Source: an uncultured Saprospiraceae bacterium
GTDB lineage: Bacteria; Bacteroidota; Bacteroidia; Chitinophagales; Saprospiraceae
Direction: 5' to 3'
DNA: 39,918 bases
Assembly (NCBI GenBank): GCA_937930815.1
Contig: CALHBQ010000103.1
Coordinates: forward strand, 1 to 39,918
Shown piece after piece: positions 1 to 39,918 of the stretch. Each line of letters begins with the position of its first letter. Positions within the stretch are counted from its first letter, which is position 1. The notes under the pieces are model-generated. The model was not told the origin of the DNA and ran no database searches. It was given only the letters and a program-made list of their open reading frames with translations. The position numbers and the translations under genes are program-made.

Positions 1-55
1 TTTATTCCAAATGTCCTTTTTTTCTTAAAAAAAGTCTTCGATTTTTCGCCAAATT

Positions 56-688
56 CTAAAACAACCCATGCAATTCACCCTGCACTTGGTTCAAAATCAT
101 TCCAAGATCTTCAGGATTGTTTTTAAAGTCCAACTCATCTACTTTAATCACTAATAATTTGCCTTTATAGCTGCCGATCCATTCTTCATACATTCCGTTG
201 AGACGCTTCAAATATTCGATACTCATATTACCTTCATAATCTCTTCCTCGGTCTTGTATATGATCAACCAAAGTTGAAACACTTGCACTCAAGTAGATCA
301 ACAAATCTGGTTCTTGAACCTGCGAAATCATTAAGTCAAAAAGCTCTCGATAATTATCAAAATCTCTTTTGGACATAAGTCCCATTTTATGAAGGTTGGG
401 TGCAAAAATATTAGCATCCTCATAAATCGTACGATCCTGAACAACGACCCGATCACCTTCCAAAATCTTCAAAACTTGTTTATATCTATTGTGCAAAAAA
501 TAGACTTGAAGATTAAAAGACCATCTTGACATATCATGATAAAAGTCGCTCAAATATGGATTATCATCTGTAGATTCATAATGGACATCCCAATCAAAAT
601 GTTTACCAAGTTGGGAACAAAGTGTTGTTTTCCCCGCGCCAATATTTCCCGCGATTCCGATGTATTTAATTCCTGTAGTTGACTTCAA
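56..688 (-). CDS. deoxynucleoside kinase (dAK/dGK family)
   Basis: 210-aa ORF with P-loop GIAGNIGAGKTT, a DRTIYED (ERS-like) motif and an RGRDYE lid motif typical of deoxynucleoside kinases. The start codon at 688 is TTG; there is no in-frame ATG before the P-loop. Confidence 0.85.
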   Translation of the reverse strand: MKSTTGIKYIGIAGNIGAGKTTLCSQLGKHFDWDVHYESTDDNPYLSDFYHDMSRWSFNLQVYFLHNRYKQVLKILEGDRVVVQDRTIYEDANIFAPNLHKMGLMSKRDFDNYRELFDLMISQVQEPDLLIYLSASVSTLVDHIQDRGRDYEGNMSIEYLKRLNGMYEEWIGSYKGKLLVIKVDELDFKNNPEDLGMILNQVQGELHGLF

Positions 689-956
689 ATTATTAGAGTT
701 TGACGCGAAAATACAATTCCTTCATTTATCACAAAAAGAAAGATGATTTTTTGAAAGATATATTATTTTGATAATTAATATTAAATAAACGTTAATGACC
801 TTCAAACCACCTACCTGATATCAGAAATATATTCATATATTCGCGGAGCACACGGATTTCACATGTCAATTTGAGTTAATATCAAAAATGGTAGGATTAT
901 TGGTCATCCTCTCTTACCGCAACGTATAAAAATTATCACGGCCTCTCCTCGGCTTG

Positions 957-970
957 TTTGACAAGTCAAA
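957..970. promoter_or_regulatory. palindrome TTTGAC-AA-GTCAAA upstream of the giant adhesin gene (possible operator)
   Basis: Perfect 6+2+6 inverted repeat about 90 nt upstream of the ATG at 1062. Function not established. Confidence 0.2.
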
Positions 971-1061
971 CGCCTTTACCTGAAGAGTAAAGCTTTCCAC
1001 CGATTTCAGCTTTCTGGATATTTCATCCTGAATTTGATTTTAAAACCCAAAATCGATTAGT

Positions 1062-4000
1062 ATGTTTATAAAACGTACCCTCTTTGTATGCCTTATGGTA
1101 TGCACTTATTTATCCACCTTCTGCCAGACCTTTACCATGGATGGCAGTCGTATTTCGACCTGTGAAGGCTTCTTCACAGATAAAGGCGGTTCTAATGGTG
1201 ATTATTGGCCGAATCAAAATCTTTCAGCAGTCATTTGTAGTGATGGAGGAAGTGGTTCACATATCAAATTAGAATTTGCCGGCGTCTATATGGCACCAGG
1301 TGATTCACTTGAATTTTATGATGATATCGTTCCTAATCCTAATAAATTCTTAGCTGGTCAATACGAATTTTTTGAAGGAAAACCTTTTGTAATACAAGCA
1401 TCTCGCGCCAATCCAACGGGCTGTATTACTGTAACTTTCAAATCCAACGGATTTATTCAAAAGCAAGGTTGGAATGCTAAAATTTCTTGTGTAAAGAGCT
1501 GTCAACTATTTCAAGCTGAATTGGCATTATCTGAACCAAGTGTTTTTCCAATAGACACTGGATGGATTGATATATGTCCGGGCCAAACCATCGATTTTAA
1601 AGGAAAAGGTATTTACCCACAAAGTGGTCAATTCTATCCCCAATCTGATGCGACGTCTGAGTTTACGTGGATTTTTGGCGAAGGAATTGTACAATCAGGT
1701 CAAGATGTTTCATACACTTTTACGGAGCCAGGTGGCTACAATGTGAGTCTTCAAATAAAAGACCCAGAAGGATGTTATAATTCAAATTATTTTGTCCAAA
1801 GAGTAAGAGTATCTCCTCCTCCTACTTTTGAAATAGATGGAAATTTAAAAAGAGAAATTTGTGCAAAAGATACATTAAGCCTTTCTGCATCTTCCGATTT
1901 AGGATTTAATTCGGATATTTCTGTTGCGTTAAATGAGGGAACTTTTGAGACAGGAGGCGTTCGTTCTGATTCATTGGCATTGCCGGATGGAACTGGTGTT
2001 TCTTACTCTACACCCATTGAATTTTCAAACTTTGCACCGGGTCAAACTTTACAAAGTGTAGATGACCTTGAAAGCATTTGTGTCAATATGGAACACTCTT
2101 GGATGCGTGACATGAGTATCACAATCCAATGTCCAAATGGAACTGAAGTTGAATTGCACAACCACCCAGGAAATACAGGAGGAATGGTCTTTTTGGGAGA
2201 ACCAATTGATTTAGATATTTTAAATCCTCGACCTGGAGTTGGATATGATTATTGTTGGACGCCTGATGCAACCCGTGATACTTGGATAAATTATGCGAAT
2301 ACAAATTTCACCTTGTTAGGTTCAGGGACTTTGCCGGCAGGCGATTATAGTTCTTATCAAAACTTAAATAAATTGGTTGGCTGCCCACTCAATGGAAGCT
2401 GGACGATAAATGTAACTGATTGGTGGTTACAGGATAATGGGTTTATTTTTAGCTGGAGTATTAATTTCGCTCCTGAGGTTTTTCCAGATTTGGAAACCTT
2501 TACGCCAGGCATTGTTTCAACAGATTGGATTGATAATTCTTCTTTCCTTTCGGAAAATCAAGATTCAATCATTGCTGTTCCAAAGAACGCTGGAAACGCT
2601 TCCTATATTTATGAAATTACAGATGAATTTGGATGCAAATGGGATACTCTGATAAACTTCGACATTTTACCACAAACACACCCTGATTGTTACTCTTGTA
2701 AAGATTACATCGAACCAATGAGGGATACGATGGTCTGTGAAGGACAAGCGATACAATTGGATGTAACGCCAACTCAACCGACCAGCTTCCCTGTTTCATT
2801 CGAATCTTTACCTAACGAAAGAATTGGAACAGATAATTATCCACCTGCGAATGGGTTTGAAGCAATTATCAATGTTAATAATTTAAACCCCGGAAGTATA
2901 TCAAATCCAATCACTCAAATTGAAATGATTTGCTTTGATTTAGAAACAGATTATGCTTTTGATATTCAGGCAATACTCCACTCTCCAAATGGAAAGTCAT
3001 TAGTTTTAACTCAAAATAATGGGAATACTGGTAGTTATAGGCAAACTTGTTTTACGCCAAGTGCCAATCAATCTATAACCACTGGAGCCGCTCCATTTAC
3101 TGGAGATTATATTCCACAAAATGGAGATTGGACGCCCTTAACTGGAGCGCAAATAAATGGAGATTGGATTTTAGAAGTATCAGATGCAGCAGGAGCAGGT
3201 GAATTTGGTGTTTTAAATAGCTGGATGATTAGCTTCATCAACGAAGTTGATTTTACTTATACTTGGAATAACCCAGCGGTGGTTTCATGTACCAATTGTC
3301 CAAACCCAATGGTGACTATCTCTGAGCCAACTACCCTTTCTGTCGAAACAGTTGATAATTTTAATTGTAAAAATACGGATGAAGTCGATATCGATTTTTT
3401 CACTGCTCCAAGTCCGACCGTTGTTTGTGCAAGTAATGAAAATGGAGAAATCACTATTGATTGGACAGATGAAACTGGTGCAGATTTTTACGAAATAAAT
3501 ATCGATAATCAAGGTTGGGTTCAAATGTCAAATTCTGAATATAATTTTGGAAATTATAATCATGGAGATATTACAGACATTCAAATTAGAACTCATTTTG
3601 AAGGTGTTGATTGTTACTCAATTATTGGCGCAGAATCATGTCAATACATCAATTGCGAAATTGAAACGAATTTAACACCAAACAACACTTCGTGCGACGG
3701 TTCGCCCAATGGAAGTGTCATTTTAAATCCAGAAAATGGATTTGGAGATTACAGCTATACGATAGATGGTCGAAATTTTCAAAATAATAATGACTTCGAA
3801 AATTTAGCTGCCGATAATTACACTGCTTTCGTTTATGATGAATTGGGCTGTGGCGATACCGTAATTTTTGAAATCGCAACGCCACTAAATTTTGACCTAA
3901 ATGTTGAATTAGTAAATAATGTCTCATGTTTTGGAGGCAATGACGGTCGTTTGAGAGCCGTAACAACAGGAGGGACTACTCCATTTACCTATTTGTGGAA

Positions 4001-6077
4001 TGATCCACTAGCCCAGATTGATCAAACTGCAACTCAACTTGCTGCTGGCAATTTTGAAGTTACCGTAAATGACAGTAACGGGTGCGAGCAAATCGCCGGA
4101 AACACAATTATTGAACCTGGCGAAATTAATGCAACATTCGATATTGAAGATGTCAAGTGTTTTGGAGACAGCTCTGGTGTCCTCGTTGCAAATATTGATG
4201 GAGGTGTTGGACCTTTTGATATAATGTGGAATGACCCTGACAATCAAACCGGACCGAGAGCCTCTAATCTTAAAGCAGGAACTTATACGATTACCATCAC
4301 GGATCAAAATATGTGTGTTCAAAATGATTTTGCAATTCTGGGTCAACCTGCCACTCCGATAACATCAAGTGTCACTCAAACTGATATAAGTTGCTTTGGA
4401 GCAAATAAAAATGCAGCGGAACTAACTGCCTCAGGTGGTACAGGAACTAATTACATTTATAGCTGGAGTAATGGATTTTCGGGTAGCAATATTTCTAATA
4501 TCATTGCAGGCACTTATTTTACGGAAGTTGAGGATGAAAACGGATGTATTGCAAAAGATACTATTAAAATCGAGGAGCATGAGCCATTAACGACCAACAT
4601 GCTTGTTATTCCTCCAACCTGTAATGATGGAACAGATGGAGGAATGGGCGTTCGCCCAAGAGGTGGCTCAAACGCGCCTGGCACCGTTAAATTCCAATGG
4701 AATACTTCAGATATTACTCCATTAATCGAAAATCTTGCAGGAGGTAGAGATTACTCCGTAACCGTTACAGACGGCGGCGGATGTAAGGGAGATACAACTG
4801 TTTTCTTACCTAATCCTGACCCGTTGGTAGTTTTGGGTACTTCCGAATTGGTAAAATGTTTTGGTGGAAATGATGGCACAGCCACAATCACAGGATTAGA
4901 TGGCGGTGGAATTATCGAAAGTTACAGATGGAGTTCTTCAGCCAATGATCAACAAACTCAAACAGCTACTGGATTAGCTGCTGGTCAATATCAGGTGACT
5001 ATATCTGATGACCAAGGTTGCCCTGGCTATCAAACAGTACTTGTTGATCAGCCCTCTCAAATAAAAATTATTGACGAAGACATCATCGACAATAATTGTT
5101 TTGGGGAAAAAGAAGGTTCGATACAAATTGATGTTAATGGAGGAACACCATTCGATAACCTACCAAGGTACCAAGTCGATTGGTCCAATAATGATTCTGG
5201 AACTACGATTAGAGAATTGGCATCTGGCGATTATAGAGTGACCGTTACGGATCAAAATGGTTGTGAAGAAGAGGATATTATTACTGTCGAACAACCAGAT
5301 CCAATTGATGCTGATTTTAAAGTAACAGATGTCATTTGTGCAGGTGGAAGAAATGGTCAAATTGAAATCGATGCAAGTGGTGGCTCTCCCCCTTATAAAT
5401 ATAGTTACCGAGAAGACTTTTTCACAGGAAGTAGTACACTGATTGGGCTAACTGCCCAAACTTATCAGGTTCTAATTACGGATAGATTTGATTGTAAGTT
5501 CTTTGAAGAAATTGAAGTCAAAGAACCCCTTCCAATCGAAGTCGAAGCAGGCCCTGATTTTGTTGAAATACAACTTGGCGATAGTGTGACCTTAATTGCG
5601 AATGCAACCAATGCAGTTGGAAATGTAGATTTCGAATGGAGTGCCGCCTACGACGGAACCTTAAGTTGTGATTTTTGTAAATACACGAACTCCAGTCCAA
5701 TGTCATCTATTATTTACACTCTCTATGGAGAAGATGAAAATGGCTGTTTTGATAGTGATAAAATTGAAGTACGCGTTCAGAAAGAACGTAAAATATTTGT
5801 CCCAACTGCCTTTACACCAAACCAAGATTTTACAAATGATAAGCTATTGGTTCATGGAAAAGATGGTACTCAAATTAAGTTATACCGAATCTATGACCGC
5901 TGGGGAGAATTGATATTTGAAGCCAAAGATTTCATGATAAATGATCCTAATATTGGATGGGATGGAATGTTCCGTTCCAAACCAGTAAATTCTGGAATCT
6001 ATCAATGGTATCTCGAAGTAGAATTCATTGATGAAGCTACTGATGTTTTCAAAGGTCATACAACTTTGATAAGATAG
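1062..6077 (+). CDS. giant secreted multidomain cell-surface protein with T9SS type B (gliding motility-associated / CHU_C) C-terminal domain
   Basis: 1671-aa ORF starting at ATG. Signal peptide MFIKRTLFVCLMVCTYLSTFCQ. CUB-like N-terminal module (STCEGFFTD...IKLEF...DSLEFYDD...GWNAKISC). PKD-like segment (FTWIFGEG...YNVSLQIKD). Two proprotein-convertase P-domain-like modules (ICVNMEHSWMRDMSITIQCPNGTEVEL; ICFDLETDYAFDIQAILHSPNGKSLVL...GDWILEVSD). Eight SprB-type repeats (C.G..DG......GG..P......W.......L.AG.Y.V.V.D..GC). C-terminal FVPTAFTPNQD..ND...IYDRWGELIF...GWDG..SGIYQWYLEV, characteristic of type B sorting domains. Confidence 0.85.
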   Translation: MFIKRTLFVCLMVCTYLSTFCQTFTMDGSRISTCEGFFTDKGGSNGDYWPNQNLSAVICSDGGSGSHIKLEFAGVYMAPGDSLEFYDDIVPNPNKFLAGQYEFFEGKPFVIQASRANPTGCITVTFKSNGFIQKQGWNAKISCVKSCQLFQAELALSEPSVFPIDTGWIDICPGQTIDFKGKGIYPQSGQFYPQSDATSEFTWIFGEGIVQSGQDVSYTFTEPGGYNVSLQIKDPEGCYNSNYFVQRVRVSPPPTFEIDGNLKREICAKDTLSLSASSDLGFNSDISVALNEGTFETGGVRSDSLALPDGTGVSYSTPIEFSNFAPGQTLQSVDDLESICVNMEHSWMRDMSITIQCPNGTEVELHNHPGNTGGMVFLGEPIDLDILNPRPGVGYDYCWTPDATRDTWINYANTNFTLLGSGTLPAGDYSSYQNLNKLVGCPLNGSWTINVTDWWLQDNGFIFSWSINFAPEVFPDLETFTPGIVSTDWIDNSSFLSENQDSIIAVPKNAGNASYIYEITDEFGCKWDTLINFDILPQTHPDCYSCKDYIEPMRDTMVCEGQAIQLDVTPTQPTSFPVSFESLPNERIGTDNYPPANGFEAIINVNNLNPGSISNPITQIEMICFDLETDYAFDIQAILHSPNGKSLVLTQNNGNTGSYRQTCFTPSANQSITTGAAPFTGDYIPQNGDWTPLTGAQINGDWILEVSDAAGAGEFGVLNSWMISFINEVDFTYTWNNPAVVSCTNCPNPMVTISEPTTLSVETVDNFNCKNTDEVDIDFFTAPSPTVVCASNENGEITIDWTDETGADFYEINIDNQGWVQMSNSEYNFGNYNHGDITDIQIRTHFEGVDCYSIIGAESCQYINCEIETNLTPNNTSCDGSPNGSVILNPENGFGDYSYTIDGRNFQNNNDFENLAADNYTAFVYDELGCGDTVIFEIATPLNFDLNVELVNNVSCFGGNDGRLRAVTTGGTTPFTYLWNDPLAQIDQTATQLAAGNFEVTVNDSNGCEQIAGNTIIEPGEINATFDIEDVKCFGDSSGVLVANIDGGVGPFDIMWNDPDNQTGPRASNLKAGTYTITITDQNMCVQNDFAILGQPATPITSSVTQTDISCFGANKNAAELTASGGTGTNYIYSWSNGFSGSNISNIIAGTYFTEVEDENGCIAKDTIKIEEHEPLTTNMLVIPPTCNDGTDGGMGVRPRGGSNAPGTVKFQWNTSDITPLIENLAGGRDYSVTVTDGGGCKGDTTVFLPNPDPLVVLGTSELVKCFGGNDGTATITGLDGGGIIESYRWSSSANDQQTQTATGLAAGQYQVTISDDQGCPGYQTVLVDQPSQIKIIDEDIIDNNCFGEKEGSIQIDVNGGTPFDNLPRYQVDWSNNDSGTTIRELASGDYRVTVTDQNGCEEEDIITVEQPDPIDADFKVTDVICAGGRNGQIEIDASGGSPPYKYSYREDFFTGSSTLIGLTAQTYQVLITDRFDCKFFEEIEVKEPLPIEVEAGPDFVEIQLGDSVTLIANATNAVGNVDFEWSAAYDGTLSCDFCKYTNSSPMSSIIYTLYGEDENGCFDSDKIEVRVQKERKIFVPTAFTPNQDFTNDKLLVHGKDGTQIKLYRIYDRWGELIFEAKDFMINDPNIGWDGMFRSKPVNSGIYQWYLEVEFIDEATDVFKGHTTLIR

Positions 6078-6444
6078 CTCCGATTGGCTTTAAAGAAAGT
6101 CAATTTCCCAAACGTAATTGCCTAAAACAAATAGGTATTTTAAAGATAGAAAAGTAATTAAAGTTGATCCAACAGATTATTTGATCGACTTTTGAATCCT
6201 TACCTTCCTATACTTTCCTCCTTGTTTAGACAATTACAATTAAAAAGATTCTTTTGAAAACCAGTTGGTTTGAAACTCATCTCGAATAAATTCGGGAGAA
6301 ATTTTATTTTCCTTATCAGTTAATGAAATTTCGGATTTGATTTCAATACTCATTTTCAAAGAATGTAAAATTACCTACCACAATTAATGCCCTTATCAAG
6401 CATTGATGGTAGGTTTTATTGAACCAAAGCTAATTTCGCTCATT

Positions 6445-7500
6445 ATGAAATTTTATTTACTATTAATAGCCACTACAATATTTTTCATTTTACCTTCAGA
6501 TACAAAAGCTCAAGACCCAATTTTTGGTCAATTCTATAGAGCTTCAACTCATTTGAATCCAGCTATGGCGGGGGTTTACAATGGTCGATTCAGGGTACAA
6601 TCAAATTTTAGAGAACAATGGTCAAGTATTCTTCCAAACAAGCCTTTTAGAACAATCGGTGCAAGTTTTGAATACAAAGTAAAAGTACTGCAAGGAGATT
6701 TCATGAATTTCTCTGGAACTATATTAAATGATCAAGCTGGAACTTCAAACTTTACAACGAATAGAGGTAATCTCGGTTTTTCATACTTAAAACAATTGAC
6801 AGGTGGTCGATATAATGATTACAATTCGTATTTGGTTGCAGGTGGTCAATTTGGTTTTGGGCAACACTCACTTGACTATGGCGGGTTATGGTTCTCAGCT
6901 CAATATGATGGTGCTAACGAACTGGTAGACAACAGTTTAAGTACAGGAGAAAACCTAAACAATAATTCAACTGACGTTTATACTGATTTCAATGCTGGTT
7001 TACTTTGGTACACGATTTTGGATCACAACTTCAGTTTCCATGCTGGTGGTGCATTGCAACATATTGCAGAACCGAACATTTCTTTTATGGAAAATGATGA
7101 AGAAATTTTACCTCGAAGATTTATCCTTCATGGAGGTGCAGAGCTTCCGTTTAGTGACAATCTGAGTATTTTGCCAGCTGCATTGGTGACCTTTCAGGGG
7201 CCATCCAGAACCATTATTAGTGGAGCAAATCTAAGATATACCAACAGAGATTGGGATGAGGTGGCTTTGAGAGTTGGAATGTGGGGTCAAATTTCAAATA
7301 AATTAGAAGACAAAATCCTTTTGAATAGTATGATTTTCAATGCTATTTTAGAAATGGAAAAATGGAGTGTTGGAATTAGTTATGATATCAATACATCTTC
7401 TGTTTCAGACTTATCAAACGGAAGAGGTGCTTATGAAATATCATTTATCTACACCCAACCAGCAAAATATAAACAAAAAGTAGAGTGTCCTAAATATTAG
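6445..7500 (+). CDS. PorP/SprF-family T9SS outer-membrane protein (cognate partner of the upstream type B cargo)
   Basis: The ORF track starts at TTG 6403, but ATG 6445 gives a clean signal peptide MKFYLLLIATTIFFILPSDTKAQ. That is followed by the family signature DPIFGQFY....LNPAMAG. Position directly downstream of a type B sorting-domain gene matches the SprB/SprF arrangement. Confidence 0.85.
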   Translation: MKFYLLLIATTIFFILPSDTKAQDPIFGQFYRASTHLNPAMAGVYNGRFRVQSNFREQWSSILPNKPFRTIGASFEYKVKVLQGDFMNFSGTILNDQAGTSNFTTNRGNLGFSYLKQLTGGRYNDYNSYLVAGGQFGFGQHSLDYGGLWFSAQYDGANELVDNSLSTGENLNNNSTDVYTDFNAGLLWYTILDHNFSFHAGGALQHIAEPNISFMENDEEILPRRFILHGGAELPFSDNLSILPAALVTFQGPSRTIISGANLRYTNRDWDEVALRVGMWGQISNKLEDKILLNSMIFNAILEMEKWSVGISYDINTSSVSDLSNGRGAYEISFIYTQPAKYKQKVECPKY

Positions 7501-7576
7501 AACACACAAAGGCCCAAGCCAATTGTGAACTTTATCCAAATCCAATTATCTATCTTACTGATGGATAAAAATTGCA

Positions 7577-7608
7577 AGAGAGTCGATTTTATCGGCTCTC
7601 TTTTTTTT
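7577..7608 (+). terminator. rho-independent terminator after the PorP/SprF gene
   Basis: Stem AGAGAGTCGA (7577-7586) / TCGGCTCTCT (7592-7601) with one G-U pair, loop TTTTA, then a T-run to 7608. The T-run overlaps the stop codon of the convergent gene. Confidence 0.75.
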
Positions 7609-8797
7609 ACCGTTGAATCCTCGCTAATCCTTCCGAAAAATCTCTAACATCGATTGCATTTGGAAGTAGTGCCAATTTCCCATTAATATTGACAAAACCA
7701 ATCCCTTCATAAAAAGCTGCACGAGCAAGCCCTTCTTTCATATCCCAAACCAAACCGAAAACTGGTTTTGTGATTTCGTTGCCTTTATTATCAATAAAAC
7801 CCCAAAGGTCTCCTTTTTGATAACCGGCTATTCCATCGACAAAGGCAAATAATTGTTTATAATTCATTTCGGTAAGTGGCGAACCATCTTCATTTAAATA
7901 CCCATATTTTAGCTCATTTTCAACAATCCACTTCCCGTCATTGGCATAAACTAATTGCTCGTAGGTATCTGTGTTAACTGGTGCGCCTTTTTTATCTATT
8001 AAACTCCATTTACCATCTTTCAAAACACCTGCTTTTCCATAATAAAAATCTGTCGCTGCGCTAAATTGAGGGCTAATTACTTCATTGCCTGATTCATCTA
8101 CATAGCCAAATTTATTTTCTTTTTTCACCCGAATCATTCCGTCAGAAGGCATTTCAATTTTTTGGTAATTGGCCTCAACGACAAAAGTTTGATTCTTATC
8201 AATCAATCCGTAACCAGCAAAAGTTTTCACTTTAGAAAGACCATTTTTAAACTTATAAATTTTTAAAAAATTGGGTTTGGTCACTTCTACCCCTTCCATA
8301 TTTAAAAGTCCCGTTTTACCATCTTTTTCAAAAACAGCAAATCCCTCTGAGAAGTCTGAGACCTCCTCATATTTAAAAGGAATTATTATTTCCCCTTTCT
8401 TATTGACAAAACCATACAAGTTTTCGAAATTTTGGACACGCGCCACTCCTTCATGAAAAGACCATGCTCCCTTAAATTGAGGCGCAATCACCTCTTTTCC
8501 TTTTTTATTAATAAAACCCCATAAATTAACGATTCGAATCACTGCCAGTCCTTCCGAAAAATCGCGGCAATCATCGTATTTAGGTTTTATAACTTCGTTT
8601 CCAGTTTTATCAATATAGCCCCATTTGTTATCTGCAGCTTCGTAATCGCCTTCTTCCATCGATTTCTCCCAAAGTTGAGAATCAATATTTTTAGGTAATT
8701 CGTCTTTACAACCGAAAGAAAATAGTAGTAAAAACAAGCATATCCATAGATTCCATGTCGTAAAATGGAATTTTATCGGTAACTGTGAATTTTGCAT
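7607..8797 (-). CDS. WG-repeat (KWG-type) lipoprotein
   Basis: Repeated WGFINKKGKEVI / YGFVNKKGEIII / FGYVDESGNEVI / WGFIDNKGNEIT units. ATG at 8797 gives MQNSQLPIKFHFTTWNLWICLFLLLFSFGC, a lipobox-like signal ending in Cys. The track's TTG at 8845 only adds 16 residues. Confidence 0.8.
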   Translation of the reverse strand: MQNSQLPIKFHFTTWNLWICLFLLLFSFGCKDELPKNIDSQLWEKSMEEGDYEAADNKWGYIDKTGNEVIKPKYDDCRDFSEGLAVIRIVNLWGFINKKGKEVIAPQFKGAWSFHEGVARVQNFENLYGFVNKKGEIIIPFKYEEVSDFSEGFAVFEKDGKTGLLNMEGVEVTKPNFLKIYKFKNGLSKVKTFAGYGLIDKNQTFVVEANYQKIEMPSDGMIRVKKENKFGYVDESGNEVISPQFSAATDFYYGKAGVLKDGKWSLIDKKGAPVNTDTYEQLVYANDGKWIVENELKYGYLNEDGSPLTEMNYKQLFAFVDGIAGYQKGDLWGFIDNKGNEITKPVFGLVWDMKEGLARAAFYEGIGFVNINGKLALLPNAIDVRDFSEGLARIQR

Positions 8798-8871
8798 CGA
8801 GTGAGTTGTAAGATTATTTTTAAATTGCAAATCTAAAATTACCAATCAAAGTGGTAAAGCAGTAAAATATT

Positions 8872-10494
8872 ATGAAAAAATACACATTTACATTTCTTCT
8901 TTTTTTCGCTTTTTCGAATTTTTCCTTTGGACAATCTACTAAAATTGCAACCCAGAAAAAAATCGTTGAAAGCTCAAAAGGCTCTGAAAAAATAAGTGCT
9001 TTAATTCGTCTGTCTGAGTATTTAATGGCAGAGGATTTTCATAGAAAAGCTATCAAACCAGCAAAAGAAGCAAAAAAGTTAGCGATTGATTCAAACCGCA
9101 AAGAACTCGCTGCTATCGCGCTCAATCGCGAAGGAAAGGCAACTTATTCTGGTGGAATTTTAAGAGGCAGAAGAAAAGGTGAAAACCTTTTAAAAGAAAG
9201 TCTTTCCATTCTTCCAAAAGGGAAAAATATAAATTTAAAAATAGAAAATCTGGAATTGCTTGAAAAGTATTCTCGCTTACGCGGAAATGCAATGGATTCT
9301 TATAAATATAAAAAAGAATTGGCAGTAATAAAAGGTTTACCGATGCCAAAACCACCTGAAAACGTCGGAGGAAGATTCAATAAGAAAAGAAAGATGATTG
9401 AAGAAATCAGCGAAGAAAAGGAAGAACTCACGGAGGAAAAAGAGGAGCTAACTGAATCTTTAAAAAGTGTTACGGCAGAAACAAAACAGCTTAAAACACA
9501 ACGTAAACGATTAGACCAAGCGATAACCCAACAGCGTGAAAGAATCAGTACACTTTCCAAATATCAAATGGAGCAAGAAATGGAGCTAATGGAAAAAGCA
9601 CGGCTTTTAGATTCTTTAGAATTTGTGCGTGTTCTGGATAGTTTTAAGTTAAAACAACAAATGGTTGTTTTGAAGGAACAAAACATGGAATTGCGAGAGC
9701 AGTCAATGAAATTGGATTTACAAAAAAGTCAAAGAAACTTTTGGGGTGTCCTTTCTGCGCTTGGTCTTTTGATTGGAATCAGTCTTTGGTCTCGATATCG
9801 AAGCATCAAAAAGCACAGTGATCAATTGGAAGAAAAAAACGAAATTATCGCCAAAGAGCAAGAACGTTCTGATGAATTACTATTAAATATCTTACCTCAA
9901 AAAGTCGCTGAAGAATTGAAAGAAAATGGCGTTGCCAAAGCCAGAAAATACGATTTGGCGACCGTACTTTTTACAGATTTTGTTGGATTCAGTAAAAGTG
10001 CGAGCGAAATGGCACCTGAAGTCTTAGTTTATGAGTTAGATTTTTATTTCAAAAAATTTGATGAGATCATCACAAAATACGGTTTAGAAAAAATTAAAAC
10101 CATCGGTGATTCCTACATGTGCGCAGGCGGATTACCCAATCGAAGCGCCAATCATCCGTTCAAAGTGATGAGTGCGGCTATCGAGATTCAGAAATTTATG
10201 AATCAATGGAAAGACCACAAAAAAGCAAAAGGCGAAGTGTTCTTTGAGGCAAGAATTGGTATTCACTCAGGGCCAATTGTAGCGGGTGTGGTGGGCAAGA
10301 AAAAATATGCATATGACATTTGGGGAAACACCGTAAATATCGCTTCTCGCCTTGAAAGCGCTTGCGAACCAGGACAGATCAATATTTCGAAAAAGACTTA
10401 TGATTTGGTAAAAAGTAAATTTGAGGCAGAAACGAGAGGTAAAATAGATGCCAAAAATATAGGAGAGATTGAGATGTTTTATTTGAAAGGATAA
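8872..10494 (+). CDS. membrane-anchored class III adenylate/guanylate cyclase with N-terminal extracytoplasmic and coiled-coil region
   Basis: Signal peptide MKKYTFTFLLFFAFSNFSFGQ, a long charged coiled-coil (EEKEELTEEKEELTE...) and a TM segment FWGVLSALGLLIGISLWS. Cyclase motifs: ATVLFTDFVGFS, KTIGDSYMCAGGLP, RIGIHSGPIVAGVVG, YDIWGNTVNIASRLES. Confidence 0.85.
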   Translation: MKKYTFTFLLFFAFSNFSFGQSTKIATQKKIVESSKGSEKISALIRLSEYLMAEDFHRKAIKPAKEAKKLAIDSNRKELAAIALNREGKATYSGGILRGRRKGENLLKESLSILPKGKNINLKIENLELLEKYSRLRGNAMDSYKYKKELAVIKGLPMPKPPENVGGRFNKKRKMIEEISEEKEELTEEKEELTESLKSVTAETKQLKTQRKRLDQAITQQRERISTLSKYQMEQEMELMEKARLLDSLEFVRVLDSFKLKQQMVVLKEQNMELREQSMKLDLQKSQRNFWGVLSALGLLIGISLWSRYRSIKKHSDQLEEKNEIIAKEQERSDELLLNILPQKVAEELKENGVAKARKYDLATVLFTDFVGFSKSASEMAPEVLVYELDFYFKKFDEIITKYGLEKIKTIGDSYMCAGGLPNRSANHPFKVMSAAIEIQKFMNQWKDHKKAKGEVFFEARIGIHSGPIVAGVVGKKKYAYDIWGNTVNIASRLESACEPGQINISKKTYDLVKSKFEAETRGKIDAKNIGEIEMFYLKG

Positions 10495-10505
10495 GCACTT
10501 TTTTA

Positions 10506-11597
10506 TCAGCTTTCCTCTAAATCGTTTTCTGCCAACTGAGCTTGCTCTGCAATGACAATCTTTGCAGCCTCTTCCTGTTCCTGTTGTAGTCTCATCTTTT
10601 CTTTCAAATCAAGATTGGAGGCTATGCTTGCGTTTAATTCAAAGCCAATCAACAAAGCCAAAGCATTTAATTGAATCAAAAGCATCAATGCCATAATGGC
10701 TCCAATTGGGCCGTAGAGCCGATTGTAAGACCCGTAAGTATTGACATAAAAAGAGAAGGCGATAGAGACAATTATTGACAATACAGTCGCCACCGTGGTT
10801 CCAGGTGAAAATATTGAGATCTTACGGTTTAATGCCGCTCCATATCGGTAAAGTAATCCGATGGCTAAGTAAACCAAGGCAATTACTGCAACCCATCTTA
10901 TCAGAAATAATCCAAAAGTTTGGACTTGTTCTATCTCTGTGTAGCCACCGACCCAAAAGATGATTTTCTCTCCTATTACAATGAAAATAATAGAGGCAAT
11001 CGCTAAAAAACCAATAAAAAAAGTGAGCAATAAAGCGAAACCATAAGTTTGAATAATGTTTCTTTCTCGAAATCCATCAATATGCGCTTTTTCAAATCCA
11101 CGCATCATGGATATCATTCCATTCGAAGCAAAAAATGCGGCTAAAACAAAACCAAAAGACAAAAGACCGTAATTTGTTTGCGTGGCCAATTGTTTAATCG
11201 TTTCCACCAAATAAGCTCCTATTCCTTGCGCTACCCCTTTCGAATCTTCGACAGAAGGCAGCATGCTAGTGATTTGAAGCTCCATAATATGGATAAATTC
11301 CTCAACTGTTATTTGATAGAAATTAGATAGGATGTACTGAGAAATAAACGGAATCAAAGTAAACAAAACGATGATAGAAGGAAACAGAGCGAGAAAAAAA
11401 CTAAAAGCAATCGAATTTGCTCTGGTAAACAAATCGTTTCTTTTCAACTCGTTTATTACAAAAATAACTACATCGAAAATAGGAACATCATCGAACCCAG
11501 GGAATGAGTTGACTTTTGTCCAATCAATGATCTCTCTGACCAGAGGCAATTGCCAAAAAAGATTGGGTAGATTATTTAATCTTTTTAAAAATTTCAA
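10506..11597 (-). CDS. YihY/BrkB-family integral membrane protein
   Basis: 363 aa with about six hydrophobic helices and a charged C-terminal tail. N-terminal region and FSFFLALFPSIIVL segment resemble the YihY/virulence factor BrkB family. TTG start overlaps the upstream stop (TTGA), suggesting translational coupling. Confidence 0.7.
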   Translation of the reverse strand: MKFLKRLNNLPNLFWQLPLVREIIDWTKVNSFPGFDDVPIFDVVIFVINELKRNDLFTRANSIAFSFFLALFPSIIVLFTLIPFISQYILSNFYQITVEEFIHIMELQITSMLPSVEDSKGVAQGIGAYLVETIKQLATQTNYGLLSFGFVLAAFFASNGMISMMRGFEKAHIDGFRERNIIQTYGFALLLTFFIGFLAIASIIFIVIGEKIIFWVGGYTEIEQVQTFGLFLIRWVAVIALVYLAIGLLYRYGAALNRKISIFSPGTTVATVLSIIVSIAFSFYVNTYGSYNRLYGPIGAIMALMLLIQLNALALLIGFELNASIASNLDLKEKMRLQQEQEEAAKIVIAEQAQLAENDLEES

Positions 11598-12001
11598 TTT
11601 TTCGGTTGTAGTGTATCGAATAAAATTTTGGGAGTCGGTATAGATTTTTTGGTTTTAGCATCGATAAAAGTCAATTTTATTTTTGCACCATTAACCAATT
11701 TACCTGCTTCATTAAATATTTCAACATAAAAATAAATATCTTTTTCTGAAAGGTCTTTGAGGTAGGTTTTAATGGTCAATAATTCATCATATGCCGCTGG
11801 ACGAAGGTATCTCACCTCCATGTTCTTAACCGGCATCATGACTCCATAATCAGTCTCAAGCGACTTGTAAGTCATGCCCATAGATCTCAAAAATTCAACT
11901 CTTCCTATTTCATAATACTGGGCATAATTTCCATAATACAAATAGCCCATCTGGTCAGTCTCACCATATCGTACCCGTTTTTGAAATTCGTGTGATAACA
12001 T
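11594..12001 (-). CDS. acyl-CoA thioesterase, 4HBT/YbgC-like hotdog fold
   Basis: 135 aa. RVRYGETDQMGYLYYGNYAQYYEIGRVEFLR matches the YbgC/4HBT N-terminal catalytic Asp motif. Confidence 0.8.
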   Translation of the reverse strand: MLSHEFQKRVRYGETDQMGYLYYGNYAQYYEIGRVEFLRSMGMTYKSLETDYGVMMPVKNMEVRYLRPAAYDELLTIKTYLKDLSEKDIYFYVEIFNEAGKLVNGAKIKLTFIDAKTKKSIPTPKILFDTLQPKN

Positions 12002-12078
12002 GGATTAGTTGATTAGTTGAAATAAAAAGTAAGTAGCTATAAATTTAATCATTTCTTCATTCAATCATTTATTCAGTA

Positions 12079-12888
12079 CTACCAAACTTGCCATGGCTTC
12101 CACCTTAGCGGAACCAATTTCCAATGCTGTTTTTCTTTGAAGTCTTTGTTAAAAAAAACGTAGCCGAATTGATAAAGGTCAATTGATTGAGTGACGCGTG
12201 GATCATTTTTGAGTTCCGTCCATGCTTTCGTCATTTCGTCTGACCAATAAATATCATCAAAAACGATAATGGTGTTTTCATTGGACTTTTTCATACAAAG
12301 TTCAAAATAGTCCATCGTCGGCTGATAGCGATGATTGCCATCAATAAAAACCAAATCTAATGATTCGATTTCCTTTAATGCATTTGGTAAAGATTGTCCA
12401 AATTCACCTGTGAACTGCTGAATGTTTTTAGCCTTCGACGTTTGAAAATTATTTTGAGCCACCTTTGCGACATTCGGACACCCCTCTATCGTATAAACTT
12501 TAGAAGCATCATTTGCTTTGGAAAAATAGAGTGTCGAAATTCCTAAGGAAGTGCCTAATTCCAAAATGCTTTTCGGTTGATAAGTCAAAGCAGTTTTGAA
12601 TAGAATTTTGGCGAAATGAACAGCTGTTGCAGAAGTCTTTGCAATTTCACTGATACGCTTTTTCTTTTTGGGCAACACCAAAGAACCTGCTCCGAAATCA
12701 TTGACATCTATCACAGATTTATTTTGCCTTAACTGCTCTCTCAGGGTGACTAAATCGCCGTATGCGTAGAAATTACGCTGGTCTTCCAGTATTTTTCTAC
12801 AAAAATCAAATACGAATGGCGAATGGACACCATGCAGCGTATTTGCAGAGAAATAAAACTTTAGAAATTGGAAAATCCGTTTAATCAA
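12079..12888 (-). CDS. class I SAM-dependent methyltransferase (O-methyltransferase-like)
   Basis: Motif I ILELGTSLGISTLY, then VFIDGNHRYQPT and IVFDDIYWSDEM, typical of the O-methyltransferase family 3-like fold. TTG start; no in-frame ATG, GTG or TTG between it and the upstream stop at 12973-12975. Confidence 0.75.
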   Translation of the reverse strand: MIKRIFQFLKFYFSANTLHGVHSPFVFDFCRKILEDQRNFYAYGDLVTLREQLRQNKSVIDVNDFGAGSLVLPKKKKRISEIAKTSATAVHFAKILFKTALTYQPKSILELGTSLGISTLYFSKANDASKVYTIEGCPNVAKVAQNNFQTSKAKNIQQFTGEFGQSLPNALKEIESLDLVFIDGNHRYQPTMDYFELCMKKSNENTIIVFDDIYWSDEMTKAWTELKNDPRVTQSIDLYQFGYVFFNKDFKEKQHWKLVPLRWKPWQVW

Positions 12889-12933
12889 GGTGGTTGTATG
12901 TTTGATTGAAGTGCAAAGAAAAGAAATGATGGC

Positions 12934-12965
12934 AAAAAAATTCCCGTTTCGAGTGGAAACGGGAA
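12934..12965 (-). terminator. orphan rho-independent terminator reading on the minus strand
   Basis: Perfect 10-bp stem TTCCCGTTTC (12941-12950) / GAAACGGGAA (12956-12965) with a 5-nt loop. The A7 run at 12934-12940 on the plus strand is a U7 tail on the minus strand. No ORF lies upstream of it on the minus strand. It sits 46 nt upstream of the methyltransferase start. Confidence 0.7.
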
Positions 12966-13052
12966 AAGAGAATCAAACATCACGCATTAAATAAGAAGAG
13001 TTAGTCTTTGTTTTTTGTTCAAATTTTTAAAATCAAAAATATTTTTTTTGGC

Positions 13053-13113
13053 TTTTGGAATAAAAAATTTAGGGGGCAGAGCTGGTATCTTTAGGAATTT
13101 GCAGATAAAAAAA
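13053..13113. repeat. intergenic repeat family A, copy 1
   Basis: TTTTGGAATAAAAAATTTA-GGGGGCAGAGCTGGTATCTTTAGGAAT-TTGCAGATAAAAAAA; core at 13072-13098. Confidence 0.85.
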
Positions 13114-13114
13114 G

Positions 13115-13138
13115 TAGTGTTTGTCTTTTGATTTGGAA
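13115..13138. repeat. intergenic repeat family B, copy 1 (TAGTGTTTGTCTTTTGATTTGGAA)
   Basis: 22/24 identical to 13408-13431. Runs into a coreless second copy of TTTGGAATAAAAAATT (13132-13147). A weaker relative, TAGTCTTTGTTTTTTGTTC, is at 13002-13020. Confidence 0.75.
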
Positions 13139-13206
13139 TAAAAAATTGTTCATAATTTTTGTCTCTTATCCTCTAATCATAATCTCATGAAAAAAATTCT
13201 TGCGGC

Positions 13207-13271
13207 TTTGGAATAAATAAAAAATTCAGGGGGCAGAGCTGGTCTCTTTAGGAATTTTGCAGATAAAAAAA
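13207..13271. repeat. intergenic repeat family A, copy 2
   Basis: TTTGGAATAAATAAAAAATTCA-GGGGGCAGAGCTGGTCTCTTTAGGAAT-TTTGCAGATAAAAAAA; core at 13229-13255. GGGAGGA follows at 13274-13280. Confidence 0.85.
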
Positions 13272-13331
13272 TGGGGAGGATTTTTTCTTTCATTTTAAAA
13301 AACAACATTTAAAATTCAAATTTTTTCAATC

Positions 13332-13390
13332 GGTTTAAAAGAAAAAAATTCGGGGAGCAGAGCTGGTATCTTTAGGAATAATGCAGAAAA
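13332..13390. repeat. intergenic repeat family A, copy 3
   Basis: GGTTTAAAAGAAAAAAATTC-GGGGAGCAGAGCTGGTATCTTTAGGAAT-AATGCAGAAAA; core at 13352-13379. GGGAGGA follows at 13398-13404. Confidence 0.85.
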
Positions 13391-13407
13391 TTAAGAAGGG
13401 AGGAATT

Positions 13408-13431
13408 TAGTGTTTGTTTTTTGCTTTGGAA
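13408..13431. repeat. intergenic repeat family B, copy 2 (TAGTGTTTGTTTTTTGCTTTGGAA)
   Basis: 22/24 identical to 13115-13138. Confidence 0.75.
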
Positions 13432-13521
13432 ATTCTTGTGTTTACTGTGTAAGTTTAATCTGTTAATTGTAAGTTTTGGTAAAATGTAAATGTCAAAAAA
13501 TAAAATCAAGCCTTAATAATG

Positions 13522-13560
13522 ATAAAGGAAAAAAACTTGGGGGGAGAGCTGGTATCTTTA
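13522..13560. repeat. intergenic repeat family A, copy 4 (truncated 3' half)
   Basis: ATAAAGGAAAAAAACTT-GGGGGGAGAGCTGGTATCTTTA; core at 13539-13560. Followed by a perfect 8-bp hairpin GTTTCAAA/TTTGAAAC at 13565-13587 instead of the GGAAT..GCAGA tail. Confidence 0.8.
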
Positions 13561-13926
13561 AACGGTTTCAAATGATAAGTTTGAAACACGTTTGTGTTCT
13601 AAAATAAAAGCAAGGGTAAATGTCAAAAGGGAGAATATCTTGGGTGGGATGAGGTAATTTTATTTTTACCCCGATAAGATGTCACAAAGATAAAGCAAAT
13701 GAAGGTTATGATCCAAATCTCAAAATACTCAAAAATCATGATTTTAGCAATTTTCAATCATTTCAACATAAAGCACTGATTACCAGTAACTTACAATAAG
13801 TTATACAATAATCAATCAATGGTTTACCAATTGATTATCAAACAATTACGCAAACCATAAATAGATAAATTAAAAAAAAAACATTTAATCTTTTACCCAT
13901 AATTGATCGAAATTATATTGATAATT

Positions 13927-13939
13927 TTTGTGTCACAAA
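13927..13939. promoter_or_regulatory. palindrome TTTGTG-T-CACAAA (candidate operator)
   Basis: Perfect 6+1+6 inverted repeat 122 nt upstream of pyrC. The 10-mer TGTCACAAAG (13931-13940) also occurs at 13680-13689. Confidence 0.3.
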
Positions 13940-13990
13940 GTTTTTTTATGTTTTTGAGGACTGAAATTTAGCAAAATTTTCAAATAATTT

Positions 13991-14011
13991 TATATTTGTG
14001 ACATCACAAAT
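13991..14011 (+). promoter_or_regulatory. candidate pyrC promoter -7 box TATATTTG overlapping palindrome ATTTGTGA-CA-TCACAAAT
   Basis: 13991-13998 matches the Bacteroidota TAnnTTTG -7 consensus, but I found no clear TTTG -33 partner. 13994-14011 is a perfect 8+2+8 inverted repeat 50 nt upstream of ATG 14061. Confidence 0.35.
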
Positions 14012-14060
14012 AATAATAAATAAAATTAAAATCATTTAATTTAAAGGCATATCATTAAAA

Positions 14061-15407
14061 ATGAGCAATAAAAACGGAATTTTAATCAAAAACGGCCTTT
14101 TAGTAAATAAAGGAAAGAAAACTGTCAAAGACGTCTTAATCAAGAATGGACGCATCGAAAAAATCGATAATGCGATTTCTGCGAAAGGCAATAAAGTAAT
14201 AGACGCAGAAGGATTAATCGTAATGCCTGGAGTCATTGATGACCAAGTTCACTTCAGAGAACCAGGACTTACCCACAAGGCGAATATCTATACAGAGGCA
14301 AAAGCAGCAGTGGCTGGAGGTACAACTTCGTTTATGGAAATGCCAAACACCAAGCCGCCTGCTGTCACTCAAACCAAGTTGGAAGAAAAATATCAAGTTG
14401 GTGCTAAGACCTCTTTGGCCAATTATTCTTTCTTTATGGGAGCTGCCAATGATAATTTGGAGGAGGTTTTAAAAACCGATCCTAAAACTGTCTGCGGTAT
14501 CAAGGCATTTATGGGTTCGAGTACTGGTAATATGTTGGTAGATAACCCAGTGACCTTGGAGAAGCTCTTTTCAGAATGTCCAATGTTGATTGCAACACAT
14601 TGTGAAGATGAAAATACAGTCAGAACGAATTTGGCTTTATTTAAAGAAAAGTACGGCGAATCAATGCCCATCAAATATCATCCTGAAATCAGAAATGTGG
14701 ATGCCTGTTTGATATCAAGCACTCTGGCTACTGATTTGGCGAAAAAACACAATGCCCGTTTGCACATCCTACATATTTCTACAAAAGAAGAATTGAAGTT
14801 ATTTGGAAATAAAATTCCACTTGCTCAAAAAAGAATCACTTCTGAGGTTTGTGTGCATCATTTATATTTTGATGCGACGCATTATGATAAGATGGGTACA
14901 AAAATCAAATGTAACCCTGCCATCAAAGAACCTTCTCATAAAAAGGAATTATTCAAAGCACTTTTAGATGATAGATTGGATATCATCGCAACAGACCATG
15001 CACCTCATACCATTGAGGAAAAAGCAAACAATTATTTCTCCGCTCCATCTGGCCTTCCTTTAGTACAGCACTCCTTAAATGTCATGCTCGACTTTTACCA
15101 TCAAGGAAAAATCAGTTTGGAAAAGATAGTTGAAAAAATGTGCCATGCCCCAGCTATTTGTTTTGAAATAGAAAAACGTGGGTTCTTAGAGGAAGGTTAT
15201 TGGGCAGACATCGTATTACTTGACCCAAACAAAGAATGGACGGTGACCAAAAGAAATGTAAAATACAAATGTGGTTGGTCACCATTGGAAGGCAAACGAT
15301 TCAAAGGAAAAGTGAATACCACCATCGTCTCTGGTCATATTGCTTACCGAAATGGTCGGTTTTATGAAAACAAAACGGGAGAACGTCTGACATTTGATAG
15401 AGACTAA
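14061..15407 (+). CDS. pyrC: dihydroorotase (long, allantoinase-like class)
   Basis: 448 aa. Amidohydrolase ligand set: DDQVHFREPG, IKAFMG (Lys), ATHCED, ILHIST, ATDHAPH. Overall pattern typical of Bacteroidota PyrC. Confidence 0.85.
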   Translation: MSNKNGILIKNGLLVNKGKKTVKDVLIKNGRIEKIDNAISAKGNKVIDAEGLIVMPGVIDDQVHFREPGLTHKANIYTEAKAAVAGGTTSFMEMPNTKPPAVTQTKLEEKYQVGAKTSLANYSFFMGAANDNLEEVLKTDPKTVCGIKAFMGSSTGNMLVDNPVTLEKLFSECPMLIATHCEDENTVRTNLALFKEKYGESMPIKYHPEIRNVDACLISSTLATDLAKKHNARLHILHISTKEELKLFGNKIPLAQKRITSEVCVHHLYFDATHYDKMGTKIKCNPAIKEPSHKKELFKALLDDRLDIIATDHAPHTIEEKANNYFSAPSGLPLVQHSLNVMLDFYHQGKISLEKIVEKMCHAPAICFEIEKRGFLEEGYWADIVLLDPNKEWTVTKRNVKYKCGWSPLEGKRFKGKVNTTIVSGHIAYRNGRFYENKTGERLTFDRD

Positions 15408-15442
15408 CTGATTTATCCGTTTACTTTGCACAAAACTACTTA

Positions 15443-16894
15443 ATGAAATTACTGCTTTCAATTATTGCTTTCGCTATTTCAATTTCTGCTTTCGCTCAAC
15501 CGATTCAAGGAACTTTATTAGATAGCTGGAAAGATTCTACCATATTAGGTACCGCTGCCTTTGACAATGCCTACAACGATGTCTGGGGATTCAAAGTGAA
15601 CAATCATGAGTATGCTGTGATTGGTTCAACTTTCGGAATGCATATCATTGATGTGACCGACCCAAGAGATATTTTTGAGGTAGAAAGATTTCAAGGAAAG
15701 GATTTTGGGGAAAGAATCATTCATCGAGATTATCATGAGTATAAAGGATACATTTATGCAGTGAGTGATGAGGGAGAAAGTTCCATGCAAATAATAGATA
15801 TCTCTCAACTACCAGATACCGTTACGATGGCATACGATAGTGATTCCGTTTTTATTCAATCGCATAATATTTTCATCGATACGAGTCATGCTCGACTATA
15901 TAGTTTTTTGACTTCTACCCCACTCGAACGAAATACTCGTGGTGTCGCTGTTTATGACATTTCAGAACCAACTAGCCCTAAGTATGTAAAACATTTTGGG
16001 GATTTTGGGATATTGAGTCCTAACCATGTTCATGATGGGTATGTGAGAGATCATATCGCGTTTTTAAACTGTGGAAACGATGGTTTTGCTATAATGGATT
16101 TTACAGATTTAGAAAATCCGATAAGTTTAGGAGTTCTCAATTCAAACGCATATTTGCAATCAGGTTATAACCATTCAGGTTGGCCGTCGGATGATTGTAG
16201 CTATTATTACATGGCTGACGAGACTTGGGGGATGGATATAAAAGCAGTTGATCTTTCAGACAAAACAGATATGGTGGTCACTAATTTTTTCAATGCTGGA
16301 AATCCAGATTCTAATAGTATCCCTCATAACCAAATTGTAGCTTGCGATTATTTATATGTTTCCTACTATTATGATGGGTTGCAAGTATTTGATATTTCTG
16401 ATCCATCAAATCCGCAACGTGCGATGCATTATAATACTACAAGTAGAAATATTATGCGGGGTTATGAAGGCGCTTGGGGTGTTTATCCGCATCTTCCTTC
16501 AGGTAATATTTTAGTTTCTGATATGCAAGAAGGGCTTTTTGTAATTGAAGCCATCGACAGCAGATGTAATCCAAATGCAAACTTAAAATCTTGTAATGCC
16601 CTGTCTTCCAACGAGGATTTGAAAAAAGCTTCTGCAAATCTTCAAATTTTTCCCAATCCAATATATGATCAATTGAATTTTTCCGTTTCAGGAATCTCTG
16701 AGTTTCAGAATGGAACTGTTTCGATTTTGGGCGTTGATGGAAAATTGATAAAAGCCTTTCCTAATTTTGAATTTCAACAAGGAAAAAATTCAATTTCTCT
16801 TTCAGGCAACTTTCAAATTCCAAACGGTATCTATTATTTGAAAATAAATGCTGAAAATATCAATGGAATTCAGAGGTTTGTGATTCATCAATAA
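15443..16894 (+). CDS. secreted beta-propeller-like protein (LVIVD-repeat / choice-of-anchor B-like) with T9SS type A C-terminal sorting domain
   Basis: Signal peptide MKLLLSIIAFAISISAFAQ. YNDVWGF...EYAVIGS..GMHIIDVTDP and later GLQVFDISDPSNP repeats. C-terminal LQIFPNPIYDQLNF...GIYYLKINAENINGIQRFVIHQ is a type A sorting domain. Confidence 0.65.
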   Translation: MKLLLSIIAFAISISAFAQPIQGTLLDSWKDSTILGTAAFDNAYNDVWGFKVNNHEYAVIGSTFGMHIIDVTDPRDIFEVERFQGKDFGERIIHRDYHEYKGYIYAVSDEGESSMQIIDISQLPDTVTMAYDSDSVFIQSHNIFIDTSHARLYSFLTSTPLERNTRGVAVYDISEPTSPKYVKHFGDFGILSPNHVHDGYVRDHIAFLNCGNDGFAIMDFTDLENPISLGVLNSNAYLQSGYNHSGWPSDDCSYYYMADETWGMDIKAVDLSDKTDMVVTNFFNAGNPDSNSIPHNQIVACDYLYVSYYYDGLQVFDISDPSNPQRAMHYNTTSRNIMRGYEGAWGVYPHLPSGNILVSDMQEGLFVIEAIDSRCNPNANLKSCNALSSNEDLKKASANLQIFPNPIYDQLNFSVSGISEFQNGTVSILGVDGKLIKAFPNFEFQQGKNSISLSGNFQIPNGIYYLKINAENINGIQRFVIHQ

Positions 16895-17039
16895 ATTAAT
16901 CGAAGTTGCTATCAATCGTAAAGTGCACCCTGAGCGAAGTCGAAGGGTACAGAGCAAAAATCGATTTCCATGTCTCATGGCTTCGACTCGGCTCAGCCAA
17001 CAGACTTGAAGAAGATAGCAACTTGATTCATCAATAAAT
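16881..17039. mobile_element. MITE/REP-like palindromic insert (127 bp) bounded by a 16-bp direct duplication
   Basis: Direct repeats TGATTCATCAATAAAT at 16881-16896 and 17024-17039. Outer inverted 10-mers AGTTGCTATC (16904-16913) / GATAGCAACT (17014-17023). Inner inverted pair CCCTGAGCGAAGTCGAAGGG (16928-16947) / GCTTCGACTCGGCTCAGCC (16980-16998). No coding capacity. Confidence 0.6.
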
Positions 17040-17046
17040 CGATTCG

Positions 17047-19050
17047 TTGGATTTTAAAAAGATTATAAAAGGTTGGTTCAAAAATTCTTCAAAAAAGCAG
17101 CTTTTGCTTTTTGTAGTAATTTATTCATTTGCAGCGAATGCTTTTGCTCAATTCCCTAATCAATCTCAATTCCCTGGAGAAGACAATAGATTAGATACCG
17201 TTTCTACCAAACCGCTGGAGCAAAAAAGTCTGAATCGTTTGATTATGCCAGACACCATGGTCGTCAAATATTTTCACGCAAACAATCTGAGTGAAATAAA
17301 GGAATTGAGAGACACGGCACTCAGTGATGCACATTTGTACAGCCCTGCTCGTAGAAAACTTTTACCAAATGCCGTAACTGGAATTTTGGGAGGTGCAACG
17401 TTTCCAATGTTTTACGAGGAAGTTTATCGAAGAGGCGTCGATATCGGATTGCATCAATATGACCTTTATCACAAAACGGCAAATGATTTAAAACTACCAG
17501 AAACGACCAGTGGTTACTCAGTTGCAAAATATGCCGTTGGAAACACGCAAGCAGATGGATATTTACAATTTGAGTTAGGTAGAAAATATGCAGATGGTGT
17601 TTATTTTGCAGCCGAACTGAATCGTATTTTTCAAAATGGAGATAATTGGTCTCACCAAAACACAGGTCATTTTGGAACCTTGATTGGCGGTGGTATTAGT
17701 CGTAAAAAAAGTCCTTATAAAATCTTTTACACCTATAATTCGAACGTAGATAAAGTTCAAGAAAATGGTGGAATCATCTTAGTTGATAGCTTACCTCCAT
17801 CCAACAACCGCTTTCGCGAAACGCCACGAACCATTACCCCTAACACTCAACATCTTAATCGAGAATTTGTCCTTCAACAATATTTGTCATTTTCTGGAAA
17901 AGCAAAAGATTCGCTTCAAAAGCCACGTGAATATACTTTAACCCATCAATTCAAATATTCATGGGCAGATTATAAGTATTCGGATATCATCAATCCATTA
18001 GGGACAGATTCTACCTATTATCAATTCTTTCCGGTTGATACACGTGGGTTTAGATTTAGGTTAGAACACAATACAATTTCAAATAGTTTGGCAGTTCAAA
18101 CTTTCCGAAAAAAGCGATTTAAAAAGAGGAGCGACTTCTTTGAGGTAGGAGCTGAGCATCAGTATCATTTTATCAATTATGCGCCTGATACGCTTCGCAA
18201 AAATAATCTTTTCCTTTTCGGAAAATGGAATTTCCAACCATCGCAGCTTTTAGCGATTAAAACAACAGCTCATTTTGGAATATTAGACAATGCAGGTGAT
18301 TATCGAGCAGAGGCTGATTTGACTTTTAATGTTGAAGATTGGGGAATTCTGAAAGGTCAGTTTGTCAATCAATTGTATGAACCAAGTATTTTGCAGGAGC
18401 AATTCAATTTCAATGTTACTCCTTTTTGGAATAATGACTTTCAGAAAACTTTGTCCACTTCCATCAAAGGAACTTTAGAATTACCCAAACTTGGATTGAT
18501 GGTTGGAACGAAATATCACTTGCTCAATAATTACATTTTCTACAATGATTCTATTCAAGCAGAGCAAACCGCTACCCCACTCAATATCCTTCAAGTTTTC
18601 GGAAAATTGAATTTGAAGCTTTATAAATTTCACTTGGACAACTTAGCGGGTGTTCAGGTTTTTTCAGAAGATTTCATGCAACGACCTCCACTATATTTGG
18701 AAAGCAGTTTTTACTTTAAAGACTATATTTTTAAAGATAAATTGGGTGTAAAGGCAGGCGTAGAAGCAAGATTTGTTGGTGCTCACAAAGGCATGGCGTA
18801 CCATCCCTTGGTAGGTCAATTTTACAATCAAAACGAATCTGAAATATTCCCTTACCCCGCCGTAAATGCCTTTCTAATTCTAAAAAGAAAAACTTTCCAA
18901 GGATTCATCCAAATGGAAAACGCGCAAGGTTATCTTGGTGGACAAAATCTTATCGACCAATACGACCAACGGTATTATACGGAGGTGGTCGATTATCCTT
19001 TTCCTAATTTGATGCTTCGTTGGGGGATAACGTGGAAGATGTATGATTGA
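17047..19050 (+). CDS. outer-membrane beta-barrel protein (putative porin family)
   Basis: 667 aa with signal peptide ...LLLFVVIYSFAANAFAQ. Aromatic- and Gly-rich alternating strand-like pattern throughout, no TM helices. TTG start; no in-frame ATG in the signal region. The functional call is weak. Confidence 0.5.
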   Translation: MDFKKIIKGWFKNSSKKQLLLFVVIYSFAANAFAQFPNQSQFPGEDNRLDTVSTKPLEQKSLNRLIMPDTMVVKYFHANNLSEIKELRDTALSDAHLYSPARRKLLPNAVTGILGGATFPMFYEEVYRRGVDIGLHQYDLYHKTANDLKLPETTSGYSVAKYAVGNTQADGYLQFELGRKYADGVYFAAELNRIFQNGDNWSHQNTGHFGTLIGGGISRKKSPYKIFYTYNSNVDKVQENGGIILVDSLPPSNNRFRETPRTITPNTQHLNREFVLQQYLSFSGKAKDSLQKPREYTLTHQFKYSWADYKYSDIINPLGTDSTYYQFFPVDTRGFRFRLEHNTISNSLAVQTFRKKRFKKRSDFFEVGAEHQYHFINYAPDTLRKNNLFLFGKWNFQPSQLLAIKTTAHFGILDNAGDYRAEADLTFNVEDWGILKGQFVNQLYEPSILQEQFNFNVTPFWNNDFQKTLSTSIKGTLELPKLGLMVGTKYHLLNNYIFYNDSIQAEQTATPLNILQVFGKLNLKLYKFHLDNLAGVQVFSEDFMQRPPLYLESSFYFKDYIFKDKLGVKAGVEARFVGAHKGMAYHPLVGQFYNQNESEIFPYPAVNAFLILKRKTFQGFIQMENAQGYLGGQNLIDQYDQRYYTEVVDYPFPNLMLRWGITWKMYD

Positions 19051-19071
19051 TCTAATTATCTCTCCCCTCTG

Positions 19072-19142
19072 CGTTGGCTGAGCGAAGCAGAAGCCAACAA
19101 GCATAAAAATCGAGCCCGTTGGCTGAGCGAAGCAGAAGCCAA
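19072..19142. repeat. two perfect 26-nt direct repeats, each a small hairpin (REP-like)
   Basis: CGTTGGCTGAGCGAAGCAGAAGCCAA at 19072-19097 and 19117-19142. Each has a stem TTGGCT/AGCCAA around loop GAGCGAAGCAGA. Shares the CTGAGCGAAGnnGAAG core with 16930-16945. Confidence 0.8.
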
Positions 19143-19170
19143 TAATACATGGAACGAACTTCGTGATTTA

Positions 19171-19193
19171 CCCTTCGGCTTCGCTCAGGGTAC
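19171..19193. repeat. REP-like unit, inverted orientation relative to 16928-16947
   Basis: CCCTTCGGCTTCGCTCAGGGTAC. Its reverse complement GTACCCTGAGCGAAGCCGAAGGG matches CCCTGAGCGAAGTCGAAGGG at 16928-16947 with one mismatch. Confidence 0.8.
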
Positions 19194-19219
19194 GCCTTAG
19201 AGGTACATCGTTCCAAATT

Positions 19220-21070
19220 TTACATTCTTTCCGGCATTTCAATTCCCAACAAATCCATACCAGAAGCAAGAACAGTAGCAACCATTTTACTAAGTTGAAT
19301 TCTAAATGCCATTGCCTCTTCAGACTCCGCTTTAAGAATCGAATGGTCATGATAAAATTTATGGAAATCTTTTGCTAAATTATAACAAAAATTGGCAATC
19401 GAAGATGGATCCAAATCTTTCGCGGCAAGCTGAACCAAAGACGGATAAGTAAACAAAGAACCAAGCAATTCTTTTTCCTGTGCTTCAATTTTTACATAAT
19501 TATCTCCTTTTGACAAATCAATCTCCTGAGTAGCAGCTTTTCGTAAAATTGATTGAATTCTTACATAAGCATTCTGAACATAAGGTCCAGTTTGCCCTTG
19601 CAAATCCACTGACTCTTTTGGGTCAAAAATCATTCTTTTCTTTGGTCCTACTTTTATGATAAAGAACTTTAGTGCTGCCAACCCGATTCTTCTATAAATT
19701 TCATTTCTCTCTTCAGTAGACAGTTCTTCAATTTCACCTCTTTCAACGGAGTTCTTTCTTACTTCATCAATCACTTCTGCAATTAAATCATCGGCATCAA
19801 CTACAGTTCCTTCTCTTGATTTCATTTTACCAGTTGGTAAATCAACCATGCCGTAGCTCAAGTGATGAAGGTCTGTCGCATAAGGTTCACCCAACCTTTT
19901 AAGGGTCTCAAACAAAACTTTGAAATGATAATCTTGCTCGTCCGCTACGACATAAACCATTTTTTCAACTCCAAAATCTTGGTATCTCAAGTTGGCTGTT
20001 CCAATGTCTTGAGTAATATAAACCGAAGTTCCATCGCTTCTCAAAACAATTTTTTCATCCATTTTAGCATCTGTCAAATCAATCCAAACAGAACCATCTT
20101 CTTTTTTGAAAAAGACTTTATCATTTAGTCCTTTTTCAATCATCTCCTTACCCAAAAGGTAAGTATTTGATTCGTAGTACAATTTATCAAAATCAACGCC
20201 CAAACTATCGTAAGTCACCTCAAATCCATCATACACCCAACCATTCATTTTTTTCCAAAGGGCAACCGTTTCTTCATCACCTGCTTCCCATTTTAGGAGC
20301 ATTTCTTTTGCGGCTTTCCCAAGTTGGCTTTGGTTATTAAAGTAGTTTTGTTTGTACTTTTTAAAATACTCATCTTCCGTTTGTTCTCCTTTTTTGTGAG
20401 AAAGGAAGTGTTCAATGCCTTCTTCAGATTGTTGCCAAGCTGTGTATTCTGCTTTGAATTTAGATTCAAATTCTACATAGAATTTACCAACGAAGTGATC
20501 ACCTTTTTTGCCTGTACTTTCTGGAGTTCCACCTTCGCCAAACTTTTCCCAAGCCAACATACTTTTACAAATTGCTATCCCTCTGTCGTTAATGATTTGA
20601 ACATTTACGACCTCATTTCCAGCTGCTTTTAAAATTTTTGAACTTGACCACCCGAGTAAAATATTTCTGATGTGCCCAAGATGCAATGGTTTGTTTGTAT
20701 TGGGAGAAGCAAACTCTACCATTACTTTTTTGCCAGTCAGCTCACCTTTTCCAAACAATTGATTATCAACGTTTTGAGAAAGAAAACCTTTCCAAAATTC
20801 ATCATTGAAAGAAAAATTCAGAAAGCCCTTTACTACATTAAAATCTGAAATTTCAGAAACATTCGCTTGAAGGTAATTCCCAATTTCATCCGCAATTTGA
20901 GGAGGTGATTTTTTCCCAATTTTAGTATAAGGAAAAACCACTAAAGTATAGTCTCCTTCGAATTCCTTTCGTGTTGGATTAAGAATGACACTACTTGCGT
21001 CAACCTTTTCACTATAAAGGTTTTCGATAGCATTTTTCACCCCTTCTTTTACAGTTTCTAAAATATTCAT
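19220..21070 (-). CDS. argS: arginine--tRNA ligase
   Basis: 616 aa. Class I HIGH motif SPNTNKPLHLGHIRN, MKSR (KMSKS-equivalent) in LPTGKMKSREG, and the typical C-terminal ...MPERM ending. Confidence 0.95.
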   Translation of the reverse strand: MNILETVKEGVKNAIENLYSEKVDASSVILNPTRKEFEGDYTLVVFPYTKIGKKSPPQIADEIGNYLQANVSEISDFNVVKGFLNFSFNDEFWKGFLSQNVDNQLFGKGELTGKKVMVEFASPNTNKPLHLGHIRNILLGWSSSKILKAAGNEVVNVQIINDRGIAICKSMLAWEKFGEGGTPESTGKKGDHFVGKFYVEFESKFKAEYTAWQQSEEGIEHFLSHKKGEQTEDEYFKKYKQNYFNNQSQLGKAAKEMLLKWEAGDEETVALWKKMNGWVYDGFEVTYDSLGVDFDKLYYESNTYLLGKEMIEKGLNDKVFFKKEDGSVWIDLTDAKMDEKIVLRSDGTSVYITQDIGTANLRYQDFGVEKMVYVVADEQDYHFKVLFETLKRLGEPYATDLHHLSYGMVDLPTGKMKSREGTVVDADDLIAEVIDEVRKNSVERGEIEELSTEERNEIYRRIGLAALKFFIIKVGPKKRMIFDPKESVDLQGQTGPYVQNAYVRIQSILRKAATQEIDLSKGDNYVKIEAQEKELLGSLFTYPSLVQLAAKDLDPSSIANFCYNLAKDFHKFYHDHSILKAESEEAMAFRIQLSKMVATVLASGMDLLGIEMPERM

Positions 21071-21176
21071 TTGTTATTCTTTCTCATTAATAAAATCATC
21101 GTCTCGCAAAATGGCCGCAAATTTAATAAAATCGACTGCTTCACTCCTTTATTCAGAAGAGAACTTTTTTAAGAAT

Positions 21177-21210
21177 AAAAAAATGGTCACCGGAAAAGTT
21201 CCGATGACCA
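21177..21210 (-). terminator. rho-independent terminator of PA-domain paralog 1
   Basis: Stem TGGTCA.CGG (21184-21193) / CCG.TGACCA (21201-21210) with one internal mismatch. The A7 run at 21177-21183 on the plus strand is a U-tail on the minus strand. Confidence 0.7.
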
Positions 21211-21241
21211 TATATTTTATTGACTAAAAGTCTGAAATGAA

Positions 21242-22921
21242 TTATTTAGTTACAACAAATTTGTTGACACTAAATCCTTCATCTGTAATCGTATTCATCA
21301 AGTAAGTACCTGAATTAAAATTAGAAACATTGAATTGCAAAGTTTGCTTTTGAACGTTTTCAAATTTTTGTTCAGCAATTCTTTTCCCTGAAAGGTCTGT
21401 GATTACAACTCTTACGACTTTTGAATTTTCTTCTAAATCCAATTCTAATGAAACGACATCAGAAGTAGGATTAGGGAATACTTTCACTTTAGCTAAAGCT
21501 AAAGCTTGGTTTTCAGTAGAAGTAAAACCAGCCAAGTGTAATCTTACAACGTGATTGTTGTTTGATGCCCATCCACCTGTAAAGAAACTGGTAGGCTCAT
21601 AAATCAAAGTACTTGGTAATGGATAATTAGTAGCACCTGCAATTGAGAAAAACGGAGCTTTTCCAATTCCTGCAGTTTCACCTAAATATTGAACCATTAC
21701 TGCATACCCACCATCAGCTTTCATTGTAATTGGATCAAAGAAAGGCACCGTAATTAACCCATGAGGAGTTTCAGAACCATCCATAGTGTAACCACCAAAT
21801 CCAACGATTTCAAAATCCGGGTAATCAGCACCTAAAATACCATCGCCATCAGGATCCATATCATAAACAACCAATGAGAATAAATCTGCATTTGGGTTAT
21901 TAGTGAAAAGCGTATCAGGATTACCAATTGCAAAAGTTGCGTGAGTAGCAGTTGCTCCATTTGGTCCAGTATAATACGCAGAACCTACGTGGAATTCATT
22001 TCCTGCCGCTACAAACCGATCGTTTCCGATTGAAACAGAGGTAGTTGGGTTTCCTAAATCGACAGAGTAGGTATAATCTGTCATTTCAAAAGGAGAACGC
22101 AAAGTATCAGTATTCAAATCTGATGTAAACATTACCATGTGATTCCCCATTTGTGTTGGCGTGAAGCCAGTAAACGTAATCGTAGAATCCGCTAATGGTG
22201 GAACCTCAGCAGTTGCTGTTAATTCTGTGATAGTACCGTCTGGCTCAATCAAAGTAGCTGTAACTACTGGATTTACAGTTGCAGAGGAATCTTCATTAAA
22301 GTAATTAACTGTTGGGGTAATCGCTAATGCTTGATCCAATGGTGTTTGGTAGGCGAATGGAGCAACATTATTGGTCAAGTTTCTCAATTCAAAAGCGCCC
22401 ATAACAGTAACTCCAGCATCAATTTGACCAGCCAAAATTTCTGATGTTAGCCTAGAAGCAAAAATAGCAGGAATCGTTACTGGCTCCATCATATCACCCA
22501 ATAACATTCCAAATAATGTCTGAGAATCATCATCTGGATTATCATAGTGATTAACGATAATAACACCAGCTGCACCAGCCAATTCAGCATTCCAAACTTT
22601 GGTACTAAAGTTACAAGCACCTCTTCTAATCATTGCTAATTTCCCTGTAAGGTCACCTACAACAGGAGCGCAACATAAGCTATCTGTAGCATCATAAGCC
22701 CAAACGATTTCTCCGCGTACATCCATTGCTAATGTTGGGCCCCAGATTCCTGGTGTACCTGATGCATCAGCAGACATGGTGGTGTAATCATAAACGCCCG
22801 CAATAGCAGAAGGAGCTTCAACAACAAAATCAATCGGATATGGAGACTCATCGTTGATTTGAGCAAGAAGCATAGTTGAGGTACAAATAATCGCACCTAT
22901 TAGTGTAAATATTTTTTTCAT
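21242..22921 (-). CDS. secreted PA-domain protein with T9SS type A C-terminal sorting domain (paralog 1)
   Basis: 559 aa with a signal peptide. PA (protease-associated) domain DLTGKLAMIRRGACNFSTKVWNAELAGAAGVIIVNH. No HExxH or Ser-protease motifs seen. C-terminal VKVFPNPTSDVVSLEL...GTYLMNTITDEGFSVNKFVVTK. Confidence 0.8.
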   Translation of the reverse strand: MKKIFTLIGAIICTSTMLLAQINDESPYPIDFVVEAPSAIAGVYDYTTMSADASGTPGIWGPTLAMDVRGEIVWAYDATDSLCCAPVVGDLTGKLAMIRRGACNFSTKVWNAELAGAAGVIIVNHYDNPDDDSQTLFGMLLGDMMEPVTIPAIFASRLTSEILAGQIDAGVTVMGAFELRNLTNNVAPFAYQTPLDQALAITPTVNYFNEDSSATVNPVVTATLIEPDGTITELTATAEVPPLADSTITFTGFTPTQMGNHMVMFTSDLNTDTLRSPFEMTDYTYSVDLGNPTTSVSIGNDRFVAAGNEFHVGSAYYTGPNGATATHATFAIGNPDTLFTNNPNADLFSLVVYDMDPDGDGILGADYPDFEIVGFGGYTMDGSETPHGLITVPFFDPITMKADGGYAVMVQYLGETAGIGKAPFFSIAGATNYPLPSTLIYEPTSFFTGGWASNNNHVVRLHLAGFTSTENQALALAKVKVFPNPTSDVVSLELDLEENSKVVRVVITDLSGKRIAEQKFENVQKQTLQFNVSNFNSGTYLMNTITDEGFSVNKFVVTK

Positions 22922-23033
22922 AAACTGGTAAAATTTGATTTAACAATAATAAGGATCGAAGATAAAGATAAGAATCACTTTCTTTTTATAAATCATTATT
23001 TTTTGAAGTATTCTTGACAAAATTTCGGCTTAA
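22922..23033 (-). promoter_or_regulatory. conserved 5' region of paralog 1 (duplicated with the gene)
   Basis: About 110 nt align with 24853-24963. Shared blocks include AAACTGGTAAA, GAAGATAAAGATAA and ATTTTTTGAAGT.TTCTTGACAAAATTTCG. The exact promoter elements are not resolved. Confidence 0.5.
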
Positions 23034-23129
23034 GTTTTGGGTTGATGCGTCCTTCGCATCATTTCCCCTACAATAAACTGGATAAATTAGACTTTATTCT
23101 AAAAATGAATACCCCAAGGACTTTGTAAT

Positions 23130-23165
23130 AAAAAAACTGGCCATCAGAAAAATTCCAATGGCCAG
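23130..23165 (-). terminator. rho-independent terminator of PA-domain paralog 2
   Basis: Perfect 8-bp stem CTGGCCAT (23137-23144) / ATGGCCAG (23158-23165). The A7 run at 23130-23136 on the plus strand is a U-tail on the minus strand. Confidence 0.75.
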
Positions 23166-23190
23166 TTTCTATTTTCAAAATTTGAATGAA

Positions 23191-24852
23191 TTATTTATTC
23201 ACAACAAATTTATTGACTCTAAATCCTTCATCTGTAATGATGTTCATTAAGTAAGCACCATTACTGAAAGTAGAAACATTGAAATTAAAAGTTTGAGATT
23301 TTACATTTTCAAACCTTTGACTCAACATTTGCTTACCGGACAAATCAGTAATAACTATTCTTACATTTTCAGAATTTTCATTCAAATCCAATTCAACATT
23401 AAGATTATCTGAAACTGGATTAGGGAAAATATTTACTTTTGATGATTCTAAAAGTTCTAAATCATTTTTCGTAGAAGTAAATCCGTCAAGGTGTAATCTA
23501 ACTACGTGATTATTATTTGACGCCCATCCACCAGTGAAGAAACTTGGTGGCTCATAAACAAGCGTACTTGGTAACGGATAGTTTGTCGCTCCTGCAATTG
23601 AGAAAGTTGGTGCTTTACCAATTCCTGCAGTTTCACCTAAATATTGAACCATAATTGCATATCCACCATCTGCTTTCATTACAATTGGGTCAAAAAATTC
23701 AACGGTAAGAAGCTGATGTGGTTGTTCGTTACCAGTCATGGTATAACCACCAAAGCCAACAATTTCAAAATCAGGATAATCTGCACCCAATACCCCATCT
23801 CCATCTGGATCCATATCGTAAACCACTAATGAAAACAAATCAGCATTTGGATTATTGGTAAATAAGGTATCAGGATTACCAATTGCAAAACTGGCCCAAG
23901 TAGCTACTCCACCATTAGGTCCCGTGTAAAATGCAGACCCAACATGAAACTCATTCCCAGCGGTTACAAAACGATCATTTCCAATAGAAACAGCAGCAGA
24001 AGGATCTCCTGTATCGACGGCAAAGGTGTTTTCAGTCATTACAAAGGGAGAACGAAGTGTATCAGCATTAACATCTGTGGTAAACATTACCATATGCGCT
24101 CCCATTTGAGTAGGAACAAACTGAGTAAAAGTCAAAGTTGAATCCCCTAATGGACCAACGGAAACAGCACGGTCTTCTACAGTCACCGTACCATCAGGCT
24201 CAGTAATAGTAGCCGTAATATTTACATCGACCATTGCAATGGAATCATCATTGAAATAACCTACACTTGGAGTCAAAGGTAAAACTTGACTCATTGGAGT
24301 TTGATAAGCAAATGGAGCTGAATTATTAGTAAGGTTTCTGAGATCAAAAGCTGCCGTTACAGTATTACCAGCATCTAACTCTGATAAAATAATAACGCCT
24401 GTTGATCTGGAAACAAATACAGCAGGAATCGTTACAGGTTCCATATTTGCACCTAATGCCATGTTGATAACAGTTTCGTCATTATTGTCAGGATCATCAA
24501 AGTGATTGACAATAATTACTCCTACCGCTCCAGCCTGCTCAGCATTCCAAATTTTTGTACTAAAATTACAAACACCACGACGTATTAAAGCCATTTTGCC
24601 TGTTAAATCATTTACTACAGCTGTACATGCAAGACTATCTGTTGCATCATAAGCCCAAATGACTTCTGCCCGCAAGTCACTATTCAACATTGGGCCCCAA
24701 TCATCGGCCTGGGTACCGTAATCATAATTCCCTGCAATTGATGTTGGATTTTCAATTAAAAAATCAATTGGAAAAGGAGAGCCTGCATTAATTTGCCCCC
24801 ATCCTATTGATAGAAAAGAAATAGAAAAAAGAAAAGTAAATAATTTTTTCAT
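23191..24852 (-). CDS. secreted PA-domain protein with T9SS type A C-terminal sorting domain (paralog 2)
   Basis: 553 aa, collinear with 21242-22921 over its full length. PA domain DLTGKMALIRRGVCNFSTKIWNAEQAGAVGVIIVNH. C-terminal VNIFPNPVSDNLNVEL...GAYLMNIITDEGFRVNKFVVNK. Confidence 0.8.
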   Translation of the reverse strand: MKKLFTFLFSISFLSIGWGQINAGSPFPIDFLIENPTSIAGNYDYGTQADDWGPMLNSDLRAEVIWAYDATDSLACTAVVNDLTGKMALIRRGVCNFSTKIWNAEQAGAVGVIIVNHFDDPDNNDETVINMALGANMEPVTIPAVFVSRSTGVIILSELDAGNTVTAAFDLRNLTNNSAPFAYQTPMSQVLPLTPSVGYFNDDSIAMVDVNITATITEPDGTVTVEDRAVSVGPLGDSTLTFTQFVPTQMGAHMVMFTTDVNADTLRSPFVMTENTFAVDTGDPSAAVSIGNDRFVTAGNEFHVGSAFYTGPNGGVATWASFAIGNPDTLFTNNPNADLFSLVVYDMDPDGDGVLGADYPDFEIVGFGGYTMTGNEQPHQLLTVEFFDPIVMKADGGYAIMVQYLGETAGIGKAPTFSIAGATNYPLPSTLVYEPPSFFTGGWASNNNHVVRLHLDGFTSTKNDLELLESSKVNIFPNPVSDNLNVELDLNENSENVRIVITDLSGKQMLSQRFENVKSQTFNFNVSTFSNGAYLMNIITDEGFRVNKFVVNK

Positions 24853-24970
24853 AAACTGGTAAATTTTGAATTAACAATAATATCATTGAAGATAAAGATA
24901 ACAATTGCTTCTAAAGTATAATTCACTATTTTTTGAAGTGTTCTTGACAAAATTTCGCTTAATAAATTTG
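24853..24970. promoter_or_regulatory. divergent promoter region between paralog 2 and the BNR-repeat gene
   Basis: Contains the conserved 5' block shared with 22922-23033. On the plus strand, TTG (24944-24946) is followed after 16 nt by TAAATTTG (24963-24970), a TAnnTTTG match 72 nt upstream of ATG 25042. The spacing is shorter than the usual 19-21 nt. Confidence 0.35.
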
Positions 24971-25041
24971 AATTGACGTCTTGTTTGTACTTTTTCGCTC
25001 TATTAGTATGAAATTAATTTATTTCTTTAAAATTGAATAAC

Positions 25042-26943
25042 ATGAAAAAAATTTACCTAATTTTTTCCCTACTTGTTTCTGTTAGTCTTGTTTACGGGCA
25101 ATATGGCTTAGACTTAATCGGAAAAAATTCTCCTTTGAACAAGGCCGTTAAAGTTACAAAGCATGAAAAAGAACTTACCACTTTTAATGCAGTTCCAAAT
25201 CTTACGCCTGTCAAAACAAACCCAGCTTTTGAAGGCGTAACCAGAGCCGGAAAAGAAGTTGAAATAGGCAAATCAACGTATGATTTACAGTCAAACAGTA
25301 GCATGCAAAACAGGCTAATTAATCATGGCGATGGCACACTATCTGCGAGTTGGACAATGGCGACTGACCAGGATTGGACAGATCGTGGATCTGGATACAA
25401 CTATTTTGATGGAACCGCATGGGGTCCAACTCCAACATCGAGATTAGAACAGATACGCAGAACTGGTTGGCCATCACTTAACAGGTTAGCCGATGGAACC
25501 GATGTTGTTCTTTCTCACTTTTCTCCTCCTCCTTATGATGGAAATTTATTAAGAAAGCAAGCTGATGGAACCTGGACAGAAAAAAACCTAGGTACATTGA
25601 CTGAACCAATCGGTGTTCTTTGGCCTCGCTCAACGGTTGGCGGCCCTGATGGGAACACCTTCCATGCAATTGCTTTGACGACTCCTGTTGCATTAGATGG
25701 AGCAATTCACAAAGGAATGGATGGCCATATTCTTTATTACCGCTCATTAGATGGAGGTGAAACTTTCGACAAAATTGATGTAGTATTACCAGGTGCCGAC
25801 TCAACCAACTACTTAACCTTGGGTGGTGATAATTATGCTATTCATGCAAATGGAAATACCGTTGCCGTTTTAGTTATGGGAGGTTGGGGAGACACTAAAG
25901 TCATCAAATCGGAAGACAACGGTGAAACTTGGACCGAGCATATAGTTAACGAATTTCCATTACCAGAGCCATATGATATTGTAGCTGGTTATGATAAAAC
26001 CGAATGGCCAAACGATACATTTGACACCAGTGATGGAGCTGGGAATGTATTAGTTGATGGAAATGGTAAAGTGCATGTTGTTTATTCAGCTGTTACAGTT
26101 TTTGATGATGCATTTGGCAATACTGAATCTTTCTTTTTCCCAGCAGATAATTCAATCAATTATTGGAATGAAGATATGGGGGATGGAAACAAAATTATCA
26201 TCGGAGGTTATTTTGATGAAAATGGCAATGACTCTATTGATATCGCAAATGATGCATATGGTAATTATGGACAAGGTCTTGCTTCCTACCCTTCTATGGG
26301 TATGGATGCTAGCGGAAATATTTTTGTTGTTTACTCTGCAGTAACTGAATCATATTCAAACCCAGATGCAAATCCTGGACTCCAACATTTCAGACGTTTA
26401 TATGTACAAGGTTCTACAGATGGAGGAACAACGTGGAATGACCCAGTTGGCATTATCAATCCAGATTTTGCTGATGATTTCTTTTACCAATATTTTGAGG
26501 CTGTTTTTCCTTCTATGGCTAATTTAGTTGATGATCATTTACATATCGTGTATCAATTAGATTTTGAGCCTGGATTAGCGCTCAATGGAGATATGGATGC
26601 AGTAAGCGACAATTTCATCCAATACACAAAAATTCCTGTCGATTACGCACTTGGGTTATCAAGCACGAAGGAAGTTATTACACCAGAGCAAATTAAATTC
26701 TCAATTACTCCTAACCCAGCCTCTGAAGCAGTATTTTTAAACTTTGAGCTTGAAGAAGCTGGAAAAGTCAACATGGAACTTTTTAATCCAATCGGTCAAA
26801 AAGTGGCTGATTTTGGAACAGCAAATTATCCAACAGGTAGTTTTTCAAAAGAAATTTCTTTGGCTGGAATTGCAAAGGGAACTTACGTTGTAAAATTACA
26901 AACTGAAAAAACAGTTACATCAAAATTAATCGTGGTTGAATAA
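25042..26943 (+). CDS. BNR/Asp-box repeat (sialidase-like beta-propeller) protein with T9SS type A C-terminal sorting domain
   Basis: ATG 25042 gives MKKIYLIFSLLVSVSLVYGQ; the track's TTG at 25033 adds 3 residues. Three Asp-boxes: SLDGGETF, SEDNGETW, STDGGTTW. C-terminal FSITPNPASEAVFLNF...GTYVVKLQTEKTVTSKLIVVE. Confidence 0.8.
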   Translation: MKKIYLIFSLLVSVSLVYGQYGLDLIGKNSPLNKAVKVTKHEKELTTFNAVPNLTPVKTNPAFEGVTRAGKEVEIGKSTYDLQSNSSMQNRLINHGDGTLSASWTMATDQDWTDRGSGYNYFDGTAWGPTPTSRLEQIRRTGWPSLNRLADGTDVVLSHFSPPPYDGNLLRKQADGTWTEKNLGTLTEPIGVLWPRSTVGGPDGNTFHAIALTTPVALDGAIHKGMDGHILYYRSLDGGETFDKIDVVLPGADSTNYLTLGGDNYAIHANGNTVAVLVMGGWGDTKVIKSEDNGETWTEHIVNEFPLPEPYDIVAGYDKTEWPNDTFDTSDGAGNVLVDGNGKVHVVYSAVTVFDDAFGNTESFFFPADNSINYWNEDMGDGNKIIIGGYFDENGNDSIDIANDAYGNYGQGLASYPSMGMDASGNIFVVYSAVTESYSNPDANPGLQHFRRLYVQGSTDGGTTWNDPVGIINPDFADDFFYQYFEAVFPSMANLVDDHLHIVYQLDFEPGLALNGDMDAVSDNFIQYTKIPVDYALGLSSTKEVITPEQIKFSITPNPASEAVFLNFELEEAGKVNMELFNPIGQKVADFGTANYPTGSFSKEISLAGIAKGTYVVKLQTEKTVTSKLIVVE

Positions 26944-26966
26944 CCATTGATTTTGATTGAACGCAG

Positions 26967-27003
26967 AAAAAAGCTGATTCAGGTAATCTGAATCAGCTTT
27001 TTT
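26967..27003 (+). terminator. rho-independent terminator after the BNR-repeat gene
   Basis: Perfect 11-bp stem AGCTGATTCAG (26972-26982) / CTGAATCAGCT (26988-26998) with loop GTAAT, an upstream A-run and a downstream T-run to 27003. Confidence 0.85.
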
Positions 27004-27123
27004 ATGTGATTCATTGGGTTAAAATCGTCGTTTGTCGAAATAATATAGACTTTAATCCTTTTTAACCATATATTACACATCCAAAAAGTGACTAAATTTC
27101 TAAACTAATATTTCCCTATAATT

Positions 27124-27354
27124 ATGATTTCAAACAACCTTAAAAAGAAAGCTGTTTTGTTTGCCTCAATTTTTAGTTTGAGCTGTTTTATCTATTTAAA
27201 TTTATTTGTGAGATCAGAAATTGAAACTTCAAATTTTGAAGCTGAAATAGAACAAGCAGAAGATTTAAATAGTCCAAAAATCATGGCTCCAGATTTAAAA
27301 GTCGTTAGCCGTTTTATGGAAATCAGTAAAAAGGTTTTGAAGTCTATTCATTAG
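27124..27354 (+). CDS. small hypothetical membrane-anchored protein
   Basis: 76-aa ORF with ATG start and one N-terminal hydrophobic helix (AVLFASIFSLSCFIYLNLFV). No recognisable motif. It fills an otherwise empty gap. Confidence 0.35.
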   Translation: MISNNLKKKAVLFASIFSLSCFIYLNLFVRSEIETSNFEAEIEQAEDLNSPKIMAPDLKVVSRFMEISKKVLKSIH

Positions 27355-27357
27355 CAT

Positions 27358-27933
27358 TTAAAATTCAGCTAAATTCTTATAAACTAAATCAACAGGCAAA
27401 CCCATAATGTTTGCATACGTACCTTCAATTTTTGAAATTTTGCAGTGCCCCAACCACTCTTGCACTCCGTAAGAACCTGCTTTATCGAATGGCTCGTATC
27501 GATCGATATACCAATATTTTTCTTCAGAGGACATCTCATCAAACCACACATCAGATCTTCCTTTGAAAATCATTTTTTTTGATTTTGATAACAAGCAAAC
27601 TCCTGTATAAACGGAATGCTTATTAGCCGAAAGTTCGGTTAACATCCGAAAGGCATCTTCTCTATCTTTTGGTTTATTGTAAATGCTATCTCCCATTACA
27701 ACTGTACTGTCGGCTGCCAAAAGAATTTGATTTTCATTTGTTAAAAATTCTCTGCACGCCTCTGCTTTTATACCTGCTAAAAAGGCGGCAACTTCTGTCA
27801 CATCCATCTCTGGATCAAATGATTCGTCCACCTCTTTTGTTTTTATTTCAAAAGAAAAACCAGCCTCTTCCAACAATTGTTTTCTGCGAGGAGATTTAGA
27901 CGCAAGTATTATCTTTTTTTCTAAAATTTTCAT
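27358..27933 (-). CDS. maf: Maf-family nucleoside triphosphate pyrophosphatase
   Basis: 191 aa. ILASKSPRRKQLLEEAGF, LAADSTVV and KAGSYGVQE motifs typical of Maf. Confidence 0.9.
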   Translation of the reverse strand: MKILEKKIILASKSPRRKQLLEEAGFSFEIKTKEVDESFDPEMDVTEVAAFLAGIKAEACREFLTNENQILLAADSTVVMGDSIYNKPKDREDAFRMLTELSANKHSVYTGVCLLSKSKKMIFKGRSDVWFDEMSSEEKYWYIDRYEPFDKAGSYGVQEWLGHCKISKIEGTYANIMGLPVDLVYKNLAEF

Positions 27934-27936
27934 GTC

Positions 27937-28863
27937 TTAAAAATTAACCTTTACTATAAAAATCAAAAAGCATAAACCAGCCAACATAATTACTTTTATT
28001 ATTTGACTTGCCTGATGAAAGTCACTGACAGCCTGTGATTTATATATTTTAAAAATTGAAATTAGAATTGGAATCAACACTAAAAAAATTCCAAAAAACA
28101 AAGGCAAATAATGACCTTGATTAAATAAAATCCATAAAAAAAACGAAAGTCCTACAGCCAAAATACCTCCCCAGACCCCTGCTAAAATTTTCGACTTTTT
28201 TACACCCTCGACAATCGGAAAAGTCTTTGCGCCTTCTGCCCTATCTCCTTCCAAATCTTCAATATCTTTTACGATTTCACGCATCATCGTTGAAGAAAAA
28301 GCAAAGAAAATATAGCCCAAAAATATCCCAATTAGAAAGACCGTTTTTTGATTAATTTCAGTCAAAGCAAAACTAAATACTTCTGGAAAAAGGACAATTC
28401 CTGCCACTCCAGCGGCAAAAAAAGAAACGATAATATTTCCAACTAAATAGGACTTTTTGAAATATACAGAATAACTCCAAAGCATAAAAACAGCAATTGG
28501 GAACAGCAAAAACCAAAGCGGTCTTTCAACCCAAAAAGCCATATAAATTGAAATTAATGATCCTACAGCTATTGAAATCCAATAGAGCCATTTGGCGTTT
28601 ATTTCTGATATTTTTTTTCCAATCACCCGAGTTTCAGGTTTATTGATTTTATCAATTTCGATGTCTTTCAAATCATTAATAATATAACCACCTACTGCAA
28701 CTAAAACCGTAGCCAAAACCAATAAGCTAAAATGAAATAGATCTAAAACTGGCTGAGAACCAGATTCAACATGATATGGATACACCACCAAAAACTGTAG
28801 CAAATATTGCGTGATGGCAACAATCAATAAATTTTTAGCTCGAATAAGTTTGAGGTATGCCAT
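27937..28863 (-). CDS. UbiA-family prenyltransferase
   Basis: About nine TM helices. First Asp-rich motif NDLKDIEIDKINKP, second DIEDLEGDRAEG. ATG at 28863 preferred over the track's TTG at 28866. Confidence 0.8.
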   Translation of the reverse strand: MAYLKLIRAKNLLIVAITQYLLQFLVVYPYHVESGSQPVLDLFHFSLLVLATVLVAVGGYIINDLKDIEIDKINKPETRVIGKKISEINAKWLYWISIAVGSLISIYMAFWVERPLWFLLFPIAVFMLWSYSVYFKKSYLVGNIIVSFFAAGVAGIVLFPEVFSFALTEINQKTVFLIGIFLGYIFFAFSSTMMREIVKDIEDLEGDRAEGAKTFPIVEGVKKSKILAGVWGGILAVGLSFFLWILFNQGHYLPLFFGIFLVLIPILISIFKIYKSQAVSDFHQASQIIKVIMLAGLCFLIFIVKVNF

Positions 28864-28866
28864 CAA

Positions 28867-29883
28867 TTATCGAAAGTTTTCAGTCATCGGTAATCGAGCA
28901 GTAGGTTTCATTGATTGGTCAGCGAAGTCATTTTTTAAGTACTTAAAATAAGCTGCTACGCCTATCATAGCGGCATTATCAGTGCAGAATTGGAATGCCG
29001 GAATAAAAGTGTCCCAACGATGCTTTTCACCTGCTTTAACAATTGTTTCTCTTAAAAAACTATTGGCAGAGACACCTCCTGCAATTGCAATTTGATTGAT
29101 GCCGGTTTGCTTAGCCGCTTTTCTCAATTTGGCCATCAAAATGGTCACAATTCGAGTTTGAACAGAGCAACAAATGTCCTCCAAATTTTCAGCAATGAAG
29201 TTTGGATTTTTAGCAACTTCTGCTCTTAAAAAATATAATATTGCGGTCTTAATTCCACTGAAACTATAATTAAAACCTTGCATTTGAGGATGCGGAAATT
29301 CAAAAATTGGCTTTCCTTTTTTTGCCAATTTATCAATGATTGGACCTGCGGGGTAATCCAACCCTAACATCTTACCCGTTTTATCGAAAGCCTCCCCTGC
29401 TGCATCATCCAATGTTGAGCCAATCACCTCCATTTCCAATGGATTGGTGACTTTTACAATTTGAGTATGACCACCACTTACGGTCAAGCACAAAAAAGGA
29501 AAAGTTGGTTTCGGTTCTTCCGCAAAATGGGCTAAAACATGCGCTTGCATGTGATTGACCTCTATAATCGGAATATCGAGAGAAAGTGCCATTGATTTGG
29601 CAAAAGAAACACCGACAATTAAAGATCCCATAAGCCCTGGGCCACGAGTTACGGCAATAGCTGAAAGTTGTGTTTTCTCAATTCCTGCTTTTTTCAGTGC
29701 CATATCGACGACTGGGATAATATTGGATTGGTGGGCACGAGATGCCACTTCTGGCACTACTCCACCATATGCACGATGCACTTCTTGATTGGCAACAAGA
29801 TTACTCAAAACCACTCCATCTTTTATCACAGAGGCAGATGTATCATCACACGAAGATTCAATTGCTAAAATATAGACGCTCAT
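28867..29883 (-). CDS. tsaD: tRNA N6-adenosine threonylcarbamoyltransferase
   Basis: 338 aa. ILAIESSCDDTSASV, HMQAHVLAHF metal site and IAGGVSANS, typical of TsaD/Kae1. Confidence 0.95.
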   Translation of the reverse strand: MSVYILAIESSCDDTSASVIKDGVVLSNLVANQEVHRAYGGVVPEVASRAHQSNIIPVVDMALKKAGIEKTQLSAIAVTRGPGLMGSLIVGVSFAKSMALSLDIPIIEVNHMQAHVLAHFAEEPKPTFPFLCLTVSGGHTQIVKVTNPLEMEVIGSTLDDAAGEAFDKTGKMLGLDYPAGPIIDKLAKKGKPIFEFPHPQMQGFNYSFSGIKTAILYFLRAEVAKNPNFIAENLEDICCSVQTRIVTILMAKLRKAAKQTGINQIAIAGGVSANSFLRETIVKAGEKHRWDTFIPAFQFCTDNAAMIGVAAYFKYLKNDFADQSMKPTARLPMTENFR

Positions 29884-29973
29884 TTTTGTATAGCTTCAAT
29901 TAAAATTTACTTTTGTAGCCTGCGCAAACATACTAAGAGTTTACAATAACTTTTAAAATTAAAAAACACAATT

Positions 29974-30390
29974 ATGTTAGGTTCCAGAAGAAAAAAAGAA
30001 GAAACTGCCAAAAGTGCATCTCCTCTTGATAGTTCGAACTGTGTCGTTTCAAAAGGCGCTGTAATTGAGGGAAAATTTTCCTCAACTGATAGTTTAAGAT
30101 TGGATGGTCAAGTTAATGGCGAAGTAGATTGTAAAAGTCGCTTAGTAATGGGAGCATCCGGTAAAGTTATTGGCACTGTAAAAGCAACAGAGGCTGAAAT
30201 TTTAGGAACAGTCGAAGGTGACTTAATAATCACAGGCGCATTGAATTTGAGAAGTTCTGCAAAAATAAAAGGAAACATTTCAGCAAAAACCATGTCTGTT
30301 GACGAAGGTGCCATTTACAATGGCGAATGCCGAATTGGTGAATACTCAGGTGCTCAAAGAGTCACAAGAGTAGTAAAATCTGAAGCTTAA
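29974..30390 (+). CDS. bactofilin (polymer-forming cytoskeletal protein)
   Basis: 138 aa. Repetitive beta-helix pattern (IEGKFSSTDSLRLDGQVNGEVDC..LVMGASGKVIGTVKA.EAEILGTVEGDLI..GALNLRSSAKIKGNISAK.MSVDEGAIYNGE) typical of DUF583/bactofilin. Confidence 0.8.
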   Translation: MLGSRRKKEETAKSASPLDSSNCVVSKGAVIEGKFSSTDSLRLDGQVNGEVDCKSRLVMGASGKVIGTVKATEAEILGTVEGDLIITGALNLRSSAKIKGNISAKTMSVDEGAIYNGECRIGEYSGAQRVTRVVKSEA

Positions 30391-30392
30391 AA

Positions 30393-31553
30393 TTACAAAA
30401 GCTTCATTGCCTGCTCAAGATCTTCAATCAAATAATCAGGGTCTTCAAATCCGATGTACAATCGTACAATATTCCAAGGTGCTTCTGGGTCTTTGTATCC
30501 TTTTCTATTGTAAAATGCAGCAATCGGTAACAAAAGACTTTCATGCCCACCCCACGAAACGGCAAGCAGAAACCTTTGAATTGCATCAGAAAAACGCTCA
30601 ATGTTTTCAATACTATCTGTTTTAAATTGAACTGAAAAAAGCCCACCACAGCCCCTCATTTGTTTTTTAGCTAATTCTAATTGAGCAAAGTTTTTTGAAA
30701 AAGGATAATAAACCTTTTCAACTTTGGGATGCGCTTCAAGCCATTCTACAATTTTTATGGCAGATTGATTAGAACGTTCCATTCTGAGTTCTAAAGTTCT
30801 TAAACCTCTAATAATTAAAGCGGTATCATGCGGAGAAATAATTCCTCCAATATTCATCAATTCTGATTCGAATATTTTTCTAACCATTGCCTCAGTACCA
30901 CACAAAACACCGCAAACAACATCGCTGTGTCCATTGATAAATTTTGTACCTGAATGAACGACGATGTCTATTCCAAATTCAATTGGATTTTGAAAATAAG
31001 GAGAAGCACAACTATTATCGATAATTGTGATAATTCCATTTTCCTTTGCTATTCTGGCTATTGCTTCTAAATCTTGCAACTCCATCAACAAAGAATTGGG
31101 GCTCTCCAAATAAATCACAGAGGTATTTGGTTGAATTTTACTTTTTAAATCATCCAAATTATTTCCTTGAAAAAATGAATTTGTGACATTGAATCTTGGC
31201 ATATAATTTGTCATAAGTTTATATGTCCAAGAGTATGGAGCGTTTACACATAAGACATGATCTCCTGCTTTTACATTTGCCATAACCGCAGCAGAAATCG
31301 CTGCGACTCCAGAGGCAAAGACGAGCGAATCCTCAGCCTTTTCCAAAGCCGCCAACTTTTTCCTAAGAATATTTACCGTCGGATTATTTCCTCTGGTGTA
31401 GATAGAATTATGGAATTCATCATCAAAAGCCTTCCTAAAATCCTTAAAATTCCCAAAAGCGAAATTACTTGACTGAATCACAGGAGGACAGATTGCATTG
31501 AAGTATTGATGCCTTTCTTCCCCGAGATGTGTTAATATTTCACTTAGATGCAT
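30393..31553 (-). CDS. Cys/Met-metabolism PLP-dependent enzyme (cystathionine beta-lyase/gamma-synthase family)
   Basis: 386 aa. PLP-lysine motif SGTKFINGHSDVVCG and overall trans-sulfuration enzyme pattern. Exact specificity not assignable. Confidence 0.85.
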   Translation of the reverse strand: MHLSEILTHLGEERHQYFNAICPPVIQSSNFAFGNFKDFRKAFDDEFHNSIYTRGNNPTVNILRKKLAALEKAEDSLVFASGVAAISAAVMANVKAGDHVLCVNAPYSWTYKLMTNYMPRFNVTNSFFQGNNLDDLKSKIQPNTSVIYLESPNSLLMELQDLEAIARIAKENGIITIIDNSCASPYFQNPIEFGIDIVVHSGTKFINGHSDVVCGVLCGTEAMVRKIFESELMNIGGIISPHDTALIIRGLRTLELRMERSNQSAIKIVEWLEAHPKVEKVYYPFSKNFAQLELAKKQMRGCGGLFSVQFKTDSIENIERFSDAIQRFLLAVSWGGHESLLLPIAAFYNRKGYKDPEAPWNIVRLYIGFEDPDYLIEDLEQAMKLL

Positions 31554-31646
31554 TAAAAAAGGATTAAAATGTTAAATAATTTGACTTTGAAGGTTACATG
31601 GGTGAAATTTGCAATGTATTTTAATTTTCCCATTGAAACACTTTCT

Positions 31647-32390
31647 ATGAACAAAATCTTAATTACCCCAAAGGCGTATCTCGTCTTGTTACTATTCTTT
31701 TTGTTTTCTTTTTCGATTGGTGCTCAATCTGTGTCAGATATTGATACTCAAGTTTTGGCTTTTCTAAAATCCAATCAAGACCTAATCTGTAAATTTTCGG
31801 AAACTTACAAAGCTAACTCCCATGAAGTAGTCGCTTTTGGATATCCGAAATTAACTGAGTTTTTTGAAAAAGAAAAATCTGATTCAGACAAGAAATTAGA
31901 GTCTCTATATATCTATCTTGGAAGCCGTGAGGCTGATGTACAAATAGGCGAATTTCAACTAAAAACTTCTTTTGTTGAGCAAATAGAAACGATTGTCAAT
32001 AACCATTCAGCAGTTTTTCCTGATTTTACTTTTGTTGGTCAATACAACAAAGTGGATGAGCGCAGCATTCGCGAACAGCGAATTACAAGAATGAAGGATG
32101 TAGAATGGCAATTGAATTATTTATTTGCTTTTAAGGCCATCGCAGACTCCTGCTTCTTTGGTATTGAGTTCAAAAATATAGAAGAAAAAACAGCTTTTTA
32201 CTCAATTGCTTTTGATTTAGGATTCAAAGCAAAACTTCAAGAAATTAAATCTTGTTATCAAAGTTTTAATGACGTTGAAAAGGACAAGAGAGTTCAAGAA
32301 TGTCAAAAAACTGCACTGCTTGCAACTGAATTCCTTACGAAATACACCCCTATTTTTGATTGTAAAGGTGATTTCGCAAGGTTCAAATAA
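31647..32390 (+). CDS. hypothetical secreted protein
   Basis: ATG 31647 gives signal-like MNKILITPKAYLVLLLFFLFSFSIGAQS. The track's ATG at 31569 would leave only 15 nt to the divergent gene. No recognisable domain. Confidence 0.5.
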   Translation: MNKILITPKAYLVLLLFFLFSFSIGAQSVSDIDTQVLAFLKSNQDLICKFSETYKANSHEVVAFGYPKLTEFFEKEKSDSDKKLESLYIYLGSREADVQIGEFQLKTSFVEQIETIVNNHSAVFPDFTFVGQYNKVDERSIREQRITRMKDVEWQLNYLFAFKAIADSCFFGIEFKNIEEKTAFYSIAFDLGFKAKLQEIKSCYQSFNDVEKDKRVQECQKTALLATEFLTKYTPIFDCKGDFARFK

Positions 32391-32439
32391 TATTTTTTCT
32401 GAGATTATTTTATAAACACAAATGCTAGAAAACAGGCAA

Positions 32440-35070
32440 TCATCCTAATAAGGTGGTTGCCTTTTTTAATGCATTTTCAATACCAGAAACATCCGCTCCA
32501 CCAGCTTCAGCATAGAACGGTTGACCACCGCCGCCGCCTTTAATTTCTTTTGCTAAATCACGCACAATATTTCCTGCATTTAGACCTTTCTCAGCAATCA
32601 GATTTTTACTCACATTAACAATTAATCGTGGTTTCCCATCAATTTCAGCAGCAAAAACTATCAATACATTTCCTTTCTCTTTTTCAAGGTTGAAAGAAAG
32701 CGCTTTGATGGCTCCAATATCTTGCAAATCAACTTTTTTAGCCAAGAAGTTCACCCCTCCTTTATCTTCAAATTGATTGATTAATTCAGATTTCAAAGCA
32801 CCAGCTTGTTTAGCAACAAATCCATCCAATTGTTTTTTCAACAACTTGTTTTCTTCTTGTATAGCAGCTATTTGTTTTGGCAAGTCCTTTGGACTCGCTA
32901 AAAGCTCTTTAATCGCTTCTAACTCGCTTAATGCGTTATTCAAATACGCTTCTGCTTTACTCCCTGAAATCGCTTCTAACCGTCTTACACCAGCCGCTAC
33001 CCCATTTTCGGAAACTATTTTAAAATAGCCAATATCTCCTGTCGCTTTCACATGCGTTCCTCCGCACAATTCTCTTGAGAAATCTTTATCAAAAGTTATC
33101 ATTCTAACCACCTCTCCATACTTCTCCCCAAAGAGCATAGTTGCACCCGATTCTTTGGCTTTTTCAATTGGCATTTCGCGGTCTTCTTCTAAAGCAATAT
33201 TCTCTCTAATTTTTTGATTTACCATCTTTTCTATCGTAGCCAGTTCTTCATCAGTTACTTTCTGAAAGTGGGAAAAATCGAACCTAACTCGTTGATCATC
33301 AACATTTTGCCCTCTTTGCAATGCATGTTCGCCTAACACCTCGTGCATCGCTGCATGCATCAAGTGAGCCGCAGTGTGATTGGAAGAAATTGCTTGTCTT
33401 TTCCTTTCATCAATCTCAGCTCTCAATGAGCCTTTCAGGTTCTCAGCAGAAGGCATTTTATCGACAATATGAATTATTAAATCATTCTCTTTTTGAGTAT
33501 CAACAACCTTGATTTTTTCACCATCAAAATTGAAGATTCCTGTATCTCCAGCTTGTCCCCCACTCTCTGCATAAAAAGGCGTTTTATCAATAACAATTTG
33601 AAATTGTTTTTTCTTTTTCTGAATCACCTCTCGATACTTTACAACCTTCGCATTTTTCACAACAAAATCATCAAATCCAACAAATGTAACAGATGGATCT
33701 TCAGTCAAAATAATCCAATCTCCAGCCTCTTTTGAAGCATCTGCTCGACCTCGATTTTTTTGTGCATTTAACGCAGATTCGAAACCAGCTTCATCCACTT
33801 CAAAACCTTTTTCAGAGGCCAACAAACGTGTTAAATCAATTGGGAAGCCAAAAGTGTCGTAAAGTTCAAATGCAGCTTTTCCATCAACGATTTCATCATT
33901 GACTTTTACCGATTCAAATCTTTTCAAACCACTTTCCAGCGTTTTCAAAAAGCCTTTTTCTTCCTCTAAAATTACTTTTTTAACAAAGTCCAGTTGTTGT
34001 AATAATTCTGGAAAAACATCCTTGAATTTATCTGCCAAAAGCGGGATCAAAGTATGTAAAAATGGCTCCTGAATATTCAAAAATGAGTAGTAATATCTAA
34101 CTGCTCTTCGAAGGATTCTTCTAATCACATACCCTGCTCCATTATTACTTGGCATCTGCCCATCTGCAATCGCAAAAGACACCGCTCTAATGTGATCAGA
34201 AATCACCCTCATTGCAATATCTGACTTAGGCGCATCCTGGTAAATACTGGTATATCTAATACCAGAAGCTTTTTCAATTTCTTTAATAAAAGGAGAAAAA
34301 ACATCCGTATCGTAGTTGGAAGTTTTTCCTTGCATTGCCATACACAAACGCTCAAATCCCATACCTGTATCAACATGTTGATCAGGCAAATTTTCGAGCG
34401 AACCATTCGCTTTCCTATTAAATTGAATAAAAACGAGATTCCATATTTCAATTACTTCTGGCGAGTCTGCGTTGACCAAATGCTTTGCGTCAAATTTTTC
34501 ACGCATTTCATCAGGACGAAGGTCAATATGAATTTCAGAGCAAGGGCCACATGGACCAGTATCTCCCATTTCCCAAAAATTGTCAGCTTTATCAAACCTC
34601 AAAATTCTGTCAGGAGAAATGTATTTTTTCCAAATATCAGCTGATTCCTCGTCTGGATCTAAGCCATCACTGGCATCACCTTCAAAAATAGAGACATAAA
34701 GTCTATCTTTTGGAAGTTTATAAACCTCGGTCAATAACTCCCAAGCCCAAGCAATTGCTTCTTCTTTAAAATAATCACCAAAAGACCAATTGCCCAACAT
34801 TTCAAACATCGTATGATGGTAACTATCAATTCCAACTTCCTCTAAATCGTTGTGTTTACCCGAAACCCGAAGACACTTCTGTGTATCCGTAATTCTTGTT
34901 GAATCAGGTTTTTTATTACCCAAAAAGTAATCTTTGAACTGATTCATTCCTGCATTCGTAAACATTAAGGTAGGGTCATCCTTAACCACAATTGGTGCTG
35001 AAGGAACTACTTTATGAGCTTTTGATGCAAAAAAGTCCAAGAATTTTTCACGAATTTCATGTGATGTCAT
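32440..35070 (-). CDS. alaS: alanine--tRNA ligase
   Basis: 876 aa. FLDFFASKAHKVVPSAPIV, FTNAGMNQFKD, editing-domain HTAAHLMHAAM...CGGTHV and C-terminal GGGGGQPFYAEAGG. Confidence 0.97.
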   Translation of the reverse strand: MTSHEIREKFLDFFASKAHKVVPSAPIVVKDDPTLMFTNAGMNQFKDYFLGNKKPDSTRITDTQKCLRVSGKHNDLEEVGIDSYHHTMFEMLGNWSFGDYFKEEAIAWAWELLTEVYKLPKDRLYVSIFEGDASDGLDPDEESADIWKKYISPDRILRFDKADNFWEMGDTGPCGPCSEIHIDLRPDEMREKFDAKHLVNADSPEVIEIWNLVFIQFNRKANGSLENLPDQHVDTGMGFERLCMAMQGKTSNYDTDVFSPFIKEIEKASGIRYTSIYQDAPKSDIAMRVISDHIRAVSFAIADGQMPSNNGAGYVIRRILRRAVRYYYSFLNIQEPFLHTLIPLLADKFKDVFPELLQQLDFVKKVILEEEKGFLKTLESGLKRFESVKVNDEIVDGKAAFELYDTFGFPIDLTRLLASEKGFEVDEAGFESALNAQKNRGRADASKEAGDWIILTEDPSVTFVGFDDFVVKNAKVVKYREVIQKKKKQFQIVIDKTPFYAESGGQAGDTGIFNFDGEKIKVVDTQKENDLIIHIVDKMPSAENLKGSLRAEIDERKRQAISSNHTAAHLMHAAMHEVLGEHALQRGQNVDDQRVRFDFSHFQKVTDEELATIEKMVNQKIRENIALEEDREMPIEKAKESGATMLFGEKYGEVVRMITFDKDFSRELCGGTHVKATGDIGYFKIVSENGVAAGVRRLEAISGSKAEAYLNNALSELEAIKELLASPKDLPKQIAAIQEENKLLKKQLDGFVAKQAGALKSELINQFEDKGGVNFLAKKVDLQDIGAIKALSFNLEKEKGNVLIVFAAEIDGKPRLIVNVSKNLIAEKGLNAGNIVRDLAKEIKGGGGGQPFYAEAGGADVSGIENALKKATTLLG

Positions 35071-35380
35071 ATCTCGATTAGCTTGTTAAAGATTTGTAAA
35101 TCATTATTTTTTTTGGAAAGAAAATAGATATTCGTCCATTCAAAAAAACGGCAAATATATAAGTAGTTGCGTTTTTTAAGGTAAAAATGGTATTATTTAC
35201 TTTTCGCGAACAAATGTATTAACTAAAAAATATATTATTAATTTTTGTCTTTTTAATTTGCATTACTACATTTACCCTCGCTTAATGCCAAAATCCACCT
35301 GAAACCTACATTACTATCTGAGAAAACACACGCATAAGAAATAAGATGTCTTATGTATATTTTTTGGCGAAAACGCTTAA

Positions 35381-36364
35381 ATGAGAAAGGATTTTTACAA
35401 GTATAATGAAAGTACACTTAGCTACGAAAAGGTTAAGTTTACTTGGAAAGAAAGACTTTTAGAATCAGGAAAATTTATAGGTTTAGTCCTATTTACAAGT
35501 TTCCTTCTAATGGTCTTTACTCGCAACTTCTTCCCATCCGCGCAAGAAATGTCTCTTATTCGAGAAATCGAGCAAATGGAGGCAAAATATGCATCACTCA
35601 ACCACGATTTGGATCTAATGGAAAAGGTAGTGGAAAATATCCACGATCGAGATGGTGCCGCTCACCGTATGATTTTTGGAATGGATCCTATTGACGATGA
35701 TGTTTGGCGAGGAGGTATTGGTGGACATGATAGAAATTCAGACATAGTCAACTATCAAAAGTCTGGGCTTTTACTTTCTAATACTCAACGGAAAATTGAT
35801 AGGCTAAAATTCCAGCTCACTTTGCAATCAAAATCGCTTGACACCATTTACAACTTGGCGAAAAACAGAGAAGAGATGTTTGCTTCCATACCTTCAATCA
35901 AACCAGTCAGTGAAGATAAACTATCAAGAAAGGTTAAATATCTTTCTGGATATGGAATGAGGTTACACCCTATTCATAAGGTTAGAAAAATGCATGCTGG
36001 TATTGATTTCACAGCAAAAAGAGGTACTGCAATCCAAGCTACTGGAAATGGAAAAGTTATTCGAGTTGAAAATCGTAAAAGTGGTTATGGTAAGAATGTT
36101 ACAATCGATCATGGATACGGTTACAAAACCTTGTACGCACACATGTACACCATTGATGTAAAAAAAGGTGATAAAGTAACTAAAGGACAAAAGATTGGAA
36201 CTGTAGGGAGTACAGGTACTTCAACTGCGCCTCATTGTCATTACGAAGTACATTACATGGGCAAAAAAGTAAATCCTATTCACTATTGTATGGATGGTTT
36301 GACACCAACAGAATATAAAGAATTAGTAGACGCATCAGCAGCTCAAAATCAATCTTTCGATTAA
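35381..36364 (+). CDS. M23-family metallopeptidase
   Basis: N-terminal TM anchor, coiled-coil segment, HAGIDF (HxxxD) and GSTGTSTAPHCHYEV (HxH) LytM/M23 motifs. Confidence 0.9.
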   Translation: MRKDFYKYNESTLSYEKVKFTWKERLLESGKFIGLVLFTSFLLMVFTRNFFPSAQEMSLIREIEQMEAKYASLNHDLDLMEKVVENIHDRDGAAHRMIFGMDPIDDDVWRGGIGGHDRNSDIVNYQKSGLLLSNTQRKIDRLKFQLTLQSKSLDTIYNLAKNREEMFASIPSIKPVSEDKLSRKVKYLSGYGMRLHPIHKVRKMHAGIDFTAKRGTAIQATGNGKVIRVENRKSGYGKNVTIDHGYGYKTLYAHMYTIDVKKGDKVTKGQKIGTVGSTGTSTAPHCHYEVHYMGKKVNPIHYCMDGLTPTEYKELVDASAAQNQSFD

Positions 36365-36402
36365 AGGAGCAGACATAAACAAAACGAAAAAACAAGAATT
36401 AA

Positions 36403-36430
36403 GGCCTTCCAAACTATGGAAGGTCTTTTT
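36403..36430 (+). terminator. rho-independent terminator after the M23 peptidase gene
   Basis: Stem GGCCTTCCA (36403-36411) / TGGAAGGTC (36417-36425) with one G-U pair, loop AACTA, then T5 at 36426-36430. Confidence 0.75.
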
Positions 36431-36608
36431 AGTTTTTATTTCTACCCAACTTCTCTTCGAACTTTTTATTTATTCACAACCTTTTAACGGTATATAAGTA
36501 TTAAAAGACGTACTTTTGCGGCTTCGTTTAAGAATTCAGAACATTACAACTTTATTAAAAATTAACTAACAGGTTGATAATCAATTATTTACGTTATTAA
36601 AACATATA

Positions 36609-38429
36609 ATGAAGGAATTAAGAAATATTGCCATTATTGCGCACGTAGATCACGGAAAAACCACCCTTGTAGATAAAATGCTCCAAGCTGGTGAAATTTT
36701 TGAATCTCACAAGGAGGTTCGTGAACTTGTAATGGACAATAATGATCTGGAAAGAGAAAGAGGTATCACCATCCTTTCCAAAAACGCTTCTATGAATTAT
36801 AAGGGCGTAAAAATCAATATTATTGACACACCTGGTCACAGTGATTTTGGTGGAGAAGTTGAGCGTGTTTTGAACATGGCTGACGGTGTTCTACTATTGG
36901 TAGATGCATTTGAAGGTCCTATGCCTCAAACACGATTCGTACTACAAAAAGCAATTGAAATTGGTTTGAAACCAATCGTAGTTATTAATAAAGTTGATAA
37001 AGAAAACTGTACTCCAGAAGAAGTTTACGAATCAGTTTTTGATTTGATGTTCAACTTAGATGCATCAGAAGAGCAATTAGATTTCCCAGTCGTTTACGGT
37101 TCTGCTAAGAATGGTTGGATGGCTGATGATTGGAAAACTCCAGTTGACGATATTACGTATTTACTTGATCAGGTCATTGAGCATATTCCTGCTCCAAAAA
37201 TTCCAGAAGGTAACCTTCAGATGTTAATCACCTCTTTAGATTATTCAAACTTTGTAGGGAGAATTGCGATTGGAAGAGTTCATCGAGGAAGTATGAAAGT
37301 TGGTCAAACTGTTTCTTTGATGAAGAAAGATGGAACCATCGTAAAAAACAAGTTGAGAGGTTTGTTCAACTTCGTTGGGATGGAAAAAGTAAAAACTGAA
37401 GAAGTTGCTGCAGGTGAAATTTGTGCATTAGTTGGATTAGAAGGTTTTGATATTGGGGATACAGTAGCACATATTGAAAATCCTGAAGCATTGCCAAGTA
37501 TTGCGATTGATGAGCCAACAATTAGCATGAGTTTTACGATTAATGATTCTCCTTTTTTCGGACAAGAAGGAAAATTCGTAACATCTCGACACATCAATGA
37601 TAGATTGCAAAAAGAATTAGAAAAGAATTTGGCCTTAAGAGTTCATGCCACCAATTCTGCCGATACCTTTAAGGTGTATGGTCGTGGAGTTCTTCACCTC
37701 TCGGTTTTGATTGAAACAATGAGAAGAGAAGGATATGAGTTACAAATCGGTCAACCACAAGTAATTCTTAAAGAAATTGATGGCGTTAGTTGTGAGCCAG
37801 TTGAAGAATTGACGATTGATCTTCCAGAATCAACTTCTGGTAAAGCAATTGAAATGGTCAACCAAAGGAAAGGCATCATGCTTTCGATGGAGCCAAAAGG
37901 AGACAGAATGGTGATGGAGTTTGAAATTCCTTCAAGAGGTATTATCGGTTTACGAAGCGGGTTATTAACTGCAACTGCAGGTGAAGCGATTGTAAATCAC
38001 CGTTTCAAAGAATATCAACCACACAAAGGTGTAATTCCGGGAAGACAGAACGGGTCTTTAATCGTGATGGACGCAGGTACTGCAATTCCTTTTAGTTTAA
38101 ATAATTTGAAAGACCGCGGTACTTTCTTCATTGCTCCAGGTGAACCAGTTTATGAAGGTCAGGTTATTGGAGAGAATACTCGTACTGGAGATTTGGTTAT
38201 CAATGTTACTAAAACAAAGAAGTTAACCAACATGCGTTCTTCAGGAAATGATGACAAGGTAAAATTGGCACCACCAAAAGTTCATTCTCTGGAGGAAGCT
38301 TTGGAATATATCCAGGGAGATGAGTATGTGGAGGTTACACCTAAGTCGATTAGACTAAGAAAGGTATATTTGAAAGAGCATGAAAGAAAAAGAGCACGTA
38401 ATGCTTCATTATCAAAAGTAGAAGCTTAG
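36609..38429 (+). CDS. typA: translational GTPase TypA/BipA
   Basis: 606 aa. G1 AHVDHGKTT, G3 DTPGHSDFGGEVER, G4 NKVDK. Length and C-terminal domain typical of BipA. A possible -7 box TACTTTTG lies at 36511-36518. Confidence 0.97.
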   Translation: MKELRNIAIIAHVDHGKTTLVDKMLQAGEIFESHKEVRELVMDNNDLERERGITILSKNASMNYKGVKINIIDTPGHSDFGGEVERVLNMADGVLLLVDAFEGPMPQTRFVLQKAIEIGLKPIVVINKVDKENCTPEEVYESVFDLMFNLDASEEQLDFPVVYGSAKNGWMADDWKTPVDDITYLLDQVIEHIPAPKIPEGNLQMLITSLDYSNFVGRIAIGRVHRGSMKVGQTVSLMKKDGTIVKNKLRGLFNFVGMEKVKTEEVAAGEICALVGLEGFDIGDTVAHIENPEALPSIAIDEPTISMSFTINDSPFFGQEGKFVTSRHINDRLQKELEKNLALRVHATNSADTFKVYGRGVLHLSVLIETMRREGYELQIGQPQVILKEIDGVSCEPVEELTIDLPESTSGKAIEMVNQRKGIMLSMEPKGDRMVMEFEIPSRGIIGLRSGLLTATAGEAIVNHRFKEYQPHKGVIPGRQNGSLIVMDAGTAIPFSLNNLKDRGTFFIAPGEPVYEGQVIGENTRTGDLVINVTKTKKLTNMRSSGNDDKVKLAPPKVHSLEEALEYIQGDEYVEVTPKSIRLRKVYLKEHERKRARNASLSKVEA

Positions 38430-38452
38430 TTTTCTTTTTTCTATAAAAAAAC

Positions 38453-38487
38453 AAAAACTCCGTTGATTAATTTCAACGGAGTTTTTT
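38453..38487. terminator. bidirectional rho-independent terminator between convergent genes
   Basis: Stem CTCCGTTGA (38458-38466) / TCAACGGAG (38473-38481), with A5 upstream and T6 downstream, so it can serve both typA and the minus-strand gene ending at 38513. Confidence 0.85.
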
Positions 38488-38512
38488 ATTTTACAAACAG
38501 ATTAGAGTCGAA

Positions 38513-39217
38513 TTATTTTTTAACTCCTCCTTTCAGTTCATCTTGTAATTTCTTCAACTTAGTCCAATCAGCTTTTGCTGCCAATTTTGCTTGTTTTGAC
38601 CAAGTTGAAGGATTGTGGATTTGGTAACGAGGACCAGCTGCAGCCAAAACCTTTCTCAAATCAGTAACTTTGGCTTTACCCAAATCTTCAAAAGAAGTAA
38701 TCTTTGCCTTCCCTAAAATCTCTGCGATTTTAGGACCAATGCCTTCGATTTTTTTCAAATCGTCCTTTTTGGATTTTGAAACTTTTGCGACTTTTTTGCT
38801 TACAACTTTTTTAGGAGTCGCTTTTTTAGCAACTACTTTTTTTGATGCGCCCTTTTTCATAGTCGCTTTTTTAGCAACTTTTTTCTTAGAAGGTACGTCC
38901 GAAACTTCTGATACATTTATGACAGAATTTTCAATACCGAATGCATTTACAGGAGTGTATTGATCAGCTGCCCAATCATTTTCCCAAACGCGATTATCAA
39001 TTAAGTATCTGAATTCGTAAGCCTGACCAGTTTTCAACTCAATAGTCGTTTCAAAGGAACCGTCCTTCTTTTTTTTCATAATAAAAGGATTGCTTTGATC
39101 CCAATTATTAAACTCGCCCAAAAGCGCTACTTTTTTCGCCGATGCAACAGCTTTTTTTGGTAAAGAAAAAGTGGCTTTACATACTTTTCCTTTTTTTGGA
39201 AATACTTTTTTTAACAT
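38513..39217 (-). CDS. CBM48/AMPK-beta-like glycogen-binding-type domain protein with Lys-rich linker and C-terminal helix-hairpin-helix domain
   Basis: N-terminal VALLGEFNNWD...FETTIELKTGQAYEFRYLID..W.ND pattern of early-set/CBM48 domains. Linker KKKVAKKATMKKGASKKVVAKKATPKKVVSKKVAKVSKSKK. C-terminal IEGIGPKIAEIL HhH motif. Confidence 0.7.
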   Translation of the reverse strand: MLKKVFPKKGKVCKATFSLPKKAVASAKKVALLGEFNNWDQSNPFIMKKKKDGSFETTIELKTGQAYEFRYLIDNRVWENDWAADQYTPVNAFGIENSVINVSEVSDVPSKKKVAKKATMKKGASKKVVAKKATPKKVVSKKVAKVSKSKKDDLKKIEGIGPKIAEILGKAKITSFEDLGKAKVTDLRKVLAAAGPRYQIHNPSTWSKQAKLAAKADWTKLKKLQDELKGGVKK

Positions 39218-39720
39218 AAATTATTTGGTTAGAAAGTTAGTGAAACACAAATAGAGAAGACAAAATTATACCAATTTTGAGGAACCAAAAAATATGATTA
39301 GAATTAGAAAAATTCTATACACATTTTAATATTCTACCCCGCTCGTTCATATATGAAAAATATTTCATTTGTTCGAAATTTTTAATATTAAAGGTGGAAT
39401 ATTCTTGTTTGGCAAAACTTTTGCAAAGTTAGATTCAGGAGCTTAGTAAATTGATTTTTTTCAATTAGATACACCAATTTCATTTTTGGGCAAGTTATTC
39501 TCTAACTATATATTGGTATATTTCAATCTTCAAGCCCATTTCTACCCAATCCAGTTACTGAAACATATTCATTTTAAATATTTGTACATATCTTTGATAA
39601 GTTAACCTTGTCATAGGTTGTCTCTAATAAAAATCGATGTTACTTTCTATGTGATATCATTGAATATTAGCAAATTATAATCTTTGTGAAAAAAACGGAT
39701 CTTACACATAAGTGATCAAT

Positions 39721-39765
39721 TAGGCCTGCGCTGGTACGACCAGTGTGTTGGCCTATTTTATTTTT
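39721..39765 (+). terminator. orphan compound hairpin plus T-tract (terminator-like) on the plus strand
   Basis: Outer stem TAGGCC (39721-39726) / GGCCTA (39750-39755), inner stem CTGGT (39731-39735) / ACCAG (39739-39743), followed by TTTTATTTTT (39756-39765). No plus-strand ORF lies upstream. Confidence 0.5.
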
Positions 39766-39918
39766 ACAGAGAAAGTCAGAAAATAACAGTTTTGATAAAA
39801 GAAACTGGCTCCAATCCGAATAAGAAAAAGTTGGAATCAGATTGTTTTTATACATACATCTTTAACAAATTAAATTCTTTAACCAAATTCTTTAATCTCA
39901 TGAAAAAAGATTTTTTAA

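What the first reader, a model, noticed from the sequence alone, without database searches (positions are those of the whole stretch)
12889..14060. 1.17-kb ORF-free, repeat-dense gap between the methyltransferase gene and pyrC
This is the longest non-coding stretch in the window; the other gaps are about 10-680 bp. It has no ORF of 60 aa or more in any frame. It is structured rather than AT-rich filler: a four-copy ~60-nt repeat family (13053-13560); a 24-nt repeat (13115, 13408); a duplicated 13-mer GTAAATGTCAAAA (13486-13498, 13616-13628); a perfect 8-bp hairpin (13565-13587); an imperfect inverted repeat ATAATCAAT...ATTGATTAT (about 13808-13840); an orphan minus-strand terminator (12934-12965); and two TTTGTG/CACAAA palindromes next to pyrC. 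I recognise no tRNA, rRNA, RNase P, tmRNA, SRP RNA, CRISPR or IS ends in it. Candidate explanations are a cluster of small non-coding RNA genes, an array of protein-binding sites, or an eroded mobile element.
Basis: seen in the sequence. Interest (0 to 1): 0.68.

Follow-up and report, generated by a model that had tools for sequence, protein, structure and literature searches.

The report
Orphaned leader and trailer RNA region
The gap is what remains of a surface-protein gene's transcription unit after the coding part was lost: promoter, long leader, trailer and terminator survive, partly duplicated, and are conserved so strongly that they probably still act as non-coding RNA.

Summary

In relatives from Saprospiraceae-like Bacteroidota, the same site holds a ~310-330-aa beta-helix (Chlamydia PMP-repeat) gene on the minus strand, divergent from pyrC. 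It has a consensus Bacteroidetes promoter, a 270-800-nt C-rich, G-poor leader, and a trailer ending in a conserved box next to an intrinsic terminator.

In this genome and its closest relatives the coding sequence is gone. The promoter (13717-13685, minus), the leader, the trailer and the terminator (12965-12934) remain. A ~157-nt junction unit has been tandemly duplicated: 2 copies here, 4 in a strain whose pyrC protein is 96% identical.

The repeat core (B: A-run, G5-6, nAGAGCTGGTaTCTTTA) occurs only at this locus. It always has the same orientation, in 1-6 copies, in lineages whose pyrC protein is only 62-70% identical to the window's.

The remnant is 90-97% identical between strains whose four-fold degenerate sites are 45-72% identical.

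Best reading: a ~750-nt minus-strand non-coding RNA, plus a possible nested ~96-nt small RNA, with repeated single-stranded motifs. What binds those motifs is unknown. It is not a mobile element, CRISPR array, oriC, peptide gene cluster or any Rfam family.

The parts
12934..12965 (-). Intrinsic terminator: 10-bp stem 12941-12965 followed by a T7 tract at 12940-12934. It ends the minus-strand unit just upstream of the methyltransferase start at 12888.
   Evidence: Found by the terminator scan and the centroid fold. Orthologous hairpins in 11 loci differ in sequence but keep pairing, with the T-run always on the minus strand.
12966..12990 (-). A' box. The minus-strand RNA reads ..AAUGCGUGAUGUUUGAUUCUC, single-stranded, immediately 5' of the terminator. 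It looks like a small-RNA seed.
   Evidence: CGTGATGTTTGATTC is invariant or nearly so in window, L163-165, L002, L009, L014, L015, L064, L092, L127 and L170. The frame ending RDV* is not open in most loci, so it is not coding.
13001..13017 (-). D motif copy 1. + strand TTAGTCTTTGTTTTTTG; on the RNA, the CA-rich CAAAAAACAAAGACUAA.
   Evidence: D-like motifs form arrays in the leaders of L014, L064 and L009.
13034..13041 (-). Candidate -7 promoter box TATTTTTG for a nested short RNA, predicted from about 13029 to 12934 (about 96 nt).
   Evidence: Exact TAnnTTTG match. L163 has TAATTTTG at the same place. TA(A)TTG-like boxes lie 44-56 nt upstream of A' in L002, L009 and L170. In L170 a canonical terminator separates the coding sequence from this module. 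This part is inferred.
13057..13113 (-). Repeat copy c1 (B core 13062-13095 plus tail). It sits in the position where the L002-group relatives carry their single B copy, in the trailer.
13114..13218 (-). Second copy of trailer-derived sequence: a D motif, GTTCATAATTTTTG at 13148-13161, and CTCATGAAAAAAATTC at 13184-13199. It is homologous to the 3' UTR of the beta-helix gene in L164 (about 4228-4340).
   Evidence: by reading the sequences side by side. It is part of the ~157-nt tandem unit, which has 4 copies in L163.
13214..13271 (-). Repeat copy c2. It lies exactly where the beta-helix coding sequence sits in L164 and L165.
13338..13392 (-). Repeat copy c3, orthologous to leader copy B1 of L164 (5399).
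   Evidence: GGGG(A/G)GCAGAGCTGGTAT(C/T)TTTAGGAAT is invariant in 5 genomes.
13407..13423 (-). D motif copy 3.
13524..13560 (-). Repeat copy c4 (type 2). This is the copy nearest the minus-strand promoter, about 120-155 nt downstream of the predicted start. The same copy is present in L163-169, L093, L127 and L015.
13565..13587 (-). 8-bp hairpin just 5' (on the RNA) of copy c4.
   Evidence: In L163, L166 and L167 one substitution turns a pair into G-U on the minus RNA; the same change would be an A-C mismatch on the + strand. Other loci have a different hairpin at this place (read by eye).
13651..13672 (-). 7-bp hairpin at the 5' end of the predicted transcript.
   Evidence: Pairs alternate GU/AU and GC/GU among 6 genomes. 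These pairings work only on the minus strand.
13685..13717 (-). Consensus Bacteroidetes sigma-A promoter TTTG-N21-TATCTTTG. The predicted start is A at about 13680.
   Evidence: TAnnTTTG-TGAC is on this strand, 122-213 nt from the last B copy, in window, L162-165, L093, L127 and L015, and TAGCTTTG-TGAC in L014. The -7 box spans -12 to -5 in Flavobacterium (PMC9723704).
13808..13838 (.). Inverted repeat ATAATCAAT..ATTGATTAT. It is probably an operator in the pyrC control region and not part of the RNA unit.
   Evidence: TGATTATCA-type palindromes are partly conserved in L163-165.
13927..13939 (.). Palindrome TTTGTG-T-CACAAA, a probable operator between the divergent promoters.
13991..14010 (+). 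Likely pyrC promoter: -7 box TATATTTG followed by TGACATC. Predicted start about 14003, giving a 58-nt 5' UTR.
   Evidence: TTTGTGACAT lies 63-70 nt upstream of the pyrC ATG in L163-169.

Best explanation
The gap is the non-coding remainder of a minus-strand transcription unit.

In related Saprospiraceae-like bacteria this unit encodes a small secreted beta-helix (PMP-repeat) protein, divergent from pyrC. It has four parts: a sigma-A promoter of the form TAnnTTTG-TGAC; an unusually long leader (270-800 nt) that is C-rich, G-poor and largely unstructured; the coding sequence; and a trailer. The trailer ends in a conserved single-stranded box (A') next to an intrinsic terminator.

In the lineage of this window the coding sequence was lost. 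Leader and trailer became contiguous, and the junction unit of about 157 nt (repeat B plus trailer sequence) was amplified in tandem.

Shown in silico: the promoter, the terminator, the homology to the relatives' untranslated regions, the absence of the coding sequence, the copy-number variation, and conservation far above that of neutral sites.

Inferred: the region is still transcribed, as a ~750-nt non-coding RNA (about 13680 to 12934). It probably also yields a nested ~96-nt RNA made of the A' seed plus the terminator, from a second -7 box at 13041.

Inferred with lower confidence: the B' motif on the RNA (AAAGAUACCAGCUCUGCCCCC-N3-U6-9) is a single-stranded recognition site for a trans-acting factor, either a protein or a G-rich RNA. 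In relatives it would control elongation, termination or stability of the surface-protein mRNA. The motif resembles the 3' arm and U-tract of a terminator without the 5' arm, and the leader has the composition of a Rho-loading region. In this genome the multi-copy RNA would persist as a stand-alone regulatory or decoy RNA.
For: (1) Gene loss. L164 (pyrC protein 88% identical) and L165 (80%) have methyltransferase(-), a 310-312-aa PMP-repeat gene(-), then pyrC(+). The window and L163 (96%) have the same neighbours but no such gene, and tblastn finds no remnant.

(2) Module membership. All 8 pyrC-collected loci that carry the gene also carry B and A'. L170-173, fetched through the PMP protein, carry A' and the promoter but no B. 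Homologues that are not next to pyrC lack A', B and the TTTGTGAC promoter box.

(3) Specificity of B. An HMM of B finds 28 copies in about 1.45 Mb. All lie at this locus and all have the same orientation. Copy number is 1-6: window 4, L163 6, L164 2, L165 3, L092 3.

(4) Promoter. TTTG-N21-TATCTTTG lies on the minus strand at 13717-13685. Two of the three other hits to this pattern in the window lie just upstream of genes in the right orientation. The -7 box is conserved on this strand in all 9 genomes checked.

(5) Strand. The terminator T-tract is on the minus strand. Two hairpins keep pairing through G-U only on the minus RNA. No conserved + strand promoter lies upstream of the repeats.

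(6) Selection. Between window and L163, four-fold degenerate sites are 45-72% identical. Gap segments 12889-13720 are 90-97% identical and the pyrC-proximal part 80-84%. The pattern holds against L166, L167 and L168.

(7) Not coding. Open frames through A' and B' are not conserved, mostly lack start codons, and homopolymer indels separate close strains.

(8) Leader properties. C/G ratio is 1.25-3.1 in seven leaders. Folding z-scores of the repeat units are about 0 and there is no consensus structure.

(9) Typical Bacteroidetes 5' UTRs have a median length of 24-32 nt (PMC9723704), so these leaders are exceptional.
Against: There are no expression data, so the transcription start, the 3' ends and even transcription itself are predictions.

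The partner of B' is unknown, and no mechanism is demonstrated.

B' lies 5' of the coding sequence in some lineages and 3' of it in others. That fits an RNA-level element, but it is unusual for any single known mechanism.

L170 keeps the unit but has an ordinary hairpin terminator where the L002 group has B', and it has no B copy at all. B is therefore not indispensable to the unit.

High conservation could partly reflect DNA-level constraints of the pyrC control region or a locally low mutation rate. One control intergenic region (argS-PA) is also 94% identical.

The tandem junction units vary in number between strains, as neutral minisatellites do.

The A' seed shows no better-than-random pairing with the PMP or pyrC translation start regions.
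Confidence: 0.5

Rival explanations
1. B is a double-stranded DNA operator. Arrays of B sites bind a transcription factor or nucleoid protein that controls the two divergent promoters (pyrC and the beta-helix gene). The gap would be a large cis-regulatory DNA region rather than an RNA gene.
For: The ~22-bp core is asymmetric, highly specific, and invariant among paralogous and orthologous copies. The A-tract plus G-tract is a likely DNA-bending signal. The copies lie between divergent promoters, which share the extended motif TTTGTGACAT, and palindromic operators are nearby. Conservation persists after loss of the coding sequence, which fits a role in pyrC control.
Against: In L002, L009, L014, L064 and L092 the only B copies lie beyond the beta-helix gene, more than 1.3 kb from both promoters and next to the terminator. 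All copies share one orientation and all fall inside the predicted minus-strand unit. The copies start about 120 nt downstream of the predicted start and about 500-1000 nt from pyrC. Bacterial operators rarely act from there, and no sigma-54 promoter was seen by inspection of the repeat and promoter regions (no dedicated scan).
Confidence: 0.2
2. The gap is a neutral relic. After the gene was deleted, its untranslated regions are simply decaying, and the 157-nt unit behaves as a minisatellite with no function.
For: Copy number differs between close strains: 2 against 4 junction units. Homopolymer lengths drift. Assemblies of relatives break in the array. No function is demonstrated.
Against: The remnant is 90-97% identical between strains whose four-fold sites are 45-72% identical, and it is more conserved than pyrC itself at the nucleotide level. 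The loss predates the split of window and L163, yet promoter, hairpins, B cores, A' and the terminator are all intact. B and A' are conserved across lineages at only 62-70% pyrC protein identity.
Confidence: 0.1
3. The gap is a cluster of independently transcribed small RNA genes, one per repeat. This was the first reader's leading idea, and resembles tandem small-RNA arrays such as NsiR1.
For: The units are tandem. One repeat-adjacent -7 box exists at 13041. Weak -7-like sequences lie 27-40 nt downstream of some B' copies (by inspection).
Against: Only two exact TAnnTTTG boxes lie on the minus strand in the gap, and there is only one terminator. The repeats are not structured. In relatives with the coding sequence, B' is not followed by any -7 box before the start codon.
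Confidence: 0.08
4. The gap is an eroded mobile element or MITE, or the repeats encode small peptides.
For: The region is repeat-dense and AT-rich. B' reads (I/K)PALPPxFF in one frame, and some changes are synonymous in appearance.
Against: There are no terminal inverted repeats and no transposase. No other copy exists in the window or in about 1.45 Mb of related loci. The exact pattern is absent from the species-representative genomes and from the JGI metagenome contigs. The location and orientation are fixed across genera. ORFs through B' lack ATG in about 28 of 36 copies. They vary from 14 to 142 codons. They are frameshifted between strains at 96% pyrC protein identity.
Confidence: 0.04

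Closest known systems
Small RNAs at mRNA 3' ends, either processed from the 3' UTR or made from an internal promoter (for example CpxQ, SroC and DapZ in enterobacteria; from my own knowledge)
   Same: The A' module has a strongly conserved, unpaired ~17-nt stretch directly upstream of an intrinsic terminator at the end of a protein-coding unit. A candidate promoter of its own lies 44-56 nt upstream, as for DapZ. The module survives independently of the coding sequence.
   Different: The phylum has no Hfq- or ProQ-type chaperone known to me. No target was found: pairing with the local translation start regions is no better than chance. Expression is untested and there is no Rfam family.
Multi-site decoy RNAs such as CsrB/RsmY/RsmZ and CrcZ (from my own knowledge)
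   Same: A non-coding RNA of several hundred nucleotides carries several copies of one short conserved motif. Copy number varies between relatives.
   Different: The motif is C- and U-rich (ACCAGCUCUGCCCCC...U6-9), not GGA in hairpin loops or AAnAAnAA. The RNA is predicted to be unstructured. No cognate binding protein is known. GGA is enriched only on the strand that appears untranscribed. The RNA derives from the untranslated regions of a lost gene.
Long leaders governed by conditional termination: Rho-dependent attenuators, and specialised NusG paralogues acting in leaders of surface-component operons (RfaH/ops in enterobacteria, UpxY in Bacteroides; from my own knowledge)
   Same: The leader is very long for the phylum, C-rich, G-poor and unstructured, and lies upstream of a secreted or surface protein gene. 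It carries a short conserved element. The + strand form of B in one group (GGGGGTAG) resembles ops (GGCGGTAG).
   Different: The ops-like reading is on the wrong strand for the only supported promoter. The element is repeated, also occurs 3' of the coding sequence, and persists without any downstream gene. No NusG paralogue is encoded in the window. Sequence conservation is far stricter than in known Rho-loading sites.
Tandem small-RNA gene arrays (NsiR1 in Nostocales; from my own knowledge)
   Same: Tandem direct repeats in an intergenic region next to a conserved gene.
   Different: There is no promoter and terminator per repeat here.

Membership tests
Any Rfam 15 family (riboswitches, PyrR site, known small RNAs, Flavo-1 and others) | Covariance-model score at or above the gathering threshold | tested here: not met
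   No hits at gathering score in the window. In eight related loci the only hit is an unrelated tRNA. E-value-mode hits have E of 0.7 or more and lie on the terminator.
Bacteroidetes sigma-A promoter | -33 TTTG and -7 TAnnTTTG separated by about 19-21 nt, upstream of a transcribed unit, with a conserved position | tested here: met
   13717-13685(-) matches with N21. The -7 box is conserved on that strand in 9 genomes. Consensus and register are from PMC9723704. Activity is not testable here.
Intrinsic (Rho-independent) terminator | GC-rich hairpin immediately followed by a U-tract, kept by compensatory change | tested here: met
   12965-12934(-): 10-bp stem plus T7. Orthologues have different stems, for example GTTTC/GAAAC becoming GTCTC/GAGAC in L165.
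Terminator-proximal seed small RNA (3'UTR-type) | Conserved unpaired seed next to the terminator, a discrete 5' end (own promoter or processing site), and a trans target | tested here: inconclusive
   Seed and terminator are met. The candidate -7 box is only partly conserved. No target was found locally. Expression is not testable here.
MITE, IS remnant or other mobile element | Terminal inverted repeats, target-site duplication, and dispersed copies in the genome and its relatives | tested here: not met
   There are no other copies. Collection scans with the exact pattern returned nothing. Locus and orientation are fixed.
CRISPR array | Regularly spaced near-identical repeats of 24-48 nt with unique spacers, usually with cas genes | tested here: not met
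   Spacing is 157, 124 and 186 nt and the repeats are 81-84% identical. No cas domains occur among the window proteins.
Chromosomal origin (oriC) | A cluster of DnaA boxes | tested here: not met
   No TTATCCACA match with at most 1 mismatch lies inside the gap. The window total of 14 compares with 12.7 expected.
Small-protein or peptide genes | An ORF with a start codon, conserved in frame and length among orthologues | tested here: not met
   Frames are not conserved between window and L163.
CsrB/RsmZ-type sponge | Many GGA motifs in hairpin loops on the transcribed strand, and CsrA in the genome | tested here: not met
   GGA occurs 16 times against 9.7 +/- 2.7 expected, on the + strand only, with TCC occurring once. 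The + strand lacks a conserved promoter and the motifs are not in stable loops. Presence of CsrA is not testable here.
RfaH ops / JUMPStart-type element | GGCGGTAG on the non-template strand within the leader of the regulated operon, and a cognate NusG paralogue | tested here: not met
   The resemblance (GGGGGTAG or GGGGGCAG) is on the + strand, which is the template side for the supported minus-strand unit. No NusG-like gene is in the window.
Rho-dependent attenuator (rut region) | More than 70-80 nt of C-rich, G-poor, unstructured RNA upstream of termination points, and sensitivity to Rho | tested here: inconclusive
   Composition and lack of structure are met: C/G is 2.1 here and 1.25-3.1 in relatives, and z-scores are about 0. 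Rho dependence is not testable here.

The most novel reading that the evidence does not exclude
B' is a new kind of bacterial RNA signal. It is a hairpin-less 'half terminator' (a C-rich arm plus a U-tract) that works only together with a sequence-specific trans factor, to stop or release transcription of a surface-protein mRNA. After the coding sequence was lost, the multi-copy leader and trailer were retained and amplified because the RNA itself had become a regulator: a decoy that titrates that factor. That would make it an example of an untranslated region outliving its gene.
Probability: 0.18. Interest if true: 0.72.

Novelty: new member of a known kind. Interest (0 to 1): 0.45.

Why it matters
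Few regulatory RNAs are known in Bacteroidota outside Bacteroides and Flavobacterium, and none in Saprospiraceae.

This locus offers three things:
- A deeply conserved, locus-specific ~30-nt motif and a seed-plus-terminator module that are in no RNA database.
- A natural experiment. The protein-coding part of a transcription unit was lost, yet its untranslated parts stayed under strong constraint and were amplified. That points to a function of the RNA or DNA itself.
- A practical warning. The tandem units break metagenome assemblies of this lineage at exactly this place.

If the predicted transcript exists, the element can be tested directly with standard RNA-end mapping and pull-downs.

Tried and rejected
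- Known RNA families: none found by Rfam in gathering or E-value mode, or by ARAGORN.
- Exact repeat pattern in public collections: no match in species-representative genomes or metagenome contigs. Exact look-up of the window's own pyrC protein was not on record.
- Peptide readings: + frame 'KxLGGRAGIF', minus frame 'PALPPxFF', and an 'RDV*' C-terminus at A'. All were rejected because frames are not open or not conserved, start codons are lacking, and homopolymer indels separate close strains.
- oriC: no DnaA boxes.
- Sigma-54 promoter within B: the TGGTAT...TTGCA spacing is 10 nt, not 5 (by inspection).
- PyrR site, boxA and a tRNA fragment: only partial resemblance, and the resembling positions vary between copies.
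- Pairing between B and the D motif on the + strand: possible only through trivial G-U and A-U pairs. Folding z-scores are about 0 and there is no consensus structure.
- CsrB-like reading of GGA motifs: wrong strand.
- RfaH/ops reading: wrong strand.
- A' seed pairing with the PMP or pyrC translation start regions: no better than shuffled seeds.
- Remnant of the beta-helix gene in the gap: none by tblastn with five orthologues.
- Literature search for the motif sequences: nothing relevant.
- B as a recombination site flanking an excisable cassette: considered because a B copy sits where the coding sequence was. However, no genome has B on both sides of the gene and no recombinase is nearby.
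- Exact deletion and duplication path: not resolved.
Full report
**1. What is in the window**

Positions 12889-14060 lie between a class I methyltransferase gene (12079-12888, minus) and a dihydroorotase-type amidohydrolase gene, pyrC (14061-15407, plus). No ORF of 60 aa or more lies inside; the longest is 45 aa. This is the largest inter-ORF gap of the window. GC content is 27% against about 36% in the flanks, and G greatly exceeds C on the + strand (135 G to 58 C in 13000-13660).

- Four copies of a repeat, at 13057-13093, 13214-13250, 13338-13374 and 13524-13560. The core has 0 matches in shuffles.
- A second motif, 'D' (TAGTsTTTGTyTTTTG), at 13002, 13115 and 13408.
- The duplicated 13-mer, the hairpin at 13565-13587, the inverted repeat at 13808-13838, the TTTGTG/CACAAA palindromes, and a strong minus-strand terminator at 12965-12934.

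Rfam and ARAGORN find nothing.

**2. Source organism and relatives**

The best pyrC matches in species-representative genomes and in JGI metagenome contigs are only 60-72% identical. They come from Saprospiraceae, Lewinellaceae and Haliscomenobacteraceae MAGs. The exact repeat pattern is absent from both collections.

A search of the large protein collection found much closer relatives, at 97, 96, 95, 94, 88 and 80% identity. Their contigs were fetched as L161-L169.

**3. The repeat core is a conserved, locus-specific element**

nhmmer and blastn with the repeat found single copies upstream of pyrC in distant loci. Pattern and HMM searches then gave 28 copies in about 1.45 Mb of related DNA. 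All are at this locus and all have the same orientation relative to pyrC.

The core ('B') reads A6-9, N0-3, G5-6, nAGAGC, (T)GGT. Copy numbers are:
- window 4, L163 6, L164 2, L165 3
- L092 3 (48-49 nt apart)
- L002, L009, L014, L064, L015, L093, L127: 1 each

These lineages differ from the window by 30-38% in pyrC protein sequence.

Two further elements are conserved in the same loci:
- A box, GAGAATCAAACATCACG, next to the minus-strand terminator.
- A box, GATGTCACAAAGATA, 122-213 nt to the pyrC side of the last B copy.

**4. A gene is missing here**

All 8 pyrC-collected relatives that carry a 310-366-aa beta-helix / Chlamydia-PMP-repeat gene on the minus strand, between the A box and pyrC, also carry B and A'. 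L170-173, fetched through the PMP protein and sharing this arrangement, carry A' and the promoter but no B.

L164 (88%) and L165 (80%) have the order methyltransferase(-), PMP gene(-), pyrC(+). The window and L163 (96%) have the same flanking genes but no PMP gene. tblastn with five orthologues finds no remnant.

Read side by side, the sequences match as follows:
- Window 12990-13060 and 13114-13218 correspond to the 3' untranslated region of the L164 gene (L164 about 4190-4340).
- Window copies c3 and c4, with their flanks, correspond to the two B copies in the L164 leader (5399, 5481).
- Copy c2 sits exactly where the coding sequence is in L164.

The ~157-nt unit (B plus trailer sequence) is present twice in the window and four times in L163, with 157-159-nt spacing. 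Contigs of four other close relatives end 815-916 nt upstream of pyrC, inside the array. This is as expected for a tandem repeat that breaks short-read assemblies.

The exact deletion path could not be resolved. Direct repeats such as TTGTTCATA(A/G)TTTTTG flank the gene in L164 and could have mediated the loss. This is an inference.

**5. Direction of transcription**

The box GATGTCACAAAGATA is, on the minus strand, TATCTTTG-TGACATC. That is an exact Bacteroidetes -7 box (TAnnTTTG). With TTTG 21 nt upstream it forms a full consensus promoter at 13717-13685.

Of the three other full-pattern hits in the window, two lie just upstream of genes in the right orientation, so the pattern does find real promoters. 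The -7 box is conserved on this strand in all nine genomes checked: TATCTTTG, TATTTTTG, TATGTTTG and TAGCTTTG. L170 has TACTTTTG.

In Flavobacterium the box occupies -12 to -5 (PMC9723704). That predicts a start at A of about 13680.

The same extended motif, on the + strand at 13991-14002, is the likely pyrC promoter (start about 14003). It is conserved 63-70 nt upstream of pyrC in the close relatives.

Three further observations point to the minus strand:
- The terminator's T-tract is on that strand.
- The hairpin at 13651-13672 keeps pairing through GU/AU and GC/GU alternation, which is possible only on the minus RNA.
- The hairpin at 13565-13587 acquires a G-U pair in L163, L166 and L167. 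On the + strand the same change would be an A-C mismatch.

No conserved + strand promoter precedes the repeats.

The predicted product in the window is therefore a 747-nt minus-strand RNA with no ORF. In relatives the same promoter gives leaders of about 250-800 nt. The median for the phylum is 24-32 nt.

**6. Properties of the RNA**

The leaders are C-rich and G-poor: C/G is 2.1 here and 1.25-3.1 in seven relatives. The repeat units fold no better than shuffled sequence (z about 0). There is no consensus structure.

On the RNA, B reads AAAGAUACCAGCUC(U/G)(G/C)CCCCC-N3-U6-9. That is a C-rich stretch followed by a U-tract, like the 3' half of a terminator without its 5' arm.

B lies in the leader in the window, L163-165, L093, L127 and L015. 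It lies in the trailer in L002, L009, L014, L064 and L092. In L170 the trailer position is occupied by a canonical hairpin terminator with a similar 3' arm.

The A' module is CGUGAUGUUUGAUUC plus the terminator. It is nearly invariant in 12 loci. It is preceded at 44-56 nt by a -7-like box: TATTTTTG at 13041-13034 here and TAATTTTG in L163. This suggests a nested ~96-nt small RNA.

**7. Selection**

Between the window and L163, four-fold degenerate sites of six flanking genes are 45-72% identical. Gap identities are:

| Segment | Identity |
|---|---|
| 12889-13060 | 91% |
| c3 region | 93% |
| c4 plus hairpin | 90% |
| 13600-13720 | 97% |
| pyrC-proximal part | 80-84% |

Control intergenic regions are 56-94% identical. 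The same holds against L166, L167 and L168: the leader is 88-94% identical, against 53-72% at four-fold sites.

The coding sequence is absent from both the window and L163, which suggests that its loss predates their split. On that reading the remnant has been held nearly constant since then.

**8. Interpretation**

The anatomy and origin of the gap are well supported. It is the leader, trailer, promoter and terminator of a lost gene, with the junction duplicated.

That it still functions as RNA rests on the intact signals and the strong constraint.

How B' works is not known. I favour a single-stranded recognition site for a trans factor acting on transcript elongation, termination or stability. 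Four reasons support this:
- It stays within one transcription unit but on either side of the coding sequence.
- It has a fixed orientation.
- It carries a U-tract.
- It sits in a Rho-loading-like context.

A DNA operator array remains a serious rival. A neutral relic, one small-RNA gene per repeat, a mobile element and peptide genes fit the data poorly (see the rival explanations).

**9. Comparison with known systems**

By design the region resembles three known kinds of system: 3'-end-derived small RNAs (the A' module), multi-site decoy RNAs, and long attenuating leaders of surface-protein operons. It is not a member of any curated family. It fails the tests for CsrB-type sponges, ops elements, CRISPR arrays, MITEs, oriC and peptide genes (see the membership table).

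I rate it as a new, uncharacterised member of the broad class of bacterial non-coding or leader RNAs. It is of moderate interest, mainly for the deep conservation of B and A' and for the persistence of untranslated regions without their gene.

**Limits**

All relatives are metagenome contigs. There are no expression data. Start sites are predicted from a consensus established in other Bacteroidota. The public-collection scans were exhausted before a model-based genome-wide search for B could be run.

Noticed in passing
window 13685-13692(-) and 13991-14002(+); also L163-L169: The two divergent promoters share the same extended sequence, TAnnTTTG-TGACAT. Palindromes TTTGTG-n-CACAAA (13927-13939, 13995-14010) and TGATTATCA-type inverted repeats (13808-13838) lie between them. 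This suggests a common regulator for pyrC and the minus-strand unit.
   Followed up: partly
L162, L166, L167, L168 (contig ends 815-916 nt upstream of pyrC); L161, L169: Metagenome contigs of the closest relatives end inside the tandem repeat array, so the repeats break short-read assemblies at this locus.
   Followed up: partly
L092 3560-4400: In this more distant relative the PMP-type gene is also absent. Three B copies stand 48-49 nt apart next to the A' box, and two other small minus-strand ORFs occupy the site (a signal-peptide-like ~86-aa protein and one ending in '..MGNS..').
   Followed up: partly
L014 5177-5325, L064 5174-5314, L009 1826-2220: The leaders of the PMP-type gene in these genomes carry arrays of a CA-rich motif (on the RNA, CAAAAAACAAAGAC) at 15-79-nt spacing. 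It is related to the window's D motif. The same motif directly precedes AUG codons of small ORFs in L127, L015, L092 and L170.
   Followed up: partly
L002 ~3530-3600, L009 ~300-380, L092 ~3840-3910, L170 4630-4715: Downstream of the PMP-type gene lies a conserved element, 'AGCCATGGGAAATAG', followed by a long hairpin whose arms differ between genomes but stay complementary. Its 3' arm resembles B' (..UACCAGC..). It is absent from the window.
   Followed up: no
L127 3090-3202(-), L015 ~440-555(-): A conserved 37-aa hydrophobic ORF (MNSDTILFVLFAVLPTVWLFGKII..) lies between the PMP-type gene and the A' box. It has no counterpart in the window.
   Followed up: no
L174 2518-3500; L175, L176: PMP-type homologues at 43-45% identity are not next to pyrC; they follow a DUF6089 gene and precede recQ. 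They lack the A', B and TTTGTGAC boxes. In L174 the gene nevertheless follows a 983-nt non-coding stretch.
   Followed up: partly
window 1062-6077, 6403-7500, 15443-16894, 21242-26943: The window is rich in type IX secretion cargo and components: a 1671-aa SprB-repeat protein, PorP/SprF, an LVIVD protein, and three proteins with a Por_Secre_tail. A 540-aa adenylate/guanylate cyclase lies at 8872-10494.
   Followed up: no
window 16895-17046 vs L163 8837-8845; window 10495-10505 vs L163 1972-2097: Other intergenic regions differ greatly in length between the window and L163 (152 against 9 nt; 11 against 126 nt). This contrasts with the tight conservation of the studied gap.
   Followed up: no
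L165 52-1128: An ISL3-family transposase gene lies about 1.4 kb from the methyltransferase gene in the 80% relative.
   Followed up: no

What the first reader, a model, noticed from the sequence alone, without database searches (positions are those of the whole stretch)
13053..13560. Four same-orientation copies of a conserved motif (core CAGAGCTGGTATCTTTAGGAAT) that is neither coding nor an obvious hairpin
The cores are 13072-13098 GGGGGCAGAGCTGGTATCTTTAGGAAT, 13229-13255 GGGGGCAGAGCTGGTCTCTTTAGGAAT, 13352-13379 GGGGAGCAGAGCTGGTATCTTTAGGAAT and 13539-13560 GGGGGGAGAGCTGGTATCTTTA. Each is preceded by an A-run ending in TT[T/C]. Copies 1-3 are followed by TGCAGA plus an A-run. Copies 2 and 3 also share GGGAGGA downstream (13274-13280, 13398-13404). 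Core-to-core spacing is irregular: 157, 123 and 187 nt. Copies differ by 1-nt and 4-nt indels (GGGGGC / GGGGAGC / GGGGGGA; AATTTGC / AATTTTGC; GGAATAAAAAATT / GGAATAAATAAAAAATT), so no reading frame is preserved. The plus strand is G-rich and C-poor and the minus strand the reverse, so neither strand offers strong intramolecular pairing. That profile fits a sequence-specific protein-binding array (iteron- or centromere-like) or repeated sRNA seed or promoter modules better than a riboswitch-type structured RNA. I cannot match it to any motif I know.
Basis: seen in the sequence. Interest (0 to 1): 0.7.

Follow-up and report, generated by a model that had tools for sequence, protein, structure and literature searches.

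The report
Conserved repeat in orphaned gene leader
The four repeats are real and conserved, but they belong to the untranslated leader of a surface-protein gene on the opposite strand. This genome has lost that gene, so the repeats are an uncharacterised, clade-restricted regulatory element rather than an iteron or centromere array.

Summary
Four same-strand copies of AGAGCTGGT[A/C]TCTTTA sit at the stated coordinates, and 0 of 100 shuffles reached four matches. No Rfam family matches, and the core has no structure on either strand.

The element occurs only in one clade of uncultured Saprospiraceae (Bacteroidota), and only in the gap between a methyltransferase gene and pyrC. Copy number there is 1-6. 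Two blocks (39/39 and 36/36 nt) are identical in a relative whose dihydroorotase is 88% identical, inside DNA that otherwise does not align.

A minus-strand sigma-A-type promoter (TTTG-N21-TATCTTTG, 13717-13685) is conserved in all nine genomes. In three relatives it points through the repeats into a 310-330-aa PMP-like gene. That ORF is absent here. Promoter, leader, 3'UTR and terminator (12965-12941) remain, and a 157-nt duplication added a copy.

Best reading (confidence about 0.4): an unstructured C-rich, U-tailed RNA module, 5'-UAAAGAUACCAGCUCUGCCCCC...U6-10, that binds a trans-acting factor.

Iteron, centromere, sigma-A and sigma-54 promoter, dispersed-repeat (MITE) and oriC readings fail their tests. 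A codon-like substitution pattern (GGRAGIF) is suggestive but not significant. The biochemical function is unknown.

The parts
13063..13101 (-). Copy 1 (class A): A-run, TTTA, GGGGGCAGAGCTGGTATCTTTAGGAATTTG. Read as minus-strand RNA it is CAAAUUCCUAAAGAUACCAGCUCUGCCCCCUAAAUUUUU.
   Evidence: The block is 39/39 nt identical to L002 5390-5428, in a genome whose dihydroorotase is 88% identical and whose flanks do not align. It is unstructured.
13220..13257 (-). Copy 2 (class A), with an A-to-C change in the core. It is the second unit of the 157-nt tandem duplication.
   Evidence: It is 94.7% identical to L002 5390-5427.
13343..13379 (-). Copy 3 (class B, GGGGAGC variant).
   Evidence: Orthologous copies are at L001 5276-5312 and L019 ~185-213; L055 ~139-167 carries the same GGGGAGC variant.
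13525..13560 (-). Copy 4 (class C): AAGGAAAAAAACTTGGGGGGAGAGCTGGTATCTTTA. This is the copy present in all nine genomes. It lies 117-129 nt downstream of the inferred minus-strand start site.
   Evidence: It is 36/36 nt identical to L002 5467-5502. Mean column conservation is 0.89 in the core against 0.53 in the rest of the leader.
13565..13587 (-). Hairpin next to copy 4 (GUUUCAAA-CUUAUCA-UUUGAAAC). On the minus-strand RNA it lies just 5' of the core.
   Evidence: -9.0 kcal/mol, z = -4.5. A hairpin sits 2-7 nt from the class C core in all nine genomes, with different stem sequences in different lineages. A.C mismatches on the plus strand are G.U pairs on the minus strand in L001, L055 and L002.
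13685..13717 (-). Inferred sigma-A-type promoter of the minus-strand unit: -33 TTTG, 21-nt spacer, -7 box TATCTTTG. The start site is inferred near 13680.
   Evidence: An exact TAT[CA]TTTG box, with TTG or TTTG 20-21 nt upstream, is on the minus strand in all nine genomes, while the spacer sequence varies. The -7 box position of -12 to -5 is taken from PMC9723704.
13651..13672 (-). Hairpin at the 5' end of the inferred transcript (GGGGUAA...UUACCUC). Conserved C-rich islands follow it (CAUCCCACCC, UUCUCCC, UUUACCCUUGC; 13600-13650).
   Evidence: -7.6 kcal/mol, z = -2.1. Among five genomes the stem varies as AU/GU, GU/GC and AU/UA.
13059..13270 (.). About 1.3 units of a 157-nt tandem duplication. 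Each unit holds a class A copy, a TAGTGTTTGT block and a piece homologous to the 3'UTR of the lost gene.
   Evidence: W 13059-13270 aligns to L001 4832-5044 at 92.6%. L001 has period 158, 3.4 copies, 95% matches.
13146..13215 (-). Segment that resembles the 3'UTR just past the stop codon of the PMP-like gene in L002 (4271-4345). It marks where the ORF was lost.
   Evidence: BLASTN supports only W 13146-13161 = L002 4271-4286 at 100%. The rest of the correspondence is my reading of the sequences. tblastn of the PMP-like proteins against the gap finds nothing.
12931..12965 (-). Intrinsic terminator of the minus-strand unit: 10-bp stem, then U7.
   Evidence: -14.4 kcal/mol, z = -5.1. W 12933-13023 aligns to L002 4163-4249, downstream of the PMP-like gene there.

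Best explanation
The repeat is a conserved cis element of a minus-strand transcription unit.

**Ancestral unit (kept in L002, L003 and L054).**
- A Bacteroidota sigma-A promoter (-33 TTTG, -7 TATCTTTG).
- A 240-420-nt, C-rich, G-poor 5' leader carrying 1-3 copies of the element.
- A 310-330-aa PMP-like (beta-helix type) protein gene.
- A 3'UTR of about 150 nt and an intrinsic terminator.

**In this genome, and in L001 and L055.** The ORF is gone. Promoter, leader, 3'UTR remnant and terminator are kept. That predicts an orphan non-coding RNA of about 750 nt (13680 to 12931). A 157-nt tandem duplication raised the copy number to four.

**Proposed action.** Each copy is an unstructured RNA module, 5'-UAAAGAUACCAGCUCUGCCCCC, then 3-4 nt, then U6-10. 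The promoter-proximal copy always follows a hairpin. I propose the module is a binding or loading site for a trans-acting factor on the nascent leader. Candidates are Rho (a rut-like C-rich site), a specialised NusG-type elongation factor, or an RNA-binding protein. The factor would set how much transcription or translation reaches the downstream gene.

**Shown:** reality of the repeat, its conservation, its restriction to this locus and clade, orientation, lack of structure, consensus matches for promoter and terminator, the adjacent hairpins, and loss of the ORF.

**Inferred:** that the minus strand is transcribed, that the element acts as RNA, and the identity of the factor.
For: 1. **Real and selected.** 0 of 100 shuffles give 4 matches. 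The 39/39- and 36/36-nt blocks are identical to L002 inside DNA that otherwise does not align. Core columns score 0.89 against 0.53 for the rest of the leader across eight genomes.
2. **Locus- and clade-restricted.** Scans of 596 Gb of species-representative genomes, of JGI metagenomes and of IMG/VR found the motif with its A-run context only on Saprospiraceae contigs of this same locus. It is absent where synteny differs.
3. **Minus-strand unit.** The TAT[CA]TTTG box with TTG or TTTG 20-21 nt upstream is the only exact -7 box present in this gap in every one of the nine genomes. A minus-strand terminator follows. The PMP-like gene lies downstream on the minus strand in L002, L003 and L054.
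4. **RNA level and strand.** Every class C copy has a hairpin 2-7 nt away. The stem sequence differs between lineages, and its wobble pairs work only on the minus strand. All copies in all genomes have one orientation.
5. **Accessibility.** The predicted transcript is 20% C and 9.7% G. The cores are unstructured. None of the 4 G's in the 15-nt test core AGAGCTGGTATCTTT varies; these are C's in the RNA.
Against: - There are no expression data. Promoter, start site and terminator are consensus matches only.
- Blocks of 36-39 nt with exact identity are long for a protein-binding RNA site, and rut sites are not normally conserved in sequence.
- No candidate factor gene is linked to the locus.
- The element stayed unchanged in this genome after the ORF was lost. 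My rough estimate is P about 0.02 for zero changes if it were neutral. That points to a role not tied to that ORF, or to a very recent loss.
- Substitutions in the core follow a period of 3 that fits a plus-strand frame. The RNA-site model explains this only through 'the C's are conserved'.
- A double-stranded DNA site cannot be excluded by sequence alone.
Confidence: 0.4

Rival explanations
1. Double-stranded DNA operator array. A sequence-specific DNA-binding protein binds each 22-nt core, helped by bending at the adjacent A-tract. It regulates the divergent PMP-like and pyrC promoters, for example as a roadblock or by looping.
For: - The motif is linear, non-palindromic and unstructured.
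- An A-tract flanks every copy.
- Identity at the nucleotide level is higher than coding DNA would keep.
- It lies in a divergent regulatory region.
Against: - The sites lie 117 nt or more downstream of the minus-strand start site and at least 430 nt upstream of the pyrC promoter, at irregular 47-190-nt spacing.
- Orientation is uniform in about 25 copies.
- The element is tied to a hairpin conserved in structure but not sequence, with strand-specific G.U pairs. That is an RNA signature.
- No regulator gene is linked to the locus.
Confidence: 0.2
2. Since the ORF was lost, the ~750-nt C-rich RNA acts in trans. Its 4-6 repeated modules would titrate a protein or a G-rich RNA, as a sponge or riboregulator.
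For: - Promoter, repeats and terminator are kept without any ORF in W, L001 and L055.
- Copy number rose to 4-6 in exactly these genomes, against 1-3 in L002, L003 and L054 (complete leaders) and at least 3 in L056, whose contig is cut.
- W keeps the ancestral cores unchanged.
- No minus-strand ORF is conserved between W and L001.
Against: - The ORF loss may simply be recent. L001 cores diverge at about 3-6% against about 10% background, which is close to neutral.
- No partner is known.
- The motif has no second genomic site that could encode a complementary RNA.
Confidence: 0.15
3. Plus-strand promoter modules. The A-tract would act as an UP element, TTG as a -33 element and TATCTTTA as a -7 box. 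The class C copy would fire an antisense RNA convergent with the minus-strand promoter, or a distal pyrC transcript.
For: - The conserved block ends exactly at TATCTTTA, one base off the locus's own -7 box TATCTTTG.
- The lineage-specific hairpin would sit at the 5' end of such an RNA.
- In L054 a 2-nt insertion separates GAGCTGG from TATCTTTA, which suggests separable modules.
Against: - The spacer is 13-15 nt where 19-21 is needed, and it is itself the most conserved part.
- The -7 G is replaced by A in every copy.
- The TA is lost in W2, L001a-d and L055a.
- No plus-strand terminator was found.
- Hairpin wobble pairs favour the minus strand.
- Sigma-54 spacing is off by 5 nt, and no ECF-type AAC or CGT boxes are conserved.
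Confidence: 0.1
4. Plus-strand micro-ORFs or silent coding cassettes. The core would encode the peptide motif G-[GS]-R-A-G-[ILF]-F.
For: - In the frame AGA GCT GGT ATC TTT, 5 of 8 distinct variants are synonymous (CGA, GCC, GGA, ATT, ATA). The rest are I to L, I to F and F to L.
- No second-codon-position change occurs.
- This is the best of the six frames.
Against: - P = 0.025 uncorrected, about 0.15 after correcting for six frames.
- About half the copies have no in-frame start codon, and both flanks shift frame between orthologues.
- The 75/75-nt identity to L002 is higher than coding sequence would keep.
- There are no Pfam or NCBIfam hits.
- A profile search of 5.8 billion proteins gave nothing at E up to 10.
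- The pattern is equally explained by invariant G's.
Confidence: 0.06
5. A relic with no function. The copies would be leftovers of local duplication that drift neutrally.
For: Copies 1 and 2 here, and four copies in L001, are recent tandem duplicates.
Against: Classes A and C are each kept across genomes whose neighbouring intergenic DNA no longer aligns.
Confidence: 0.04

Closest known systems
Rho-utilisation (rut) regions in long 5' leaders, e.g. lambda tR1 rutA-boxB-rutB and the mgtA and corA leaders (from general knowledge, not tested here)
   Same: - A C-rich, G-poor, unstructured stretch of a long leader.
- It sits next to a hairpin and is followed by a U-rich stretch.
- It depends on orientation.
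   Different: - rut sites are defined by composition, not by a 22-39-nt conserved sequence.
- Rho dependence is untested here.
ops / JUMPStart and nut (boxA-boxB) recruitment sites for elongation factors (RfaH, NusG paralogues such as Bacteroides UpxY, NusB/E)
   Same: - A short linear element in the leader of a surface-structure gene.
- Fixed orientation and a roughly fixed distance from the start site (117-129 nt).
- It is paired with a hairpin, and the conserved block is about 39 nt, like JUMPStart.
   Different: - The sequence matches neither ops (GGCGGTAGnnTG) nor boxA (GCUCUUUAACAA); only GCUCU is shared.
- It occurs in multiple copies.
- No NusG paralogue is linked.
Sponge or multi-seed RNAs: CsrB/RsmZ, CrcZ, and the tandem LhrC1-4 and RsaE/RoxS C-rich-motif sRNAs
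   Same: - Repeated single-stranded motifs at irregular spacing in one RNA.
- Copy number varies between strains.
- The motifs are C-rich.
   Different: - Those motifs are 3-8 nt and have known partners (CsrA, Hfq/Crc, Shine-Dalgarno sequences).
- Here the module is 22 nt or more.
- There is no promoter and terminator per unit.
- Bacteroidota mostly lack CsrA, Hfq and Shine-Dalgarno use (PMC6847099 abstract).
Iterons and plasmid centromere repeats
   Same: Direct repeats of about 22 bp, all in one orientation, in AT-rich non-coding DNA.
   Different: - Spacing is irregular and long.
- The context is chromosomal housekeeping and T9SS genes, with no rep or par genes.
- The array lies inside a transcription unit.
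Bacteroidota sigma-A promoter (-33 TTTG / -7 TAnnTTTG)
   Same: The core contains TTG ... TATCTTTA.
   Different: - The spacer is 13-15 nt, not 19-21.
- The terminal G is missing.
- The spacer is more conserved than the 'boxes'.

Membership tests
Iteron array / replication origin | Regularly (helically) phased direct repeats of 17-22 bp | tested here: not met
   Core-to-core spacing is 157, 123 and 187 nt here. In relatives it is 47-190 nt.
Iteron array / replication origin | Linked initiator gene, DnaA-box cluster and a GC-skew switch | tested here: not met
   No rep or dnaA gene among 25 annotated ORFs. DnaA boxes number 14 against 12.7 expected, with none in the gap. GC skew follows gene orientation.
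Partition centromere (parS / parC / sopC) | Adjacent parA/parB-type genes; a palindromic or tightly tandem repeat | tested here: not met
   No ParA or ParB domains in the window. The core is not palindromic.
Dispersed repeat (MITE, REP, IS end) | Many copies at unrelated loci; terminal inverted repeats; a transposase somewhere | tested here: not met
   Genome, metagenome and viral scans return only this locus in Saprospiraceae MAGs. There are no inverted copies. MAG incompleteness limits this test.
Bacteroidota sigma-A promoter | -33 TTTG, 19-21-nt spacer, -7 TAnnTTTG | tested here: not met
   The spacer is 13-15 nt and the box ends in A. The true consensus is met instead by the minus-strand site at 13717-13685.
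Sigma-54 promoter | GG and GC elements with 10 nt between them (TGGCAC-N5-TTGC) | tested here: not met
   In class A, 15 nt lie between GG (13084-85) and GC (13101-02). Class C has no TTGC.
Any described RNA family (Rfam 15) | Score at or above the family's gathering threshold | tested here: not met
   0 hits at gathering scores in the whole window. Only chance-level hits at E up to 10 in 12850-14100. No tRNA or tmRNA.
Structured cis-regulatory RNA (riboswitch type) | Conserved secondary structure with covariation within the repeat | tested here: not met
   RNAalifold gives 0 pairs (minus strand) and 7 invariant pairs at -1.24 kcal/mol (plus strand). Single-sequence z-scores are near 0. Only the hairpin beside class C is structurally conserved.
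Protein-coding micro-ORF | Conserved start and stop, preserved frame, excess of synonymous change | tested here: inconclusive
   There is a synonymous excess in one plus-strand frame (5 of 8; P = 0.025 uncorrected). But there is no conserved start, the flanks shift frame, and no homologues were found.
Intrinsic terminator | GC-rich hairpin immediately followed by a U-tract | tested here: not met
   The U-tract follows an unstructured C-rich core. The nearest hairpin is 25-30 nt upstream. A true terminator is at 12965-12941.
Rho-dependent attenuator (rut) | C more frequent than G over about 80 nt, unstructured, with Rho-dependent termination downstream | tested here: inconclusive
   Composition fits (C 20%, G 9.7%) and the region is unstructured. 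Rho dependence cannot be tested with these tools.
CRISPR array | Identical repeats with regular spacers of similar length | tested here: not met
   Spacing is irregular, and the 'spacers' are themselves conserved or duplicated.

The most novel reading that the evidence does not exclude
After the PMP-like ORF was lost, the promoter-leader-terminator remnant was kept and its 22-nt C-rich, U-tailed module amplified to 4-6 copies. On this reading the ~750-nt RNA now works in trans as a sponge or riboregulator for an unknown protein or G-rich RNA. That would be a previously undescribed riboregulator type in Bacteroidota, a phylum that largely lacks CsrA and Hfq.
Probability: 0.12. Interest if true: 0.65.

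Novelty: new member of a known kind. Interest (0 to 1): 0.35.

Why it matters
Long 5' leaders are unusual in Bacteroidota: the median 5'UTR in Flavobacterium psychrophilum is 24 nt (PMC9723704). Post-transcriptional control in this phylum is poorly understood.

This is a sequence-conserved, hairpin-associated leader module in front of a surface-protein gene. It survives, and is amplified, after the gene is lost. That makes it a small but concrete handle on leader-based regulation, and on how an ncRNA might arise from an orphaned UTR.

Its reach is limited. It is seen only in one narrow clade of uncultured Saprospiraceae, at a single locus. No mechanism is demonstrated.

Tried and rejected
- **Known RNA families.** Rfam at gathering scores and at E up to 10 gave nothing relevant, and ARAGORN found no tRNA or tmRNA.
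- **oriC or iterons.** DnaA boxes are at chance and GC skew follows gene orientation.
- **Decayed pseudogene of the PMP-like gene.** tblastn of the L002 and L003 proteins against the gap gave only E > 0.3.
- **Coding.**
  - Plus-strand frame (GGRAGIF): no Pfam or NCBIfam hit, a profile search of 5.8 billion proteins was empty, start codons are not conserved, and the codon test is not significant after correction.
  - Minus-strand frames (KIPALPP, IPKDTSSAP): radical replacements and inconsistent frames.
- **Promoters in the core.** Sigma-A, sigma-54 and ECF readings fail on spacing or boxes.
- **Structure.** No hairpin in the core, and the predicted long-range pairing has no covariation.
- **Dispersed element, phage origin, or similarity to conserved E. 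coli RNA genes.** Nothing was found.
- **Resemblances considered from memory and dropped.** tRNA 5' half, PyrR site, T-box, boxA, ops and Chi. Only 5-7 nt are shared in each case, and Rfam gives no support where a model exists.
- **More distant relatives.** At 71-73% dihydroorotase identity the synteny differs and there is no element.
Full report
**1.

- AGAGCTGGTATCTTTA with up to 3 mismatches occurs four times in the 39.9-kb window. All four are on the + strand and all lie in the 1172-nt gap between a SAM-methyltransferase gene (12079-12888, -) and a dihydroorotase gene (14061-15407, +). The shuffle mean is 0.36, and 0 of 100 shuffles reach four.
- The + strand is G-rich and C-poor.
- Two details need correcting.
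  - The 'GGGGGC / GGGGAGC indel' is two substitutions.
  - One frame is kept across the core itself.
- Copies 1 and 2 are not independent. They are about 1.3 units of a 157-nt tandem duplication. The close relative L001 carries 3.4 units of 158 nt at 95% match.

**2. Organism and distribution.**

- The genes in the window are chromosomal housekeeping genes plus many type IX secretion cargo genes.
- The nearest public contigs are labelled uncultured Saprospiraceae (taxonomy).
- I used dihydroorotase homologues to fetch syntenic loci. The element is present wherever the methyltransferase-(PMP-like gene)-pyrC arrangement is present, down to 74% dihydroorotase identity.

| Genome | Copies |
|---|---|
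| Window (W) | 4 |
| L001 | 6 |
| L055 | at least 3 |
| L002 | 2 |
| L057 | at least 1 |
| L003 | 3 |
| L056 | at least 3 |
| L053 | at least 1 |
| L054 | 1 |

- It is absent at 71-73% identity, where synteny differs.
- I scanned 596 Gb of species-representative genomes, the JGI metagenome set and IMG/VR with GGGGN{2,4}GAGCTGGTNTCTTTA. Only this locus came back with the A-run context. Every other hit is a single match inside unrelated, mostly GC-richer DNA.
- So this is not a dispersed mobile repeat. It is specific to this locus and this clade.

**3. It is under selection.**

- Between the window and L002 (88% dihydroorotase identity) the gap aligns only in islands:
  - the terminator and 3'UTR;
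  - a 39/39-nt block around copy 1;
  - a 36/36-nt block around copy 4;
  - an 18-nt island at the promoter's -7 box and start region;
  - two short matches to the TTGTTCATAATTTTTG block;
  - a 19-nt stretch just upstream of the pyrC start codon.
- In an eight-genome alignment of the promoter-proximal ('class C') copy, core columns score 0.89 against 0.53 for the rest.

**4. Which strand matters.**

- The conserved box GATGTCACAAAGATA, about 125 nt to the right of copy 4, is the reverse complement of a Bacteroidota -7 box.
- On the minus strand it reads TTTG-N21-TATCTTTG (13717-13685).
- An exact TAT[CA]TTTG with TTG or TTTG 20-21 nt upstream is on the minus strand in all nine genomes, while the spacer sequence varies. 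It is the only exact -7 box present in this gap in every genome. The -7 box position of -12 to -5 is from PMC9723704.
- At the other end of the array there is a strong minus-strand intrinsic terminator (12965-12941; -14.4 kcal/mol, z = -5.1).
- In L002, L003 and L054 the promoter points through the repeats into a 310-330-aa gene with faint PMP/POMP-repeat hits. The leaders are about 338, 418 and 239 nt long.
- The same terminator follows that gene in L002.
- Here, and in L001 and L055, the ORF is missing.
- W 13146-13161 matches the L002 3'UTR next to the stop codon exactly. Read by eye, the resemblance continues to 13215.
- The window is therefore predicted to make an orphan minus-strand RNA of about 750 nt (13680 to 12931), with C 20% and G 9.7%.
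- No ORF on that strand is conserved between the window and L001.

**5. Evidence for action at the RNA level.**

- The core is unstructured on both strands.
- Every class C copy has a hairpin 2-7 nt away, with lineage-specific stems: GUUUCAAA, ACCGU, ACCGC, AAGGUUU, GUGUC-CAAAU, UGUUCAAA and UACCU.
- In L001, L055 and L002, an A.C mismatch on the plus strand is a G.U pair on the minus strand.
- A second hairpin near the start site shows AU/GU, GU/GC and AU/UA variation that likewise works only on the minus strand.
- All copies in all genomes share one orientation.
- Read on the minus strand, the module is 5'-UAAAGAUACCAGCUCUGCCCCC, then 3-4 nt, then U6-10.
- The 4 G's of the 15-nt test core (C's in the RNA) do not vary in any copy.
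- Other conserved C-rich islands lie between the start site and copy 4.

**6. Best explanation.**

- The repeat is an unstructured, C-rich, U-tailed cis module of a long 5' leader. It most likely serves as a binding or loading site for a trans-acting factor on the nascent RNA.
- Candidate factors are Rho (rut-like), a specialised NusG-type factor, or an RNA-binding protein.
- The gene it served has been lost here, and tandem duplication has multiplied the module.
- My confidence in the whole chain is about 0.4. I put 'real, selected, locus-specific' at 0.9 or more and 'part of a minus-strand transcript' at about 0.7.
- The identity of the factor is pure inference.

**7. Rivals.**

- **Double-stranded DNA operator array (0.2).** It fits the linear motif and the A-tracts. 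It does not fit the position inside the transcribed region, the uniform orientation or the RNA-type hairpin.
- **Trans-acting sponge or riboregulator after ORF loss (0.15).** It fits the retention and amplification in ORF-less genomes. No partner is known, and the L001 cores drift at nearly the neutral rate.
- **Plus-strand promoter modules (0.1).** TATCTTTA is one base off the local -7 box. But the spacer is 13-15 nt, the G is missing and the TA is not kept. Sigma-54 spacing is off by 5 nt.
- **Plus-strand micro-ORFs encoding G-[GS]-R-A-G-[ILF]-F (0.06).** Five of 8 distinct variants are synonymous and none hits a second codon position. However:
  - P is 0.025 before and about 0.15 after correction for six frames;
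  - start codons and flanking frames are not conserved;
  - no protein relatives exist;
  - the 75/75-nt identity to L002 is more than coding DNA would keep.
- **Neutral relic (0.04).** The conservation data contradict this.

**8. Comparison with known systems.**

- There is no Rfam family and no tRNA or tmRNA.
- Iteron, centromere, oriC, MITE, CRISPR, sigma-A promoter, sigma-54 promoter and intrinsic terminator each fail at least one defining feature that I tested.
- By function, the closest analogues are rut regions and ops/JUMPStart/nut-type leader sites. For the orphan RNA, the closest are sponge or multi-seed RNAs (CsrB, CrcZ, LhrC).
- The sequence matches none of these. I claim resemblance in how it may work, not membership.

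**9. Verdict.**

This is a real, conserved element that appears undescribed, on the basis of the Rfam and sequence-collection searches. It is narrowly distributed, seen at one locus in one uncultured clade, and its mechanism is inferred only. Its favoured interpretation (a DNA iteron or centromere array) is not supported. Its 'not a structured RNA' call is right. Interest is moderate to low (0.35).

Noticed in passing
window 13678-13694 and 13989-14005: The two divergent promoters are near-identical inverted 17-mers (94% complementary): TTTATCTTTGTGACATC on the minus strand and TTTATATTTGTGACATC on the plus strand (the pyrC side, with -7 box TATATTTG at 13991). They share the -7 box and the first transcribed bases TGTGACATC. 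That suggests co-regulation, or a common factor binding at the start site.
   Followed up: partly
window 13916-13941; also L001 ~5868-5882, L002 ~5868-5880: A third TTTTGTGTCACAAAG element (palindromic around TGTGTCACA) lies between the two promoters and is conserved in relatives. It looks like a CRP/FNR-type half-site pair or another promoter.
   Followed up: no
L002 4342-5280, L003 3584-4516, L054 1020-2009 (all minus strand): A 310-330-aa gene with faint PMP/POMP-repeat hits lies between the methyltransferase gene and the repeats in three relatives. It is missing from the window, L001 and L055. This is a clean lineage-specific ORF loss that left the gene's regulatory DNA behind.
   Followed up: yes
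L001 4660-5203: A 158-nt minisatellite (3.4 copies, 95% match) carries one core per unit. Unit lengths of 157 and 159 nt differ by A-run length. Copy number differs between close relatives, so it behaves like a VNTR.
   Followed up: partly
window 13001-13017, 13114-13138, 13407-13431: A second repeated block, (A)nTAGTGTTTGTYTTTTG, follows class A and class B cores. It is conserved in L003, L053, L055 and L056. It is read in different frames in different copies, so it too is a nucleic-acid-level element.
   Followed up: no
window 13600-13650 (minus strand): Conserved C-rich islands (CAUCCCACCC, UUCUCCC, UUUACCCUUGC) lie between the inferred start site and copy 4. In L003, L053 and L056 an AUUUCGA/UCGAAAU stem encloses a C-rich loop at the same place.
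   Followed up: partly
window 13072-13092 and all orthologous cores: Unexplained: substitutions in the core avoid every second position of the frame GGG GGC AGA GCT GGT ATC TTT. They include AGA/CGA, GCT/GCC, GGT/GGA and ATC/ATT/ATA. The pattern is codon-like, yet nothing else looks translatable.
   Followed up: yes
window 13826-13840; L002 ~5770-5783; L003 ~5016-5029: A conserved near-palindrome, CAATTGATTATCAA, lies in the very AT-rich stretch (about 20% GC) upstream of pyrC. It may be a regulator site.
   Followed up: no
L001 3692-4588: The public gene call for the methyltransferase (298 aa) runs across the minus-strand terminator. The start is probably mis-called; the orthologues are 269 aa.
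   Followed up: no
L003 52-1128: An ISL3-family transposase gene lies about 1.4 kb beyond the methyltransferase gene in L003. It is unrelated to the repeats, which lack inverted ends and are not dispersed.
   Followed up: no
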